Of a stretch of 64,000 bases of DNA, positions 1-64,000 are shown piece by piece. The notes under the pieces are model-generated. The model saw nothing but the letters and a program-made list of their open reading frames with translations, searched no databases and was not told the DNA's origin. Location: NCBI GenBank assembly GCA_046330075.1, contig JAXLTL010000001.1, positions 652,481 to 716,480 on the forward strand, given 5' to 3'. Origin of the DNA: Bacteroidia bacterium. GTDB lineage: Bacteria; Bacteroidota; Bacteroidia; AKYH767-A; OLB10. The stretch's first letter is position 1; every line of letters starts with the position of its first letter. Position numbers and translations under genes: made by a program.

Positions 1-1395
1 CACCGAAGTGATGAATTGCATCTTCTTTGTTTCCACTTGTTCCAGCTGCGACGCTAATGCTTCCTGTTGTGCAATGAGTACTTCAAGATAATCAGCACGG
101 GCTGCATTGAACAGATCTTTTGAAATATCCACTGCTTTCAATCGTGTAGCAACTTCCTGTGACTTCTTATCGTAGACGATCTGAAGATTCTGCATCCGAT
201 TCATCTCCGTGGCCACTTCAGCATAAGCCTTGAGGACAGATTTCTGATATTCATACATCGCCTGTAGCTGCTCCGCTTTCGCTGCATTGAACTCTGCCTT
301 AATAGCCGATCGGTTGACGAGTGGAGCCACCAGATCTCCGGCAAGATTATAGATCACCGACTCAGGCGTATCAAAAAGATAAGATGTCTTAAAGGCACGA
401 TAGCCAATGCCGGCACGAATTTCAAAGGAAGGAAGAAACTCGGCTTTCGCTGCGTTGACCTGACATTTCGCTGCTGCCATTTCCATCTCTGCCTGTCGTA
501 TATCCGGACGATTATTCAGCAACTGAGAAGGAAGACCGGCCGTTACCTGCAACGGTGTATTGCTGTTAAATGCTGCTGCATTTCGCGGAATCGTTTGGGT
601 ATACCTTCCCAACAGATAATTTAACCGGTTTTCGGTTTCCTGAATCTGTTGTTTGATTTCCGCTGCTTTACCTTGCGAATTATACACCTGTGCTTCGAAC
701 TGCTTTACGGCTAACTCCGTTACTTTGGAAGCTTCTTTCTGCACTTTTATAACTTCCAGTTCATCTTCCGACAGCTTGATGTTTTTCTTCACAATATCGA
801 GCTGTTGATCGAGTGCCAGCAATTCGTAGTACGTATCGGCTACTTCCGCCACCAGATTGGTCATAACAAAATTGCGCCCTTCCACAGTACCAAGATATTT
901 CGCATAGGCAGCTTTCGAATAATTTCTCAACTTGCCCCATATATCAGCCTCCCATCCGGCCTGAAATCCTCCATAATAGTCATTGATAGGTTCAGGCACT
1001 TCCACGCCGGGAGTTATATCCGTTGATGCATTTCCAGCTCCTTCAGCAGTATAACGTGCACTTTTATCGATTCCTGCACCTATACCTGCGGTGACAGCAG
1101 GAAAAAGTCTTCCTTTTTGTGCACGAATATGACTGCGCGCTATTTCAATATCCTGTAAAGCTATAAGTGCTTCCGGATTGTTGTTGATGGCCGAATCAAT
1201 CAATTGAACCAATACCGGATCATTGAAGAAGGTTTTCCACTTTACTTCGGCGCTGCTATTGGTGTCAGCAGAGATCGCATAGTTGGATGGCAAACCCGGA
1301 TTTACCGGATTCTCTACAACAGAAGGTAATTTGCAGGAACTCACTGTCAGCATCACCGGTATGATCCATCGTAATTTATTTCGTTGGGTGTTCAT
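1..1395 (-). CDS. RND efflux outer-membrane factor lipoprotein (TolC/NodT family), 3'-truncated by the window edge
   Basis: Reverse-complement translation from ATG at 1395 gives MNTQRNKLRWIIPVMLTVSSC (lipoprotein signal plus lipobox) followed by TolC-like helical repeats (WKTFFNDPVLVQLIDSAINNNPEAL...). The frame stays open to position 1. It sits 5 nt downstream of the pump gene, in adaptor-pump-OMF operon order. It is absent from the ORF track only because it runs off the edge. Confidence 0.8.
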   Translation of the reverse strand, partial: MNTQRNKLRWIIPVMLTVSSCKLPSVVENPVNPGLPSNYAISADTNSSAEVKWKTFFNDPVLVQLIDSAINNNPEALIALQDIEIARSHIRAQKGRLFPAVTAGIGAGIDKSARYTAEGAGNASTDITPGVEVPEPINDYYGGFQAGWEADIWGKLRNYSKAAYAKYLGTVEGRNFVMTNLVAEVADTYYELLALDQQLDIVKKNIKLSEDELEVIKVQKEASKVTELAVKQFEAQVYNSQGKAAEIKQQIQETENRLNYLLGRYTQTIPRNAAAFNSNTPLQVTAGLPSQLLNNRPDIRQAEMEMAAAKCQVNAAKAEFLPSFEIRAGIGYRAFKTSYLFDTPESVIYNLAGDLVAPLVNRSAIKAEFNAAKAEQLQAMYEYQKSVLKAYAEVATEMNRMQNLQIVYDKKSQEVATRLKAVDISKDLFNAARADYLEVLIAQQEALASQLEQVETKKMQFITSV

Positions 1396-1399
1396 ATGC

Positions 1400-4300
1400 T
1401 CAGATTTCTTCTGTTAAGGGATTTTCTTCTTCGTCGTGGATAAACTGATAGTTTTCAGATTTGCGTGCAAAAATGTAATAGAGTCCGGGGATGAGAATCA
1501 CACCGAAGATGGTTCCGATCAGCATCCCTCCTGCCGCAGCTGCGCCAATGGTCCTGTTACCGATAGCACCGGGACCTGAAGCAACAACCAGGGGAATCAA
1601 ACCGGCAATAAACGCGAAGGAAGTCATCAGAATCGGACGCAGTCGCACTGCAGCACCTTGAATGGCCGCATCTACAACATTTGCTCCTGCACGATGTCGT
1701 TGCACGGCAAACTCTACAATCAACACTGCATTCTTCGCCAGCAAACCAATCAGCATTACCATTGAAATCTGTGCATAGATGTTGTTTTCGAGTCCCATTA
1801 CCCACAACAGCATGAATGCACCGGCAATACCGGTCGGCAGTGATAACAGAATCGGGAATGGCAGAATGAAACTCTCATATTGGGCTGCCAGCAACAGATA
1901 AACGAATATTAAGCAAATGAGGAAAATGATCACCGCCTGGTTCCCCCGATCTACTTCATCCTTGGAAATACCCGCCCAGTCGATGCCAAAACCGCGGGGA
2001 AGTTTTTCCTTCGCAACCTGATTCACAGCTGCAATAGCGTCGCCACTACTGTAGCCCGGTGCGGCCCCACCACTTACTTCAGAGGCATTATACATATTAT
2101 GCCGGGTGATTTCGGAGAGACCAAAGGTCTTTTCCATAGTCATGAAAGCCGAATAAGGAACCATTTCGCCTTTATCATTCTTGACATAGAGCTTCAGAAT
2201 ATCTTCCGGCTTCGCACGGTACTGAGGCAACACCTGCACCATCACTTTATATTGCCGGTCATATTTAATGAAACTGGTTTCATAGTTACTGCCGATGAGA
2301 GTGCTCAGATTTTCCATCGCATTTTCAATACTCACTCCTTTCTGCTGGGCTTTATCATTATCAATATTGATCATGTATTGCGGGAAGCTGGCGCTGTAGA
2401 AAGTGAATACAGATGACAGTTCCGGACGCTTGTTGAGTTCGCGGACAAAATCATTGCTAACTGTTTCCATTTTTTTATAATCACCCGATCCTGCTTTATC
2501 CAGCAAACGCAACTCGAATCCTCCTGCAGCACCATAACCCGGCACAGCCGGTGGCGGAAAAAATTCAATCTTCGCACCCTTTATCGTCTCTGCTTTTTTC
2601 TTAAGCATGGCGATAATCTCATTCACATTATGTTTTCGATCATTCCAATCTTTGAGATTCACAAGACAGGTTCCTGAGTTGGATCCGGTGCCCTCAGAAA
2701 GAATCTCAAATCCTGAAAGAGATGAAACCGACTTTACATCCGGAATTTCACTGGCCAGTTTACTCAATTGAAGCGCGGCGGCATCCGTGCGTTCCAGTGT
2801 GGAGCCGGGAGGTGTAAGAATGATTGCATAGAACATTCCCTGATCCTCATTTGGAATGAAACCGGAAGGAACTCGTCCATTGATAAACCAGGTAATCACA
2901 CAGAAACCTGCCAACACCAGAATGGTTACAATTCTACGGGTAAGAATTTTTCCCAAGAGGTTTGTATACCGGCCGGAAAGACGTCCGAACCATGCATTAA
3001 AGGCATCCAGGAATCGGTCAACCGGCCCCGTTCTCTTTTTATGATGGTCAGGGCGCTTCAGCAACATGATGCACAATGCCGGCGTTAATGTCAATGCAAC
3101 CACCCCCGACAAAACAATGGAAGTGGACATTGTCACCGAGAATTGTTTAAAGAAAATACCTACCGGACCCGACATAAATCCGATAGGAATAAATACAGCA
3201 GCCATCACCAGTGTAATGGCGATGATCGCCCCACTGATTTCTGATAAGGCCAGTTCAGTTGCTTTTCGTGGACCGAGATTCTTCATCTCCATTTTCGCAT
3301 GCACCGCTTCCACAACAACGATGGCATTATCGACCACAATCCCGATAGCCAGCACCAAGGCAAATAAGGTGATGAGATTCAATGTTACACCGAAATATTG
3401 CATAAAAAAGAAAGTACCGATCAATGAAACAGGCACTGCGATTGCGGGTATCAGCGTAGAGCGCCAGTCGCCGAGGAAGATATACACCACCAGGCTCACA
3501 AGGAGAAAAGCTTCTATCAAGGTATGCACTACTTTTTCGATAGAGGCATCCAGAAACTTGGATACATCATAACTGATTTCGTAATCCATTCCCTTGGGAA
3601 ACGAAGTAGCTTTGATCTCCTCCATCTTCTTCTTCACATTTTCGATAACCGCACTCGCATTACTGCCATACGATTGTTTCACCATAATAGCCGCGGATGT
3701 TTTGCCATTGTACTTTGAGTACAAATCATAGTATGAACTGCCAAACTCAATATCAGCCACATCTTTCAACCGAAGTATCTGCCCATCCTCTCCGGCACGC
3801 AGAACAATATTACCATACTGCTCCTTCGTTGTATACCGGCCGGGATATTTCAATACATATTCAAACGTTTGTGCTCTTTTACCGGAGCTCTCACCTGTTT
3901 TGCCCGGAGATGCTTCCAGACTCTGTTCATCGAGCGATTTCATCACTTCGTCTGCAGAGATATTATACGCCAGCATCCGGTCAGGCTTCAGCCAAATACG
4001 CATTGAGTATTCCCTATCACCCAGGATATCCGCAAAACCCACTCCATCTACCCTTTTCAATTCAGAGAGCAAATTGATATCTGCGAAATTGTAAAGGAAC
4101 TTATCATCCAGCGTAGTATCCTTGCTGAACACATTAATATACATTAACATGTTCGATTCTTCTCTCGTAATTTTAACGCCCTCACGAACTACGATCGGAG
4201 GAAGTTTATTTATGACTGCTGCTACACGATTCTGAACGTTTACGGAAGCAATATTCGGATCGGTGCCAATATTGAATACCACCTGAATGGTGGCAGTACC

Positions 4301-4555
4301 ATCGTTACCTGCATCAGAAGCCATATACTTCATGCCGGGCACACCATTGATTGCTCTCTCAAGCGGAATCACACACGCTTTGATCATCAGTTCACCATTC
4401 GCACCCGGATACTCCACATTGATATTAACTTTTGGCGGAGAAACAGAGGGAAACTGCGTTACCGGAAGCTGAAAAATAGCCAGTACACCCAGCAAGCTGA
4501 TGATAATTGATATAACGATCGATAATACCGGTCGTCGAATAAATCTGTTAAACAT
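1400..4555 (-). CDS. RND multidrug efflux permease, HAE1/AcrB family (1051 aa, 12 TM)
   Basis: 1051-aa ORF. N-terminal MFNRFIRRPVLSIVISIIISLLGVLAIFQLP and the two large periplasmic loops are the typical AcrB/MexB architecture. Confidence 0.92.
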   Translation of the reverse strand: MFNRFIRRPVLSIVISIIISLLGVLAIFQLPVTQFPSVSPPKVNINVEYPGANGELMIKACVIPLERAINGVPGMKYMASDAGNDGTATIQVVFNIGTDPNIASVNVQNRVAAVINKLPPIVVREGVKITREESNMLMYINVFSKDTTLDDKFLYNFADINLLSELKRVDGVGFADILGDREYSMRIWLKPDRMLAYNISADEVMKSLDEQSLEASPGKTGESSGKRAQTFEYVLKYPGRYTTKEQYGNIVLRAGEDGQILRLKDVADIEFGSSYYDLYSKYNGKTSAAIMVKQSYGSNASAVIENVKKKMEEIKATSFPKGMDYEISYDVSKFLDASIEKVVHTLIEAFLLVSLVVYIFLGDWRSTLIPAIAVPVSLIGTFFFMQYFGVTLNLITLFALVLAIGIVVDNAIVVVEAVHAKMEMKNLGPRKATELALSEISGAIIAITLVMAAVFIPIGFMSGPVGIFFKQFSVTMSTSIVLSGVVALTLTPALCIMLLKRPDHHKKRTGPVDRFLDAFNAWFGRLSGRYTNLLGKILTRRIVTILVLAGFCVITWFINGRVPSGFIPNEDQGMFYAIILTPPGSTLERTDAAALQLSKLASEIPDVKSVSSLSGFEILSEGTGSNSGTCLVNLKDWNDRKHNVNEIIAMLKKKAETIKGAKIEFFPPPAVPGYGAAGGFELRLLDKAGSGDYKKMETVSNDFVRELNKRPELSSVFTFYSASFPQYMINIDNDKAQQKGVSIENAMENLSTLIGSNYETSFIKYDRQYKVMVQVLPQYRAKPEDILKLYVKNDKGEMVPYSAFMTMEKTFGLSEITRHNMYNASEVSGGAAPGYSSGDAIAAVNQVAKEKLPRGFGIDWAGISKDEVDRGNQAVIIFLICLIFVYLLLAAQYESFILPFPILLSLPTGIAGAFMLLWVMGLENNIYAQISMVMLIGLLAKNAVLIVEFAVQRHRAGANVVDAAIQGAAVRLRPILMTSFAFIAGLIPLVVASGPGAIGNRTIGAAAAGGMLIGTIFGVILIPGLYYIFARKSENYQFIHDEEENPLTEEI

Positions 4556-4588
4556 AATCTGTTCGCTTTCTTTTTTCTATGCTCCTGA

Positions 4589-5656
4589 TTACTTCAATGC
4601 CAGTTCAGGTATAACCATCTCCACTTCAACTTTATCATCATCCTTAACATTCTGCACACCTTCAATGAGGAACCTGTCGCCAGGCTGCAAACCAGAATCG
4701 ATGATATAATAGTCAGGAATCGTTTGCAAAACATTCACAGCCACCGATTGAACAACATTGTTATTTCCGACTTTGAACACGAACACTTTATCCTGCAATT
4801 CATAAGTTGACTTCTGAGGTATCAGCATCACATTTTGCAACTTCACGGGAAGCAACACCTTACCGGTTTCACCATGACGAAGGAGAAATTCAGGGTTTGG
4901 GAAACGGGCACGCATTGCGATAGTTCCGGTCGTATTGTCAAACTGACCTTCAATCGTCTCAATGACTCCGTTATATTTATGAGGTTTTCCATTCGCCAAA
5001 AGGAGTGTTATCTGATTTTTATCTTTTCCAGCCCGTGATTTATAATCAAGATATTCACGCTCAGAAAAATTGAAGTATGCGAATACCTCGCGATTGTTGG
5101 AGATGGAGGTTAGTACAGTTCCTCTATCCACAAGCGAACCTTTCTTGTAAATCAGACGGTCAATGGTACCCGAAAATGGAGCCTTTATTTTTGTATAGGT
5201 CAAATACAATTCTGCTCTAGCTACTTCGGCCTTAGCTTCCTGAAGCTTTGCTTCTGCCAGCGCAAGTTCATTTTGAGAAACAATGTTCTTTTCTGCCAGC
5301 AGCTTTGTGTTTTTCAACTCAATTTCAGCTTCAGCCACACTGGCTTTGGCTTTGTTCAGATCAGCTTGATATTCAGTTGAACGAATTGAAAACAACAATT
5401 GACCTTCCGAAACCTGTTGACCCTCGTCCACATTGATTTCGTCTATATATCCATCCACCATCGCCCTGATCTCTACATTCTGGATCGACTGGATCTGGGC
5501 AACATAGTCTTTCATTACAGAAGTATCAGCCATTACAGGTGTCGTAGCTCTGAACTTCTGCATTTCTTCTGCCATTTCACTCTTCTGTGAGCATCCGGCA
5601 AAACCAATTGCTGCAACAATACAGCAAAGAATCAATAAATTGTTTCTTCTATTCAT
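4589..5656 (-). CDS. RND efflux periplasmic adaptor (membrane fusion protein), lipoprotein
   Basis: Signal plus lipobox LILCCIVAAIGFAGCSQ. Coiled-coil hairpin (ADLNKAKASVAEAEIELKNTKLL...), then beta-barrel/MP domains. It lies immediately upstream of the pump gene. Confidence 0.88.
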   Translation of the reverse strand: MNRRNNLLILCCIVAAIGFAGCSQKSEMAEEMQKFRATTPVMADTSVMKDYVAQIQSIQNVEIRAMVDGYIDEINVDEGQQVSEGQLLFSIRSTEYQADLNKAKASVAEAEIELKNTKLLAEKNIVSQNELALAEAKLQEAKAEVARAELYLTYTKIKAPFSGTIDRLIYKKGSLVDRGTVLTSISNNREVFAYFNFSEREYLDYKSRAGKDKNQITLLLANGKPHKYNGVIETIEGQFDNTTGTIAMRARFPNPEFLLRHGETGKVLLPVKLQNVMLIPQKSTYELQDKVFVFKVGNNNVVQSVAVNVLQTIPDYYIIDSGLQPGDRFLIEGVQNVKDDDKVEVEMVIPELALK

Positions 5657-5785
5657 AATTTTAGTTGGGTACTGTAAACAGGAATCCGAATAATCAATGT
5701 ATCTATCAGTTCATGACCAGATTACAATGACCGGAAAGTTCCGCGAAGCGGAATTTGCAGCAGCCATACGCTGCCAATGGAAAAA

Positions 5786-6136
5786 TCAAATCTTAAAAAC
5801 GCAGAGCATCAAATGTTGCCGTGCATCCTTGAAGGGCACCACGAATTTTCTGAAAAGTGCAAATTGATTTAATGCAGGCTGAAATAAATGATAATGATCG
5901 ATGCAGACTGACACCTGAACCTGATCTTCAGATTCGTCGGTATCAGTATCCTCAATCAGATCAGCCAACGGAATGTTTGACACCATAGTTGATGGTGTAA
6001 TCATCTTTCCACCTGGAAGTGAATGATGACTGGCAGCAAAAATACTGACCGGTGTGGCGGCACTGGAAACAGCACTGATCAGGCTGAAAGAAATCAGCAG
6101 CAGCAGGCAAATCCATATAGACAGTATTTTTTTCAT
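5786..6136 (-). CDS. hypothetical secreted protein (signal peptide, acidic DTDTDESED stretch)
   Basis: ORF with N-terminal signal MKKILSIWICLLLLISFSLISAVSSA. No recognisable domain. Confidence 0.4.
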   Translation of the reverse strand: MKKILSIWICLLLLISFSLISAVSSAATPVSIFAASHHSLPGGKMITPSTMVSNIPLADLIEDTDTDESEDQVQVSVCIDHYHLFQPALNQFALFRKFVVPFKDARQHLMLCVFKI

Positions 6137-6283
6137 TCGTCCGGCAAAAATAACGTACAGAAATACGCAATGGTTACAGCTTTAACCATATGTTAACGCT
6201 CTACACCCTAACTTAATCCAACATTCATACTATAGACTCCGCTTATTCATGTGTGCTTCATCCAATGTATGGTCATGACAATT

Positions 6284-6616
6284 CTATTGCAAAACCTCGT
6301 ATGTTCCGTATGCCATCAGAATTGTTCCCACAGAAGTAAAGCCATACATAATAAAATCAAAATTCACATTTTGATGAAACATCAACACCGTCATTACAAA
6401 TCCAAGAATCAATAATACCCCACCTGCTACCATTAATTGCACACCTTTTGTTTTTCTCTTTTTGTAAACCAACAATTTGATACGACACATTGCTTCCACC
6501 AGAAGTTCTTCCTTCATGCCCTCGCGTTGCAGCATACTGTGTATGGTTTTTACCGGGTATCCTTCTTTATGAAGTTGCAATGCACGCATATAATATTGGT
6601 CAACTGAATGGTCCAT
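6284..6616 (-). CDS. hypothetical small membrane protein (2 TM)
   Basis: 110-aa ORF with two hydrophobic helices (GVQLMVAGGVLLILGFVMTVLMF; IMYGFTSVGTILMAYG). Confidence 0.4.
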   Translation of the reverse strand: MDHSVDQYYMRALQLHKEGYPVKTIHSMLQREGMKEELLVEAMCRIKLLVYKKRKTKGVQLMVAGGVLLILGFVMTVLMFHQNVNFDFIMYGFTSVGTILMAYGTYEVLQ

Positions 6617-6763
6617 GATGATCAGATTAGGTCGTCTAAATATATAACCATTAAAATCAATTAAAAAAAGTGTACGTTATCTTAAATAAACCAACTTCGA
6701 AATATACTACTCGTCTCTCCTGAAACTTTTAATTAATCTTCGAATTTTACAAGAAAATACTTT

Positions 6764-7387
6764 TCAACCCAGCGTATAGAATTCTGGTTTTTCTATGTCA
6801 TGAAGGTTCAGAACTCCCACAGAAGTAAGGTTAATTAAAATTCGCTGTGCCCTCCAGCGACTGATATTTACAAGCTTACAATACTCTTTCATGGTAATGC
6901 GGGGATGATCCTTCAGATAATCCAGTAACGCCTTCTCCTTACTGGTATATTTAACGAGTACCGGTCGCGAACTATGTTTATGCTTCAGTACTTCCACCAT
7001 TACCTTACTGGCCAGCAGTGACTGATCTGCCTGCCGGATATACACCCATTTTTTACCTTCTTCGTCGATCGCATAGTATGGTTTTTCGAGTCCTTCAGGA
7101 ATAATTACCTCCAAAACCGTTTTCCCTTTCATATGCCATTCGTGAATCACCAGTGAAATGGGAGGAAAACAACATTCAGAGGCCGCCTTTTCAAGCATGA
7201 ATTTCTCCTCTTCGGCTTTTACACCCGCTACAGTTCCATCATCATTAATACCGACTAACAAAGACCCTCCATGATGATTGGCAAACGAAACAATCGTTTT
7301 TGCAATTCTGATCACGCTGGAGATTTCCTTTTTGAAATCCAGCATTTCTCCTTCCCCCTGATCTATCAATAGCTGCAGCCGTCTCAT
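6764..7387 (-). CDS. AlbA_2 (Schlafen-like putative DNA-binding) domain protein with C-terminal wHTH-like tail; putative transcriptional regulator
   Basis: N-terminus EMLDFKKEISS...IVSFANHHGGSLLVGINDDGTVAGV matches the AlbA_2 / divergent AAA-4 domain. The C-terminus MKEYCKLVNISRWRAQRILINLTSVGVL looks like a helix-turn-helix. Confidence 0.55.
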   Translation of the reverse strand: MRRLQLLIDQGEGEMLDFKKEISSVIRIAKTIVSFANHHGGSLLVGINDDGTVAGVKAEEEKFMLEKAASECCFPPISLVIHEWHMKGKTVLEVIIPEGLEKPYYAIDEEGKKWVYIRQADQSLLASKVMVEVLKHKHSSRPVLVKYTSKEKALLDYLKDHPRITMKEYCKLVNISRWRAQRILINLTSVGVLNLHDIEKPEFYTLG

Positions 7388-7419
7388 CTTTCAACGAAGA
7401 TCAGAAAAAAAGCCACATC

Positions 7420-8310
7420 CTATTGAGCTATTACGGTATCATATGAAGCAGAATAGGTTGCAAATAGTCCCCTGCCACCAATGATATTGCTCTTAATGTT
7501 GGATGGTACAGCAAAAGGGCTTCCATTACTTCCCAACTGATTCTCCGCGTCCCTCCAAAATTCGTAGGTTGATTTGTCCACAGTACAAAACTTCACAACG
7601 ATGGTATCTCCCTTCTTATAAAATCCGGCTTCTTCATTCAAATCTTCTTCTGCCGTTGAATTCTGAACAGTGCCGCGGTTGTAGGCAAAGTCAAATCGTT
7701 GTCCATTTATAAATTTATCTTCGAATGAAGATCCGAACGGAGCAATAAAATAATCATCCTTGCTTGTCCTTTTTGCAAACCAGCGATAATAGTTTCCAAT
7801 TGTATCCGGGTCTTTCAAGGTCGCCCAAACATATCCGAGTGAATCCATATTTTCCTGGATCTTGAACCAGGTACTGTCGAGTGCAACCGGTGGGGCAAGA
7901 TAGGCTGAAGAAGTTACGACCTCCCCTTTATCTGAAATCACTTTCAAGGTATAGGTTGTACCTGGGACACCCAGCATCGTCGGCAACAAAGTAGCTGGAT
8001 CCAGGGCAATATAAAACCCCGAAACAGATACACCATTTACGGTAGTGTCAACTTCTGTTAGTTGCACCGTATCAGGACCATTGCTGATAAATACAGTTGC
8101 GCCGCTTACGGGCAGATTATTAAGTGTCGACTGACCGATGGGATCGAAATAATTCTGAGAGCGGCTTAGAATAATATAAGGCACGAAACCGGCTTCGACA
8201 TATCCTTCCACGACAATTTTGGAGCTGGCATCCGGTAGATTAAGGTCAATGTTTTTCTCACAGGAGATGAAAAACACAGCAGTCATTATAATCAGAACAA
8301 GTTGTTTCAT
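7420..8310 (-). CDS. DUF4249 family lipoprotein (partner of the upstream TonB-dependent receptor)
   Basis: Lipoprotein signal MKQLVLIIMTAVFFISC. The size and position directly downstream of a CarbopepD_reg-type TonB-dependent receptor are typical for DUF4249. Confidence 0.6.
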   Translation of the reverse strand: MKQLVLIIMTAVFFISCEKNIDLNLPDASSKIVVEGYVEAGFVPYIILSRSQNYFDPIGQSTLNNLPVSGATVFISNGPDTVQLTEVDTTVNGVSVSGFYIALDPATLLPTMLGVPGTTYTLKVISDKGEVVTSSAYLAPPVALDSTWFKIQENMDSLGYVWATLKDPDTIGNYYRWFAKRTSKDDYFIAPFGSSFEDKFINGQRFDFAYNRGTVQNSTAEEDLNEEAGFYKKGDTIVVKFCTVDKSTYEFWRDAENQLGSNGSPFAVPSNIKSNIIGGRGLFATYSASYDTVIAQ

Positions 8311-8313
8311 AGA

Positions 8314-10746
8314 TCAGAATTTAAAATTATAAGTTACTGAAGGAATAATACTGAAGAGCGAAACCTGTTTGGCCTGCACCTTCTGGTTCCCATCCTGGCT
8401 ATTTCCTTCGATGTCGAAATAAATGAAATAGGGATTCTGACGACCATACATATTATAAACAGCAAATACCCACTCACTGCTGAATTTTTTGTGCTTCTGG
8501 TTTCTCAAAGTGGCCGATAAATCCAGTCTGTGATAAGCCTTTTGACGGAAATCGTTGCGTTTGTCATATCCACTCAAAATGTAGAAGTTATTGTTTACAT
8601 CGATATTCCCACCCTGATCAATATTTACGGGAGGTCCGGCTGACATAAAATACCGCTCATTCGGAAGCGTCAGCGCATCACCTGTTGCATAGACCCAGGT
8701 CATGCCAAATGTCCAGCGTTTTGAATAATCATACGTAGCAACAACTGAAATATCATGCCGGCGATCATACTTGGCCGGAAAGGTTCTTCCCAGATTCAGA
8801 TCATCGAATTTACGTCGTGTATAAGATAGCGTATACCCCACCCAACCGGTTAATTTACCCCGGGCCTTTTTCACAAAAAACTCAGCGCCATAACTCCATC
8901 CCTTTCCGAACACAAAATTATTGTCGGGGTTATTACGCACATCACCATCCGGTGTTGCTCCTTCTTCATAGTCGATTTGATGCAGCATGTCTTTATAATA
9001 CACTTCTACAGACGTCTCGTACATATTTTCCTCGAAGTTCCTGAAATAACCCAGCGCATACTGCACCGCATATTGTGGTTTTACTTTATCTGTGCTGGGC
9101 ACCCAAACATCCGTTGGCAGCGAAACTGACCCAAAGGAAGCAATGTGGATGTATTGATAATTCTGGGTATATGCGGCTTTAATGGATGAATTTTTAGTAA
9201 GCTCATATCGCATACTCAGTCTGGGCTCCAGATTTTTATAATCAGCGACCTTCTTCCCTTTTGCATATTCAATCGTATCCTGAATACGGTCTTCAAATGC
9301 TGGATCTTCAATGTATCTGCTGAAAGGTCCTACATGGGCAAAATATGTCAGTCGTAGTCCTCCATTTACACGTAGTTTTTCAGTAATGTCCCATTCATCG
9401 TTTATATACAAGGCTGCATCGTGTGCATAAAACCGGGTGATCTTTCCCAAATCAAATACAACATCTCCCGAGCGTGCATAAGCATTGGTAGGTGTAAAGC
9501 GATGATAAATATAATTTGCACCGAATTTCACATTGTGAAGAATACTGGGAAACCAGTTGATGTCAACTTTTGCATTGTAGTCGCGGATACCGGAGAAAAT
9601 ACGAAAATCAAACTGTTGCTGCTCTGCGCCAAATTCAAACTTGTAATCACTGAAGATGAGGGAAGTATTCATAAATAGTTTATCATTGAAAAGGTGATTC
9701 CATCGAAGTGAAGTTGTAGCATTTCCCCAGGGGATACGCACTTTAAACCCGGTTTCCTTGCTCTTGAAATTAAACACATCCCTTCCAAAATATCCGCTCA
9801 TATACAATCGGTCATTCTGAGAAAGTATATAATTCAGTTTGGTATTCAGATCGTAGAAATAATACGAATTACCGGCAATGTTCGACTCACTGCTGATAAA
9901 GGGCTCCCGCAGGAATAAATCAATAAAAGTGCGCCGGCCTGAAATTACGAACGAGCTTTTGTCCTTCTTTATCGGCCCCTCAACTGTTAGTCTGGATGCA
10001 ATATAGCCGATACCTCCGGCTGCATGATATTCCTTCATGTTTCCTTCCTTCATGGAAATATCCAGCACCGACGATAATCTCCCACCATACTGCGCCGGCA
10101 TTCCTCCCTTGGTAAGTGAAATGTTTTTTACAGCGTCCGGATTAAACACCGAAAAAAATCCGAATAAATGTGCTGCATTGTACACCACACCCTCATCCAG
10201 CAACACCAGATTTTGATCGGGACCACCCCCACGCACATAAAATCCGGAATTCCCTTCGCCCGCATCCTGAACCCCGGGCAACAATTGTATAGTTTTCAAA
10301 ATATCCACCTCTCCCAGCAATGCCGGTAGACTTTTAATCTTCTCTACCTCCATTTCCACTTTCCCCATATCCGTACTCTGAACATTTTTATCCTTTCGCT
10401 CAGCTGTGATTGTCACCTCTTTCGTTTCGAGTACATATACGGGCATTTCAACATTTAATGTGACATTACCTGTTAGTCTGACGGGAATGATCCTTTCTTT
10501 ATACCCAACAAAATTCACCACCAACGTATAGCTACCCTTCGGGAGTGTCAAAGAATAAAAGCCATAGGTATTGGCAACGGCTCCTTTTTGAATTTCTTTA
10601 ACGTAAATATTCGCCCCAATTAAGGCCTCTCCTGAAATGGAGTCACGTACATATCCGGAGATGGTGGCTTTATCAGTGCCATCCTGAGCCTTTAAGCCGG
10701 TGACAGCCAACAGACTGACTAAAAGAAGACTAAATAGATTTTTCAT
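8314..10746 (-). CDS. TonB-dependent receptor with N-terminal carboxypeptidase-regulatory-like domain and plug
   Basis: ISGYVRDSISGEALIGANIYVKE...GFYSLTLPKGSYTLVVNFVGYK is the CarbopepD_reg_2 domain, followed by a plug domain. The barrel ends in the aromatic terminus ...VTYNFKF. I take the start at the Met of MKNLFSLLLVSLLAVTGLKAQ (10746); the track ORF extends to 10788. Confidence 0.85.
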   Translation of the reverse strand: MKNLFSLLLVSLLAVTGLKAQDGTDKATISGYVRDSISGEALIGANIYVKEIQKGAVANTYGFYSLTLPKGSYTLVVNFVGYKERIIPVRLTGNVTLNVEMPVYVLETKEVTITAERKDKNVQSTDMGKVEMEVEKIKSLPALLGEVDILKTIQLLPGVQDAGEGNSGFYVRGGGPDQNLVLLDEGVVYNAAHLFGFFSVFNPDAVKNISLTKGGMPAQYGGRLSSVLDISMKEGNMKEYHAAGGIGYIASRLTVEGPIKKDKSSFVISGRRTFIDLFLREPFISSESNIAGNSYYFYDLNTKLNYILSQNDRLYMSGYFGRDVFNFKSKETGFKVRIPWGNATTSLRWNHLFNDKLFMNTSLIFSDYKFEFGAEQQQFDFRIFSGIRDYNAKVDINWFPSILHNVKFGANYIYHRFTPTNAYARSGDVVFDLGKITRFYAHDAALYINDEWDITEKLRVNGGLRLTYFAHVGPFSRYIEDPAFEDRIQDTIEYAKGKKVADYKNLEPRLSMRYELTKNSSIKAAYTQNYQYIHIASFGSVSLPTDVWVPSTDKVKPQYAVQYALGYFRNFEENMYETSVEVYYKDMLHQIDYEEGATPDGDVRNNPDNNFVFGKGWSYGAEFFVKKARGKLTGWVGYTLSYTRRKFDDLNLGRTFPAKYDRRHDISVVATYDYSKRWTFGMTWVYATGDALTLPNERYFMSAGPPVNIDQGGNIDVNNNFYILSGYDKRNDFRQKAYHRLDLSATLRNQKHKKFSSEWVFAVYNMYGRQNPYFIYFDIEGNSQDGNQKVQAKQVSLFSIIPSVTYNFKF

Positions 10747-10906
10747 AAGCGCCGCAAAACTAAGGAGATTACTTAGTAAAAACAGCATGAAACAGATAGA
10801 GTTTACGTTAACCCATGATGAACTGTCAATTTATCTGCCTGAACTGCATATTTTATTAAAAACTTGTCTGATGCCCTTAAACAACTTAATTTTGCCCCCT
10901 CAAGTT

Positions 10907-10980
10907 CGGGGTGTAGCGTAGCCCGGTATCGCGCCAGCATGGGGTGCTGGAGGTCGTCAGTTCAAATCTGGCCACCCCGA
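10907..10980 (+). tRNA. tRNA-Pro (anticodon GGG)
   Basis: Manual cloverleaf fold. Acceptor CGGGGTG/CACCCCG with C1:G72 (a bacterial tRNA-Pro hallmark). D-stem GCG/CGC. Anticodon stem CCAGC/GCTGG with loop ATGGGGT (anticodon GGG, G37). T-stem GTCAG/CTGGC with TTCAAAT loop. Discriminator A. CCA is not encoded. Confidence 0.8.
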
Positions 10981-10989
10981 CAACTGAAC

Positions 10990-11022
10990 AAAAGTCCGAC
11001 ATAGTCGGACTTTTTCTTTTTT
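10990..11022 (+). terminator. rho-independent terminator after tRNA-Pro
   Basis: AAAAGTCCGAC-atag-TCGGACTTTTTCTTTTTT: perfect 7-bp GC-containing stem followed by a T-tract. Confidence 0.6.
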
Positions 11023-11025
11023 ATA

Positions 11026-11080
11026 GCGTTGAAAGCTTGCTTTCATAAGCGAATAAAAAAGAAAAAGTCGGCGCGTAGCG
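11026..11080 (+). repeat. 55-bp direct repeat, copy 1 (gcgttgaaagcttgctttcataagcgaataaaaaagaaaaagtcggcgcgtagcg)
   Basis: Identical to 11180..11234 (55/55). Contains the internal perfect palindrome GAAAGC-tt-GCTTTC. Confidence 0.9.
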
Positions 11081-11179
11081 ACGGACTTTTGTTCAGTTGG
11101 TTTACCCCTCTCACCAGATCGGCAGGCAGTGGAACGCGAAGCGTACACTACCTGCCAATCTGGGCCACCCCGGTCAGTT

Positions 11180-11234
11180 GCGTTGAAAGCTTGCTTTCAT
11201 AAGCGAATAAAAAAGAAAAAGTCGGCGCGTAGCG
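11180..11234 (+). repeat. 55-bp direct repeat, copy 2, immediately preceded by a duplicate of the tRNA-Pro 3' end (11157..11172)
   Basis: Exact copy of 11026..11080. The 16 nt upstream (aatctgggccaccccg) duplicates the tRNA 3' acceptor/T-arm sequence aatctggccaccccg. Confidence 0.9.
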
Positions 11235-11399
11235 GCAAAAATGGATTTTATTCCGAACATCAAAAATCTGACCGGTTGCCAAATCACGTATTGAGATTTA
11301 ATACCCAGCTGGATCTCAGCCAAATGCAACTTCTGGCAGGAGGTAAAGCACTCGTTGGTTTCATGAAGACTACTATCTTTGCCGCCATTCAAGAATACT

Positions 11400-12140
11400 A
11401 TGGAAGCGGAAATAGCACATTTACTTACTGTAGACGGAATCATCGGGTTACTCACCTTGATTGTGATGGAGATTGTTCTGGGAATTGACAATATCATTTT
11501 CATCTCCATTCTTGCCGGAAAGCTGCCGTATCAATTACAGGAGAAGGCACGTCGTATAGGACTTTCACTGGCTTTGCTCATCCGTATTGGATTGCTCTTC
11601 AGCATAAGCTGGATCGTCGGATTGAAAGAACCCTTCTTTACTATTCTTGATCATGGATTCAGTGGCCGTGATATTGTATTGCTGTTTGGTGGATTGTTTT
11701 TGATGGCCAAGAGCACCTCTGAGATTCATGCCAAAATAAGCAGGGAGGAACACCTGGCCGGTGCAAATTTGAAGAAACTGACCATGAATGCTGCGATTGC
11801 ACAAATCGTCGGTCTTGACATCGTTTTCTCATTCGATTCAATCCTGACGGCAGTCGGTCTGGTGAACCACGTCCTCATTATGATTCTGGCTGTGATCATC
11901 TCCATGCTGGTGATGTTAGCTGCAGCCAAATCAGTATCTGATTTTGTGAACCGCCATCCTACTATCAAAATGTTGGCATTATCCTTCCTGCTGATGATAG
12001 GATTTATGCTGACTGTTGAATCTTTCCATTACGAAGTTCCAAAGGGTTACATCTATTTCGCCATGGCTTTCTCATTGATTGTAGAGTTGCTGAATATGCG
12101 AATGAGGAAAAAGCATAAACCTGCTGACGAACAGAACTGA
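11400..12140 (+). CDS. terC: TerC family integral membrane protein
   Basis: MEAEIAHLLTVDGIIGLLTLIVMEIVLGIDNIIFISILAG... GIDN and DNI motifs with the 7-TM organisation typical of TerC/YjbE. I start at the ATG at 11400; the track ORF begins at an upstream TTG (11379). Confidence 0.85.
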   Translation: MEAEIAHLLTVDGIIGLLTLIVMEIVLGIDNIIFISILAGKLPYQLQEKARRIGLSLALLIRIGLLFSISWIVGLKEPFFTILDHGFSGRDIVLLFGGLFLMAKSTSEIHAKISREEHLAGANLKKLTMNAAIAQIVGLDIVFSFDSILTAVGLVNHVLIMILAVIISMLVMLAAAKSVSDFVNRHPTIKMLALSFLLMIGFMLTVESFHYEVPKGYIYFAMAFSLIVELLNMRMRKKHKPADEQN

Positions 12141-12287
12141 TTCAGGAAGCTGGTGTAATCGGATGTTCGAAATGCCAGCCAAGCCAGCATTTGAATCCGT
12201 ACAGTACCAGATAAAAAACCAGCAGCAGAAGGACTATCCGCACAAAGGTTCTCAGGCGACCGGCCGACTTATTTGATTCCTGATTAT

Positions 12288-12776
12288 TCATGACGGGAGA
12301 TATCTGCTCAGCCATGTTGAAGAAAGCGGTGTGACGAAGTGATTATCGAAGGCTGATTTTGAGGTTACCGTGCAATCATACACCAGCTGTTGCGGATCCA
12401 GTTCACCTTTCTCAATTTTATCAGCAGCATCCGACAACCTGAAAACAGCGGGTCCATCCATCGTATGCAGAGCTACCAGTAACCGGTTCAGCAATTGAAT
12501 CTGCATGGCCTGCTCCCTTCCCTTTACAAACTGATGCAACTTATCAATAGAACATCCGCTGGCTCCTGTAAGGGATTCATCAACTGAAAAAACAAGAAAC
12601 ATATTATCTACCACCGTAAATGCAGCTTTCAGTTCACGATGGTGAGCCGTCCAGCCTTCAACAAAACTTTCTGAAAGCCTCTTCAGTTCACTGATTTGAC
12701 TTTCATCCAACAGTGCAGACGATTGGAAAATCCACACTCTGGCATTTCCAGGTATTTCATTAAATGGTACCAGCAT
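12288..12776 (-). CDS. hypothetical protein (162 aa)
   Basis: Clean ORF, last gene of the argS-led co-directional cluster. No domain recognised by eye. Confidence 0.45.
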   Translation of the reverse strand: MLVPFNEIPGNARVWIFQSSALLDESQISELKRLSESFVEGWTAHHRELKAAFTVVDNMFLVFSVDESLTGASGCSIDKLHQFVKGREQAMQIQLLNRLLVALHTMDGPAVFRLSDAADKIEKGELDPQQLVYDCTVTSKSAFDNHFVTPLSSTWLSRYLPS

Positions 12777-12832
12777 AATCAGACTTTATACAAAAATACG
12801 GAAGAAAAAGCATCTCCGGCACTCTGAAAAAA

Positions 12833-13231
12833 TTATTCCTGAATCATCCTGATTTCCTCCTTCCTGAGATCCACTTTCCACTGTTCTTTTCCATCAACTT
12901 CGGTTTTTACCAGTGAAATGTGCTGCTCAGACGGATTATCCTCTTCCTTAAAATACACAGTGGCATTCTTACCGTGTATATCCTCAGAAACGATTGTAAT
13001 CTTGCCGGACTTCTCCTGTGTAACTTCCAATCCGCCATTAAGCTTCTCAATTTTTTCAAACTGCTGCAACAACTTAATCGTTTCCGTTGTTCCAAATTCA
13101 CCCGCAAGCTTATAATTCCGGTCTTGCATGGCTTCAAGGAATTTCTCAGCAACAGGGCGCGGACCTTTATCTTCTCTGCAACCAAATAACGTCATCAACA
13201 ATGCCACAATGATTACCGATGTCTTTTTCAT
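12833..13231 (-). CDS. lipoprotein, DUF4878-like
   Basis: Lipoprotein signal MKKTSVIIVALLMTLFGC. Small alpha+beta protein with FLEAMQDRNYKLA... Overlaps the upstream gene by 4 nt. Confidence 0.5.
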   Translation of the reverse strand: MKKTSVIIVALLMTLFGCREDKGPRPVAEKFLEAMQDRNYKLAGEFGTTETIKLLQQFEKIEKLNGGLEVTQEKSGKITIVSEDIHGKNATVYFKEEDNPSEQHISLVKTEVDGKEQWKVDLRKEEIRMIQE

Positions 13232-13854
13232 TCGCTTTTAAATTTATAAATCAGCAATGCGTGATTATTGATATAGAGATTATCCGGTGCAACATAATGG
13301 AAGTCACCGGCGACAGAAACCGGAAAATACCTGGGATCCTTTGTTGCATGAATTACTTTATTTCTGATCCACTCTGAACAGTACATTCGCGTATCATCAT
13401 CCAGATTAAAATGCTCATCGAAGCTTACTCCATTTTGTATATCCTTTTCAACCTCTGTCGACATGCTTGCAATTTCGTCATCCGTAAGATCCAAACGATA
13501 GATGGCACCACCCTTACATACCTGTGTCGACCAAAAATCTGTCAACTTTTCAACTTTGAGAGAACCATCACTGGATGTTTGTTGCAGATGCACCACAAAG
13601 TTTTCGTTATTTCTCTGAACAATAATTCCCGCGTGGCTATAGGAAGGATCCGATAAACTGCAACGTCTGAACCAATCGCTGATAATGCCTTTCCCTGACC
13701 TGAACACAAGGTCTCCGTTTCTGGGAGTCTCATCCGGTTGAGTCTGAGCAGTCTCCTGTTTACTGCTGATTCCTGAAACGGTATATATGAGTAACAGGTT
13801 AACTATAATTGTAGCAAGAACAATGGTGATAAACCGTGATCTTCTTATTGGCAT
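13228..13854 (-). CDS. YiiX-family permuted papain-like (NlpC/P60-superfamily) protein, N-terminal membrane anchor
   Basis: GDLVFRSGKG...SHAGII...MYCSEWI: the order of the His and Cys motifs is typical of the permuted YiiX/DUF830 fold. N-terminal TM helix. It begins 3 nt after the argS stop. Confidence 0.55.
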   Translation of the reverse strand: MPIRRSRFITIVLATIIVNLLLIYTVSGISSKQETAQTQPDETPRNGDLVFRSGKGIISDWFRRCSLSDPSYSHAGIIVQRNNENFVVHLQQTSSDGSLKVEKLTDFWSTQVCKGGAIYRLDLTDDEIASMSTEVEKDIQNGVSFDEHFNLDDDTRMYCSEWIRNKVIHATKDPRYFPVSVAGDFHYVAPDNLYINNHALLIYKFKSE

Positions 13855-13857
13855 ATA

Positions 13858-15666
13858 TTACATTCTTTCGGGAACATGAATTCCCAATAACTTCAAACTT
13901 CTTTCTATTACCTCTGAACAAACTTTACTTATATGCAACCTGAATTTTGTTGTTTCGGGCTCAGTTGCATCAACAATCGGACACTCATGGTAAAACTGGT
14001 TGTACGTCTTCGCCATTTCATACGCATAATTTGCCATAACAGCCGGACTAAACCGTTCGGCTGCTTCACCCAATTCATAGGGATAACGCAATATCGCCTT
14101 TATCAGTTCTTTCTCTTTTGGATTCAGTGCAGCATACTCTGCTACTGAAAACTCAGGATAATTTTTCAACTCATGGTATTGCTCACCTTTGCGAAGAACA
14201 GATTTTATCCGGGCATAAGTGTATTGAATAAAAGGACCGGTATTTCCATTAAAATCAATGGACTCTTCCGGATTAAACAACATTCTTTTTTCCGGATCCA
14301 CCTTTAAAATAAAATACTTCAAAGCACCGAGGCCAATCATTTTATATAAGGCTTCAGCCTCTTCTGATTCAAAATCTTCAATCTTCCCAAGCTCCTTTGT
14401 AATTTTACCCGCATCTGCAATCATTTCCTGCATCAGGTCATCTGCATCTACTACTGTTCCCTCTCTCGACTTCATTTTACCACTGGGCAAGTCAACCATA
14501 TTATAAGAGAGGTGGTATAAATCCTTCCACCAGTCATACCCCAGTTTCTTCAGAATCAGCTTTAATACCTTGAAGTGGTAGTCCTGCTCGTTTCCGACAA
14601 CGTAGATCAGTCTGCTGAATCTGGTTTCGTCAAAACGTTGTTTAGCTGTTCCAAGATCCTGAGTAATGTAGACACTTGTTCCATCACTTCTGAGCAACAG
14701 CTTCTGATCCAAACCATCTGCGGTGAGATCCACCCACACTGAACCGTCCTCCTTTCGGAAAAACACATTACGCGCCAAACCTTCATCAACTATCTCTTTT
14801 CCAAGCAGATACGTGTTTGACTCATAATAAAATCTGTCAAAATCAACGCCTAAAAGGCTATACGTCTGTTCAAAACCATCATAAACCCAGCTATTCATCA
14901 TCTTCCAAAGGGTAATAACCGACTCATCCCCCTCCTCCCACTTCCTCAACATTTCCTGAGCCTCCTTCATCAATGGTGCTGATTTCTTAGCTTCCTCTTC
15001 AGCTACAACTTGACTTTTCAAAGCATCCACTTCGCTCCGATACAAACGATCAAACTCCACATAATACTTCCCAACCAGGTGATCACCCTTCAAGCCGGAA
15101 GACGCTGGTGTTTCACCATTTCCGGACTTAAGCCAAGCCAACATTGACTTACAGATATGAATTCCACGGTCGTTTACCAGGTTTACCTTCATTACCGGGT
15201 TACCGGTAGCTTTCAAAATTTCCGCAACGCTATATCCCAGCAGGTTATTTCTGATATGACCCAGGTGCAATGGTTTATTGGTATTGGGAGAACTGTATTC
15301 CACCAGCACAGGATGTGCGCCGATGTTTTTCTCTGCCTTATGTTCAAAGTAATTAACGTCGGCGGCGGCATCTGAATAGATTCGCAGCCAGGCTTCCGGG
15401 CGAATCACCAGATTCAAAAAGCCTTTCACCACATTAAATGAATATACCTCTGCTTCATTATTCTGCAACCAAGCTCCCAGATCGTTTCCAACTGATTCAG
15501 GGTTCTTACCCGACAGCTTGGAAAGGTTAAAAACTACGATTGTGAGGTCGCCATCAAAATCCTTCCGGGTCGGCTGAATAGCAATATCACCCGGCGGAAC
15601 AGCGATCCCGTACAGTTGCTGAAACGCTTTAACCGCTGAAGTTCTGATTTCTCTCTCGAATAACAT
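13858..15666 (-). CDS. argS: arginine--tRNA ligase
   Basis: 602 aa. HIGH-type motif PLHLGHIRNNLLG, KMSKS-like GKMKSREG, and a DALR anticodon-binding C-terminus ending ...ERM, the canonical ArgS terminus. Confidence 0.93.
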   Translation of the reverse strand: MLFEREIRTSAVKAFQQLYGIAVPPGDIAIQPTRKDFDGDLTIVVFNLSKLSGKNPESVGNDLGAWLQNNEAEVYSFNVVKGFLNLVIRPEAWLRIYSDAAADVNYFEHKAEKNIGAHPVLVEYSSPNTNKPLHLGHIRNNLLGYSVAEILKATGNPVMKVNLVNDRGIHICKSMLAWLKSGNGETPASSGLKGDHLVGKYYVEFDRLYRSEVDALKSQVVAEEEAKKSAPLMKEAQEMLRKWEEGDESVITLWKMMNSWVYDGFEQTYSLLGVDFDRFYYESNTYLLGKEIVDEGLARNVFFRKEDGSVWVDLTADGLDQKLLLRSDGTSVYITQDLGTAKQRFDETRFSRLIYVVGNEQDYHFKVLKLILKKLGYDWWKDLYHLSYNMVDLPSGKMKSREGTVVDADDLMQEMIADAGKITKELGKIEDFESEEAEALYKMIGLGALKYFILKVDPEKRMLFNPEESIDFNGNTGPFIQYTYARIKSVLRKGEQYHELKNYPEFSVAEYAALNPKEKELIKAILRYPYELGEAAERFSPAVMANYAYEMAKTYNQFYHECPIVDATEPETTKFRLHISKVCSEVIERSLKLLGIHVPERM

Positions 15667-15712
15667 AGCTGCAAAAGTAGGAGCCTATACTACATTTATC
15701 AGGGTATCAGCC

Positions 15713-15744
15713 ATAAAAAAGCCCTGTCTTTTCGACAAGGCTTT
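15713..15744 (-). terminator. rho-independent terminator for the arginase-family gene
   Basis: On the minus strand: AAGCCTTGTCG-aaaa-GACAGGGCTT followed by a T-run (plus strand aaaaaaGCCCTGTCttttcGACAAGGCTTt). Confidence 0.5.
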
Positions 15745-15764
15745 GTGTATTGCATCGAAGGAGA

Positions 15765-16718
15765 TCAGGCGATCTGAGCGACGACTCTTTGCAGGATCTC
15801 AAACGTATTTTCCGCCATCAGATTCTCTTTATCGAGGGTGGGATTCACTTCTGCTATTTCAAAACAGCATACTTTTTCATTCTGAATCAGGCGGACACAC
15901 AGTGATCCTGCTTCCTTCTCCGTAATTCCATTCCTGACAGGTGTTCCTGTCCCCTTTGAAATGGAGCTATCCATGCTGTCAACGTCAAAGGAAACATAGA
16001 TATACTGGCAATTATTGAGGTACGCCAAGGCATCACGGGCAATCTTCTCTACTCCATGACGCTTCACATCTGCCGTGCTAAAGGTTTTAATTTTATGCTT
16101 CTTAATCAGGAAGGTCTCCTCCGGTTCAACATCACGTACAGCAATATAAACGAGGTCACTATAATTGATTTTTGGGCTGATTCCCCCAACTTTCTTCAAC
16201 TTATTCCAAAGCTCAACGGTCTCTTTATCCGGCTTATTCATTTTGTTGGCACTGTTATCTTCTGCCAGCGTAGCAGCCAACGGCATTCCGTGCACATTTC
16301 CGGTTGGTGTTGTGTATGGTGAATGCAAATCGGCATGAGCATCGATCCAGATAACGCCCAAACGAGCCTTAGGATTTGCCATTTTAATACCAGCAATCGT
16401 CCCTCCGGCCGTACTGTGGTCGCCCGCCAAAACAATAGGAAACTCTCTGGCTTTCAATGATTCAGACACAGTTTTACTCAGCCGGTCGTAAATATTGAGG
16501 ATCCCTCTGATTCGTTTGGCATAGGAACTACCCTGGGCTTCGAACAACAGATTATTTTCTACCGGGACTTCCACTGACTGCAATTTGTGAAAAAGGTTTG
16601 AGCCGTAATCCAATGCTGCAATCTTAATAGCATCAGGTCCCAGGCTGGCGCCCCTTGTGCCTGCTCCAATTTCCGACTTAACCTCAATTAACTTGATTTT
16701 CTTATGCATAATACTCAT
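15765..16718 (-). CDS. arginase/agmatinase/formiminoglutamase-family metallohydrolase (likely agmatinase or arginase)
   Basis: Mn-binding signatures of the ureohydrolase fold: VLAGDHSTAGGTIAGI, WIDAHADLHSP, SFDVDSMD. I start at MSIMHKKIKLIEV (16718); the track ORF extends to 16796. Confidence 0.8.
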   Translation of the reverse strand: MSIMHKKIKLIEVKSEIGAGTRGASLGPDAIKIAALDYGSNLFHKLQSVEVPVENNLLFEAQGSSYAKRIRGILNIYDRLSKTVSESLKAREFPIVLAGDHSTAGGTIAGIKMANPKARLGVIWIDAHADLHSPYTTPTGNVHGMPLAATLAEDNSANKMNKPDKETVELWNKLKKVGGISPKINYSDLVYIAVRDVEPEETFLIKKHKIKTFSTADVKRHGVEKIARDALAYLNNCQYIYVSFDVDSMDSSISKGTGTPVRNGITEKEAGSLCVRLIQNEKVCCFEIAEVNPTLDKENLMAENTFEILQRVVAQIA

Positions 16719-16854
16719 TTGAAGAGCCGTGAATACTTCCCAAAGCTCTGAATTTGTCCAATTAATTAACTTTAAAGAACGATTTTGGCACTTCAATTGT
16801 TAATCCAAGTTACTTACATTCGCAGAAATTAACTGAAGTAACTCACCCGGATTA

Positions 16855-18246
16855 ATGAAGAACCGCTACATTGACCTCATTCAACAAACGTTCGAGTTCC
16901 CTCAAGAGGGTTTTGACGTTATTGATAACCAACTGCATTTCAATGGAATACCACTTATGGACATCATTGAACAGTACGGTACGCCTTTGAAAATCACTTA
17001 TCTTCCGAAGATCAGCGCCCAGATTCAAAAGGCGAAACGGATATTTAATGTAGCAATGGCCAAAGCCGACTACGAAGGTAACTATTTATACTGCTATTGT
17101 ACGAAAAGTTCACATTTCGAGTTCGTATTAAATGAAGCGTTGAAGAACGATATTCATCTGGAGACCAGTTCAGCATTCGATATACCTATTATTAAAGAGC
17201 TTTCAAAAAATGAAAAAATTGCAAAAGACACCTTTATCCTCTGCAATGGTTTCAAGCGGGAAAATTATATCGAAGGAATAGCTGATCTGCTGAATGACGG
17301 ATTCGATAATTTGATATGTATTCTTGACAACAAGAAAGAACTGTCCGACTTACATCAGGAATATAAAGGCAAAATCAAGATTGGCATCCGCATCGCTTCA
17401 GAAGAAGAACCTAATGCAGAATTCTACACATCGCGTCTGGGCGTTCGCCACAATGAAATTCTTGATTTCTACCGGAACGAGATCAGCAAGAATAAAAATG
17501 TTGAATTAAAAATGCTTCATTTCTTTATCAATACAGGGATAAAGGATACAGCTTATTACTGGAGTGAACTACAACGAAATATTAACCTCTATTGTGATCT
17601 CAAGAAGATTTGCCCCGAGTTGGAATACCTTGATATCGGAGGTGGTTTTCCAATTAAAACGAAGCTCGATTTTAATTATGATTATCAATACATGGCCGAT
17701 GAAATAATCCGGCAGATCAAATCAGCCTGTGAGCAGCGCGAAGTACCGGAGCCAAACATAATGACGGAATTCGGTTCATTCACCGTGGGAGAAAGTGGTG
17801 CTGTTTTATTCTCAGTTGTTGGAGCGAAACAACAAAACGATAATGAGCTCTGGAACATGATTGATAGTTCTTTTATTACCACTTTGCCCGATACATGGGG
17901 AATTAAACAGAAGTTTATTCTCCTTGCAATAAACAACTGGGATGATGAATATCAAAGGGTGAATCTGGGAGGTATTACATGCGACTCCGATGACTATTAT
18001 ATAATGGAATCAGTACGTAACCGCGTATTTCTTCCAAAACCGGCTCCCGGTGAAATTCAATATCTCGGCTTTTTCCATACCGGGGCTTATCAGGAATCGA
18101 TTGGAGGATACGGCGGTATTCAGCATTGTTTGATACCCGCTCCGAAACATGTCCTCATCGACCGGGACGGTGAAGGTGAATACACTACCCGACTATTTGC
18201 GAAAGAACAAAGTGCAAAGAATATGATGAAGATCCTGGGATATTGA
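16855..18246 (+). CDS. type III (alanine-racemase fold) PLP-dependent decarboxylase, arginine/ornithine decarboxylase-like
   Basis: 463 aa. GGGFPI glycine-rich motif, conserved Cys (GGITCDSDD) and the TIM-barrel plus beta-sandwich layout of Orn/DAP/Arg decarboxylases. It is divergent from the arginase-family gene. Confidence 0.75.
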   Translation: MKNRYIDLIQQTFEFPQEGFDVIDNQLHFNGIPLMDIIEQYGTPLKITYLPKISAQIQKAKRIFNVAMAKADYEGNYLYCYCTKSSHFEFVLNEALKNDIHLETSSAFDIPIIKELSKNEKIAKDTFILCNGFKRENYIEGIADLLNDGFDNLICILDNKKELSDLHQEYKGKIKIGIRIASEEEPNAEFYTSRLGVRHNEILDFYRNEISKNKNVELKMLHFFINTGIKDTAYYWSELQRNINLYCDLKKICPELEYLDIGGGFPIKTKLDFNYDYQYMADEIIRQIKSACEQREVPEPNIMTEFGSFTVGESGAVLFSVVGAKQQNDNELWNMIDSSFITTLPDTWGIKQKFILLAINNWDDEYQRVNLGGITCDSDDYYIMESVRNRVFLPKPAPGEIQYLGFFHTGAYQESIGGYGGIQHCLIPAPKHVLIDRDGEGEYTTRLFAKEQSAKNMMKILGY

Positions 18247-18264
18247 TCACCTTCTTCAATGAAT

Positions 18265-18300
18265 AAGGCTGTCCGTTAAGGCAGCCTTTTTTTTATTTTT
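18265..18300 (+). terminator. rho-independent terminator after the decarboxylase gene
   Basis: AAGGCTGTCCgttaAGGCAGCCTT followed by TTTTTTTTATTTTT. Confidence 0.55.
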
Positions 18301-19552
18301 CCGTTATGTAAGGTACGCCTGAAGTTACGTTCTCGGCCTGAGGGGTCTTGATTTCTTCGCCGGCCCCACCCGAGCTTCCGCTCTTCACGACCATAAACCT
18401 CTCCTTCAGCCTGAGGAACCATTGTTCGTAATATGAATAACTGAGCCAGGAAACGAAGATTGTCAGTAAAGGAGCACCCAGATACATCACTCCATTGAAC
18501 ATAGCAGGATGCTGCAACAGTGCAGAATCGGAAGTTAGCTTAAACAGTATCGCGATTACGATGGTATGGTACATATAGATACCATAGGAGTAATTACCCA
18601 ATGCATTAAACACCGGATGCCGTAGTTTGACAGGACATGCAGGATTGGTGGAAACATTGATAATTACCAGCAGGAAAATCAGTGCTTCAAATAATGTATC
18701 TCCATAGAATTTATATTCTACAATAAAGAGTGATACGAAGAGGAAAAAGTTCAGCCAGTTGGTAACAGGGCTATAGAAAAATTTTAATGCTCTGGGTTTC
18801 TGGTGATAGAGATAGAACGCACCCAATGCGCCTACAGCCATTTGTTCGATCTTGAAAAGATTCCAGTAGAGCAGAAACTTGTTGCAGATCAATTGAACTT
18901 TTCCTGCAGGTAATTGCATAACCAGAAGACCAAACGACACAGAGACCAGCAGTTTGCCAATGATCAGCATCAGCAACATTCTAACGAAATGTTTCCTGAA
19001 TTTCCGAACCAACCATGGCCAGATAAGATAAAATTGTTCTTCCACCCCTACACTCCAGGTCTGGCTTCCTCCAACGATTTCAACACTGTTATACCTTACA
19101 AGATTCGGTAACATCAGAAATGACAACGCAAACCAAATCCAGAAATGGTTCTGTAACAGATGCTGCCCATTACCTCCAATGTCGAAAAAATGAGGGACGA
19201 CAAAAAAAGCAACTGCGATGACCAGATAATAAACCGGCCAAATTCTCAATATCCTTCGGATATAGAATTTTTTTAATGCGACCGTTCCTGTTTTTGTTGT
19301 TTCCGCCAACAAGAGGTACGTAATCAGAAATCCGCTGAGCACAAAGAAAAAGCTAACTGCTTTGTGCCCAAGAGCCTGAATGATGGTGCTGAGCATACCA
19401 TGGCCGGTGAATACCGAAGCATAAGCTGCAGTATTTGCTGAAGCCCATAGTTTATATTGCTCAATATGGTGAAAGATAACTGCAGTTGCAGCGAAAAACC
19501 GGAGGCCGTTTAATCCTCCGAAGTAGATTTTGTCATTGGGGGTCTGACTCAT
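18293..19552 (-). CDS. acyltransferase family 3 (OafA-like) integral membrane O-acyltransferase
   Basis: FGGLNGLRFFAATAVIFHHIEQ is the conserved N-terminal motif of acyltransferase_3; about 10 TM. I start at MSQTPNDKIYFGG (19552); the track ORF extends to 19600. Confidence 0.8.
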   Translation of the reverse strand: MSQTPNDKIYFGGLNGLRFFAATAVIFHHIEQYKLWASANTAAYASVFTGHGMLSTIIQALGHKAVSFFFVLSGFLITYLLLAETTKTGTVALKKFYIRRILRIWPVYYLVIAVAFFVVPHFFDIGGNGQHLLQNHFWIWFALSFLMLPNLVRYNSVEIVGGSQTWSVGVEEQFYLIWPWLVRKFRKHFVRMLLMLIIGKLLVSVSFGLLVMQLPAGKVQLICNKFLLYWNLFKIEQMAVGALGAFYLYHQKPRALKFFYSPVTNWLNFFLFVSLFIVEYKFYGDTLFEALIFLLVIINVSTNPACPVKLRHPVFNALGNYSYGIYMYHTIVIAILFKLTSDSALLQHPAMFNGVMYLGAPLLTIFVSWLSYSYYEQWFLRLKERFMVVKSGSSGGAGEEIKTPQAENVTSGVPYITEK

Positions 19553-19631
19553 GACCCCTTCTACGCAAAATCTGCCGGCAGGTTCCGCCCTTTTATTCAA
19601 CTAGCGTATAGTACGCCACCGCGTTTCCGGG

Positions 19632-20030
19632 TTATTTTGCCTTACGGAAAAGATAACGGGTCATATAAATTCCCTGGCCTTTTCCTTCAGTTGGACTTTG
19701 GACACCAGAGGTCACAGTAAAAAGCTCCCAACCATCTTTGGTATACTCATTCACCTTGTCAACAATAAGCCGGTCATTGTTCGCTATATTACCGAAATTG
19801 ATTCCGACCATCGAATACAGGTTCAGCAGCTCCTTCTCTATAGTTGTTCCGTCAGAAGAAGTAGAAACAATCCGTGAACGCCCAAGCCCGCCGGGAATAA
19901 TTGATTCAACAGTTGAAAACTGACGATATTCGTACTCTACAGGAGCCGGTGTAGGACGAAATGCGAAAAAGAGCAGAATGCCTGTTAGCATTACCAGAGA
20001 AGGAAGTAAGGTTTGAATTCGGGATTTCAT
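19632..20030 (-). CDS. hypothetical membrane-anchored protein
   Basis: Start taken at MKSRIQTLLPSLVMLTGILLFFAF (signal/TM); the track ORF extends to 20123. Confidence 0.4.
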   Translation of the reverse strand: MKSRIQTLLPSLVMLTGILLFFAFRPTPAPVEYEYRQFSTVESIIPGGLGRSRIVSTSSDGTTIEKELLNLYSMVGINFGNIANNDRLIVDKVNEYTKDGWELFTVTSGVQSPTEGKGQGIYMTRYLFRKAK

Positions 20031-20222
20031 AGTGTAAGCTATATTTAATGGTGTTTCGAAGTTGTCAGATGGCAGATAAACAGGAATTCCCAAAAATACT
20101 ATCCGTTTTATAATATTTAACACCGTAACCGACCGATTGTTTGATCTTGCGCCTAAACCGTGAAAAATACTCCATGAGCATCCGAAGCTCGATGGAAAGA
20201 CGATCCCTGATTCCCCGGGTTG

Positions 20223-20654
20223 TTACTTCCGGTAAAACTCAAGACCGGCCTGAAGCAGTTCATTCATATCCAACTGCAGCAATTCGCTCCAGGCACTTGC
20301 CTTGCTGCCGGATTCAGGATAAACACAAATCCACTGCTCACTATCAAAACAGAATAAAAATGCTTCCTGTACCTTATGAATCAGCATTTCCTTTTGAAGA
20401 TTTTCAATATCTGAAATTTCAGGTATCTGCCTGCTGAATTCAATCACTACTGCAGGAATATAATCCTGTGCTTTGCTATAAATTACTATATCCGATTGAG
20501 GCGAATTCTCCGAATGCAAATCCCAATAACCATCCGGAACTGCTTCAGCAAGCCTCTTATCCAGCGATCGTGAAACCCGGTGAAGTAAAACTATAATATA
20601 TAGTTCCCTGAAAGGGATCGGGTCTATTACCGGATGTAAGCTCAAAACTGCCAT
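20223..20654 (-). CDS. hypothetical protein (143 aa)
   Basis: Clean ORF ahead of a 290-bp AT-rich intergenic region. No confident family call. Confidence 0.4.
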   Translation of the reverse strand: MAVLSLHPVIDPIPFRELYIIVLLHRVSRSLDKRLAEAVPDGYWDLHSENSPQSDIVIYSKAQDYIPAVVIEFSRQIPEISDIENLQKEMLIHKVQEAFLFCFDSEQWICVYPESGSKASAWSELLQLDMNELLQAGLEFYRK

Positions 20655-20942
20655 AATAATGGGTATTTCTCAAAGTTATCAATCGTAAAATTTATCTGAG
20701 TGGTTTTTGAAAAACATAACAATTTGATAATTATTACCGATACTAAAACTTCAAATAGCGACTGTATTAATTTGATATTCTGATATATATAAATTAATAC
20801 TAAATCACATCTAACTTAGCTGGCAAATTCTCTAACAGTGGTTATGAACAATATATGTTAAAAATTTTGGGTGAACATGCAATATTCTTAGGTGAAAATA
20901 TGTTTATCTTTGACAAACGAAATTCGGACAAACATAACCCCC

Positions 20943-21806
20943 ATGAAAAAACTCTTGATATTATTTGGATTCACCGCATTTATTGCCAGCTGTGGACCAG
21001 ACTACAAAGCCGAAGTTGAGCGCATGATGCGCGAACGCGACAGCCTTATGGCGCAGTACGATGCAAAGGATTCTGTGATTAACGGATATATGCAGGACAT
21101 TAGCGAAATCCAATCCAGCATCGAAGGTCTTACACAACAGGAAGAAATGTTGAACCGTGAAGGGGCAGCAAATCCTGAAGTTTCTCAAGATGCAAAAGCT
21201 AAAATCATGGGCGATATTGATGCGATTCGCCAGCTGATTGATGCTAACAAAAAGAAACTTTCTGAACTCCAGGCGCGAGTAAGAAAGTCAAACGTAAAAG
21301 TTGCTGAACTGGAGAAGATGATTGCTTCACTCAACACGCAACTTGCACAACGCGATTCAAGCATTAATGCATTGAATGAGAATGTACTTGCACTGAACGG
21401 TACCATTACCACCATGCAAACAGAAATGGATACCATTAAGGCAGATGTTGCCCGCAAGGCAACGGAGATCACTGACAAAACTACCCGTCTGCACACTGCC
21501 TACTATACCGTTGGCAATTACAAGACCCTGCGTGATAAGAAGGTGTTGTCGAAACAAGGTGGTTTCCTCGGTTTAGGTAAGGCGAAGACCATGGTTCCTG
21601 ATTTCAACCAGGAAGCATTCACCCGTATCGATTATACAAATACGAAGATGATCGAGCTTAACTCAAAAGCAGTGAAACTCGTCAGCACTCACCCAAGCGG
21701 CACTTATACTTTACGTAAAGAAAACGAGAAAATTACAGGAATCGAAATCACTGATCCTGAGAAATTCTGGGCTGCTTCCAAATACCTGGTTGTAGTAACT
21801 GAGTAA
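20943..21806 (+). CDS. coiled-coil lipoprotein, hypothetical
   Basis: MKKLLILFGFTAFIASCGP lipobox. A long heptad-like region (MLNREGAANPEVSQDAKAKIMGDIDAIRQLIDANKKKLSELQARVRKSNVKVAELEKMIASL...). A Bacteroidetes-type -7 element TAtcTTTG lies at about 20903. Confidence 0.5.
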   Translation: MKKLLILFGFTAFIASCGPDYKAEVERMMRERDSLMAQYDAKDSVINGYMQDISEIQSSIEGLTQQEEMLNREGAANPEVSQDAKAKIMGDIDAIRQLIDANKKKLSELQARVRKSNVKVAELEKMIASLNTQLAQRDSSINALNENVLALNGTITTMQTEMDTIKADVARKATEITDKTTRLHTAYYTVGNYKTLRDKKVLSKQGGFLGLGKAKTMVPDFNQEAFTRIDYTNTKMIELNSKAVKLVSTHPSGTYTLRKENEKITGIEITDPEKFWAASKYLVVVTE

Positions 21807-21826
21807 TAGTAATCAAACCCAAGACC

Positions 21827-21853
21827 AGCCCCGGATTCCGGGGCTTTTTTTTT
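21827..21853 (+). terminator. rho-independent terminator
   Basis: AGCCCCGGAttCCGGGGCT followed by a run of nine T's. Confidence 0.6.
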
Positions 21854-21881
21854 GATCACTACAAACGATTATCTTCACACA

Positions 21882-22430
21882 ATGCGAGCCGTTTATTACT
21901 TCTTCTTCGTGCTGGTTGGAGGCTGGAAAATCAAAGGCGATGTTCCAAGGAACCTCAGAAAGTACATTATTGCTGTTGCGCCCCACACCTCGAACTGGGA
22001 TTTTCTGATAGGCCTCGCCGTTAGAAGTATAAAACGATTTCCTTCCAACTTTCTCGGTAAAAAAGAACTTTTCACTTCACCATTTGGTTGGCTCTTTAAA
22101 AAGCTGGGAGGTTATCCGGTTGACAGAAGTAAACATACACATCTGGTTGATCAGGTTGTTCAACTGATTCAGGAAAATGAGCAGTTTGTGGTAGCAATTG
22201 CACCAGAGGGAACTCGAAAAAGCGTGAATAAATGGAAAACGGGATTCTATCACATGGCCTATAAAGGCGGTATTCCGATTGTATTAGCCAGTTTTGATTA
22301 TCCATCCAAAACTGTTGAATTCAGTACCCCTTTTTACCCTACCGGAGACTTTGATCAGGATGCCCCGGCGATAGCACGTTTCTTTGATGGTAAAAAAGGA
22401 AAAACCCGGGGAATCACTCCGGTCAATTGA
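21882..22430 (+). CDS. 1-acyl-sn-glycerol-3-phosphate acyltransferase family (lysophospholipid acyltransferase)
   Basis: HX4D motif in VAPHTSNWDF and second motif VAIAPEGTRK. Start taken at the ATG at 21882, after the terminator. Confidence 0.8.
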   Translation: MRAVYYFFFVLVGGWKIKGDVPRNLRKYIIAVAPHTSNWDFLIGLAVRSIKRFPSNFLGKKELFTSPFGWLFKKLGGYPVDRSKHTHLVDQVVQLIQENEQFVVAIAPEGTRKSVNKWKTGFYHMAYKGGIPIVLASFDYPSKTVEFSTPFYPTGDFDQDAPAIARFFDGKKGKTRGITPVN

Positions 22431-22587
22431 ACCTTTCTTGTTCATTTTCAATAATTTAAAAAAAGAAGGTACGGATATTAAAACATAAATGCATGATAAC
22501 CGTTATTGATAGTAATACTATCATGATATAGTATACAGGCAGGTTAGGTTTTCAGGTAGAAGAGGTCCATTCGTGGGCCTCTTCTTA

Positions 22588-23565
22588 TTATATTCCTGCC
22601 AATAGTGGCTGTAAAGCTCTTGATACGTTTTCTTCGATCCTGGGTAATACCCGTGACACATCTGCACGGTTAAATGCTGATCCGGTGATTTTCTGATACA
22701 GTTCAATGTACCGTTCGCTGACTTCATTCACGAAATCATCCGGAAAATCCGGAATAGTTTGTCCCTCGAGTCCCTGAAAACCATTTGCAATTAACCATTG
22801 CCTTAAAAACTCTTTACTGAGCTGACGCTGAGCTTCCCCTTTCGCCTGTCGTTCTTCATACCCTTCCGCATAAAAATACCTGGAGCTGTCCGGCGTATGA
22901 ATTTCGTCAATGATATAGATTTTATCATTGGCCCTTCCGAATTCATATTTTGTATCTACGAGGATCAACCCTTTTTCAGCAGCCATCTTCTTACCTCTGT
23001 TATATAAAGCTCTCGTGTATTTCTCAATTGTCAGATATTCTTCTTCTGATACAATTCCCTGCTGAATGATTTCTTCGCGGCTGATATCCAGATCGTGCCC
23101 ATGATCACTTTTTGTAGTCGGTGTAATGATAGGCTCGGGGAACGGATCATTTTCCCTCAACCCATCCGGCATACTCACACCACAAATCACCCGTTTACCA
23201 CTGCTGTACTCACGCCATGCATGACCGCTGAGATACCCCCGGATAACCATTTCAACTTTATAGGGTTTACATAAGATGCCGATCGTGGCATTCGGATCAG
23301 GAACAGAAATTACCCAGTTAGGACATATGTCTTTTGTAGCTTCCAGGAAATAAGCTGCCAGTTGATTCAGCACCTGTCCCTTGTATGGAATGGGGCGCGG
23401 CATTATGAAGTCAAAAGCAGAGACACGATCACTTACGATCATGACCATGAATCGATTATCTACATAATAGACATCTCGAACCTTACCATGATAAACAGAA
23501 GATATTGCAGGAAGTTTCAGGTTAGTTCTGGTGATGCATTGATCGTCGGTTAGCATGGCTGACAT
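22588..23565 (-). CDS. purC: phosphoribosylaminoimidazole-succinocarboxamide synthase (SAICAR synthetase)
   Basis: YHGKVRDVY...[13 protein letters not shown]...LVDTKYEFG...[13 protein letters not shown]: canonical PurC motifs (long form). Start taken at MSAML (23565). Confidence 0.9.
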
Positions 23566-23648
23566 GGGGGAGGATTTTGTACAAATGTAATCGATGTTTA
23601 CATCCACTCGTCAAAACCAAAAGATGTGCAGGTTGTTATTTTTACGCT

Positions 23649-24551
23649 ATGATTCCTATTGCCTACTCGGAAATCTATAATCATCCCCTTCCCCCGGGTC
23701 ATCGGTTTCCGATGTTAAAATATGAACTGATTCCCGGACAGTTGCTGTATGAAGGTACAATTGTTGCGCAACAACTCTTTACTCCTGAACCCATCGATCT
23801 CGCTACTGCCCGCCTTGTACACACCCCTGAATACCTGAACAAACTCATCAGATTAGGTCTGTCTGCCTCCGAAATCCGAAAAAGCGGTTTCCCGTTAAGT
23901 CAACAACTTATCGATCGGGAACTTATCATCACCGGGGGCACCTGCGCCTGTTCAGACTTTGCGTTGGAATACGGGGTTTCCTTTAATGTTGCCGGCGGTA
24001 CGCACCATGCCTCATCCCATCAGGCGGAAGGATTTTGCCTTTTAAATGATCAGGCTGTTGCGGCATCCCGACTACTTTATTCTCAAAAATCAAAAGCTAT
24101 ACTTATCATTGACCTCGATGTGCACCAGGGAAATGGTACCGCTGAAATTTTTTCGGGAAATCCTCAGGTATTTACCTTCAGTATGCATGCTGGTCATAAT
24201 TTCCCATTGAAAAAAGAAAAAAGCAGCCTGGATATTCCATTGCCTGATGGTTGCAGCGACGACACTTATCTTGAAACGCTGAAAAAAGCCTTGCAGCATA
24301 TTTCAGAAAGCTTTAATCCGGATTTTGTTTTTTATCAAAGCGGAGTTGATGTTCTGGCAACAGATAAAATCGGCCGGCTCAGCCTTTCAAAAAACGCCTG
24401 TATGGAGCGCGACCGGCTAGTGTTAAACTATTGTTTTTCCCGAGGCCTTCCACTGGTGATAACGATGGGTGGCGGTTACTCTGAAAAAATTTCCGACATT
24501 GTAGATGCACATTGTAACACGTTCAGAGTAGCAACCGAAATTTATAGCTAG
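23649..24551 (+). CDS. histone deacetylase-family (arginase/deacetylase fold) protein, AcuC/aphA-like
   Basis: MIPIAYSEIYNHPLPPGHRFPMLKY..., GTHHA and DLDVHQGNGT motifs of the HDAC family. Start taken at MIPIAY (23649). Confidence 0.8.
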   Translation: MIPIAYSEIYNHPLPPGHRFPMLKYELIPGQLLYEGTIVAQQLFTPEPIDLATARLVHTPEYLNKLIRLGLSASEIRKSGFPLSQQLIDRELIITGGTCACSDFALEYGVSFNVAGGTHHASSHQAEGFCLLNDQAVAASRLLYSQKSKAILIIDLDVHQGNGTAEIFSGNPQVFTFSMHAGHNFPLKKEKSSLDIPLPDGCSDDTYLETLKKALQHISESFNPDFVFYQSGVDVLATDKIGRLSLSKNACMERDRLVLNYCFSRGLPLVITMGGGYSEKISDIVDAHCNTFRVATEIYS

Positions 24552-25588
24552 CCTTCTTTGCCGCCTCCCTGTTTTTCCTCCGGTCCGAAACCATCTTTCT
24601 TTTCTTTTGAGGCATTCGCTATACGGTCATAGGCATGGATGATGTCCCGCACCAACCGATGACGCACAACATCGGCAGCATCAAGATGAACAAATCCAAT
24701 TCCATCAATGTTCTTCAGGATGCGTGTTGCCTGTACAAGTCCGGAAGGCTGATTGCGCGGCAAATCAACCTGTGAGGTATCACCCGTTACAATCATCTTT
24801 GCATGAGGTCCCATTCGGGTTAAAAACATCTTCAGCTGACTTTCAGTAGCATTCTGTGCTTCATCCAAAATCACATACGCATGATCCAGCGTACGTCCCC
24901 GCATAAAAGCCAGGGGTGCAACCTCAATCACCCCATTTTCAAGGAAAGTGCGGAGTTTTTCACCTGGAATCATATCAAACAATGCATCATACAGAGGCCG
25001 GAGATATGGGTCGATTTTCTCTTTGAGATCTCCGGGTAAAAAACCCAGATTTTCCCCGGCTTCCACTGCCGGCCGTGTTAGAATGATCCTTCGTATTTCT
25101 CTGTTTTTTAACGCTCTTACCGCCAGCGCCACGGCGGTATAAGTTTTACCGGTTCCCGCTGGTCCGATAGCAAACACGATGTCGTTTCTGTCGCAGGTCT
25201 CCACCAGTTTCTGCTGGTTGGGAGTGCGCGCCCTTACCAGTATTCCACCGGGGCCAAAAACAAGCACATCTTTTCCATCTCCTGAAGAACCGGACGATGA
25301 GCCAGACCGATCATTTTCAGATGCACTTTTCTGACCTCTTCCATTCAGCAGATAATCTACTTCTGTAGGGGTCATAATACCGTGTTCCCGAAAGTGAGCC
25401 AGCAACTTATTTATTTTTTCCCCGGCCACCAGGAGCTGCTCATCGGTTCCGATCAGCTTCAGTTCATGCCCCCTCCCAACAACTTTTAATTCAGGAAAAC
25501 GGCGTCGGATTACATCCAGGTTGGCATCATTCACTCCGAAAAAATCCACCACATTAGTGAAGTCCAGAGAAATTACAATTTCTTTCAA
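24548..25588 (-). CDS. phoH: PhoH-family ATPase
   Basis: Walker A GPAGTGKTYTAVALAV and a PhoH-like C-terminus. A low-complexity SGSSSGSSGDGK linker follows the N-terminal domain. Confidence 0.88.
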   Translation of the reverse strand: MKEIVISLDFTNVVDFFGVNDANLDVIRRRFPELKVVGRGHELKLIGTDEQLLVAGEKINKLLAHFREHGIMTPTEVDYLLNGRGQKSASENDRSGSSSGSSGDGKDVLVFGPGGILVRARTPNQQKLVETCDRNDIVFAIGPAGTGKTYTAVALAVRALKNREIRRIILTRPAVEAGENLGFLPGDLKEKIDPYLRPLYDALFDMIPGEKLRTFLENGVIEVAPLAFMRGRTLDHAYVILDEAQNATESQLKMFLTRMGPHAKMIVTGDTSQVDLPRNQPSGLVQATRILKNIDGIGFVHLDAADVVRHRLVRDIIHAYDRIANASKEKKDGFGPEEKQGGGKEG

Positions 25589-25648
25589 TCTGTATTTTTG
25601 TTTCTACTATTTACGATGTAAAGATAAGAATCGTTACTCAATTGAAGC

Positions 25649-26200
25649 ATGAAAGCCAGACGAAACGCCACAGCTCCAGCTTTAAACAGCCGCCGAAATC
25701 TTGAGGATATTGTACATCAGAGGCTCTCAGAGAAAATGATGAAAAAAGACGTTGAAGCCCTTGCCGAAGCTGTAGGAAACCATGGTGAAATTCTGTTAAA
25801 ATATTCATTGCATGCTGAAACAGAAACGGCTAACCGGGCATCCTGGGTGTACAGATCCTGGGCCGAAACGCATACGATTTTGCTTCCATCACTTTTCAAT
25901 CAGATGATCAGCGTATTGAACCAGACCGAAAACGGCAGTGTCATCCGAAACCTGACCGGAGTATGGGTTGACCATGGCTACCCCTCTAAACAGGACAGTA
26001 AAATTTTAGACTTAGGTTTCAAAGTGCTTAAAAACACCAACTATGCTATTGCCGTCTATGCAAACATTCTCGGAATATTGGCATTTCCTTGCTCCAGGTA
26101 TCCCGAGTTAAAAGAAGAAATAAGGCTGATAGCACTTCGACAGCCCCTCGCCGGTGAAAACGGGTTCAGAAAAAGACTAACAGATTTGCTCAATGCCTGA
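25649..26200 (+). CDS. hypothetical protein (183 aa)
   Basis: Clean ORF directly upstream of the ECF sigma gene. Helical, no motif recognised. Confidence 0.4.
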   Translation: MKARRNATAPALNSRRNLEDIVHQRLSEKMMKKDVEALAEAVGNHGEILLKYSLHAETETANRASWVYRSWAETHTILLPSLFNQMISVLNQTENGSVIRNLTGVWVDHGYPSKQDSKILDLGFKVLKNTNYAIAVYANILGILAFPCSRYPELKEEIRLIALRQPLAGENGFRKRLTDLLNA

Positions 26201-26231
26201 AGAGCTCCCCGCTTTTGGTTAAATTTGACTC

Positions 26232-26819
26232 GTGGGAAACAATCCTTCATATAAAAACCTGACCGATGCTGACCTGATTCGTATTTACAAATCAGAGCGG
26301 CAGATGGAAGTAGTTGGCGCCTTGTATGCCCGCTATTCGCATCTGGTATTTGGTGTTTGTATGAAATACCTGAAAGATGAAGATGAAAGTAAGGATGCAG
26401 CCTCGCAGGTATTTGAGAAGCTCGTGAAGGAACTTTTGAGACATGATGTAGACAATTTCAGAGGCTGGCTACATACGGTCACAAAATTTCATTGTCTGAT
26501 GTTGTTGCGTTCCGGGAAGAAGGAAATCACCGGAATGGATCCGGGAATTATGGAAAAAGAGCTCTCGATGCATCCATCGGGTCTAAGTACAGACGAAGTA
26601 CTTGAAAAAGAAAGGCTATTGCAACTTCTTGAAAATGCGATGGGAGAACTGGACGAACATCAACAACGCTGCATCCGGCTTTTCTATCTTGAAGAGAAAA
26701 GTTATCTTGAAGTAAGTGAAATAACAGGTTATACTCTCAATCAGGTAAAAAGCTATATCCAGAATGGAAAACGCAACCTGAAAATACTCATGACAAAAGA
26801 TGAACATCAACGGGAATAA
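26232..26819 (+). CDS. RNA polymerase ECF-type sigma-70 factor
   Basis: Region 2 (DADLIRIYKSERQMEVVGALYARYSHLVFGVCMKYL...) and region 4 (LFYLEEKSYLEVSEITGYTLNQVKSYIQNGKRNL). GTG start at 26232. Confidence 0.85.
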   Translation: MGNNPSYKNLTDADLIRIYKSERQMEVVGALYARYSHLVFGVCMKYLKDEDESKDAASQVFEKLVKELLRHDVDNFRGWLHTVTKFHCLMLLRSGKKEITGMDPGIMEKELSMHPSGLSTDEVLEKERLLQLLENAMGELDEHQQRCIRLFYLEEKSYLEVSEITGYTLNQVKSYIQNGKRNLKILMTKDEHQRE

Positions 26820-27948
26820 TCTGCCTCAGGAATTGCCCTGCCCTGACCCGGAAACGCTGGTCAGGTATTGTCGCGGGGAATTGTCGCCTGCCGATCAGCA
26901 TCGGTTAGAAGCCCATGTTCTGGATTGCCCGCTGTGTGAGGATGCGCTCGAAGGAATCGGTCTCATGGAAAATCCGGGTCGCCTGATTTCCATCAATCAT
27001 GAAATTCAAGCATCAATTGCGGAGATGAATGCCCCCACTCCTCAGGCAAAAGTTATCCGGTTTTCGCCAATGAGAATCGCAGCCATTATCAGCCTGGTTC
27101 TGCTATCTGCTGCCACACTTTGGTACTTGTATCCGGATAAAAAATCAGAAGCTCTGTTTACACAGGAATACAAACCATACCCTCCTGCAACAAGAGCACC
27201 CTCAGAGCAAACAGCTCCCGTGGAGGAAGCTGAAAAAAACACCTCCGCTCCGGAGAAGCCGACAGGCAGCATCCCGGTCACTGCAACTCAACAAAGTGAA
27301 TCAGCCTCCAGCCCTACACCGGACAAATACAGGTATGTGACAACTACTGTTGAAGAGGTTGCCGATGAAGTCGCCTTAGACAAAGTCGCTTCTGAAAATA
27401 AAAACGACGAAGGAGGCACTAAGGAAACAGCGGAAGAACAAGTACAGGCAGCTCCTGCATCTGTACAAAAGCAGACCATGGAATCTGACTTGTTTACCGG
27501 CACTTCTGTTTCGAAGAATGAAAATGTAAATCAGAGGAAAGACGAAATAAAAGATAAAAGTCTTTCACAAAAGAAAATTTCAGCGGCGGTTGAGGCGCCA
27601 GCAGCTGATAAAACAGCAGATGAATTTGAAACCGGAATGAACTATTACCGGGACGCGCGATATGAGGAAGCATTGAACAGTTTCAATAAATCCTATTACA
27701 ATGTCGAAGCTAGATTTTATGCGGGAGTATGTAATCTGAGTCTGAATAAACCAGATGAAGCCTTGAAAATTTTAAGAGCATACATGGGGCAGCCAGGGGC
27801 TAAAAACAAAGAAGCTGCCTGGTGGTATATTGCACTGGCTCATGTAAGGAAAAATGAAACGAAGAATGCCAAAGAAGCATTAAATGAAGTGCTGAAATTC
27901 CATGGTGGATTTCAACAACAGGCAGAAGAACTGTTAAGAAAATTATGA
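26800..27948 (+). CDS. anti-sigma factor: N-terminal zinc-finger (HxxxCxxC), single TM, Pro/Ser/Thr/Glu-rich linker, C-terminal TPR-like domain
   Basis: EAHVLDCPLCEDALEG is a ZAS-like motif. TM AAIISLVLLSAATLWYL. Overlaps the sigma gene by 20 nt (translational coupling). Confidence 0.65.
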   Translation: MNINGNNLPQELPCPDPETLVRYCRGELSPADQHRLEAHVLDCPLCEDALEGIGLMENPGRLISINHEIQASIAEMNAPTPQAKVIRFSPMRIAAIISLVLLSAATLWYLYPDKKSEALFTQEYKPYPPATRAPSEQTAPVEEAEKNTSAPEKPTGSIPVTATQQSESASSPTPDKYRYVTTTVEEVADEVALDKVASENKNDEGGTKETAEEQVQAAPASVQKQTMESDLFTGTSVSKNENVNQRKDEIKDKSLSQKKISAAVEAPAADKTADEFETGMNYYRDARYEEALNSFNKSYYNVEARFYAGVCNLSLNKPDEALKILRAYMGQPGAKNKEAAWWYIALAHVRKNETKNAKEALNEVLKFHGGFQQQAEELLRKL

Positions 27949-27984
27949 AACTCACAGTGAACTCCTCCCTAACTTTGTTTTTCT

Positions 27985-28599
27985 ATGAAAATCAGCCTTC
28001 AGTCGCTTATACTTGTATTCAGCGTATTGATAACCAGCACAGTTTATTGTCAAAGCCCATCAGAGAGTGAAAAATTCCCTGACGGGGTTTATTTTAGTTT
28101 CCAGCAGTTATCCTCGGGAAAGCCCGGATTAGAGGTTGGACAATTACGCAACGCTCATCTGAAAAATGTAAATCCCCGTCAATGGTTCAGAAGTGACAGT
28201 CTCTTCTGCGAAATCAATGGAAATATTCGCCATGTGCCAGTCGACAGCATATATGCCTTTTGTGATGAAGGGCAGATTTATATGCAACGCAAGACTTTTG
28301 CGCACAAGATCCTTGTTCCGGGAGCACTTAGTTATTTTACAGAGAGCTACCCCATTAAATCATCTCCTGCTCCGGTAAGCATTGATCTTGCCCGTGATCT
28401 GATCCCCCGGATACTCGATTTTGAAACAGGTGAAATTATATCGTATTCGGTCAGCGAAGTAGAAGAAATTTTAAAAGAAAGAGATCCTGATTTATACAAG
28501 GAATTTACGGGGCTTGACTCTCCTAAAATGAAGCGCCAGTTATTGATCCGATACATTGAAAAATATAATGAACGGCACCCTTTAAAGATTACCGGATAA
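27985..28599 (+). CDS. hypothetical secreted protein
   Basis: Signal peptide MKISLQSLILVFSVLITSTVYCQS. Confidence 0.45.
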   Translation: MKISLQSLILVFSVLITSTVYCQSPSESEKFPDGVYFSFQQLSSGKPGLEVGQLRNAHLKNVNPRQWFRSDSLFCEINGNIRHVPVDSIYAFCDEGQIYMQRKTFAHKILVPGALSYFTESYPIKSSPAPVSIDLARDLIPRILDFETGEIISYSVSEVEEILKERDPDLYKEFTGLDSPKMKRQLLIRYIEKYNERHPLKITG

Positions 28600-28601
28600 C
28601 T

Positions 28602-29603
28602 TTGAAAGCGCTCATCATTCAAACAGCCTTTATTGGGGATGTGATTCTGGCAACTCCGGTAATATCTGAATTGCACAGATGCCGGCCGGATCTGCAGACT
28701 GATGTTCTGGTAAGAAAAGGAAATGAATCGTTACTCGATAATTTTGCAGGAATAAACCGGGTTCTGACCTGGGATAAGAAAACCAATAAAAACAGGAACC
28801 TTTTTCTGCTACTACAGCATTTGCGTGATGAGCAATATGATCTGGTCATTAATCTTCAGCGTTTTTTGTCGACCGGCCTGCTTACCGCATTTGGCAAGGC
28901 CTCTGAAAAAATCGGCTTTGACAAAAATCCAATGTCGTTTTTCTTTACTAAAAAAATCAAACACCGGATTGGTGGAAACACCTCTTCATTGCACGAGACA
29001 CAACGGAATCTTAGGTTGATTGAACATCTGGGCGCTTCATTGTCTGCCCGGCCTGTATTATTCCCGTCACAAAACGACTACGCGCATACGAATCAATACA
29101 AAAAGCAGTCATACGTTTGTATAGCACCCACGTCTGTCTGGTTTACCAAACAGGTTCCGAATTCTAAGTGGGCCGAACTTCTTTCCTCGATACGAAGCGC
29201 TGGATTTTCAGGGCCGGTTTATTTGCTTGGAGGTCCGGCAGATGCCTCTTCCTGTCAGCAATTGATTAATCAGGCAAAAGAAAAGAATATTCACAATCTT
29301 GCTGGCAAACTCAGTTTCCTGGAAACTGCAGCCTTAATGAAGGATGCCAGTATGAATTATGTAAACGACTCAGCTCCCATGCATATCGCATCCTCTATGA
29401 ATGCTCCGGTTACGGTTTTTTATTGCAGTACCATCCCGGCGTTCGGTTTTGGACCTCTGTCTGATAAAAAATATATTCACGAAGTTTCTCACTTGCCATG
29501 CCGGCCATGTGGTTTACATGGATACAAGGCCTGCCCTGAAAGACATTTTAAATGTGCATTTCAACTGGACATGACGGTTAACAGTGTTCACATAAACGCA
29601 TGA
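28602..29603 (+). CDS. glycosyltransferase family 9 (LPS heptosyltransferase-like)
   Basis: MKALIIQTAFIGDVILATPVISEL and the C-terminal NDSAPMHIA motif typical of RfaF/WaaC/WaaQ. Confidence 0.8.
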   Translation: MKALIIQTAFIGDVILATPVISELHRCRPDLQTDVLVRKGNESLLDNFAGINRVLTWDKKTNKNRNLFLLLQHLRDEQYDLVINLQRFLSTGLLTAFGKASEKIGFDKNPMSFFFTKKIKHRIGGNTSSLHETQRNLRLIEHLGASLSARPVLFPSQNDYAHTNQYKKQSYVCIAPTSVWFTKQVPNSKWAELLSSIRSAGFSGPVYLLGGPADASSCQQLINQAKEKNIHNLAGKLSFLETAALMKDASMNYVNDSAPMHIASSMNAPVTVFYCSTIPAFGFGPLSDKKYIHEVSHLPCRPCGLHGYKACPERHFKCAFQLDMTVNSVHINA

Positions 29604-30076
29604 GAAAAGAGGATCTAATCCGGCAATTTCAGTTATTGCCGCACCCTGAAGGAGGTTATTACAGGGAAACCTGGAGATCAACTGAGAAAGTAGCAACTAC
29701 AAGAGGTAGCCGAAGTGCCGGAACCACTATCTATTTCCTGCTGGAGTCCGGAAATTTTTCAGCTTTCCACCGGCTGCAGAGTGATGAAGCCTGGTATTTT
29801 CATCTTGGCTCTGCTGTCAATATTTATCTGATCTATCCGGATGGGGAAGCAGCAACAATACAACTGGGAAGCGATCTCAACCATCAACACCTTCAGGTTA
29901 TTCTTCCTGCAGGAACATGGTTTGCAGCCGAAACTATTCAGTCCAACAGTTATACGCTTGTCAGTTGCAGTGTCTCCCCCGGATTTGAATTTCAGGACTT
30001 CGAACTGGCGGATAAAGAAGAACTGGCTGCGCAATACCCTGACCATCGCCAATTGATAGAACGATTTTGCCGTTAA
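29600..30076 (+). CDS. cupin-fold protein, DUF985 family
   Basis: LIRQFQLLPHPEGGYYRETWRS...IYFLLESGNFSAFHRLQSDEAWYFHLG. Overlaps the GT9 stop by 4 nt. Confidence 0.7.
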   Translation: MRKEDLIRQFQLLPHPEGGYYRETWRSTEKVATTRGSRSAGTTIYFLLESGNFSAFHRLQSDEAWYFHLGSAVNIYLIYPDGEAATIQLGSDLNHQHLQVILPAGTWFAAETIQSNSYTLVSCSVSPGFEFQDFELADKEELAAQYPDHRQLIERFCR

Positions 30077-30160
30077 GTCCTGACCGAAATCAGTGACAAC
30101 CAAAAAACGGTCAACCGGAAATAGTAGTACGATGACTATCTTTGAGAAAAATGCACATCC

Positions 30161-30373
30161 ATGGAGAAAAAATCCGCTTTGATTCTATCCTTCCTCGCCG
30201 GAGCTGCCGCCGGAGCTGCGGTTGGTTATCTACTTGCCAGTGGCAAAGGGGAAGAAGCACTTGCTGATCTGAAAGAGGCTGCCGGAAAATTCAAGGAAGA
30301 ATTCGACAAGCAAATCGACAAAGGCAAGGAAGTACTGGAAGAGATTAAAAACATGAGTGAGCAAAAAGCATGA
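30161..30373 (+). CDS. YtxH-domain small membrane-anchored protein
   Basis: N-terminal TM with GAAAGAAVGYLLASGKG, then a coiled coil rich in Lys and Glu. Confidence 0.6.
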   Translation: MEKKSALILSFLAGAAAGAAVGYLLASGKGEEALADLKEAAGKFKEEFDKQIDKGKEVLEEIKNMSEQKA

Positions 30374-30759
30374 CAGAAAAAGAGCACTACACGTTTGGTA
30401 GTTTTGCCCGGGAATTAAGGGAAGACATAGCGGCCTATGTTGATGCACGAATCGAGTACACAAAATTCAGTGCTTATGAAAAATCTGCCCGATTGATTTC
30501 CGGGGCAACAACGGTAATCCTAATTGGTCTTCTCTCCTTTTTTGCCATCTTGTTTTTATCGTTCACTTTAGCACTAATACTTGGCAATTGGTTAGGAAAC
30601 CCTGTTTGGGGTTACGGCCTTGTTACCCTGCTGGACATACTTGGTGTAGTGATTATTGTATCCCGCAAGTCTGTGATCGAAGAACGCATTACACAAAAGG
30701 TAGTAGAGCGCCTTTTAGAGGAAAACGAAGAAATCCCTCCAACTGATGAAACCGCTTGA
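30370..30759 (+). CDS. phage-holin-superfamily-III-like (Holin-X) membrane protein
   Basis: Two central TM helices (TTVILIGLLSFFAILFLSFTLALILG; GYGLVTLLDILGVVIIV). The position after a YtxH gene is the typical Bacteroidetes trio. Overlaps the upstream gene by 4 nt. Confidence 0.5.
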   Translation: MTEKEHYTFGSFARELREDIAAYVDARIEYTKFSAYEKSARLISGATTVILIGLLSFFAILFLSFTLALILGNWLGNPVWGYGLVTLLDILGVVIIVSRKSVIEERITQKVVERLLEENEEIPPTDETA

Positions 30760-31072
30760 CCGATTAAAAGCTGAACAATCAAAGGCAAAAGCCGAGATGA
30801 AAATTCAGGAAGAGCGCATCAGCCGCAAGCTGCACGTGCTGGAAGAGAATTTTGGAAAAATCACTCTGAACAGCGTTCTACCGCTCGAACCTGGTCAAAT
30901 TGACAAAGCTGCCCGTTTTCTCAATCCTGTTAATTCGCTGATTGATAAAATCATACCTGATTCAATACCTGAGGACAAACGAGAGAAATACAAAGGGATG
31001 GTAAAAACCGTTGAAATGGCAGCAGCTGGCCTTGTTTTTCGATATTTACGCAAGTGGATGGGCGGCAAATAG
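30746..31072 (+). CDS. hypothetical coiled-coil protein (third member of the YtxH trio)
   Basis: Overlaps the preceding gene by 14 nt. N-terminal coiled coil LKAEQSKAKAEMKIQEERISRKLHVLEE. Confidence 0.4.
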   Translation: MKPLDRLKAEQSKAKAEMKIQEERISRKLHVLEENFGKITLNSVLPLEPGQIDKAARFLNPVNSLIDKIIPDSIPEDKREKYKGMVKTVEMAAAGLVFRYLRKWMGGK

Positions 31073-31174
31073 GAAAATTTAGTTTTGATAATCAATATTA
31101 TACATATTTTTAAAATAATAGTTGTCTAAACATATATTGTACTTACATATATTTGTACAGACAAACATAGCAAC

Positions 31175-31759
31175 ATGAAAAAAACATTATTCACCCTACT
31201 CTTTGCCGCCACTACCTGGCTGGCATCTGCTCAAACCACATGGAATGTGGATGCTTCCCATTCTAATGTGAAATTCTCCGTTGTTCACATGGTTGTATCC
31301 GAGACTGAAGGTTATTTTAAGACCTATTCAGGAAAGGTTGTCTCAACTACTCCTGACTTCAATGGAGCTACAATCGAATTTACCGTTGATGTAAACAGCA
31401 TCAACACGGACAATGAAGATCGTGACAAACATCTTAAAAGTGATGACTTCTTTAATGCAGAGAAGTATCCGAAGATGACCTTTAAAAGCACATCATTCAA
31501 GAAAATCAGTGGTAACACCTATGAACTTACGGGCAACCTGACCATTCGTGACGTCACCAAGCAAGTTACTTTTCAGGTAACATACGGAGGCACAGCAAAA
31601 GACCCCTGGGGTAATGTAAAGGCTGGTTTTAAAGCCAAAGGCAAAATCAATCGTAAGGACTACAACCTCAAATGGAGTGTCTTAACTGAGGCAGGTGGCA
31701 TGGTTGTAAGCGAAGATGTTGATATTCTCCTGAACATCGAATTAGTTCAGGCAAAATAA
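31175..31759 (+). CDS. YceI-family periplasmic polyisoprenoid-binding protein
   Basis: Signal peptide, then WNVDASHSNVKFSVVHMVVSETEGYFK and an 8-stranded barrel pattern typical of YceI. Confidence 0.8.
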   Translation: MKKTLFTLLFAATTWLASAQTTWNVDASHSNVKFSVVHMVVSETEGYFKTYSGKVVSTTPDFNGATIEFTVDVNSINTDNEDRDKHLKSDDFFNAEKYPKMTFKSTSFKKISGNTYELTGNLTIRDVTKQVTFQVTYGGTAKDPWGNVKAGFKAKGKINRKDYNLKWSVLTEAGGMVVSEDVDILLNIELVQAK

Positions 31760-31778
31760 CTCCTAAATTCAGGTATAA

Positions 31779-31807
31779 AGCCGGCGAATGCCGGCTTTTT
31801 TTGTTTT
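31779..31807 (+). terminator. rho-independent terminator
   Basis: AAGCCGGCgaatGCCGGCTT followed by TTTTTTTGTTTT. Confidence 0.6.
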
Positions 31808-31859
31808 AAAGACGGCAACGCACTTTCATGCATCATCCTAAATCGTTATTTTTGACTGC

Positions 31860-32324
31860 ATGCATCAGCCTCTTCAGGAAGCAATCCACCAGCGGAAATT
31901 CCGGAACATCCATCAGGAAGTACAAATTAATATTATTTACACTTCCAGCTGGATCGTTGACATCCATCAAAAAATTTTCAAGAAATACGGATTAAGTTCA
32001 CAGCAATACAATGTACTGAGAATTCTGCGGGGAGCTTTGCCGGAGGCTTTGAGTCTGGGGTTGATCAAAAGCAGAATGCTGGACCGAATGAGTGACACCA
32101 GCCGTATCGTTGAAAGGTTGCGCAAATCCGGACTTATCAAACGCACAACCAACTCATCGGACCGGCGGGTGGCGAAGATCACGATTTCTGAGAAAGGTTT
32201 AGCCCTGCTATCTGAAATGGAATCTGAAGAAAAGAACATGGATAAAGTTAGTCATGCTTTAACGGATGAAGAAATTGCCATGCTCAATCAGTTATTAAAC
32301 AAAATGCGTTCCGTTACACTTTAA
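31860..32324 (+). CDS. MarR-family transcriptional regulator
   Basis: Winged-helix segment SSQQYNVLRILRGALPEALSLGLIKSRMLDRMSDTSRIVERLRKSGLIKR. Confidence 0.8.
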   Translation: MHQPLQEAIHQRKFRNIHQEVQINIIYTSSWIVDIHQKIFKKYGLSSQQYNVLRILRGALPEALSLGLIKSRMLDRMSDTSRIVERLRKSGLIKRTTNSSDRRVAKITISEKGLALLSEMESEEKNMDKVSHALTDEEIAMLNQLLNKMRSVTL

Positions 32325-32341
32325 AGCAGATTAACGCTGCT

Positions 32342-33823
32342 ATGACAGTAATAGATCAATCAGAAGAAAGGCGCGGAAACAACTTCACGCTCATTGCCGG
32401 CCCCCTGGTTTTCCTGATCAGTTTTTTCATCGACTCGCCCGATCCCTTTTATCCGTTTCTTCCTCAAATGATCAGTATAACTCTTTGGATGGCCATTTGG
32501 TGGTTAAGTGAATGCGTGCATATTGCAGTTACTTCCTTCTTACCTTTCATCCTGCTGCCTGCTTGTGGTATCGCAGATGTAAAAGTTATTTCAGCTCAAT
32601 ACATGGACCCTATACTTTTTCTATTCATTGGGGGCTTTCTGATTGCATTTGCCATAGAAAAATGGGGCTTGCATCGAAGACTTGCATTAGGTATTTTATC
32701 CTCTACCGGCAAAACATCCGGCAGCGTTCTTACCGGTGTTATGGCTACTTCCTTCCTGCTTTCCATGTGGATTTCAAATACAGCCACAGTCATGATGCTT
32801 ATTTCTGCGGTACTGGCTGTTATACTTCAGCTGAAAGATCACATTCAAAGTAAAGAAACTCACAGAAGACTTTCTGCGGCCTTACTCATCGGCCTGGCTT
32901 ACTCAGCAAATATTGGCGGTATGGCCACCCTGGTTGGGACACCCACCAATATGATATTCTACCGGTTCTATATGGAACAATACGGCCAAAACTATCCCAT
33001 TAGTTTTTTAGGATGGATGGCATTCGCTTTACCCATTGCACTCCTACTGCTATTGATCACCAGGCTGACGTTGAAATATACGCTCCTGAAAAATGATGCA
33101 TCGCTGCCTTTCGACCGGTCACTGTTTACCGCACAACGAAAAGCACTTGGCCCATGGAGTTCGGACGAAAAGAAAACAGCTTTTATTTTTGGTATGACCG
33201 TTTTACTTTGGTTTACGCGGGAAAGCATCGAATTCGGATCTTATCATTTCACAGGATGGTCAGGACTCTTCCCTTTTCCGACTCAGATTACTGACGGTAC
33301 CGTTGCCGTTTTCATGGCCTTGTTACTATTTACCATTCCATCAGGAACAGAGAAAGGGAGGACCCTTTTATCGTGGAATGAAGCAGCCAAAATTCCCTAT
33401 GAGATCATTTTACTCTTTGGCAGTGGTTTCGCCCTGTCAAAGGGATTTGAAACATCCGGTCTCAGCAATTTTATTGCACAGAAACTCCACGGACTTAAAG
33501 ACTTTGATTTACTCACACTGGTGTTGATTATCGGGGCCATTGTAACTCTGATCAGCGAATTTGCCTCCAACGTCGCCAGCATACAATTGGTAATGCCAAT
33601 TTTAATAGCGTTACATTCCAGCATCGGACACCACCCGGCATTACTTATGGTTACCGCGGCATTGTCTGCATCTTTGGGATTCATGCTTCCGGTTGCTACA
33701 GCACCAAACACGATTGTTTATTCCAGCGGTCACATTAAAGTCAGGGAAATGGTACTGGCCGGGTTCATTATTGATCTTGCCGGTATACTTGTGATTTCCT
33801 TCTTCATCAGATATTTCTTCTGA
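32342..33823 (+). CDS. SLC13/DASS-family anion:sodium symporter
   Basis: Duplicated hairpin motifs SANIGGMATLVGTPTN and VATAPNTIVYSSG. About 13 TM. Confidence 0.85.
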   Translation: MTVIDQSEERRGNNFTLIAGPLVFLISFFIDSPDPFYPFLPQMISITLWMAIWWLSECVHIAVTSFLPFILLPACGIADVKVISAQYMDPILFLFIGGFLIAFAIEKWGLHRRLALGILSSTGKTSGSVLTGVMATSFLLSMWISNTATVMMLISAVLAVILQLKDHIQSKETHRRLSAALLIGLAYSANIGGMATLVGTPTNMIFYRFYMEQYGQNYPISFLGWMAFALPIALLLLLITRLTLKYTLLKNDASLPFDRSLFTAQRKALGPWSSDEKKTAFIFGMTVLLWFTRESIEFGSYHFTGWSGLFPFPTQITDGTVAVFMALLLFTIPSGTEKGRTLLSWNEAAKIPYEIILLFGSGFALSKGFETSGLSNFIAQKLHGLKDFDLLTLVLIIGAIVTLISEFASNVASIQLVMPILIALHSSIGHHPALLMVTAALSASLGFMLPVATAPNTIVYSSGHIKVREMVLAGFIIDLAGILVISFFIRYFF

Positions 33824-33917
33824 TTCGAACACTTTTTTAAATATTTCTTACATCTAACTCTTTTGAATCAACTAATGGGGAACAGCCTGCGTTTCACATG
33901 TGATATTGAGTTAAGAG

Positions 33918-36900
33918 ATGATGAGATTAATGTGTCGAATTATAATGGCTTTTCTTGTTACCCTGCTGCTCCCACAAAATAGCAGGGGACAAATCTGCTT
34001 TGACTGCGGAGACGGGCATTCGGGACCACTGATGGTTCTAAAAGACAGCACCCTCCCTTCAGGGGTATACAATTTTACCGACGTTTATATAGCGGAAGGT
34101 ACAGAACTGCGGTTTTCGGGAAATTCAGCCATTGTTTTTCGTTGTAAGGGATCTGTTGTAGTTGACGGCAAAATCAATCTTGCAGGTGAAAATGGCCAAA
34201 ATGCAAACGATAATCTTACATCAGCAATACCGGGACAAGGAGCACCCGGAGGATATTCCGGAGCATCCGGAATGCCGGGCAACCTGTTATCGTCATCAGG
34301 CCAGAATGGAAACGGTACCGGTTATGGACCCGGCGGTATATCGGCTGGCGGAGCTGGTGCTGGCTATGGATCAGCAGGCTATTCCTGCCAGGGAACACTC
34401 TTCAATACCTACAGCGACTCCTCCCTCGTTCTGAATGAAGGTGGCAGTGGTGGCGGTAGCGGAGCTGTAATCAATGGATATTCTTCGGGAGCAGGTGGTG
34501 GTGGTGGTGGCAACTTATCAATTTACTCGTGCAATCCGATCATCATTGGCATACATGGAGAAATTAACCTGAATGGAGGAAATGGCGGAGATGGTTACCA
34601 ATATGGAACCGGAGGCGGAGGCGGATCCGGAGGCAGATTATTCTTAACCGCGAAATCAATCGATATTCAGGGATTGGTTACTGCGATTGGAGGCTCAGGA
34701 GGTAAGTGTCCTTTAAATTCCGCCCAATGTTATCAAGGAGGAAACGGCGGAAACGGAAGAATTCGCATTGACAATACCGACATTACACTGACAGGTATAG
34801 TATTGCCCGGCCATTATTCAAAAGTGCTTTTTGATGCAGGTATCCGACGAGTGGTAGATGCCAAATGTTTTGGCACTGCAACCGGATTTATCAGAGGCAG
34901 AGCGAGTGGCGGCGAACATCCTTATACATTTCTTTGGTCGAATGGCAAAACAAGTCATGAACTTACCAATATTCCTGCGGGCACTTACACCCTCACGATC
35001 ACGGATGCCACCGGCTGTTCAATAACAGAGCATGCAAATGTAGCGCAGCCTGATCCCATAGAAGCAGCAGTATCCACTTACCCGCCAACATGCGATAATG
35101 CCAACAACAGTATTGTTATTTATAATGCAAAAGGAGGCACACCCTTTCCATACGAAAACACGCTGGCAACTACACAATGGTCCAATATATCAGCCAATGG
35201 ATTGCTTTTCTCCTTTAATTTCAACACTGCGGCCAGCGTTAAACGTATAGCCCTGCAATTAAAGCAACCCGGGAACCAGCACCTCTCTATTTATTACAGG
35301 CAAGGTATTGCTACAGCATTTGCTAATGACTCAACGCAATGGCAGTTAATAAAAGACATTCAGTTTAATTATAACAGCACCGAAGATCTGATTCCAATTG
35401 ACCTTACTGCACTGCAGCATCTTGCATCCGGCAATCATACATTGTACATATACAGTTACAACAGTGCCATGCTGGGCGTCAGCAGCAATGTATTAGGGAA
35501 CACCTTCAACTTCGATCATCAGATGACGATCTATGCCGGCATGGCGCGTGCAACCGGCAACGACCCATTCTCAGCACCTCAGTCTGGAATAATGAATTTA
35601 TCCGGGCGAATAACGTATATCATCGATGCACCAAACGGAGAAAACTACCTCTATGGTAATAATCCCAATTCTCTCTCCATACAAACCGGGCAATCACCGG
35701 GTGAACACCAAACCATCATCACAGATGTGATGGGTTGTACAACTGCTGTTGATTATAAAATAGAAGCACCTGAATCTGTAACTATTGAACAGTTAACATC
35801 CCGGTCACCGGCCTGTCATAATTCAGACGACGGTTATATTGAAGTTAATGTCAACAATACCGATCTTAAAGGCTATGCTGCAACTCCACCATCAGCCACT
35901 ATTCCTCAATCCGGCATCTTCCTTCAGTATCAGACAAATGAGAATATTCTTTTAAACGGTATTGAACTTTACTCTTCCACCGCTGTAAACGTCTCGGTTT
36001 ACCTGAAACGCGGCGTATATTCCGGCTTCGAAAACGATGTTCAGTCCTGGGTGTTATCCGGTACAGTAAACTCCACGGCTCCTGATGACGGAGGCAGAGT
36101 AAAAATTTTTCTGCCGAACGGAATAGCACTTGATCCTGATGTATGGAGCATCTGTATACAGGTTAATACAGGATCAATCTACACACATCTGCAACGAGAG
36201 AATTTCATCCAATCTCCTGTATTGCATCTTCAATCGACAGCATACACCTGCTCTTCGGTCTTCAATCAGGTTACATTCATACCCGGAATCTATTTTGCCG
36301 GAACACTAACCTATACAATTCCCACAGGGCAGCTGAACTCCTACTGGAGCAATGCTGTTGCAGGAAACATTCTTCAAAACATCGGTGCAGGTACATATAC
36401 CTTTACAGTAGATTATAATGGAATGTGCAAGACCGAAAAAACTTTTATCCTTAATGAGCCTGCTCCGATATCTGCACAAGTTATGATCACCCCTGAAAAC
36501 GACAATCAGTCAGACGGCAGCATACAGCTCTATCCAGCTGGTGGCACACCACCCTATTTTATTCAATGGACGCAAACAGGTATTACAGGTCCGGTGATGC
36601 AACAACTTCCGGCCGGAACATATCCGGTTTTCATTGCTGACAGTCATGGCTGTATCTTCAGAGATTCCATCACATTAAACCGGTTCAACACGCCCATTAA
36701 AGAAGAAGGATGGCTCACCATACTGCCGAACCCGGGACATGGATATATCAAGGTTGGTGAAGAAGTAAAAGGAATGGAAAATTGTACACTCCGGGTATTT
36801 GATATTCTTGGCAGAATGGTTTTACAGGAAAACACAAGTATTTCAAGCCTGATGTCGGAGGGAATTGACCTTCACCACCTGATCGACGCAAATTATATAT

Positions 36901-36956
36901 TGCAGGTAAGTGATGAGGATCAGGTATTTCAGGCCAGGGCAATAATTATACATTAA
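33918..36956 (+). CDS. T9SS cargo protein: glycine-rich beta-helix-like N-terminal region, several SprB repeats, type-A C-terminal sorting domain
   Basis: Signal MMRLMCRIIMAFLVTLLLPQNSRGQ. Gly-rich segment (GGSGGGSGAVINGYSSGAGGGGGG...GGNGGDGYQYGTGGGGGSGG). SprB-type repeats (PYTFLWSNGKTSHELTNIPAGTYTLTITDATGCS; TYTFTVDYNGMCKTEKTF; YPVFIADSHGCIF). The C-terminus ...ANYILQVSDEDQVFQARAIIIH resembles the T9SS sorting domain. Confidence 0.75.
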   Translation: MMRLMCRIIMAFLVTLLLPQNSRGQICFDCGDGHSGPLMVLKDSTLPSGVYNFTDVYIAEGTELRFSGNSAIVFRCKGSVVVDGKINLAGENGQNANDNLTSAIPGQGAPGGYSGASGMPGNLLSSSGQNGNGTGYGPGGISAGGAGAGYGSAGYSCQGTLFNTYSDSSLVLNEGGSGGGSGAVINGYSSGAGGGGGGNLSIYSCNPIIIGIHGEINLNGGNGGDGYQYGTGGGGGSGGRLFLTAKSIDIQGLVTAIGGSGGKCPLNSAQCYQGGNGGNGRIRIDNTDITLTGIVLPGHYSKVLFDAGIRRVVDAKCFGTATGFIRGRASGGEHPYTFLWSNGKTSHELTNIPAGTYTLTITDATGCSITEHANVAQPDPIEAAVSTYPPTCDNANNSIVIYNAKGGTPFPYENTLATTQWSNISANGLLFSFNFNTAASVKRIALQLKQPGNQHLSIYYRQGIATAFANDSTQWQLIKDIQFNYNSTEDLIPIDLTALQHLASGNHTLYIYSYNSAMLGVSSNVLGNTFNFDHQMTIYAGMARATGNDPFSAPQSGIMNLSGRITYIIDAPNGENYLYGNNPNSLSIQTGQSPGEHQTIITDVMGCTTAVDYKIEAPESVTIEQLTSRSPACHNSDDGYIEVNVNNTDLKGYAATPPSATIPQSGIFLQYQTNENILLNGIELYSSTAVNVSVYLKRGVYSGFENDVQSWVLSGTVNSTAPDDGGRVKIFLPNGIALDPDVWSICIQVNTGSIYTHLQRENFIQSPVLHLQSTAYTCSSVFNQVTFIPGIYFAGTLTYTIPTGQLNSYWSNAVAGNILQNIGAGTYTFTVDYNGMCKTEKTFILNEPAPISAQVMITPENDNQSDGSIQLYPAGGTPPYFIQWTQTGITGPVMQQLPAGTYPVFIADSHGCIFRDSITLNRFNTPIKEEGWLTILPNPGHGYIKVGEEVKGMENCTLRVFDILGRMVLQENTSISSLMSEGIDLHHLIDANYILQVSDEDQVFQARAIIIH

Positions 36957-37007
36957 TATCCGGCTCTTCCGAACAATGCTTATTTTAGGGGCTCGATCCC
37001 GATAAGC

Positions 37008-39329
37008 ATGAAAAAAGCCTGGTTGTTCATATGTGGACTACTGTTTCCACTGATTGGAATATCCCAACCTTTACCGGATGTTGTCCAATATGAAATCAAT
37101 ATCAATTCCATTGATTTTGCAGCGCAAACCATTTCCGGACATACAAATGTCGTTTTTTGCAATTCCACCACTCCACTATCGACCCTGGAGTTAAGCCTTC
37201 TTAAACTAAACATCGACTCAATAATCACTAACAGCGGAGTCCCGCTCAGTTATCAGTACAACGATACAAATCTGACCATTACACTTTCAGCTCCATTATC
37301 CGTTACTGACACGGATACGGTAGCGATTTACTACCATGGTTCACCAAAACTCGACCCCTCGAACTGGGGAGGATTTTATTTTTCAGGAACATTTGCTTTC
37401 AACATGGGAGTTGGATTCGATGCGGATCCACATTGTTTCGGCAGGGCGTGGTTTCCAAGTAATGACGTCTTCACTGACCGAGCCTCCTTTCGGTTTCACA
37501 TCCGTACCCCTGCGGGTTACAAAGCCTTCTGCAATGGTCAATTAACAGGTATCGACACAATCACTCCTGCTATACTGCAATGGAACTGGGACTTTTCACA
37601 GGAAATCCCTACTTATCTTGCCAGTGTGGCAGTTGCTCCGTATGCTACCTGGGAAAGAAATTATCAGGGGATACCGGTGGAGATCGCTGCATTGCCAGCC
37701 GATACTGCAAATGTAACCGGCACCTTTACGCATCTGGATTCAACACTTTACCACTATATACATGCATATGGACCATACCCCTACGACAAAGTTGGATACT
37801 GCCTGATTCCTTTTAATTCGGGAGCCATGGAGCACGCCAGCAGCATTCACATAGGAAAGGCATTTGTAGCAGGAACACTAACTTATGAAACACTATGGAT
37901 GCACGAACTCTCACACATGTGGTGGGGTGATCAGGTTACCTGTGCTACAGCAGGAGACATGTGGCTGAATGAAGGTTTTGCCAGCTTTAACGAAGGTTAT
38001 ATGACTCAGCAGATCTATGGTGATGCTGCTTACAGACAATGGATAAAATCCAATCTCCGCCCTGTCTTACAATTTGCACATATCACAGATGGTGGCTATC
38101 TCCCGTTGATCAACATACCGCATGCTCACACCTATGGCCCTACCGTTTATAACAAAGGAGCAGCGATAGCTCATACGCTACGCTACTATATGGGCGACTC
38201 TCTTTTCTTTGCAGGTTGCAAGGCCTATCTGAATAACAAAAGCAACCAGAATGTAACAAGTTATGATTTACGCGACCAACTGGCCGCAGCAAGCGGGATG
38301 AATCTAACCCGCTTTTTCGATGATTGGGTTTTCACTCCGGGATTCCCCCACTTCTCTATTGATTCCGTAGTATTTATTCCCGGAGGTCTTAACCATTACT
38401 TTGTGTATACCCGTCAAAAATCAAAAGGCAATAATCACCTCTACGAAATGCCCGTACAGATTACGCTTTCTGATTATTACTCCGACACTACTTTTACCGT
38501 AACTATTGACAGTGCAACCAACGTGTTTCATTTTGCAACACCGAACAATATAGAATGGTTCACCATTGACAAGAATGATAGAATGGCGGATGCCATCACG
38601 GCAGATGAAAGAAGAATCACCTCAACCGGCAGCGTGGTTTTCAACGAAACTGCAGTAACGGTAAACACCCAGCAAACCGGAGGCGACACTTCCATCGTGC
38701 GGGCAGAGCACCATTGGGTAACACCAGATCCCTTTAAAGTGTCAGGACAAGGAATCCGCATCAGCGATTATCACTATTGGAAAATTGACGGATTATTTAA
38801 ATCAGGATATCATGCCAAAGCAACATTTCCCTACAATGGTTCTACCAGCACTACAACAGGATATCTCGACAACACGTTGATTACTGGAACGGAAGACAGT
38901 ATCGTTCTGTTATACCGAGCCGGAGCTGCTGACGATTGGCAGATCGTCACCTCCTATACCCAGAATACGGGAAACAAGTTTGACAAGATGGGGAATTTCG
39001 TAATTGACTCCCTTAAAATCGGCGAGTATGCCTTTGGTTACAGAGATTATACAACCGGGCAAAACATCCCTGGCGAAAAATACCCGGTCTTAAACATCTG
39101 GCCGAACCCATCAAGAGATGGTATTCAGTTTTGCCTGGGTCAGGAAAAACAAAACCAGAGCTACCAGGTAAATATTTACGACCTTCAAGGCAAATATCTC
39201 TTCAGCAAAACCATTTATACCGGAACTACTGAACAATGGACTCCACGCAATGGGCAGAAAGGAACGTTCATCATGAAAATTACTTCCGGCAATCAGGAGA
39301 TTAACGTTAAAAAATTCCAACTACTCTGA
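37008..39329 (+). CDS. M1-family zinc metallopeptidase (aminopeptidase N-like) with T9SS C-terminal sorting domain
   Basis: HELSHMWWGD (HExxHx18E zincin) and WLNEGFASF. The C-terminus ...VLNIWPNPSRDGIQF...KITSGNQEINVKKFQLL resembles the type-A CTD. Confidence 0.85.
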   Translation: MKKAWLFICGLLFPLIGISQPLPDVVQYEININSIDFAAQTISGHTNVVFCNSTTPLSTLELSLLKLNIDSIITNSGVPLSYQYNDTNLTITLSAPLSVTDTDTVAIYYHGSPKLDPSNWGGFYFSGTFAFNMGVGFDADPHCFGRAWFPSNDVFTDRASFRFHIRTPAGYKAFCNGQLTGIDTITPAILQWNWDFSQEIPTYLASVAVAPYATWERNYQGIPVEIAALPADTANVTGTFTHLDSTLYHYIHAYGPYPYDKVGYCLIPFNSGAMEHASSIHIGKAFVAGTLTYETLWMHELSHMWWGDQVTCATAGDMWLNEGFASFNEGYMTQQIYGDAAYRQWIKSNLRPVLQFAHITDGGYLPLINIPHAHTYGPTVYNKGAAIAHTLRYYMGDSLFFAGCKAYLNNKSNQNVTSYDLRDQLAAASGMNLTRFFDDWVFTPGFPHFSIDSVVFIPGGLNHYFVYTRQKSKGNNHLYEMPVQITLSDYYSDTTFTVTIDSATNVFHFATPNNIEWFTIDKNDRMADAITADERRITSTGSVVFNETAVTVNTQQTGGDTSIVRAEHHWVTPDPFKVSGQGIRISDYHYWKIDGLFKSGYHAKATFPYNGSTSTTTGYLDNTLITGTEDSIVLLYRAGAADDWQIVTSYTQNTGNKFDKMGNFVIDSLKIGEYAFGYRDYTTGQNIPGEKYPVLNIWPNPSRDGIQFCLGQEKQNQSYQVNIYDLQGKYLFSKTIYTGTTEQWTPRNGQKGTFIMKITSGNQEINVKKFQLL

Positions 39330-39349
39330 GCGTATCAGGGCTGAATTCT

Positions 39350-40543
39350 ATGCATCCGCTACCTTATCCGATCATCACTCTTAAAAAGGGGAAAGAACGT
39401 TCATTACTTCAAAAACATCCCTGGGTATTCAGCGGCGCCATTCACAAAGAACCCGGTTCGTTAAAGGAAGGCGACGTAGTACAGGTTCACAGTGCCGATC
39501 ATCAGTATCTCGCAACCGGACATTTTCACAAAGGAACAATAACAGTCCGCTGTTTTGATTTTTCAGCCACTTCGTCACTGGCCGAACTCTTCAAGACAAA
39601 ATTCCAAACGGCGATTGCTCTCCGAAAAGCTATACATCTGCCCTCTACAAACACCAATTGCTACAGACTGATTCACGGTGAAGGCGATGGGTTTCCCGGG
39701 CTAATCATAGATATTTACGGTAACACGGCAGTTATTCAATGCCATACTACCGGAATGTTCAGACATAGGTCTGACCTCTGTGAAATTCTCCGGGAGCTTA
39801 TTCCGGATCTGGAGGCGGTATATGACAAAAGTGCAGATACACTTTCTAAGCACGGCGCTACGTCTGAAGGGGATGATTTTCTTTGGAAAAAACCCGGGTA
39901 TCAGTCCCCTGACTTTGTAACGGAACACCAGCTGAAGTTCCATGTAGATTTCATTCACGGACAAAAAACAGGCTTCTTTCTTGACCAACGGGAAAACCGG
40001 AATTTGTTACGGGCATATGCTGAAGGAAAGACTGTACTAAACACTTTTTGTTATACTGGAGGATTTTCGCTTGCTGCACTTGCCGGTGGGGCCCGACTCG
40101 TCCATTCTGTCGATAGTTCAAAACGCGCAATAGAAGGAGTAGAAAGAAATATCCAGCTCCAGCAATTGCAAGGACACCATACCAGTTTCTGCGAAGATGT
40201 TATGTCCTATTTAAAACGTTGTAATGATGAATATGATATTATCATCCTGGATCCTCCGGCTTATGCCAAGCATCTGAACCAAACCTCAAATGCCATGATC
40301 GGATACCGGAATCTCAATACAGAAGGATTGAAAAAGATTAAACCCGGAGGTATATTATTCACGTTTTCCTGTTCTCAGGCAATAGACAAGGAATTATTCC
40401 GTAAACTCATCTTTCAGTCAGCACTTCAAGCCAAGCGCAACATCAGCATACTTCATCAGCTATCCCAGCCAGCCGATCATCCGGTGAATATTTACCATCC
40501 GGAAGCAGAATATCTCAAAGGACTTGTTTTGTTCGTAGAATAA
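39350..40543 (+). CDS. rlmI: class I SAM-dependent 23S rRNA (cytosine-C5) methyltransferase, RlmI/RlmK-like, with N-terminal PUA domain
   Basis: ITLKKGKERSLLQKHPWVFSGAI (PUA), then the Rossmann methyltransferase domain (VLNTFCYTGGFSLAA...IIILDPPA). Confidence 0.8.
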   Translation: MHPLPYPIITLKKGKERSLLQKHPWVFSGAIHKEPGSLKEGDVVQVHSADHQYLATGHFHKGTITVRCFDFSATSSLAELFKTKFQTAIALRKAIHLPSTNTNCYRLIHGEGDGFPGLIIDIYGNTAVIQCHTTGMFRHRSDLCEILRELIPDLEAVYDKSADTLSKHGATSEGDDFLWKKPGYQSPDFVTEHQLKFHVDFIHGQKTGFFLDQRENRNLLRAYAEGKTVLNTFCYTGGFSLAALAGGARLVHSVDSSKRAIEGVERNIQLQQLQGHHTSFCEDVMSYLKRCNDEYDIIILDPPAYAKHLNQTSNAMIGYRNLNTEGLKKIKPGGILFTFSCSQAIDKELFRKLIFQSALQAKRNISILHQLSQPADHPVNIYHPEAEYLKGLVLFVE

Positions 40544-40605
40544 CAATCATATCCTCAAAAGCGCATAAAAGTTTATCTTATAGTATCTTTGCAAAAAACA
40601 ATCAA

Positions 40606-41442
40606 ATGATCCCGCACCTTCCCCATCTTCGGCATACTGACACCGGCAATTTCTTTCTGATTGCCGGAACCTGTGTGGTTGAATCTGAAGCGATCACTTA
40701 TAAGACAGCACATACGCTTCAGCAAATCACCAACCGGTTAGGCATTCCGTTTATTTTTAAAGCTTCTTACCGGAAAGCTAATCGTACAAGAATTGATTCT
40801 TATACTGGTATGGGAGATGAAATGGCATTGCAGATATTATCCAAAGTCGGACAGGAATTGCACCTTCCACTTTTAACTGATATACATGAAAGTCATGAAG
40901 CGGCCATTGCTGCCGAATATGTAGATGTCCTCCAGATTCCGGCCTTCCTTTGCCGTCAAACTGATTTATTGGTAGCCGCGGCAAAGACACACAAAGTTGT
41001 GAATATCAAAAAAGGCCAGTTTTTATCTCCTGAAGCCATGAGATTTGCAGTTCAGAAAGTAAAAGATGCAGGTAATAATAAAGTAATGGTTACTGAGCGG
41101 GGCTCCAGTTTTGGCTATGGAGATCTCGTTGTTGACTTCCGTTCTATTCCGGCTATGAAGAGTTTTGGGCATCCGGTAATCATGGACATTACACACAGCA
41201 TCCAACAACCTAACCAATCATCCGGAGTGACAGGTGGCCGACCAGATTTGATAGCAACCATTGCCAAAGCTGCAATTGCCACAGGAGCCGATGGTATCTT
41301 TCTCGAAACGCACCCCAATCCAGCAGAAGCCCTTAGCGACGGCGCCAATATGATACCGCTGGATCGGGTTGAAGAACTATTGCATGAATTAGTGAGAATT
41401 CATCATGCTGTGCACCCAAGAAAATCACAAACAACTGTATAA
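40606..41442 (+). CDS. kdsA: 3-deoxy-8-phosphooctulonate (KDO-8-P) synthase
   Basis: FFLIAGTCVVESE...IPFIFKASYRKANRTRIDSYTGMG...KKGQFLSPE: the DAHP/KDO8P synthase family, KdsA length. Confidence 0.88.
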   Translation: MIPHLPHLRHTDTGNFFLIAGTCVVESEAITYKTAHTLQQITNRLGIPFIFKASYRKANRTRIDSYTGMGDEMALQILSKVGQELHLPLLTDIHESHEAAIAAEYVDVLQIPAFLCRQTDLLVAAAKTHKVVNIKKGQFLSPEAMRFAVQKVKDAGNNKVMVTERGSSFGYGDLVVDFRSIPAMKSFGHPVIMDITHSIQQPNQSSGVTGGRPDLIATIAKAAIATGADGIFLETHPNPAEALSDGANMIPLDRVEELLHELVRIHHAVHPRKSQTTV

Positions 41443-41518
41443 CAGTCACTTGCAACGCATTTTTGTTTATTTTTATAAACGAACATATAGTTTCAGAGAA
41501 TAGAAACAAAGCCGGGCA

Positions 41519-41541
41519 TACTTCGTAAAAGTTACGAAGTA
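41519..41541. promoter_or_regulatory. perfect 10-3-10 palindrome TACTTCGTAA-aag-TTACGAAGTA about 10 nt upstream of the histidine kinase start
   Basis: Seen directly. Its position overlaps the likely translation-initiation region or operator of the kinase-led operon. Confidence 0.35.
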
Positions 41542-41551
41542 ATTGCTCCCC

Positions 41552-44500
41552 ATGCATAAGTTGCTCAAGCGCCAGCTTGAAAAATATTTTGGCTCAGCCT
41601 TACCCGATCATCAGGGATTTGACGCTTTTATTAAAGCAGTCAACGAGGTATATCATGAGGATGAAAAGCGGTTAAAGAATCTTGAAAACATCATTGAAGT
41701 TTCTTCGGACGAGGCAAAAGCGGAAGTTGACAATATTCGTTTTGCCATTGAAGAAGCGAGCCTGGTAGCGGTCATTGGCAGAAACGGTAGAATTTCTTCA
41801 GTAAATAAAAATCTCCAGAAGCTCACCGGTTTACAAGCAGAAGATTTTATCAATAAAACAGCGCTTGAAATTGCGGGTCCCGAACAGGAAGAACTCATCA
41901 CGCGGGCAATCCGCAGAGCCACCGCTGGAAATATCTGGCAAGGTGAAATATTTGTAAAAACCAGAAAGGGTAACTTAATCTGGCTGAATGGAACCGTTAC
42001 TCCACTCAAAGATGCGCATGGGATTATTACACGTTATCTGGCCATTCTGCACGATACAACTGCCCGAAAGCTTTTCGAAAATGAAATAATCACCAGTGAA
42101 AAGAAGTATAGAAGTGTCATCAACAGTGTCCACGACATTATTTTTCAAGCCGACAAAAATCTCGAATTCACCTTTCTCAACTCCGCCTGGAAGGAAATAA
42201 CAGGATTTAACATTGAAGACGGTTTAGGAAGCCGACTGGTAGATTATATCTATGCCGAAGATCTCTCCATTTTTAACCGGTTGCTAAATAGCATACAGTC
42301 CTTTGATATCAATTCCGGATCAACCGTACTCAGGCTTAAACCGAAAACAGGGCAATACCGATGGGTAGACTTTAACCTCAAACCCAATTATCAGCCGGGA
42401 GGAGCTATAAACTCATTCTCCGGAACGATCCGTGATGTTACTGAAAGCAGAAGAAACGAAGAATTGCTGGCCAGATCCAACGCCTTCCAACGGGCTCTTC
42501 TGAACTCAGCAAGGCAAGCCATCATTGCAACCGATGAAAGCGGCATAATAAAAACGTTCAACAAGGGTGCAGAAAAGATGACCGGCCACCTGGCAGAAGA
42601 TGTTATTGGCCTTACTTCTGTTGACAAACTTTTGATTTTTGATGCACCCTTCACCAATCATATCAATCTCGGAGAATTGCTTTCTTCTCTTAACCAACAG
42701 CGCAATGGAGAAATTGAATGTCATCTGAAGACAACCTATTCAAAAAGTTTGATTGTTTCACTCTCTATGAGTGAAATAGCAGATGATAAAGCAAATGGCA
42801 CCGGTTATTTATTTATTTTCAGTGATATCAGTTCTCGAAAAGAAGCTGAAACCGAGGTCAGAAAATTAAGCACTATACTGGAGGAATCTCCTGATTATGT
42901 CAGTTACTATGACATGACAGGTGAAATGATTTATGCAAACAAGGCATTCAAAGAAATCAGATATGATCAACAAAATGAATGCAAGTATGAATTATACCCT
43001 GCATGGGCAGAGCTTATCATCAGAAGAAAGGCAATCCCCTATGCCATGGAAAACGGTGCATGGAAGGGAGAAACTGCCATACTTGACAAAGACGGAAATG
43101 AGATTCCTGTCCATCAGCTGATCATCATCCACCGCAATGAAGAAGGCACAGCCATTTTCAGGTCATCTGTAATGCGTGATATTACTCAGCGAAAAAAATA
43201 CGAATACAAACTACTGCAGAGTGAAAAACGCAACCGCGACCTTGTTAATTATAGTCAGGCTATTATAGCCACCCATGATCTGGGCGGAAAGATTTTAAGC
43301 ATAAATCCTGCCGGCTGTAACCTCCTGGAATATGACCTTGAAGAGATGGTGGGAAAAAACATCATGGATTTCATGCCGGCCTCTCATCGTGAACTTTTCC
43401 AAACCGAATATCTGGGCTTATTCAAAAAATCAAAAACTGCTGAGGGAATTTTATACCTGCTCAGTAAAAGCGGGCAGCAACTCAGTCTGCTTTACAAGAA
43501 CTATAAAGTTGATGAAGCCGGCGAAGAATCCTACATCATTGGATTCGCGCAGGACATTACACAACGACTGCTTGCAGAGGCAGAACTTAAAACCGCAAAA
43601 CTTTCGGCTGAAGAAAGCGCGCGAGCGAAAGAGCTGTTCCTTGCCAATATGTCCCACGAAATCCGGACACCGATGAATGGAATTGTCGGACTTACAAATC
43701 TGCTCTTAAAATCTCCTTTAAACGATAAACAAAAGGAATATGCATCTTCTGTTAAGCAAAGTGCGGAAAATCTGCTGGTAATCATTAATGCCATTTTGGA
43801 TTTCAGTAAAATCCAGGCAGGTAAATTTGAAATTACCAAGAAACCATTTGATCTGGCAAATCTGTTTTACAATCTGCGACAGACCTTCAGAGTAGAAGCA
43901 CAACGAAAAGGAATCGAACTTCAAACCTCCATTGACGACAATATCCATCAGATACTGAACGGAGATGAAATCCGGCTGAATCAGATTATTTCTAATCTTG
44001 TCAGCAACGCTTTAAAGTTTACTGAAAACGGCAAGATTTCACTGGCAGCTCGTTTGCTCAACCAAACAAACGAAGCCTGCAGATTACGTTTCAGTGTTAC
44101 GGATACAGGTATTGGGATTGCACCGGAAAAACTGGATAAAATCTTCAACAGCTTCACACAGGCTAATTCAGATACAAGCAGAAAATATGGTGGCACCGGC
44201 CTTGGACTCACCATTGTAAAAAACATGCTTGAACTGATGGGTGGCCGCATCCATGTAAAAAGCGAACCGGGCAGCGGATCCACCTTCTTCTTTGATCTGA
44301 ATCTCGAAAAAGCACATCGCCTGATTGAAGATCAGCAAGTACACGAAGAAGATTACAGCGGAAAACTCAAAGGCTTGCGTATCCTGATGGCAGAAGACAA
44401 CAAAGTCAACCAGCTTTTTGCATCAGAATTGATTCAAGACTGGGGAGCCAGTCTTGATATTGCCGATAATGGTAAGCTGGCCGTAGAAATGGCCCGAAAG

Positions 44501-45199
44501 AATGAATACGATTTAATTCTGATGGACATTCAGATGCCGGAAATGAGCGGCCTCGATGCTACGCATTATATACGAAATGAATTCAAAGGTCCGAAGAAAG
44601 ACATTGTCATCATTGCTATGACAGCAAATGCCATGAAAGGAAACGAGGAACAATATGGCAAAGCAGGAATGAATGATGTAATTTTCAAACCATATGAATC
44701 AGCCGAACTCTTTACAAAAATCAAGAGGTTCACTAAAGTTAAGGATTCAGGGTCCGCAAAAGAGAAAAAACACACCACTCCGGTTGCTGAGCACTTAGAT
44801 TCTGTTCCGACTCCAGTAAATGATCTGTCCTTAAAGCATGCCAGTATGCACGTATTAACTGCCTTTTCACGTGGAAAAGACAGCTTCATCGTTAAAATGC
44901 TGACAGTACTTATTGAAAGCGTTCCTCCGACTAGCATAGAATTAAACGATTCAATCCGGCATGGCAATTGGGAAAAAGTTGTCAAAGCAGCCCATAAACT
45001 CATCCCCAATATGAATATGATGGGGAACCCCGGGCTTGAAAAAAGCATGAAATGGATTGAAGATCAAGCCAATGTAGAAGCTTCCCGAAAAGCTGTCAGT
45101 GAACTATGGCCATCGGTAGCACAAGAACTTGAACTGGCCGTAAAGGACCTTCATACCGCACTAAAATTCTATCAGGCCAGAGAAACATCTGCAAAATAA
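41552..45199 (+). CDS. cytoplasmic hybrid sensor histidine kinase: multiple PAS domains, HisKA, HATPase, receiver, C-terminal Hpt
   Basis: No TM. Repeated PAS-like blocks. H-box ANMSHEIRTPMNGI. N, G1 and G2 boxes (ISNLVSNALKFT; DTGIGIAPE; GGTGLGLTIV). Receiver (LRILMAEDNKVNQ...LILMDIQMPEMSG...KPY). An Hpt-like helical C-terminus. Start taken at the ATG at 41552 (MHKLLKRQ); the track begins at a TTG at 41543. Confidence 0.9.
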   Translation: MHKLLKRQLEKYFGSALPDHQGFDAFIKAVNEVYHEDEKRLKNLENIIEVSSDEAKAEVDNIRFAIEEASLVAVIGRNGRISSVNKNLQKLTGLQAEDFINKTALEIAGPEQEELITRAIRRATAGNIWQGEIFVKTRKGNLIWLNGTVTPLKDAHGIITRYLAILHDTTARKLFENEIITSEKKYRSVINSVHDIIFQADKNLEFTFLNSAWKEITGFNIEDGLGSRLVDYIYAEDLSIFNRLLNSIQSFDINSGSTVLRLKPKTGQYRWVDFNLKPNYQPGGAINSFSGTIRDVTESRRNEELLARSNAFQRALLNSARQAIIATDESGIIKTFNKGAEKMTGHLAEDVIGLTSVDKLLIFDAPFTNHINLGELLSSLNQQRNGEIECHLKTTYSKSLIVSLSMSEIADDKANGTGYLFIFSDISSRKEAETEVRKLSTILEESPDYVSYYDMTGEMIYANKAFKEIRYDQQNECKYELYPAWAELIIRRKAIPYAMENGAWKGETAILDKDGNEIPVHQLIIIHRNEEGTAIFRSSVMRDITQRKKYEYKLLQSEKRNRDLVNYSQAIIATHDLGGKILSINPAGCNLLEYDLEEMVGKNIMDFMPASHRELFQTEYLGLFKKSKTAEGILYLLSKSGQQLSLLYKNYKVDEAGEESYIIGFAQDITQRLLAEAELKTAKLSAEESARAKELFLANMSHEIRTPMNGIVGLTNLLLKSPLNDKQKEYASSVKQSAENLLVIINAILDFSKIQAGKFEITKKPFDLANLFYNLRQTFRVEAQRKGIELQTSIDDNIHQILNGDEIRLNQIISNLVSNALKFTENGKISLAARLLNQTNEACRLRFSVTDTGIGIAPEKLDKIFNSFTQANSDTSRKYGGTGLGLTIVKNMLELMGGRIHVKSEPGSGSTFFFDLNLEKAHRLIEDQQVHEEDYSGKLKGLRILMAEDNKVNQLFASELIQDWGASLDIADNGKLAVEMARKNEYDLILMDIQMPEMSGLDATHYIRNEFKGPKKDIVIIAMTANAMKGNEEQYGKAGMNDVIFKPYESAELFTKIKRFTKVKDSGSAKEKKHTTPVAEHLDSVPTPVNDLSLKHASMHVLTAFSRGKDSFIVKMLTVLIESVPPTSIELNDSIRHGNWEKVVKAAHKLIPNMNMMGNPGLEKSMKWIEDQANVEASRKAVSELWPSVAQELELAVKDLHTALKFYQARETSAK

Positions 45200-45230
45200 C
45201 CTCCGTATAAGAAATACCCCACAAAAGAAT

Positions 45231-45611
45231 ATGAAAAAGCAAATCCTGGTAGTAGACGACGAATTAAGCATTCGAATGTTGCTTGAAAATTTCCTTTCAG
45301 ATGAATATGATGTCATCACAAAGGATAATGGATATGAAGCCATGACATGGTTCCAGGAAGGAAACACTGCAGACCTTATCCTGGTGGACATTGACATGCC
45401 CATGGTAAACGGATATGAACTCACTGAAAACATCCGTAAGCAAGCCGGCATGGAGAAAGTTCCGGTGATCATGCTTTCCAGCAAACAGAAAAGCTCCGAC
45501 CGTATCAAATCATTTAACGTAGGCGCTGATGATTACCTTCAAAAACCATTCAATCCGGAAGAGTTGATGGTTCGTATTCAGGTAATCTTTCGTAGAATGA
45601 CAGCTGCATAA
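45231..45611 (+). CDS. single-domain response regulator (CheY-like receiver)
   Basis: ILVVDDELSIRMLLE...LILVDIDMPMVNG...IMLSS...YLQKPF: all canonical receiver residues are present. Confidence 0.85.
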   Translation: MKKQILVVDDELSIRMLLENFLSDEYDVITKDNGYEAMTWFQEGNTADLILVDIDMPMVNGYELTENIRKQAGMEKVPVIMLSSKQKSSDRIKSFNVGADDYLQKPFNPEELMVRIQVIFRRMTAA

Positions 45612-45628
45612 AAATTTTCAGCCCCCAT

Positions 45629-46765
45629 ATGAAAATTGTTTACATCAACCCTTCAATCGAACAACAGGACCTGTTTAAAAGTGCCTTCACCCGGCATGAG
45701 GTAGTCTGTTTCAATGATTTATTCAGCGGTTTCCAATGGATGCGACAGGACAATTTTCCTGACATCCTCATTTCAGAGATAGATCCGGTTATAGATCCGA
45801 GCAATGATACTATGAAAATCATTCGCTCAAAGCCGGCTTTCCGCAAAACAATTATCATCGGATATTCGCAGAAGCCCGACCGCAGTAAGCTCAATCAATA
45901 TCTGAATGATGGATATCTCGACATTGTTCCAACTGAAAAAGTAACTACAACCGTATTTCAGGTTATACAGCTGTTCAGCCAGAAACATGGTCAGAATTCA
46001 CTAAGCTCACTCTATAGCAGAAGAAGCCTTATCGCAAAACGGCTACTTGACATAGGAATATCATCCACTGCCTTATTACTGGCCTCTCCGGTACTGCTGG
46101 GTGCAGCCATAGCCATCCGGCTTGAATCAAAGGGCCCTATTTTCTACCGATCCAAACGAGTTGGATCCAACTATAAAATTTTCGATCTTCTAAAGTTCCG
46201 CACAATGATACCGGATGCAGACAAGAAGATAGACAAGTTAGGTCATTTAAATTTATACTCCGGTGGAGATGCTATAGAAGTACCAGAGGAATGTCCGGAC
46301 TGCAAACGACTGGGTAAATCCTGCTCGCCAATGATGTATGCTGACAACAAGCAAATCTGCGAGAATTTTTATTTTTTCCTCCAGGATATGGAAAAGCAAG
46401 GAATATTCTTCAAGGCAAAAGATGATCCCCGGATATCAAAGGTTGGTAAATTCTTACGCAACTCTTCTATCGATGAATTACCACAACTGATTAACATTCT
46501 CAAAGGAGATATGTCACTGGTTGGAAATCGTCCGCTTCCTCTGTACGAAGCCGAAATGCTGACTACCGATTCAAGGGCATTCAGATTTCTTGCTCCGGCC
46601 GGCCTGACCGGGCTATGGCAGGTCACGAAACGAGGCAAAAAAGATATGTCGGAAGAAGAAAGGATCGCACTGGACAATAATTATGCTTTAAACCACTCCC
46701 TGTTGCTGGACATAAAAATTATTCTCCGCACCTTCCCTGCCCTCTTCCAGAGTGAAAACGTGTAG
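45629..46765 (+). CDS. polyprenyl-phosphate glycosyl-1-phosphate transferase (bacterial sugar transferase, WbaP/PglC-like catalytic domain) fused to an N-terminal degenerate receiver-like domain
   Basis: C-terminal block: re-entrant helix ISSTALLLASPVLLGAAIAIRL, PIFYRSKRVG, KFRTM, DPRISKVGKFLRNSSIDELPQLINILKGDMSLVGNRP. The N-terminal ~120 aa align with the adjacent response regulator but have NP instead of the DD pair. Confidence 0.8.
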   Translation: MKIVYINPSIEQQDLFKSAFTRHEVVCFNDLFSGFQWMRQDNFPDILISEIDPVIDPSNDTMKIIRSKPAFRKTIIIGYSQKPDRSKLNQYLNDGYLDIVPTEKVTTTVFQVIQLFSQKHGQNSLSSLYSRRSLIAKRLLDIGISSTALLLASPVLLGAAIAIRLESKGPIFYRSKRVGSNYKIFDLLKFRTMIPDADKKIDKLGHLNLYSGGDAIEVPEECPDCKRLGKSCSPMMYADNKQICENFYFFLQDMEKQGIFFKAKDDPRISKVGKFLRNSSIDELPQLINILKGDMSLVGNRPLPLYEAEMLTTDSRAFRFLAPAGLTGLWQVTKRGKKDMSEEERIALDNNYALNHSLLLDIKIILRTFPALFQSENV

Positions 46766-47594
46766 TATGATGAATGGTGAAGAAAAGAAGAACAGACAAT
46801 ACTTACTCCTCCTGCTGATCAGCCTGATTGCAAAGATTTGCAATGCACAAACTCAGGATGAGGTAAGCGCATTTCCCTACGTTGATATAAACAGCAAACC
46901 GGCTTTTAACCTTTCAGACTCATCATTAACCAGAATTGACCTTAATAAAGAGCTAGTTGATCAATTTGTTCCTATCGACAGCCTGATCAAAGTTGCTATT
47001 GCCAATAGTCCTACCGTGCAGGCTCAGGATGCCTTGATTGAAGCCAGTAAAGACCAGATTAAGTTTGCACGACGTGAATGGCAAAACGGAGTATCCGGAT
47101 TTTTCAGTGAGTCACTCGGCAATCAAACGTTGTTCTATGATTCCAATCAGGACCTGAACACGGTACAGTCACAAAGCCTGCAAACCGGTTACCGGTTAGG
47201 GCTCAATATAAACGTTCCACTTTTCCTGCTCTTTGGACGTACCAGTCGAATCAACGTTTACCAGCATGAACGTGAAGTAAGGGAAAAAACAGGAGAAAAA
47301 ATCCAATTGGATGTATCCCGGCAGGTCATATCGGAGTATAACAGCATGTTATCGGCCCATAGAATCCTGCTCCTGGCAGCTAAAAGCCGCGGAACTTCCC
47401 GTATGCTTCAGGACATGGCTGACAAACAATTCGCACAGGGAGATCTCTCCATTGCGGATTATTCGTCAGTAGCTGCCATTACATCGAAAGCAGAACAGGA
47501 TTATGAAATCGCAAGAAGCAATTTCTACAATACTTACCTGTCGCTGGAGAAATTGCTGGGCGTACGACTTGATACATTGGTGAGGAAAAAGTGA
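46752..47594 (+). CDS. half-size TolC-like outer-membrane efflux protein (single OEP repeat, 280 aa)
   Basis: Signal LLLLLISLIAKICNAQ, then LIKVAIANSPTVQAQDALIEASKDQIKFARREW... and a single helix-barrel-helix repeat. Overlaps the upstream gene by 14 nt and the downstream gene by 4 nt. Confidence 0.6.
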   Translation: MKTCSMMNGEEKKNRQYLLLLLISLIAKICNAQTQDEVSAFPYVDINSKPAFNLSDSSLTRIDLNKELVDQFVPIDSLIKVAIANSPTVQAQDALIEASKDQIKFARREWQNGVSGFFSESLGNQTLFYDSNQDLNTVQSQSLQTGYRLGLNINVPLFLLFGRTSRINVYQHEREVREKTGEKIQLDVSRQVISEYNSMLSAHRILLLAAKSRGTSRMLQDMADKQFAQGDLSIADYSSVAAITSKAEQDYEIARSNFYNTYLSLEKLLGVRLDTLVRKK

Positions 47595-49777
47595 CCCTGC
47601 TGGAATTTATACGACTACTTGCACGACACTGGAAAGCGCTCGTGATATTTCCGTTAATGACGGCAGGTGTAGTTTTTTATCTCACCCGAAACACCAAGAA
47701 AGAATACGTTTCCAATACGCAGGTGTATACCGGTATCGCCAGCGGCTATGGTATCACCTCCGGCGAAAACGACCGGGTAGATTATTTTGCTGTCAACAAT
47801 GCCTTCGACAACCTGATGGCAACCATCAAATCCCGTGAAACGCTCGAGGAAGTTGGTATGCGACTGCTTGCAAAGCATTTGCTGATCGAAAAACCTTCCT
47901 ACAAAGACCTCTCTCCTGAAAATTTTGATCATATCCGGGAAGCACTGCCGGAAAAACTGCGCAAGAAACTCATTGTGAAAGGGTCAGAAGAACTGACCTT
48001 TTTCCGCATTGAAAGCTATAAGCGGGCATCTGAAAACAATGAAATCATTGAATTGCTTTCGGCGCCCTCCAGTATTTACAGTGTAGATGTTATCAGCTCC
48101 AACATGAATCCGCAAAGGAAACAGTCGAGCGATATGATCGAAATTTCATACAAATCCAACGACCCTGCAGTCTGTCAGCAAACACTTCAAACCATTGTCA
48201 ATGTCGTAATCACCCGTTACAAAGGAATTAAAGGAGCTGAAACCAGCAATGTTGTCAAGTACTTTGAAGAACAATTAAATCAGGCTGCAGGCAGGTTACG
48301 CAAATCAGAAGACCGGCTCCGGGATTACAGTTCAGAAAATAAAATCATCAACTTTTACGAGCAGGCAAAATTTGTAGCGAACTCCAAGGAGAATGTTATC
48401 AGCGACAAGCAAAAGCAGGAAGAATCACTTGAAGCATCGAAAGCTTCACTATCGAAAATTGAGCAGAAAATCGACATCAAGAAAAACATCCTTGAGATCA
48501 ACGAAAATCTGACGAAACTACGCGAACAATTATCTGAAGTTACCTATAAAATAGCCAACGCCGAATTATACAACGAAGATGCCGGACAGCTTGACACCTA
48601 CCGAAAGGAATCAGACAGAATAAAGAAACAGATAAAAGAAGAAGTCAACAAGCAGTACAAGTGGAACAACACCCCTGAAGGACTTCCACGTGCCAATCTT
48701 CTGTCGGAATGGCTGGGCAGTTTTCTTGCAGTAGAAGAAAACCAGGCCAAGCTGGATGTAATCAACAAACGACTTAACAGTTTTGACGAACTATACAAGG
48801 AGATGGCCCCGGTAGGATCCAACCTGAAGAGAATAGAACGGGAAGTCGACATCAATGAAAAAGAATACTTAAGCATTCTCCATGGCCTTAACATGGCACG
48901 TTTACGTCAGCAAAGTCTGCAGATGTCAAATAATTTGTCGATCACCGATTATCCATTTCTCCCCTTGAAACCACAGCCATCAAAACGGGGAATGATGATC
49001 ATTATGGCTTTTCTGGCTACCTTTGTTTTGAGTCTCTCAGTAGTAGTGGGAAAATCATTTATCGGCAAAACCGTTCAGACGCCTGCCAGAGCAGAGAAAT
49101 TCACCAATCTCACCTTCCTGACTGCTTTCCCCGATTTCGACAAAATTGATACCCGGTTTAATATTGCTATGCTCCGGCAAAGCATTCTTGCTCATTTTAA
49201 CTCCACATTCTTCGCCAACAACAAAGAATCGCTTTCAGGAGACTCACTGCCTCCTGTGATCAGCATCAGCAGTATCAAAAAGGATGAGGGAAAAAGTTTC
49301 ATTGGAAAGATGATCTCCGGAAAATTCAGTGAAAGATTTAAACGGGTGCTGTATCTGAATCCGGAAATAATGCAAGGATTTCCTCCATCTGTAACTGTTT
49401 TCAATTATAGTAAATCTGAAACAGCATTTTCCGGGAATACCGTATATGACTGGTTAGACGCTATCGGAATAGAAATCCGGGAATACGACCTGATTCTTTT
49501 AGAGCTCGATGAATTAGGAAGATTTACACTCAATGATAACCTGATCAAAGGTATCCGAAGCCATTTATTTGTTGTTTCCTCAGAACGGGTCTGGTCAGAA
49601 GCTGACTCCAGAGCTTTATCACTCTTTACGAAAATGACGTCAACGCCTCCGATGGTGATTTTAAACCATATCGAAATTGACCGTCTTGAGGCCATTATCG
49701 GTGAACTACCGAAGCAACGCACGTTTGTAAGAAAAGCGATAAAACGAATAGTAACATTCAACTTTAAGCGGTCGTAA
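47591..49777 (+). CDS. polysaccharide co-polymerase (Wzz/GumC/Wzc-like), two TM, with a C-terminal domain that resembles a degenerate BY-kinase
   Basis: N-terminal TM ALVIFPLMTAGVVFYL. Long periplasmic coiled-coil. Second TM MMIIMAFLATFVLSLSVVVG. The C-terminal ~250 aa carry KDEGKSF where the Walker A PGEGKST is expected, and there is no terminal Tyr cluster. GTG start. Confidence 0.7.
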   Translation: MTLLEFIRLLARHWKALVIFPLMTAGVVFYLTRNTKKEYVSNTQVYTGIASGYGITSGENDRVDYFAVNNAFDNLMATIKSRETLEEVGMRLLAKHLLIEKPSYKDLSPENFDHIREALPEKLRKKLIVKGSEELTFFRIESYKRASENNEIIELLSAPSSIYSVDVISSNMNPQRKQSSDMIEISYKSNDPAVCQQTLQTIVNVVITRYKGIKGAETSNVVKYFEEQLNQAAGRLRKSEDRLRDYSSENKIINFYEQAKFVANSKENVISDKQKQEESLEASKASLSKIEQKIDIKKNILEINENLTKLREQLSEVTYKIANAELYNEDAGQLDTYRKESDRIKKQIKEEVNKQYKWNNTPEGLPRANLLSEWLGSFLAVEENQAKLDVINKRLNSFDELYKEMAPVGSNLKRIEREVDINEKEYLSILHGLNMARLRQQSLQMSNNLSITDYPFLPLKPQPSKRGMMIIMAFLATFVLSLSVVVGKSFIGKTVQTPARAEKFTNLTFLTAFPDFDKIDTRFNIAMLRQSILAHFNSTFFANNKESLSGDSLPPVISISSIKKDEGKSFIGKMISGKFSERFKRVLYLNPEIMQGFPPSVTVFNYSKSETAFSGNTVYDWLDAIGIEIREYDLILLELDELGRFTLNDNLIKGIRSHLFVVSSERVWSEADSRALSLFTKMTSTPPMVILNHIEIDRLEAIIGELPKQRTFVRKAIKRIVTFNFKRS

Positions 49778-49785
49778 GAATCAAT

Positions 49786-51144
49786 GTGTTGAACTCCATA
49801 AAAAATCTGGCCCGCAACCGCCATACGTTGTCACTTGCCGGTAACGTAGTTAATGCGATACTGGGATTCGGAAGCATCGCATTGGTGGCCCGTCTTTTAA
49901 CCAAGGATGAAATGGGATCATGGATTATGTTCATGACCGCCTATATTTTTGCCGATTTACTACGCGCCGGAATTATCCACACTTCGCTCATCCGCTTTGC
50001 CGCATCCTCTGATGAACATCAGTTCAAAGTTGTATCAGGTTCCGGCTGGCTCATTTCTATTATCACCACACTTGTAATTTCGATCATCACCGTACTGATA
50101 GATGTAATTTTCGGACATTATATCACCAATCACGGTATTCAATTATTTCTTACCTGGTACTGGCTAGCTGCAATTACCACCCTGCCATTCAACTATGCTG
50201 CATGGCTTTTGCAAGCCAAATCATCATTTGAGAAGGTACTCTATATCCGATTACTGAACCAGCTGAGTTTTATCACCTGTATTCTGCTCGCTTTAATTAC
50301 TGACCATGCATCATCAGAAGTTGTTCTTACGGGCTTCATAATTTCCGGATTATTGCCCAGTGCAATTTCAGTATGGACCGGCTGGTCGATGGTGGGCACC
50401 GTGAAGTTTGCGACGCGGAATATGATGCGTGATTTATTCAATTTCGGAAAATTCAGCATGGGCACCCTGATGGGATCAAACCTGTTGAGAAGCTCTGACA
50501 CTTTGTTGATCGGGTTTCTGCTTGGGGCCAAAGAAGTTGCTAGTTATAGTATCCCGCTTAAACTTATTGAAGTTATAGAAATCCTGTTGCGCAGTTTTGC
50601 TGCCAGCGCCATGCCGGTAATGTCTAAATTCCGGTCGCCCGAACATAAGCAGGAACTCCGGCAGATGTATTACAAATACACCGGGCTGTTAACACTGATC
50701 TTACTTCCAATGATTGTCGGATGCATTTTATTTGCAGATTCTCTGGTTATCATTCTGGGTGGGGCTCAGTACGCTGAATCCGCAAATGTGCTCCGGATTC
50801 TGGCGGTTTATGCAGCTTTCCTTCCACTGGACCGGTTCAGCGGAATCACGCTTGACATTATCGGCAAGCCCTACCTTAACTTTCTTAAAGTAATTTTAAT
50901 GCTGCTGGTGAATGTAACCGGAGATGTGCTGGCTATCCATTATTTCGGTAACATTGGAAGCGTTGCTGTCGTATCAATACTCACGTTCCTGACCGGCGTG
51001 ATCTTCGGGAATTACTTCCTGAAAAAATATCTGCACCACCGGATTGTAGAAACCCTTCAAACTGGTTACTATTCGCTGTTGCACATTCTCCAACCGCTCA
51101 AGGAACGCATCAAAGCGTTAAAGGTTGGTAATCCCGCATCCTGA
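49786..51144 (+). CDS. Wzx-type oligosaccharide flippase (polysaccharide biosynthesis protein, MOP superfamily)
   Basis: About 12-14 TM; N-terminus LARNRHTLSLAGNVVNAILGFGSIALVARLLTKDEMG. Confidence 0.75.
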   Translation: MLNSIKNLARNRHTLSLAGNVVNAILGFGSIALVARLLTKDEMGSWIMFMTAYIFADLLRAGIIHTSLIRFAASSDEHQFKVVSGSGWLISIITTLVISIITVLIDVIFGHYITNHGIQLFLTWYWLAAITTLPFNYAAWLLQAKSSFEKVLYIRLLNQLSFITCILLALITDHASSEVVLTGFIISGLLPSAISVWTGWSMVGTVKFATRNMMRDLFNFGKFSMGTLMGSNLLRSSDTLLIGFLLGAKEVASYSIPLKLIEVIEILLRSFAASAMPVMSKFRSPEHKQELRQMYYKYTGLLTLILLPMIVGCILFADSLVIILGGAQYAESANVLRILAVYAAFLPLDRFSGITLDIIGKPYLNFLKVILMLLVNVTGDVLAIHYFGNIGSVAVVSILTFLTGVIFGNYFLKKYLHHRIVETLQTGYYSLLHILQPLKERIKALKVGNPAS

Positions 51145-52576
51145 TAATATCAATGTAAAAAACCTGCTGAAAGCAATCTTTATGGTGTTGCTTTCAGTTG
51201 TGCTCGGCATCACTTTTTATAAAGGTGGGGTTGCAGCGATGATTGGCCTTGCCTGTTTGCCTGTAGGTCTTGGATTCCTTGGTCTGATCGTTGCCCGTCC
51301 CAAAACCGGATTATGGACCATGTTTGCTTTTTCCTTTTTTGCAAACGGAATTACCAGATACATAGATGGCCCCTTTGGTTTGGGCGTAGACATCATCCTG
51401 CTCATCACGGCTCTTGGCATTTTGTTTCGCACCAAGGAAGACCTAAATGCTCCGTCCATCAAGAACCCTTTGATGCTCGGCATTCTGATCTGGTTTGGAT
51501 ATTGTGTTATAGAAATTGCCAACCCGGAAGCCAGAAGTATTGAAGCCTGGTTCTATGACATACGGGGTGTCTCACTGTATTTCGTTGCTACTGTCCCGCT
51601 TGCTTTTACTCTTTTGTATACAGAACAGGACATGGATCAATTTATTAAAATATGGTTCGGTATTTCCATTTTCGCAGCCGTTTGGGGTCTCAAACAGCTG
51701 TACTTCGGTATGGATTATGCAGAAAACAGATGGCTTGAAATGGGTGCAAAAAGCACGCATATACTCTTTGGGAAACTTCGCGTTTTTTCCTTTTACTCTG
51801 ATGCCGGACAATTTGGTGCTGCTCAGGCTCATACCGGTGTTGTTGCCGGAGTTTTGGCAATGGGGCCTTACTCAAGAAAAAGAAAGATCTTCTATATTAT
51901 CACCTGTTTGCTTTCACTATACGGAATGGCAATTTCCGGAACGCGTGGTGCATTATTCGTTGTCATCACTGGTTTTGCGATTTACTTTCTCCTTTCCAAC
52001 AATATGAAGATTGTTATTCCGGGTGCTATCGTTGGTATTCTTGCCTTTGGCATGTTGAAATATACAATGATCGGTCAGCAAAACGATCAGATCAGACGTA
52101 TGCGAACCGCCCTGGATCCTAATGATGCTTCTCTTCAGGCACGATTAAACAATCAGGCGAAACTGAAGGTATATCTGGCATCCCGGCCACTGGGAGGAGG
52201 GCTAGGCTCTGCCGGGTCCTGGGGGCAAAGATTCAGCCCCGGGACCTTTCTGGCTACTACTCCACTCGATTCCTGGTATGTAAAAATATGGGCAACTACA
52301 GGAGCCATAGGACTCACCATTTACCTGAGTATGCTGATCTATTTTCTTGCCAACAGATTTATCTTTCTTTTCAAGCTGAAAGACCCCGACCTTAAATTTA
52401 AACTGGCAGCATTTTACGGAGGATTTTTCGGAGTTTGCTTCGCCAGTTACGGGAACCAGATTTTTGGACAATTCCCAACCGGACCATGTATTTACATTTC
52501 GTTGGTTTATATGTTTCTGGGGGAAACCTTTGTGCGCAACCGGGCGTTAAATAAGCCGGATGAATCCCCAGTCTGA
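51125..52576 (+). CDS. O-antigen ligase / Wzy-like polymerase family membrane protein
   Basis: Polytopic, with a large periplasmic loop near the C-terminus (RGALFVVITGFAIYFLLSNN...). The true start may be the internal Met at 51182. Confidence 0.65.
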   Translation: MVIPHPDNINVKNLLKAIFMVLLSVVLGITFYKGGVAAMIGLACLPVGLGFLGLIVARPKTGLWTMFAFSFFANGITRYIDGPFGLGVDIILLITALGILFRTKEDLNAPSIKNPLMLGILIWFGYCVIEIANPEARSIEAWFYDIRGVSLYFVATVPLAFTLLYTEQDMDQFIKIWFGISIFAAVWGLKQLYFGMDYAENRWLEMGAKSTHILFGKLRVFSFYSDAGQFGAAQAHTGVVAGVLAMGPYSRKRKIFYIITCLLSLYGMAISGTRGALFVVITGFAIYFLLSNNMKIVIPGAIVGILAFGMLKYTMIGQQNDQIRRMRTALDPNDASLQARLNNQAKLKVYLASRPLGGGLGSAGSWGQRFSPGTFLATTPLDSWYVKIWATTGAIGLTIYLSMLIYFLANRFIFLFKLKDPDLKFKLAAFYGGFFGVCFASYGNQIFGQFPTGPCIYISLVYMFLGETFVRNRALNKPDESPV

Positions 52577-53477
52577 ACAACCGCTAGTTTCCATCGTCAG
52601 CATCAATTATAATGGTGCACGGGTAACCTGTGAAATGCTTGAATCACTCAAGCAGATCACCTATCCTAATATTGAGGTCATCATTGTAGATAACGCGAGC
52701 GCTGAAGACCCATCTCTGATCACCAAAGAACATCCATGGATCACCTTTATCCGCAGCGAAAAAAACCTTGGCTTTGCAGGAGGAAACAACCTGGGATTTA
52801 ACGCCGCCAAAGGCAAATACTTTCTGATGCTCAACAACGACACAGAAGTGGAACCAGGTTTTATTGAACCATTGATTGCTCGTTTTGAAAATGACAGCTC
52901 CGTCGGGGCCGTATCACCTAAAATCATTTTCCATCATAGTCCTGGAATCATCCAGTTTGCCGGTTTCAATCCTATTAATCCATATACAGGAAGAGGTACA
53001 GCTATCGGCTTTGGTGAAAAGGATAATGGACAATACAACGAATCTCATGCAACCAGCAGAGCACACGGTGCAGCCATGATGGTTTCCCGAAAACTGGTTG
53101 AAGAAATCGGACTTATGGCTGATCTCTTCTTTCTGTATTACGAAGAGATGGATTACTGTGAACGTATAAAACGGGCCGGATATTCTATCTGGTATGAAGC
53201 CGCCTCAACCATCTATCACAAAGAATCGATCTCAACCGGTAAAGGAAGCACTTTAAAGACCTACTATCTGACACGAAACCGCCTTTTGTACCAACGCAGA
53301 AATGTGAAAGGTTTAAGGCTTTTTGTCAGCATCATTTTCTTTCTGATTGTATCTATACCAAAGAACACCCTTCAGTATCTCCTGAAAGGCAAAACTGACA
53401 TGCTCAAAGCCTTCTGGAAAGGAGTGCTCTGGAACATTACCGCTAAAGACATCCATCGCAATGAATCCTTAATCTGA
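52560..53477 (+). CDS. glycosyltransferase family 2
   Basis: VSIVSINYNGARVTCEMLESLKQITYPNIEVIIVDNAS, then FLMLNNDTEV (DxD). Confidence 0.85.
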   Translation: MNPQSEQPLVSIVSINYNGARVTCEMLESLKQITYPNIEVIIVDNASAEDPSLITKEHPWITFIRSEKNLGFAGGNNLGFNAAKGKYFLMLNNDTEVEPGFIEPLIARFENDSSVGAVSPKIIFHHSPGIIQFAGFNPINPYTGRGTAIGFGEKDNGQYNESHATSRAHGAAMMVSRKLVEEIGLMADLFFLYYEEMDYCERIKRAGYSIWYEAASTIYHKESISTGKGSTLKTYYLTRNRLLYQRRNVKGLRLFVSIIFFLIVSIPKNTLQYLLKGKTDMLKAFWKGVLWNITAKDIHRNESLI

Positions 53478-53483
53478 TACGTT

Positions 53484-54668
53484 ATGGCCGTACTCGACAT
53501 TCTGTTCATCGTAATCTTCCTGCTCTGTGTTCCTACAGTAGCATACTTCCTGTTCTTCTCTGTCGCCGGTCATTTCTACCGGTCCAGGGCGTATGGAAAC
53601 AAGGATACCTACAAAAAAATTGCAGTACTCATGCCGGCTTATAAGGAAGATGCCGTAATTCTTCTTACGGCCAAGCAAGCGCTCTTACAGCAATACCCTT
53701 CCCACCGATATGATGTATATGTCATTGCCGACTCACTTCAGGATGCCACGATAACTGATCTGAAGAAGCTTCCTTTGCAGGTAATTCAGGTATCTTTTGA
53801 TGTAAGTACGAAAGCAAAAGCACTTAACGAAGCATTCCGTCAGATCAACAGGCCCTATGATCTGGCTGTCATCCTCGATGCTGACAATGTAATGATGCCG
53901 GATTTCCTCGATAAAGTAAACAAAGCCGCTGTTTCCGGATGCTATGCTATACAAGGACATCGTGCAGCGAAAAACAAGAATACCGGATATGCTATTCTTG
54001 ACGCCATCAGTGAAGAGGTAAATAATCATATAATGCGTAAGGGACAGGTTGCAGTAGGCCTGTCGAGTGCCGTTATCGGCTCCGGAATGGCTTTTTCCTA
54101 TCTGTACCTGAAGCAGGTGATGTCAGAAATTGAAGCTGTTGGCGGATTTGACAAGGAACTGGAAATGACACTGATTGATGACAATCACAAAATCACATAT
54201 CTCGACGACGCAATTGTACTAGACGAAAAAGTTCAACAATCCGAAGTTTTTGCGAATCAACGCACACGTTGGGTAGCCGCACAAATGATTTATCTCCGTA
54301 AATACTGGTTCAAAGGACTGATGAATTTACTTATTGGCCGCGTGGATTATGCCAATAAAGTGATGCATTATGCTTTAGTGCCCAAGGTCATTTTACTAGG
54401 CACTATCGGTTTTATGGCGCTATTGAATCTCCTTCTTCCGGATGCTGGTCCGGGGTTCATTTCATGGGTACTCCTGGGACTTGCTTACGTCGGATCATAT
54501 GCAATTGCAATTCCGCGTGCTTACTGGAACAAAGACTTGTTTTATGCCATCATGAGTCTGCCACGTACTGTACTGATCATGTTCGGTGCCATGTTCAAAA
54601 TCAAAGGCGCCAACAAACGATTTATCCATACCCCACATACAGCACAATTCGAAAAAACCACCATTTAA
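53484..54668 (+). CDS. membrane-embedded synthase-like glycosyltransferase family 2 (DxD plus QxxRW)
   Basis: N-terminal TM, AVLMPAYKED, ILDADNVMMPDF, QRTRW, and C-terminal TM helices. Confidence 0.75.
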   Translation: MAVLDILFIVIFLLCVPTVAYFLFFSVAGHFYRSRAYGNKDTYKKIAVLMPAYKEDAVILLTAKQALLQQYPSHRYDVYVIADSLQDATITDLKKLPLQVIQVSFDVSTKAKALNEAFRQINRPYDLAVILDADNVMMPDFLDKVNKAAVSGCYAIQGHRAAKNKNTGYAILDAISEEVNNHIMRKGQVAVGLSSAVIGSGMAFSYLYLKQVMSEIEAVGGFDKELEMTLIDDNHKITYLDDAIVLDEKVQQSEVFANQRTRWVAAQMIYLRKYWFKGLMNLLIGRVDYANKVMHYALVPKVILLGTIGFMALLNLLLPDAGPGFISWVLLGLAYVGSYAIAIPRAYWNKDLFYAIMSLPRTVLIMFGAMFKIKGANKRFIHTPHTAQFEKTTI

Positions 54669-54677
54669 CGCAGCCCC

Positions 54678-55820
54678 ATGCCGTTTAAAAAAATAAAAGT
54701 ACTCGAAACCATCCGCCAAGGACAAATTGGCGGAGGAGAATCACATGTTCTTGACCTTGTTAAAGGAATGAACAAAGATGAATTTGAACCCATTGTACTA
54801 TCGTTCACCGACGGACCGATGGTTGACCGATTAAAAGACATGGGTATTAAAACGCATGTAGTTGAAACATTACGTCCATTCAATCTGACTACCTATAATG
54901 CGGTCAAAGAAATACTGAAGAATGAGGAAATTGACATTCTTCATGCTCATGGAACGAGAGCCCTGAGCAATACTGTATTTCCGGCTAAATCACTTGGCTT
55001 ACCGATCGTATATACCGTCCACGGATGGTCATTTCATCAGGACCAGCCTTTTCACATTCGCAGAATGCGAGAGCTTTCGGAAAAATTTCTGACCGACCAG
55101 GTAAATGTTACCATCAGCGTTTCACAATCGAACCAACGGGATGGCATCGAGCGTTTTCACATGAAGCGCAGCCGTGTCATAAACTACGGTATAGATCTTT
55201 CACGTTACAATCCCGACAAACCGATGCATGACCTGCGGGGAGAGCTGGGAATTGAACCCGGCAAAACAGTAGTGGGTTACCTCGTGAGAATGACTATTCA
55301 AAAAGATCCGTTCACACTGATCCGTGCGGTAGCTGAAGTTGCGAAAACCACTCGCGACATTCAGTTCCTGTTTATCGGAGACGGAGACCTCAAACAAGCC
55401 AGCATCGATCTTGCCAGAGAATTAAACGTTTCGGACATGATCAAATTTCATGCATTCAGAACAGACATTCCGGAGGTCCTGAACACGTTTGACATTTATA
55501 CACTTCCATCACTCTGGGAAGGATTACCCATTGGAATGCTGGAAGCGATGGCCATGCGCAAAGCAGTAATAGCGACTCCCGTAGATGGCTCCAAGGAAGC
55601 CATCAGAGAAGGACAAAACGGCATGCTTGTTCCCTGCAAAAATCCGGAAGCATTGGCAGAAGCCATACTCCGGTTACATCATAGCAAGGAAATGAGAAAT
55701 GTTCTCGGTGAAAATGCCCGCGATACCGTGGAGAAAATATTCGACGTTAGAATGATGGTCAGAAATAACGAGAATCTGTACAGAGAATTACGGCCCAACT
55801 TCTCAAGGGCAGCAGCATAA
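54678..55820 (+). CDS. glycosyltransferase family 4 (GT-B)
   Basis: EX7E region PSLWEGLPIGMLEAMAMRKAVIAT. Confidence 0.85.
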   Translation: MPFKKIKVLETIRQGQIGGGESHVLDLVKGMNKDEFEPIVLSFTDGPMVDRLKDMGIKTHVVETLRPFNLTTYNAVKEILKNEEIDILHAHGTRALSNTVFPAKSLGLPIVYTVHGWSFHQDQPFHIRRMRELSEKFLTDQVNVTISVSQSNQRDGIERFHMKRSRVINYGIDLSRYNPDKPMHDLRGELGIEPGKTVVGYLVRMTIQKDPFTLIRAVAEVAKTTRDIQFLFIGDGDLKQASIDLARELNVSDMIKFHAFRTDIPEVLNTFDIYTLPSLWEGLPIGMLEAMAMRKAVIATPVDGSKEAIREGQNGMLVPCKNPEALAEAILRLHHSKEMRNVLGENARDTVEKIFDVRMMVRNNENLYRELRPNFSRAAA

Positions 55821-55825
55821 ATAAA

Positions 55826-57034
55826 ATGCGAATAGGTATTGAAGCATTCCGGATTTTCCGGAGAAACAAGCATGGGATGGACATTGTGGCGCAGGAGACT
55901 GTTAAACGGCTGCAATACCTCGACAAGCTCAACACCTATTTTCTTTTTTGCTTTGACGACCAGGAAGGATACCACCTGCAGGAATCGGAAAATTTTAGAA
56001 TTATCCGTATTCCCAGGGCACCATCTCCAATTGTAGAACAGTTTCTCCTGCCGTTACTGGCATTACGATACAGGATAGATCTGTTCCATTCCACCGGCAA
56101 CACATCGCCTTACTTCCTTCCCTGCAAAAGGCTGGTAACACTCCACGACATCATTTATCTTGAAAAAAACGATCACCTGAAAGGCGGCTCCCTGTATCAA
56201 CGAATCGGCAAACAGTACAGGCGGTTGATTGTTCCGAAAATCGTAAGAAAAGCCGATGGGTTAATAACGGTGTCACAAAATGAACAACAGATCATACTTG
56301 ACCGATTACCGGAATTGCAGGGTCGTCTGACAGTAGTCGCAAATGCTGTATCAGGGCACTTTATGCCCAAACCCGCCGAAACAACATTATCGGTAAGTCT
56401 GAAATACAAGCTACCCAACCAACCATTTATATTTTTCCTTGGCAATACAGATCCTAAAAAAAACACGGTCAATGTTTTGAAAGCGTATCATCGCTACATC
56501 CTTAAATACGGCCATACACTTAAACTGGTGATCGCTGACATCTCACGTGCAAATGTTCACCGGCTGATCGAAAAACATCAGCTCACAGAAATCAAGGAAC
56601 ATGTGTATCTGACGAACTATGTGAGGCATGAAGACATGCCCGACATTTACAACCGGGCCCGTTTGTTTCTATATCCGTCTCTGCGGGAGAGTTTCGGTCT
56701 GCCAATTCTGGAAGCTATGGCTTGCGAAACACCCGTAGTAACTTCCGGTAGTCATGCTATGCCGGAAACTGCAGGAAATGCTTCCTTGCTGGTCAACCCG
56801 GAAGATCCATCATCGATTGCTGAAGCAATACACATTGTTCATACGGATGAAGCAACGCGACATCGTCTGATTCAGCTGGGCAAACAAAGAATCCTAGACT
56901 TTAACTGGAATCAATCCATCCAGAATCTTCTTAAAATTTACAAAGCCATTTGTGATGGAGAAAGCGTTAAATCAGTGGTCATCGAGCCTATCATAAGAAG
57001 AAATAAAAAAGGCCAGCCTGTTTACACCGGCTGA
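55826..57034 (+). CDS. glycosyltransferase family 4 (GT-B)
   Basis: YPSLRESFGLPILEAMACETPVVTS. Confidence 0.85.
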   Translation: MRIGIEAFRIFRRNKHGMDIVAQETVKRLQYLDKLNTYFLFCFDDQEGYHLQESENFRIIRIPRAPSPIVEQFLLPLLALRYRIDLFHSTGNTSPYFLPCKRLVTLHDIIYLEKNDHLKGGSLYQRIGKQYRRLIVPKIVRKADGLITVSQNEQQIILDRLPELQGRLTVVANAVSGHFMPKPAETTLSVSLKYKLPNQPFIFFLGNTDPKKNTVNVLKAYHRYILKYGHTLKLVIADISRANVHRLIEKHQLTEIKEHVYLTNYVRHEDMPDIYNRARLFLYPSLRESFGLPILEAMACETPVVTSGSHAMPETAGNASLLVNPEDPSSIAEAIHIVHTDEATRHRLIQLGKQRILDFNWNQSIQNLLKIYKAICDGESVKSVVIEPIIRRNKKGQPVYTG

Positions 57035-57061
57035 CCTGCTTCTTCCCTTAACAATATTTTT

Positions 57062-57835
57062 CTACCAGGTACGGCGCCAAGCGGTATTGAATCCGCTGGC
57101 CATAACTGAAGGCAGATAATCAATCACTGTATTATCCAGTTTCGATAATGCTTTCACATGGCGTGTAAGCATTGAATAGGGAAACACTTTTTCAACAAAA
57201 TTTGAATGCCCAAACTGGAGAAGATCAAATCCGTGCCGTTTGATCAGGTTGATGATGGCATGTTTGGTAAAAAACTGAACATGGGTAAGATCTTCACTTT
57301 GACTTTGAATGGTACTGTTGCTATATCCCAGAGCCTTCTTGGATGAGTTAATAATGTTACCCATCCAGCTCTTTGACATTTTCTGCACGGGGCGAGTCAC
57401 CAGAAGTTCACGGGGTCCGACTCCATTCGGTACCGTCGCAATTAAAATTGCACCCGGACGAAGTATTTTTGCGATAGTGGTCATTAATCCATCCGGATTA
57501 TGCAAATGTTCCAATACCTCGCTGCAAATAATAGCATCAAACTGATCACCATCAGTAACCTGCTCTGCGCTGCAAACCCTGAATTCCACATTTGGAAGAG
57601 AGTTCTTTGAACGAGCATAGCGGATTGCATTTTCACTAAAATCAATACCGGTGACCTGATATCCAAGGCTACCTATCCCGCGAGCAATATTACCGTTCCC
57701 GCAGCCAATATCAAGGACTTTCGCCCCAGGCTGACAATAGGTTTGAATGACTTCCGCGATGAAGTTGAGTCGTTTAATATCAACAACCTCCGTAAACTCG
57801 GTGTATTTGCCGATATTGATTGTGCTTTTTTTCAT
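57062..57835 (-). CDS. class I SAM-dependent methyltransferase
   Basis: Motif I KVLDIGCGNGNIARGIGSLGYQVTGIDFSENAI; motif II DAIICSEVLEHL. Confidence 0.8.
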   Translation of the reverse strand: MKKSTINIGKYTEFTEVVDIKRLNFIAEVIQTYCQPGAKVLDIGCGNGNIARGIGSLGYQVTGIDFSENAIRYARSKNSLPNVEFRVCSAEQVTDGDQFDAIICSEVLEHLHNPDGLMTTIAKILRPGAILIATVPNGVGPRELLVTRPVQKMSKSWMGNIINSSKKALGYSNSTIQSQSEDLTHVQFFTKHAIINLIKRHGFDLLQFGHSNFVEKVFPYSMLTRHVKALSKLDNTVIDYLPSVMASGFNTAWRRTW

Positions 57836-57844
57836 AAGATTATA

Positions 57845-59059
57845 TCAGATACCTGTTTCTACGGACAGATTTACTTTTTGTTCTATTAATTTTGAAATTG
57901 AACCAACATTGGCTTCCCAGGTATGCGTAAATGCATATGCTCTTCGTGAATCAGCAAGTTCAGGACTATCCTCTTTCAATGCTCTGGATATCTGATCAGC
58001 GAACTCCTGATGCGTTTTAGCCAGATACGTATGATCCTTAAAATATTCCATAAAAGGCGTATATGTCGCCACAACAGGTTTGCCCATCGCTAGGTATTCA
58101 TCAATTTTGCGTGGATAATTCCCCATGGTCACTTCATTCACCAATTGTGGGTTAATGGTGACATCGAAAGATTTTATATAGGCTGGCAGTGACTCAGGAG
58201 TTTTATTGCCGAGAAAATGAACATTGTTCATTCGATGCAAATTACTGGATTTAAAAGCCTCATCTTCCGGTCCCACAAGAACAACCTGCCAATCCGGATG
58301 TTGTGCAGCAACATGCTCCAGCAATTGAATATCCAGTCTCACCGATGTCAGAAAGCCCGTATAACCGATGACAGGCCGGGGAAATGGTAACATTTCTTCG
58401 GCCACCTGTATTTTTTCCGGATGGCTGTATAAACTGAAGTCACAACCTTGCCCAACGAAACAGGCACCAGGATTATACCGGCGGGCATATTCAGCCAGAA
58501 ATTCAGAATTCGTAGCTACCACATCTGCCTGCCTGATCAGCTGATGTTCCATCTCCAATGCATGTTTTTTAAAATAGGAAATGGTGCTAAGGTTATCTCG
58601 GATATAATAAACAAACAAATCTGGATTCAACAGTTCCTTAAGGTGAAAGCAACGGATCATGGACTGATCATTGAACAAAATGAAAGAATCAAAACCAATC
58701 TGTTCCATCGCCTTTCGGATATCTTTTGCCAGGCGACGATTATTCATTTTATTAAACCAGTTAAACAAAGCCGGCTGGCTGATCCAGTTGATTGACTCAG
58801 CAATATGAGTAGGGGTTAAATTCCACAAACCCGGCAAGACTTCAGTAAGTGCCTCTTTTTTACCTTTAATCACCTCAACTCTCTGCTGAATCTGATCATC
58901 ATCAGATCCTTTTAGAAAAGTACTCCTGTCCAAAGGCGGATTTACATACAATACCCTGTTTTTCTTCGAAAGTTCAATTGCAATATTCTTGCAATTACTG
59001 CCAATCTTAATATCCCAGGGTTGCAAACCAACAATAACAATATTCCGGTTTTGAATCAT
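57845..59059 (-). CDS. glycosyltransferase, GT4-like (TuaH/WbuB-like)
   Basis: C-terminal NYPRKIDEYLAMGKPVVAT matches the GT-B nucleotide-sugar binding region. Confidence 0.75.
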   Translation of the reverse strand: MIQNRNIVIVGLQPWDIKIGSNCKNIAIELSKKNRVLYVNPPLDRSTFLKGSDDDQIQQRVEVIKGKKEALTEVLPGLWNLTPTHIAESINWISQPALFNWFNKMNNRRLAKDIRKAMEQIGFDSFILFNDQSMIRCFHLKELLNPDLFVYYIRDNLSTISYFKKHALEMEHQLIRQADVVATNSEFLAEYARRYNPGACFVGQGCDFSLYSHPEKIQVAEEMLPFPRPVIGYTGFLTSVRLDIQLLEHVAAQHPDWQVVLVGPEDEAFKSSNLHRMNNVHFLGNKTPESLPAYIKSFDVTINPQLVNEVTMGNYPRKIDEYLAMGKPVVATYTPFMEYFKDHTYLAKTHQEFADQISRALKEDSPELADSRRAYAFTHTWEANVGSISKLIEQKVNLSVETGI

Positions 59060-59186
59060 GTGAATGGGGTTATGGGTTGATTTTTACGTAAACAACCCGC
59101 ATACGTTACGCAAGGAACCCGCTATTATTATCATCCTGAGAGTAACCCGGCTACCGAACTTGCGTAAAAAATGACAAATCCCCATT

Positions 59187-59834
59187 ATGTCATTCGTCCA
59201 GAAAATCAAAAGTAATCCCGGACTAAAGAAACTCTCTCTTTATCTGTTGATGCCCAAAAACCAGGCCCGGCCGCGCTTTTGGGTCAGGATTTTCCTTAAC
59301 CCGATTTTACATCAAAAAGGAAAAGGATCTTTAATTCGAAGGAGAACAAGGATGGATGTCCTTCCCTTTAACAAATTCTCCATTGGCGCAAACTCCACCA
59401 TTGAGGATTTTTCTGTGGTAAACAATGGCATGGGAGACGTAATCATTGGATTTGGCAGTCGCATTGGCATCAGCAACACGCTCATTGGACCGGTATTCAT
59501 TGGCAACAATGTTATCATTGCTCAGAATGTTGTGATATCAGCGTTGAATCATGGCTATCAGGAAATAGATACCCCCATTCGTCTTCAGCCCTGCACAACC
59601 GCTAAAGTAACAGTTGGCGATGACAGCTGGATAGGCGCAAATGCTGTCATTACAGCCGGGGTTACAATTGGAAAACATGCGGTAGTTGCGGCAGGAAGTA
59701 TTGTAACACGGGATGTCCCTGACTACAGTATCGTTGCCGGAAATCCGGCAAAACTGATCAAACAATACAATCCGGCAACAAAGACCTGGGAAAAACCCGC
59801 CGATCATCCAACTCATTTAAAACTTGCAATCTGA
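59187..59834 (+). CDS. hexapeptide-repeat (left-handed beta-helix) O-acetyltransferase, WcaF-like
   Basis: Repeats [33 protein letters not shown]...[43 protein letters not shown]. The long N-terminal extension, as in WcaF, supports the 59187 start. Confidence 0.75.
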
Positions 59835-59839
59835 TCCCT

Positions 59840-61024
59840 ATGGAAATTCTATTCTGGTTATTCCTCTTCATCATCTTTTACGCTTACTTCGGATATGGGA
59901 TCATTCTGGTTGCAATGGTCAAAGTACGTGACCTGTTTATTTCAGAAAGGACGATCATAAATCCTAAATTCGAACCTACTGTATCGTTTATCATACCCTG
60001 TTATAACGAACGAAGCATACTTAAAGAAAAAGTTGAAAACTGTCTTCAGTTAGACTATCCCGCAGATAAGCTCGAGATCATATTTATTACAGACGGATCA
60101 GATGATGGCAGCGCTGAATATCTGAAAACAGTAAGCGGTGTTAAAGTACTGCATGAACCGCAACGAAGGGGAAAATCTGCAGCTGAAAACCGATCCGTTA
60201 AGCATAGCCATGGAGAAATTATTATTTTCTCCGACGCCAACACCATTTTACCGGCTGATGCTATAAAAAAACTGGTTCGGCACTATATCAATCCCGTTGT
60301 AGGTGCAGTAAGCGGAGAGAAACGCATTATGCAATCTGATCGTGAAAACGCAGCAGGTGCCGGAGAAGGATTTTATTGGAAATATGAATCCATGTTGAAA
60401 AGGTTTGATGCCCGTTTGCTTACTGTGGTCGGCGCAGCCGGTGAATTATTTTCCTTCCGGCGGCATCTGTTCAAACCGCTTGAAGAAGATACAATACTTG
60501 ACGACTTTGTACTCTCCCTGCGAATCACACAAGCAGGATACAGAGTATTATACGACCCGGCTGCTACAGCCCTTGAAACATCGTCTGCCGACAGTAAGGA
60601 AGAGCTGAAAAGAAAAATAAGAATTTGTGCAGGTGGCTGGCAGGCCATGAGCAGGCTCGGCAGCTTGTTCAATGTTTTCAAACACCCTGTACTTACTTTT
60701 CAATATGTTTCACATCGTGTTTTAAGATGGACATTAGCTCCACTCTTCCTCCTCCTGGCATTGCCACTCAACATCCACCTGGCATTGGAAAGCGGATTTT
60801 ATATGTTCATACTTGAGCTTCAGCTGGCCTTTTATCTCTTTGCCGGACTCGGATATGTGTTTGAAAAGAAAGAAATCAGGTTTAAACCATTCTTCATCCC
60901 CTACTATTTTGTGATGATGAACTACGCAGCTATAGCAGGCTTCCTGCGTTTCAGCAAGGGGAATCAATCATCCGTCTGGGAGCGCTCAGCCCGCAAGATC
61001 ATGGCAGGGCATAATCCCGCATAA
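59840..61024 (+). CDS. membrane-embedded synthase-like glycosyltransferase family 2
   Basis: N-terminal TM, FIIPCYNE, DGSDDGS, FSDANT, HRVLRW (Q/HxxRW-like), and C-terminal TM helices. Confidence 0.8.
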   Translation: MEILFWLFLFIIFYAYFGYGIILVAMVKVRDLFISERTIINPKFEPTVSFIIPCYNERSILKEKVENCLQLDYPADKLEIIFITDGSDDGSAEYLKTVSGVKVLHEPQRRGKSAAENRSVKHSHGEIIIFSDANTILPADAIKKLVRHYINPVVGAVSGEKRIMQSDRENAAGAGEGFYWKYESMLKRFDARLLTVVGAAGELFSFRRHLFKPLEEDTILDDFVLSLRITQAGYRVLYDPAATALETSSADSKEELKRKIRICAGGWQAMSRLGSLFNVFKHPVLTFQYVSHRVLRWTLAPLFLLLALPLNIHLALESGFYMFILELQLAFYLFAGLGYVFEKKEIRFKPFFIPYYFVMMNYAAIAGFLRFSKGNQSSVWERSARKIMAGHNPA

Positions 61025-61130
61025 ATATTATACTGGAGGGAAAAATGTAAGGTTCAGGTCAATTTCACCTGAGCTTTTATGCCTGTAATATCGTATACTT
61101 GATAGACTGGAACTGCAGTCTGTCAGGGAA

Positions 61131-63200
61131 ATGCTTAGCCGAAAAATCCAATATCTTCTTATCTCCATCAGCCTGGTGTTGCAGGTTTCCTGTGTCAAGG
61201 AAATCGACAAGTATCAGGATGATGGTAATTCTGCGAACACCATAACCGACATCAATCAGATTCAGGTGCCGGCCAACTTTAATTATTCAAATGAAAGAAA
61301 AGTCAATCTGACGCTCCATTTAAAAACCAATACGGACGACCCGATGCCGGGAATTAAGATTTCTGTATTGAGCGGGCTTCCCGGGAACAACGGGGTGATT
61401 CTTTACACCGGTGTAACCAATACTACCGGCACATTGACTACCACTTTTACTACCCCAAAAACACTAAAGGAAGTATACATTCAAACGGGCTATGTTGGTT
61501 TGCCCGATTATGCTGTTGCAGATATCAGTACTGGAACCATCACAGTAACACTTGGAGGCTCTAATCCACAACGAATCAGGGTAATTCCTGCATCGTTTTC
61601 CGACAATGCTTCCATGAATTATCAAAACAGAAACTCTTCCTTCCCTTCGTTGAAATATCTGGGAGGCTGGAATACCCAAGGTGTACCCGATTATCTGGCA
61701 GGGAATCGTGATGTTATCCATGCTGACCTGCTCCGGCGCATCAATGCAGGTCTACCCGAATACAAATCCGTTCCGGCTCTGCATCCACAGTTAATTAACC
61801 CATCAGCACCGACAGCAATTGAAGTAACTCAGACTTCAGGATTCTGGATGACATTTGTGCATGAAGGGTCCTCAAAAAGGAATGCTGTTGGGTTCTACAA
61901 GTATCATAAAAACAATCCTCCGGCATCCATCTATGATATTCCGGAAATCACCATTGCCTTTCCGAATCTGAGCTACAGAAACTCTGGAGGAGGGTTGGTA
62001 CCGGGAGATCAGGTATATCTGGGAACCGTAGGTCCCGACAGCATGATAGGATTTGTATTACTTTCAGATGGCTATAATGTTGCCAATGCATCATTAACGA
62101 CTGGCAACTGTCAGTATTTTTCCAACTCAGACCTGAACCCTGAAACGCAATCCATTAAAAAATATCATTCTGTTTTAATCTGGGATGATACAGAAAACAA
62201 AATGATCGTAGGGTTTGAGGATATCAACCGCAATGCAGCCAGCGACGAAGACTTCAACGATGCAGTATTTTATATTACTTCCGATATACCATCTGCAATT
62301 GCAACTGCATCGGCAAATAAATCAGCGGCACCTGTAGATACAGATGGTGATGGTATTGATGACAATGCCGATGAATACCCTACCGATCCGGAACTGGCTT
62401 TTAATAACTATTACCCGTCGATAGAAACTTTCGGATATCTCGCATTTGAGGATCTATGGCCATACAAAGGAGATTATGACCTGAATGATTTACTTGTTGG
62501 ATATCGCTTCAATCTGGTCACAAATGCCAACAATGACATTAAAGAAGTGCAATCTAAAATCTTTGTCAAAGCAGCTGGAGGTTCGTATCAACATGGATTT
62601 GGCATTGAATTCCCGGTACCAGGATACTTTATCGAAACGGTGAATGGCCCTCAATATACAGAAAATTACATCTCTTTAAATGCCAACGGCACAGAAGCCA
62701 ATCAGAACAACGCTGTGGTAGTCGTGTTCGATAATTCAAACAGTGTAGCTCCATGCCAGAACGGATATTATGTAAATACAGAACCCGGCTCTCCAGTTAT
62801 AAACAGTGACACTATCCGGCTTGCAGTACGCTTTGTATCAGGAATACCACCAAACACACTGGGATCCGCGCCTTTTAATCCATTTATTATTTCGAATAAA
62901 CGGAGAGGATATGAAATTCACCTGCCGGATAAAACACCAACCACTTTGGCAGACCCGTCATTATTTAACACAGGACAGGACCGCAGCAATATAGCATTAG
63001 GCCGCTATTATAAATCTGACAATAATCTGCCCTGGTGTATCAACATTCCTTCTGACTTCCCAATCATCACTGAAAAAACGTCTATCATCAATGCGTATCT
63101 TCACTTTGTGGAATGGGCTCAGTCGGCCGGGACACTTTATCCCGACTGGTATGAAGACAAACCGGGATACAGAGACAACAATAAACTGCTACATCGCTAG
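61131..63200 (+). CDS. LruC-domain outer-membrane lipoprotein
   Basis: Lipobox LVLQVSC. Thrombospondin-type-3-like DTDGDGIDDNADEYPTD. The LruC signature FEDLWPYKGDYDLNDLLVGY. Confidence 0.75.
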   Translation: MLSRKIQYLLISISLVLQVSCVKEIDKYQDDGNSANTITDINQIQVPANFNYSNERKVNLTLHLKTNTDDPMPGIKISVLSGLPGNNGVILYTGVTNTTGTLTTTFTTPKTLKEVYIQTGYVGLPDYAVADISTGTITVTLGGSNPQRIRVIPASFSDNASMNYQNRNSSFPSLKYLGGWNTQGVPDYLAGNRDVIHADLLRRINAGLPEYKSVPALHPQLINPSAPTAIEVTQTSGFWMTFVHEGSSKRNAVGFYKYHKNNPPASIYDIPEITIAFPNLSYRNSGGGLVPGDQVYLGTVGPDSMIGFVLLSDGYNVANASLTTGNCQYFSNSDLNPETQSIKKYHSVLIWDDTENKMIVGFEDINRNAASDEDFNDAVFYITSDIPSAIATASANKSAAPVDTDGDGIDDNADEYPTDPELAFNNYYPSIETFGYLAFEDLWPYKGDYDLNDLLVGYRFNLVTNANNDIKEVQSKIFVKAAGGSYQHGFGIEFPVPGYFIETVNGPQYTENYISLNANGTEANQNNAVVVVFDNSNSVAPCQNGYYVNTEPGSPVINSDTIRLAVRFVSGIPPNTLGSAPFNPFIISNKRRGYEIHLPDKTPTTLADPSLFNTGQDRSNIALGRYYKSDNNLPWCINIPSDFPIITEKTSIINAYLHFVEWAQSAGTLYPDWYEDKPGYRDNNKLLHR

Positions 63201-64000
63201 TGATCAAAAAACTGTTTTTAAAAGCAACTACATTTCTACTCTTTACTGCCTGTGCAGTACAATCAGGGAATGCGCAGACTTCACATTTTGTTGATCTTAC
63301 AGTAAACGTTATTGACGGAAATCTGTCTCCGTTCAATAATATTCTACCCGGTGACACGCTGCTGATTGAAGCCGGCCCTAGAAAATTCCTCATCTTTAAA
63401 AATCTGACAGGGAATGACAGCCTCCCTGTTATTATCATGAATAAAGACGGAGCGGTCATTATCGACTCCGATCATTATTTTGGCATTTCAATTCGGATGA
63501 GTAAATATTTCAGGATAACCGGTACCGGTAGCCCTGATGAACCATATGGCTTCAGAATTTTCAACCGCCAGGGCAGTGGATTAAGTATAGGCGACTTCTC
63601 CAGTTTTTTCGAAGCAGACCATATTGAAGTCGGCAACAGTGAATTCTCTGGCATCATAGCCAAAACAGAACCATTTTGTGGATTCGACCGCAGTATGTTT
63701 CTTCAGGAAAACACTGTCATTCATGATTGCTACGTGCACCATACCGGGACCGAAGGAATGTATATTGGCAGTTCCTTTTACAGCGGGCAAACAATCACCT
63801 GCAATGGAGCTGCTGTGATTGTTTATCCCCCATTGCTCAGAAATGTTGAAATTTATAACAACCGCGTTGAATATACCGGTTGGGATGGCATTCAGGTTAG
63901 TTCGGCTATCAATGTGAGTATCCATCACAATGACGTACGATTCGACTCTCAGGCATTTGCTCCCTTCCAAATGACCGGAATTGCTATGGGCGGTGGAACC
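63200..64000 (+). CDS. right-handed parallel beta-helix repeat protein (polysaccharide lyase/hydrolase-like), 3'-truncated by the window edge
   Basis: Open plus-strand frame from the GTG at 63200 to the window end (VIKKLFLKATTFLLFTACAVQSGNAQ signal; ...CYVHHTGTEGMYIG...NNRVEY...IHHNDV PbH1-like repeats). Not in the ORF track because it runs off the edge. The three minus-strand track ORFs here are likely spurious shadows. Confidence 0.5.
   Translation, partial: MIKKLFLKATTFLLFTACAVQSGNAQTSHFVDLTVNVIDGNLSPFNNILPGDTLLIEAGPRKFLIFKNLTGNDSLPVIIMNKDGAVIIDSDHYFGISIRMSKYFRITGTGSPDEPYGFRIFNRQGSGLSIGDFSSFFEADHIEVGNSEFSGIIAKTEPFCGFDRSMFLQENTVIHDCYVHHTGTEGMYIGSSFYSGQTITCNGAAVIVYPPLLRNVEIYNNRVEYTGWDGIQVSSAINVSIHHNDVRFDSQAFAPFQMTGIAMGGGT

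Follow-up and report, generated by a model that had tools for sequence, protein, structure and literature searches.

A stand-alone response regulator recurrently paired with a pseudo-receiver-fused priming transferase at the head of a Bacteroidota exopolysaccharide operon

The window, by which we mean the entire 64,000-nucleotide stretch of DNA analysed, carries three consecutive genes encoding a hybrid histidine kinase, a single-domain response regulator (RR) and a phosphoglycosyl transferase (PGT). This trio leads a Wzx/Wzy exopolysaccharide operon of an uncultured Bacteroidota bacterium and is probably its control head; together with the genes that follow it comprises:

41552..45199, + strand: cytoplasmic multi-PAS hybrid histidine kinase (open reading frame; Pfam and NCBIfam domains)
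41774..43588, + strand: PAS sensor region of the kinase, 4-6 PAS repeats, residues ~75-679 (Pfam, NCBIfam)
43625..44308, + strand: HisKA and HATPase_c catalytic core (Pfam HisKA 71.5 bits, HATPase_c 109.2 bits)
44381..44722, + strand: internal receiver of the hybrid kinase (Pfam Response_reg 80.6 bits)
44897..45154, + strand: C-terminal Hpt domain of the kinase (clade profile matching solved Hpt structures)
45231..45611, + strand: single-domain response regulator, 126 aa (Pfam Response_reg 101.7 bits, residues 5-116)
45629..46765, + strand: pseudo-receiver-fused small monotopic PGT, the priming enzyme, 378 aa
45629..45988, + strand: N-terminal pseudo-receiver domain of the PGT, residues 1-120
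46019..46126, + strand: long amphipathic/hydrophobic helix of the PGT, residues 131-166 (AF2 helix; hydrophobicity maximum at residues 144-166)
46037..46747, + strand: Bac_transf catalytic domain of the PGT, with the Asp282-Glu283 dyad at 46472-46477 (Pfam, conservation)
46752..47594, + strand: half-size OEP/TolC-like protein (Pfam OEP 72.4 bits)
47591..49777, + strand: Wzz/GNVR-like polysaccharide co-polymerase, 728 aa (weak Pfam Wzz and GNVR; TIGR03007 55 bits)
49786..52576, + strand: Wzx flippase (49786-51144; Pfam Polysacc_synt_3, Polysacc_synt) and Wzy polymerase (51125-52576; Wzy_C)
52560..61024, strand not specified: glycosyltransferases (three GT2, three GT4), a methyltransferase and a hexapeptide acyltransferase (Pfam)

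The OEP/TolC-like gene, which shares a 14-nt overlap with the end of the PGT gene, comes after the PGT in most related loci, the position of the co-polymerase is also conserved across them, and the genes in 52560..61024 complete the repeat-unit pathway. The tie between phosphorelay genes and the priming transferase of a Wzx/Wzy cluster, which a preliminary description of this DNA had put forward, is borne out by this arrangement.

Translated from its ATG the kinase is 1215 residues long; the plus-strand reading frame reported earlier stands, and the 1218 residues then assigned to it correspond to an alternative upstream TTG start at 41543. The maximum of its Kyte-Doolittle profile (19-residue mean) is only 1.26 and a hydrophobic segment is absent, so its designation as cytoplasmic stands. 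In the sensor region Pfam recovers PAS_9, PAS, PAS_4 and PAS_3 in 3-5 stretches, with 4-5 PAS domains counted in a scan of the kinase, and the NCBIfam model TIGR00229 matches in 6 stretches. The H-box His702 (codon 43655-43657) lies within SHEIRTP, and the internal receiver has canonical residues throughout (E948-D949, D992 at 44525-44527, T1024, K1046). On its own the Hpt region scores 17-18 bits, below the Pfam Hpt cut-off of 24.6. A profile (A3) built from the Hpt region of the window clade and its relatives nevertheless matches solved Hpt domains (3myf at 1.9e-8, BarA 3iqt at 5.9e-7, the range extending to 1e-2), including the structures of LuxU, ArcB and YPD1, and 10 of the 13 aligned members reach the Pfam Hpt model at E<=0.01. 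The phosphotransfer residue His1148 (44993-44995, AAHKLIPNMNMMG) is invariant in the alignment. With HisKA/HATPase_c, a canonical internal receiver and an Hpt domain with its conserved His all present, the protein is an Hpt-bearing hybrid histidine kinase, as had been proposed. Two related loci are syntenic with the kinase locus of the window at 80-86% identity.

The RR gene begins 31 nt past the kinase gene, a spacing that we confirm. Its product consists of a receiver only, with a complete active-site quintet (D9, D10, D53 at 45387-45389, S83 and K105-P106), and is hence a single-domain, CheY-like regulator. Its best NCBIfam matches are the receivers of RpaB, PhoB and OmpR, which places it with receivers of the OmpR/PhoB type; against the EpsW model (NF041866) it reaches 81 bits with a cut-off of 200 and so is not an EpsW orthologue. 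No protein of the trio contains a DNA-binding domain, and no receivers other than those described were detected in window positions 31001-58000. The relay has each of its four residues intact, as are the two catalytic cores, and the trio forms a complete multi-step phosphorelay lacking a transcriptional output domain, in agreement with the preliminary description.

The PGT gene starts 17 nt past the RR gene. Its Bac_transf domain (193.9 bits, residues 137-373) matches PglC structurally in the catalytic core, making this a PglC-type enzyme, and the protein has a single hydrophobic segment. Helix 131-166 is predicted, from conservation and modelling, to be the re-entrant membrane helix of monotopic PGTs; Ser153-Pro154 within it and D282-E283 are invariant or nearly so among 75 sequences, and presumably act as the Ser-Pro break and the Asp-Glu dyad do in the PglC literature. 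A four-Cys insertion occupies residues 222-244 of the catalytic domain (46292-46360). Assignment to the large monotopic PGTs (WbaP/WcaJ/EpsZ type) was rejected on the lack of a PF13727 match and the lone hydrophobic segment, and a WbaP-type identity in particular on the alignment of 8t53 through the catalytic domain alone, with TIGR03022 and TIGR03023 below cut-off; none of the NCBIfam equivalog models reaches its cut-off on this protein.

The first 120 residues of the PGT give no Pfam match even at E=10, so that the gathering score of Response_reg is not reached. Full-length homologues at 45-50% identity, though, bear PF00072 together with PF02397, the AF2 model of the domain is a (beta-alpha)5 fold with pLDDT of about 90, and BLASTP aligns it colinearly with the adjacent regulator (25.8 bits, E=6e-5). 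By these comparisons and the model the domain is a receiver fold despite the missing Pfam match, as first suggested, and is neither the N-terminal domain of WbaP/WcaJ-type enzymes nor a CoA-binding domain. The replacement of the DD pair by N7-P8 and the retention of Ser80 (IIGYS) had also been read correctly. The Asp of ISEIDP, earlier offered as a candidate phospho-acceptor, does not hold this position: LISE puts Glu50 (45776-45778) in the acceptor column and Asp52 (EID) at acceptor+2. The beta5 Lys is lost as well, its place being taken by Val100-Pro101. With Glu at the acceptor and both the acidic pair and the Lys gone, the domain lacks what defines a phosphorylatable receiver and is a pseudo-receiver, which cannot be phosphorylated. 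It is poorly conserved apart from its core residues, and the alpha5 Arg kept by 90% of distant relatives is missing in the window clade, so that a conserved docking surface is not evident. Its packing on the catalytic domain is undefined, the full-length AF2 model having a pTM of 0.46.

The fusion is common: the genome scan yields at least 599 matches for the PGT subfamily, counting fused and short forms alike, and most of the best 120 database matches combine a receiver with Bac_transf. The preliminary description had allowed for a conventional family of known function, and these proteins are labelled only 'sugar transferase'. Among loci drawn from 185,579 species genomes plus metagenomes, a canonical stand-alone RR lies directly upstream of the PGT with a degenerate receiver in 91 of 91 cases, typically with a gap of -4 to +20 nt, and the RR-paired degenerate PGTs span families from Dyadobacter to Lentimicrobiaceae. 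Such an upstream RR accompanies none of the 7 PGTs with a canonical fused receiver and none of the 5 short PGTs without a receiver domain. The receiver-PGT linkage is conserved far above chance expectation (Fisher test of 91/0 against 0/7, p=7e-11, uncorrected for phylogeny and computed on loci that are not phylogenetically independent). An HMM made only from stand-alone RRs gives the fused canonical receivers 107-167 bits; they therefore belong to the same receiver family, fused or free, and 170 of 172 degenerate N-domains score higher on this HMM than on one of kinase receivers. The occurrence of same-family receivers in free and fused form constitutes a Rosetta-stone-type argument for a link between RR and PGT. 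No natural RR-REC-PGT triple fusion is present among the best 120 database matches.

This pairing, recurrent across a hundred or so related loci, points to a direct action of signalling on the priming enzyme. We propose, with confidence slightly above even, that a His-Asp-His-Asp relay ends on the free receiver, which in turn acts on the PGT, probably through the pseudo-receiver. The soluble PAS kinase would autophosphorylate at His702, and phosphate would pass to Asp992 of its own receiver, to His1148 of the Hpt domain and finally to Asp53 of the free RR. Such an order finds support in related loci, where Hpt directly precedes the acceptor receiver whether this is free (Hpt-RR-PGT in L038, L051 and L070) or fused (Hpt-(REC-PGT) in L171). 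Having no output domain, the RR must work via protein binding, and its likeliest target would be the PGT encoded next to it. The pseudo-receiver would most likely be the docking partner in a receiver/pseudo-receiver heterodimer, possibly through the alpha4-beta5-alpha5 face used by OmpR/PhoB-type receivers, and formation of the pair would switch the catalytic domain, such that undecaprenyl phosphate use and polymer initiation are gated after translation. The genes, domains, intact relay residues, receiver fold, degenerate active site and strictly complementary distribution of free and fused receivers are observed; phosphotransfer specificity, the RR-PGT interaction, its interface and its sense (activation or inhibition) we infer.

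Gene adjacency points to a functional link and does not name the target, which could instead be the co-polymerase, the flippase or something elsewhere. One alternative holds that the free RR addresses another component (the Wzz-like co-polymerase, Wzx/Wzy or a distant transcription factor) or serves as a sink or connector, with the pseudo-receiver being only a structural, dimerisation or localisation domain and control lying mainly in transcription or in polymerisation/export. Pseudo-receivers frequently act as scaffolds, the RR shares its transcript with the whole export machinery and not just with the PGT, and a sigma-54 NtrC-type RR is found in the same locus of five relatives (L038, L055, L059, L070 and L090), which implies that transcriptional control exists in the family. 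However, no DNA-binding regulator is encoded within 10 kb upstream in the window. Moreover, the OEP, Wzz and Wzy genes downstream are identical in kind across all three PGT layouts, and this alternative leaves unexplained why the free RR occurs only with a degenerate fused receiver (91/0 against 0/12). We consider it unlikely.

The kinase behaves differently from the RR in this census. An Hpt-bearing hybrid kinase does not always stand beside the receiver-PGT, being directly upstream in 16 of 78 loci and no more than 10 kb away in 27 of 78. It is a variable accessory and not a conserved partner, whereas the free receiver is invariant. This bears on a second alternative, foreshadowed in the preliminary description, in which the Hpt domain acts directly on the PGT, whether it docks on the pseudo-receiver or phosphorylates Asp52, and in which the free receiver would serve as a parallel branch, competitor or phosphate sink. 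Receiver folds in general are bound by Hpt domains, the window N-domain retains E50 and D52 near the site along with Ser80, and the locus L171 has a stand-alone Hpt gene directly ahead of its receiver-PGT. But the fused receiver of L171 is fully canonical and that of the window is not, and a first census found the full catalytic set in none of 160 distinct N-domains, a recount finding all 91 RR-paired N-domains degenerate. With the metal-binding pair and the Lys missing, phosphorylation of Asp52 is chemically implausible, and docking of Hpt on the pseudo-receiver finds no support, the kinase not being a conserved partner. We regard direct action of the Hpt domain as quite improbable.

Glu is the commonest residue in the acceptor column of these N-domains (79 of 160; 86 of 141 in the recount). 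As Asp-to-Glu changes activate some response regulators, such as NtrC D54E, the pseudo-receiver might be a constitutive 'on' mimic, Glu standing for phospho-Asp, in a signal-independent enzyme, with the two-component genes regulating something else or persisting by operon inertia. About 1/4-1/3 of the family, however, has neither Glu nor Asp in this column (Q, P, H, G and N occur instead), and the metal-binding pair and Lys required for acyl-phosphate readout are missing. The retention of an intact canonical RR at every paired locus across families argues for selection on the RR-PGT pair, and we consider the constitutive mimic very improbable.

Returning to a relay that ends on the free receiver, we tentatively put forward, at somewhat less than an even chance, a more specific version: phosphorylation-dependent pairing of the free receiver with the pseudo-receiver yields a heterodimer, the allosteric switch of a small monotopic PGT, which arose by duplication of the receiver from an ancestral receiver-PGT fusion and subsequent inactivation of the fused copy. 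If true, this would be a new output mode of two-component systems, with a dead paralogue inside a membrane enzyme serving to read out a canonical receiver, and would amount to a Bacteroidota-wide rationing of undecaprenyl phosphate with interchangeable upstream sensors (PAS, H-NOX, FIST and small hybrid kinases). It would add a working mode for pseudo-receivers and open a way to influence how a phylum that dominates in the environment forms biofilm and EPS; should it fail, the strict co-occurrence of RR and degenerate receiver still calls for explanation. Degenerate receivers also serve protein-protein contacts in the plant pseudo-response regulators, with Glu at the acceptor, and in FrzS of M. 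xanthus, but unlike the window protein these are not known to be fused to a membrane enzyme or linked genetically to a canonical receiver from their own family.

RR control of a priming PGT is known in principle, and receiver-PGT fusions have been catalogued yet are uncharacterised. An experimental precedent for the proposed action of the RR on the PGT comes from Myxococcus xanthus, where the PGT EpsZ is bound by the phosphorylated single-domain RR EpsW and thereby activated after translation (Schwabe et al., mBio 2025, PMC12802240). As in the window, the gene of an output-less RR lies within a Wzx/Wzy exopolysaccharide cluster alongside the priming PGT; control there proceeds by direct contact, as is proposed for the window. 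EpsZ belongs to the large monotopic PGTs, having a 4-helix membrane bundle, a PF13727-type accessory domain and no fused receiver, in contrast to the small PglC-type enzyme with its pseudo-receiver; EpsW is fed by the CheA-type kinase DifE and not by an Hpt-bearing hybrid kinase; and the phyla differ (Myxococcota and Bacteroidota). Regulation of EpsZ has been proposed to proceed via dimer promotion, and small monotopic PGTs are reported to function as monomers (PMC12802240), so this mechanism may not transfer to the window. Receiver-PGT fusions appear in the monoPGT sequence-similarity network (O'Toole, Imperiali and Allen, PNAS 2021, cited in PMC12802240), which, as far as that citation represents it, is a bioinformatic listing with the same order of receiver and Bac_transf. 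No characterised receiver-fused PGT was found in the searched literature, as the preliminary description had supposed. The searched literature gives no account of the split into canonical and degenerate receivers, of an obligatory stand-alone partner or of a clade falling below the Pfam receiver threshold.

The wider question is how the scarce lipid carrier undecaprenyl phosphate is rationed among competing glycan pathways. Activation of EpsZ by phosphorylated EpsW, described in late 2025, is the first mechanistic answer involving two-component signalling, and its authors left open the regulation of small PGTs by receiver domains (PMC12802240). The window and about a hundred relatives constitute a natural experiment with three states (PGTs lacking any receiver, PGTs fused to a canonical one, and PGTs whose fused receiver is dead but accompanied by a free one), and the question can be put to a direct test in Bacteroidota that grow in culture, for example Dyadobacter, Pedobacter soli, Sediminibacterium ginsengisoli, Cyclobacterium, Sediminitomix flava and Algivirga pacifica.

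Both ends of the trio have further counterparts. CapM of Staphylococcus aureus, mentioned in PMC10942596, is a small monotopic priming PGT activated by kinase phosphorylation, and thus shares post-translational kinase control, differing in that the enzyme is phosphorylated directly and without a receiver. The kinase has the order HisKA-HATPase-receiver-Hpt, followed by a separate terminal receiver, seen in the ArcB, BarA, TorS and LuxQ/LuxU phosphorelays, from which the window differs by its soluble multi-PAS sensor array and by a terminal regulator without a DNA-binding domain. NCBIfam alignments to BarA, TorS, ArcB and LuxQ cover these domains at scores far below the equivalog cut-offs (e.g. 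399 versus 890 for BarA).

Open reading frame calls bore out the placement of the three genes in the preliminary description, in which a hybrid PAS kinase, a stand-alone receiver (RR) and a polyprenyl-phosphate sugar-1-phosphate transferase (PGT) head a Wzx/Wzy exopolysaccharide cluster:

41552..45199, hybrid kinase, 1215 aa counted from ATG
45231..45611, RR, 31 nt past the kinase stop
45629..46765, PGT, 17 nt past the RR
46752..47594, half-size OEP/TolC-like protein (Pfam OEP, 72.4 bits)
47591..49777, Wzz/GNVR-like protein, 728 aa
49786..51144, Wzx
51125..52576, Wzy
3' of Wzy, four glycosyltransferases

The kinase start is ambiguous between the ATG at 41552 and a TTG nine bases 5' of it (41543), the latter giving the 1218 aa previously assigned. 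Genes after the PGT abut or overlap and run in a single direction up to 57034, past which Pfam searches identified a methyltransferase and a GT4 on the minus strand, followed by an acyltransferase, a GT2 and a DUF4114/DUF4842 protein. Pfam detected no Wza/Poly_export gene in the cluster; instead the PGT is followed by the OEP-like and Wzz-like pair, which has overlapping stop and start codons and holds the same position in most related loci. Relatives whose PGT is 80-86% identical share this synteny, including upstream peptidase, methyltransferase and KdsA genes, and the closest named records among the matches listed are Bacteroidia and Bacteroidota MAGs. These are genuine genes, belonging to a Bacteroidota lineage not yet in culture. 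The sole sizeable intergenic space ahead of the operon is an AT-rich 100-nt gap between kdsA and the kinase (41443-41551). Scans around the genes for sigma-54 promoters, sigma-70 promoters and terminators gave counts at or below the shuffled expectation, the sigma-70-type model being uninformative for Bacteroidota. In its C-terminal part, the Wzz-like protein carries the sequence SSIKKDEGKS, which looks like a candidate degenerate BY-kinase Walker A motif.

Pfam recognized four to five PAS domains, HisKA, HATPase_c and one receiver in the kinase, and no hydrophobic segment was found in it. Its Hpt region scores 17-18 bits, under the Pfam threshold. A profile of this region aligned with its counterparts in related loci (A3) matches solved Hpt domains, with 3myf (1.9e-8) and BarA (5.9e-7) followed by LuxU, ArcB and YPD1; moreover, 10 of the 13 A3 members have Pfam Hpt matches at E<=0.01, and the alignment contains an invariant His within the motif AHK(L/I)(K/I)P. 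The relay residues of the kinase are intact, namely His702, Asp992 (with E948-D949, T1024 and K1046) and His1148, as is the active site of the RR (D9, D10, D53, S83 and K105-P106), a Pfam receiver at 101.7 bits.

The N-terminal domain of the PGT (N-domain) yielded no Pfam match for residues 1-139, even at E=10. Full-length homologues with 45-50% identity have PF00072 and PF02397; an AF2 model built with 75 homologues places beta1-alpha1 to beta5-alpha5 across residues 2-120, with pLDDT mostly 83-93, though its single-chain pTM of 0.46 leaves the domain arrangement undefined; the match to WbaP (8t53) is confined to the catalytic domain of the latter; and BLASTP aligns the RR colinearly with the N-domain over 78 residues (E=6e-5). 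Together these results show that the N-domain is a receiver and, given that 8t53 aligns through its catalytic domain alone, not the standard WbaP-type or a CoA-binding domain. BLASTP, family and HMM alignments concur in placing Glu50 in the acceptor column and Asp52 at acceptor+2, with the acidic pair replaced by Asn7-Pro8, Ser80 retained and the Lys replaced by Val100. The earlier observation is confirmed with a single residue-level correction, and the reading of the trio stands in part: the relay and the receiver fold are supported, as are the NP in place of DD and Ser80, but Asp52 as phospho-acceptor is ruled out by the three independent alignments and by where the AF2 model places beta3. 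By these residues the N-domain is a pseudo-receiver. As a phmmer search with the window N-domain against 1.84 billion representatives gave just 8 matches in all, the window-type pseudo-receiver defines a narrow, fast-evolving clade.

The catalytic half of the PGT (Pfam Bac_transf, 193.9 bits) has one long hydrophobic helix with an invariant Ser153-Pro154, and an invariant Asp282-Glu283; from their PglC counterparts we take the former to break the re-entrant helix and the latter to be the catalytic dyad. Relative to the Pfam profile, Bac_transf contains an insertion of ~58 residues with four conserved cysteines (CPDC-x6-C-x11-C; 46292-46360, PGT residues 222-244, where AF2 confidence is only 55-83). 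The motif occurs in 164 of 171 long and 26 of 26 short subfamily PGTs among the matches listed and, being common to both, is independent of the receiver fusion; its pattern suggests a zinc-binding or redox-sensitive element.

We collected related loci (numbered with the prefix L) by scanning one genome per species and metagenomes, obtaining at least 159 loci with a callable PGT gene, and analysed them with custom ORF and HMM scripts; further loci came from context look-ups. Subfamily membership was set at a catalytic domain score of >=200 bits against that of the window. The subfamily displays three layouts within an otherwise identical OEP/Wzz/Wzx/Wzy/GT cluster. In layout A the PGT has 241-244 aa and lacks the N-domain, and among the matches listed none of five loci (L011, L016, L032, L085, L087) has an upstream RR. 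Layout B, exemplified by Sediminitomix flava (P0122) and Algivirga pacifica (P0132), has a fused receiver with the complete canonical set (DD or ED, D, S, KPFNPEE) and likewise no upstream RR (0/7). In layout C, that of the window, the fused receiver is degenerate, and a canonical receiver gene of 120-140 aa lies upstream in all 91 listed loci with upstream sequence, ending between -4 and about +30 nt from the PGT (91/0 versus 0/7 by Fisher's test, 7e-11, a statistic that ignores shared ancestry). The stand-alone receivers are canonical throughout, with acceptor Asp, Ser/Thr and Lys-Pro in each of the 77 distinct sequences among the matches listed, and the full catalytic set is found in none of the 160 listed layout-C N-domains, whose acceptor column holds Glu in 79, Asp in 34 and other residues in 47. 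That Glu at this position acts as a constitutive "on" mimic is, in our estimate, highly improbable. Taxa among the matches listed include Dyadobacter, Sediminibacterium, Mucilaginibacter, Pedobacter, Cyclobacterium, Chitinophagaceae, Lentimicrobiaceae, Bacteroidales and a KSB1 bin.

Layout-B fused receivers score 107-167 bits on an HMM made solely from layout-C stand-alone receivers; there is therefore one receiver family, either fused to the PGT or encoded just 5' of it. The degenerate N-domains have median scores of 27.6 bits on the stand-alone-receiver HMM against 11.8 bits on the kinase-receiver HMM from the same loci. This fits descent of the N-domain from a duplicated partner receiver, but only as weak evidence, the HMMs being of unequal depth. 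A metagenome scan seeded on canonical fusions retrieved mostly more type-C loci, adding 13, and unrelated PGT subfamilies, with no new canonical-receiver fusions. A natural RR-receiver-PGT triple fusion was sought and not seen in the best 120 hits, which brought out canonical-receiver fusions. In locus L053 (9938-11170) a canonical receiver ORF (146 bits, RR HMM) is followed after 9 nt by a 259-aa PGT without N-domain; this is a canonical fusion that a frameshift or an assembly error has broken in two, unless it represents a fourth layout, with free RR and short PGT. L009, likewise, has the window layout with a frameshift.

The input genes vary from locus to locus. A kinase lies directly upstream in 16 of 78 layout-C loci and within 10 kb in 27 of 78 among the matches listed, which rules it out as an obligatory partner, and the window-type PAS-Hpt kinase is the input gene in its own clade. 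Other inputs are small HisKA-HATPase-receiver proteins (L003, L010, L033, L042), PAS kinases adjoining H-NOX or FIST genes (L004, L087, L090, L173), or an Hpt protein of 111-112 aa encoded on its own immediately 5' of the receiver (L038, L051, L070; 28.6 bits for L038 and 36.7 bits for L051 on Pfam Hpt, the two scanned). Furthermore, in L171 a stand-alone Hpt gene directly precedes a canonical receiver-PGT. By gene context, receiver and PGT form the conserved core, to which interchangeable sensors are attached. FIST-domain genes are frequent neighbours (L004, L087, L090). Two relatives have H-NOX (HNOB) genes next to the PAS hybrid kinase, and in a third the kinase itself contains an HNOBA segment, a hint that in some lineages the polysaccharide switch may receive input from NO or O2 sensing.

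L090 1-2567, H-NOX/HNOBA region
L173 1-1315, H-NOX/HNOBA region
L016 6270-9848, H-NOX/HNOBA region

A sigma-54 NtrC-type regulator precedes the separate Hpt gene in L038 and L070 (those checked) and also occurs near the RR-PGT pair in L055, L059 and L090; none was found within 10 kb upstream in the window. This suggests that in such relatives the relay may branch to both transcription and the enzyme.

L038 7389-9087, sigma-54 NtrC-type regulator region
L055 1690-3063, sigma-54 NtrC-type regulator region
L059 7336-8721, sigma-54 NtrC-type regulator region
L070 3-1619, sigma-54 NtrC-type regulator region
L090 6485-7831, sigma-54 NtrC-type regulator region

That the RR has another target, or that control is mainly transcriptional, is nevertheless unlikely in view mainly of the pairing of free receiver with degenerate fusion and of the variable kinase. 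The same two observations weigh against direct action of the Hpt on the pseudo-receiver, which we regard as less probable still. Of the readings considered, a four-step relay has the best support; it would end on Asp53 of the free RR, which once phosphorylated would act on the priming PGT. The complementary distribution of free and fused receivers points to the pseudo-receiver as the portion of the PGT for which the free receiver is needed. Since receivers commonly pair with one another and the RR resembles the OmpR/PhoB type, our preferred model is a phosphorylation-dependent heterodimer of receiver and pseudo-receiver.

Control of this kind was demonstrated in Myxococcus xanthus in November 2025, where the phosphorylated single-domain EpsW contacts the large PGT EpsZ and activates it post-translationally (PMC12802240). 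The window system is not an EpsW/EpsZ orthologue: the RR scores 81 bits against EpsW (cut-off 200), the PGT lacks the membrane bundle and PF13727 domain of EpsZ, and the kinases differ in type. In outline it would work in a similar way, but it is set apart by the pseudo-receiver and the strict free/fused complementarity. Small receiver-fused PGTs were listed by a 2021 network analysis (O'Toole et al. 2021), as cited in the Discussion of PMC12802240, which leaves their regulation open since small PGTs act as monomers; literature searches found no characterised receiver-PGT. The window system makes this explicitly open question of receiver control of small PGTs testable, with natural controls.

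Two further observations concern the wider loci. The complete kinase-RR-PGT-OEP-Wzz block occurs in L005 (CAZHSC010000020.1), titled "uncultured Bifidobacterium sp.", where the PGT shares 78% identity with that of the window; the bin is probably mislabelled. A DUF4114/DUF4842 protein of ~690 aa adjoins this cluster type in the window (61131-63200), L004 (5421-7481) and L173 (1458-3521), the carriers besides the window being one distant layout-C relative and one canonical-fusion relative, and may serve the pathway as a conserved accessory.
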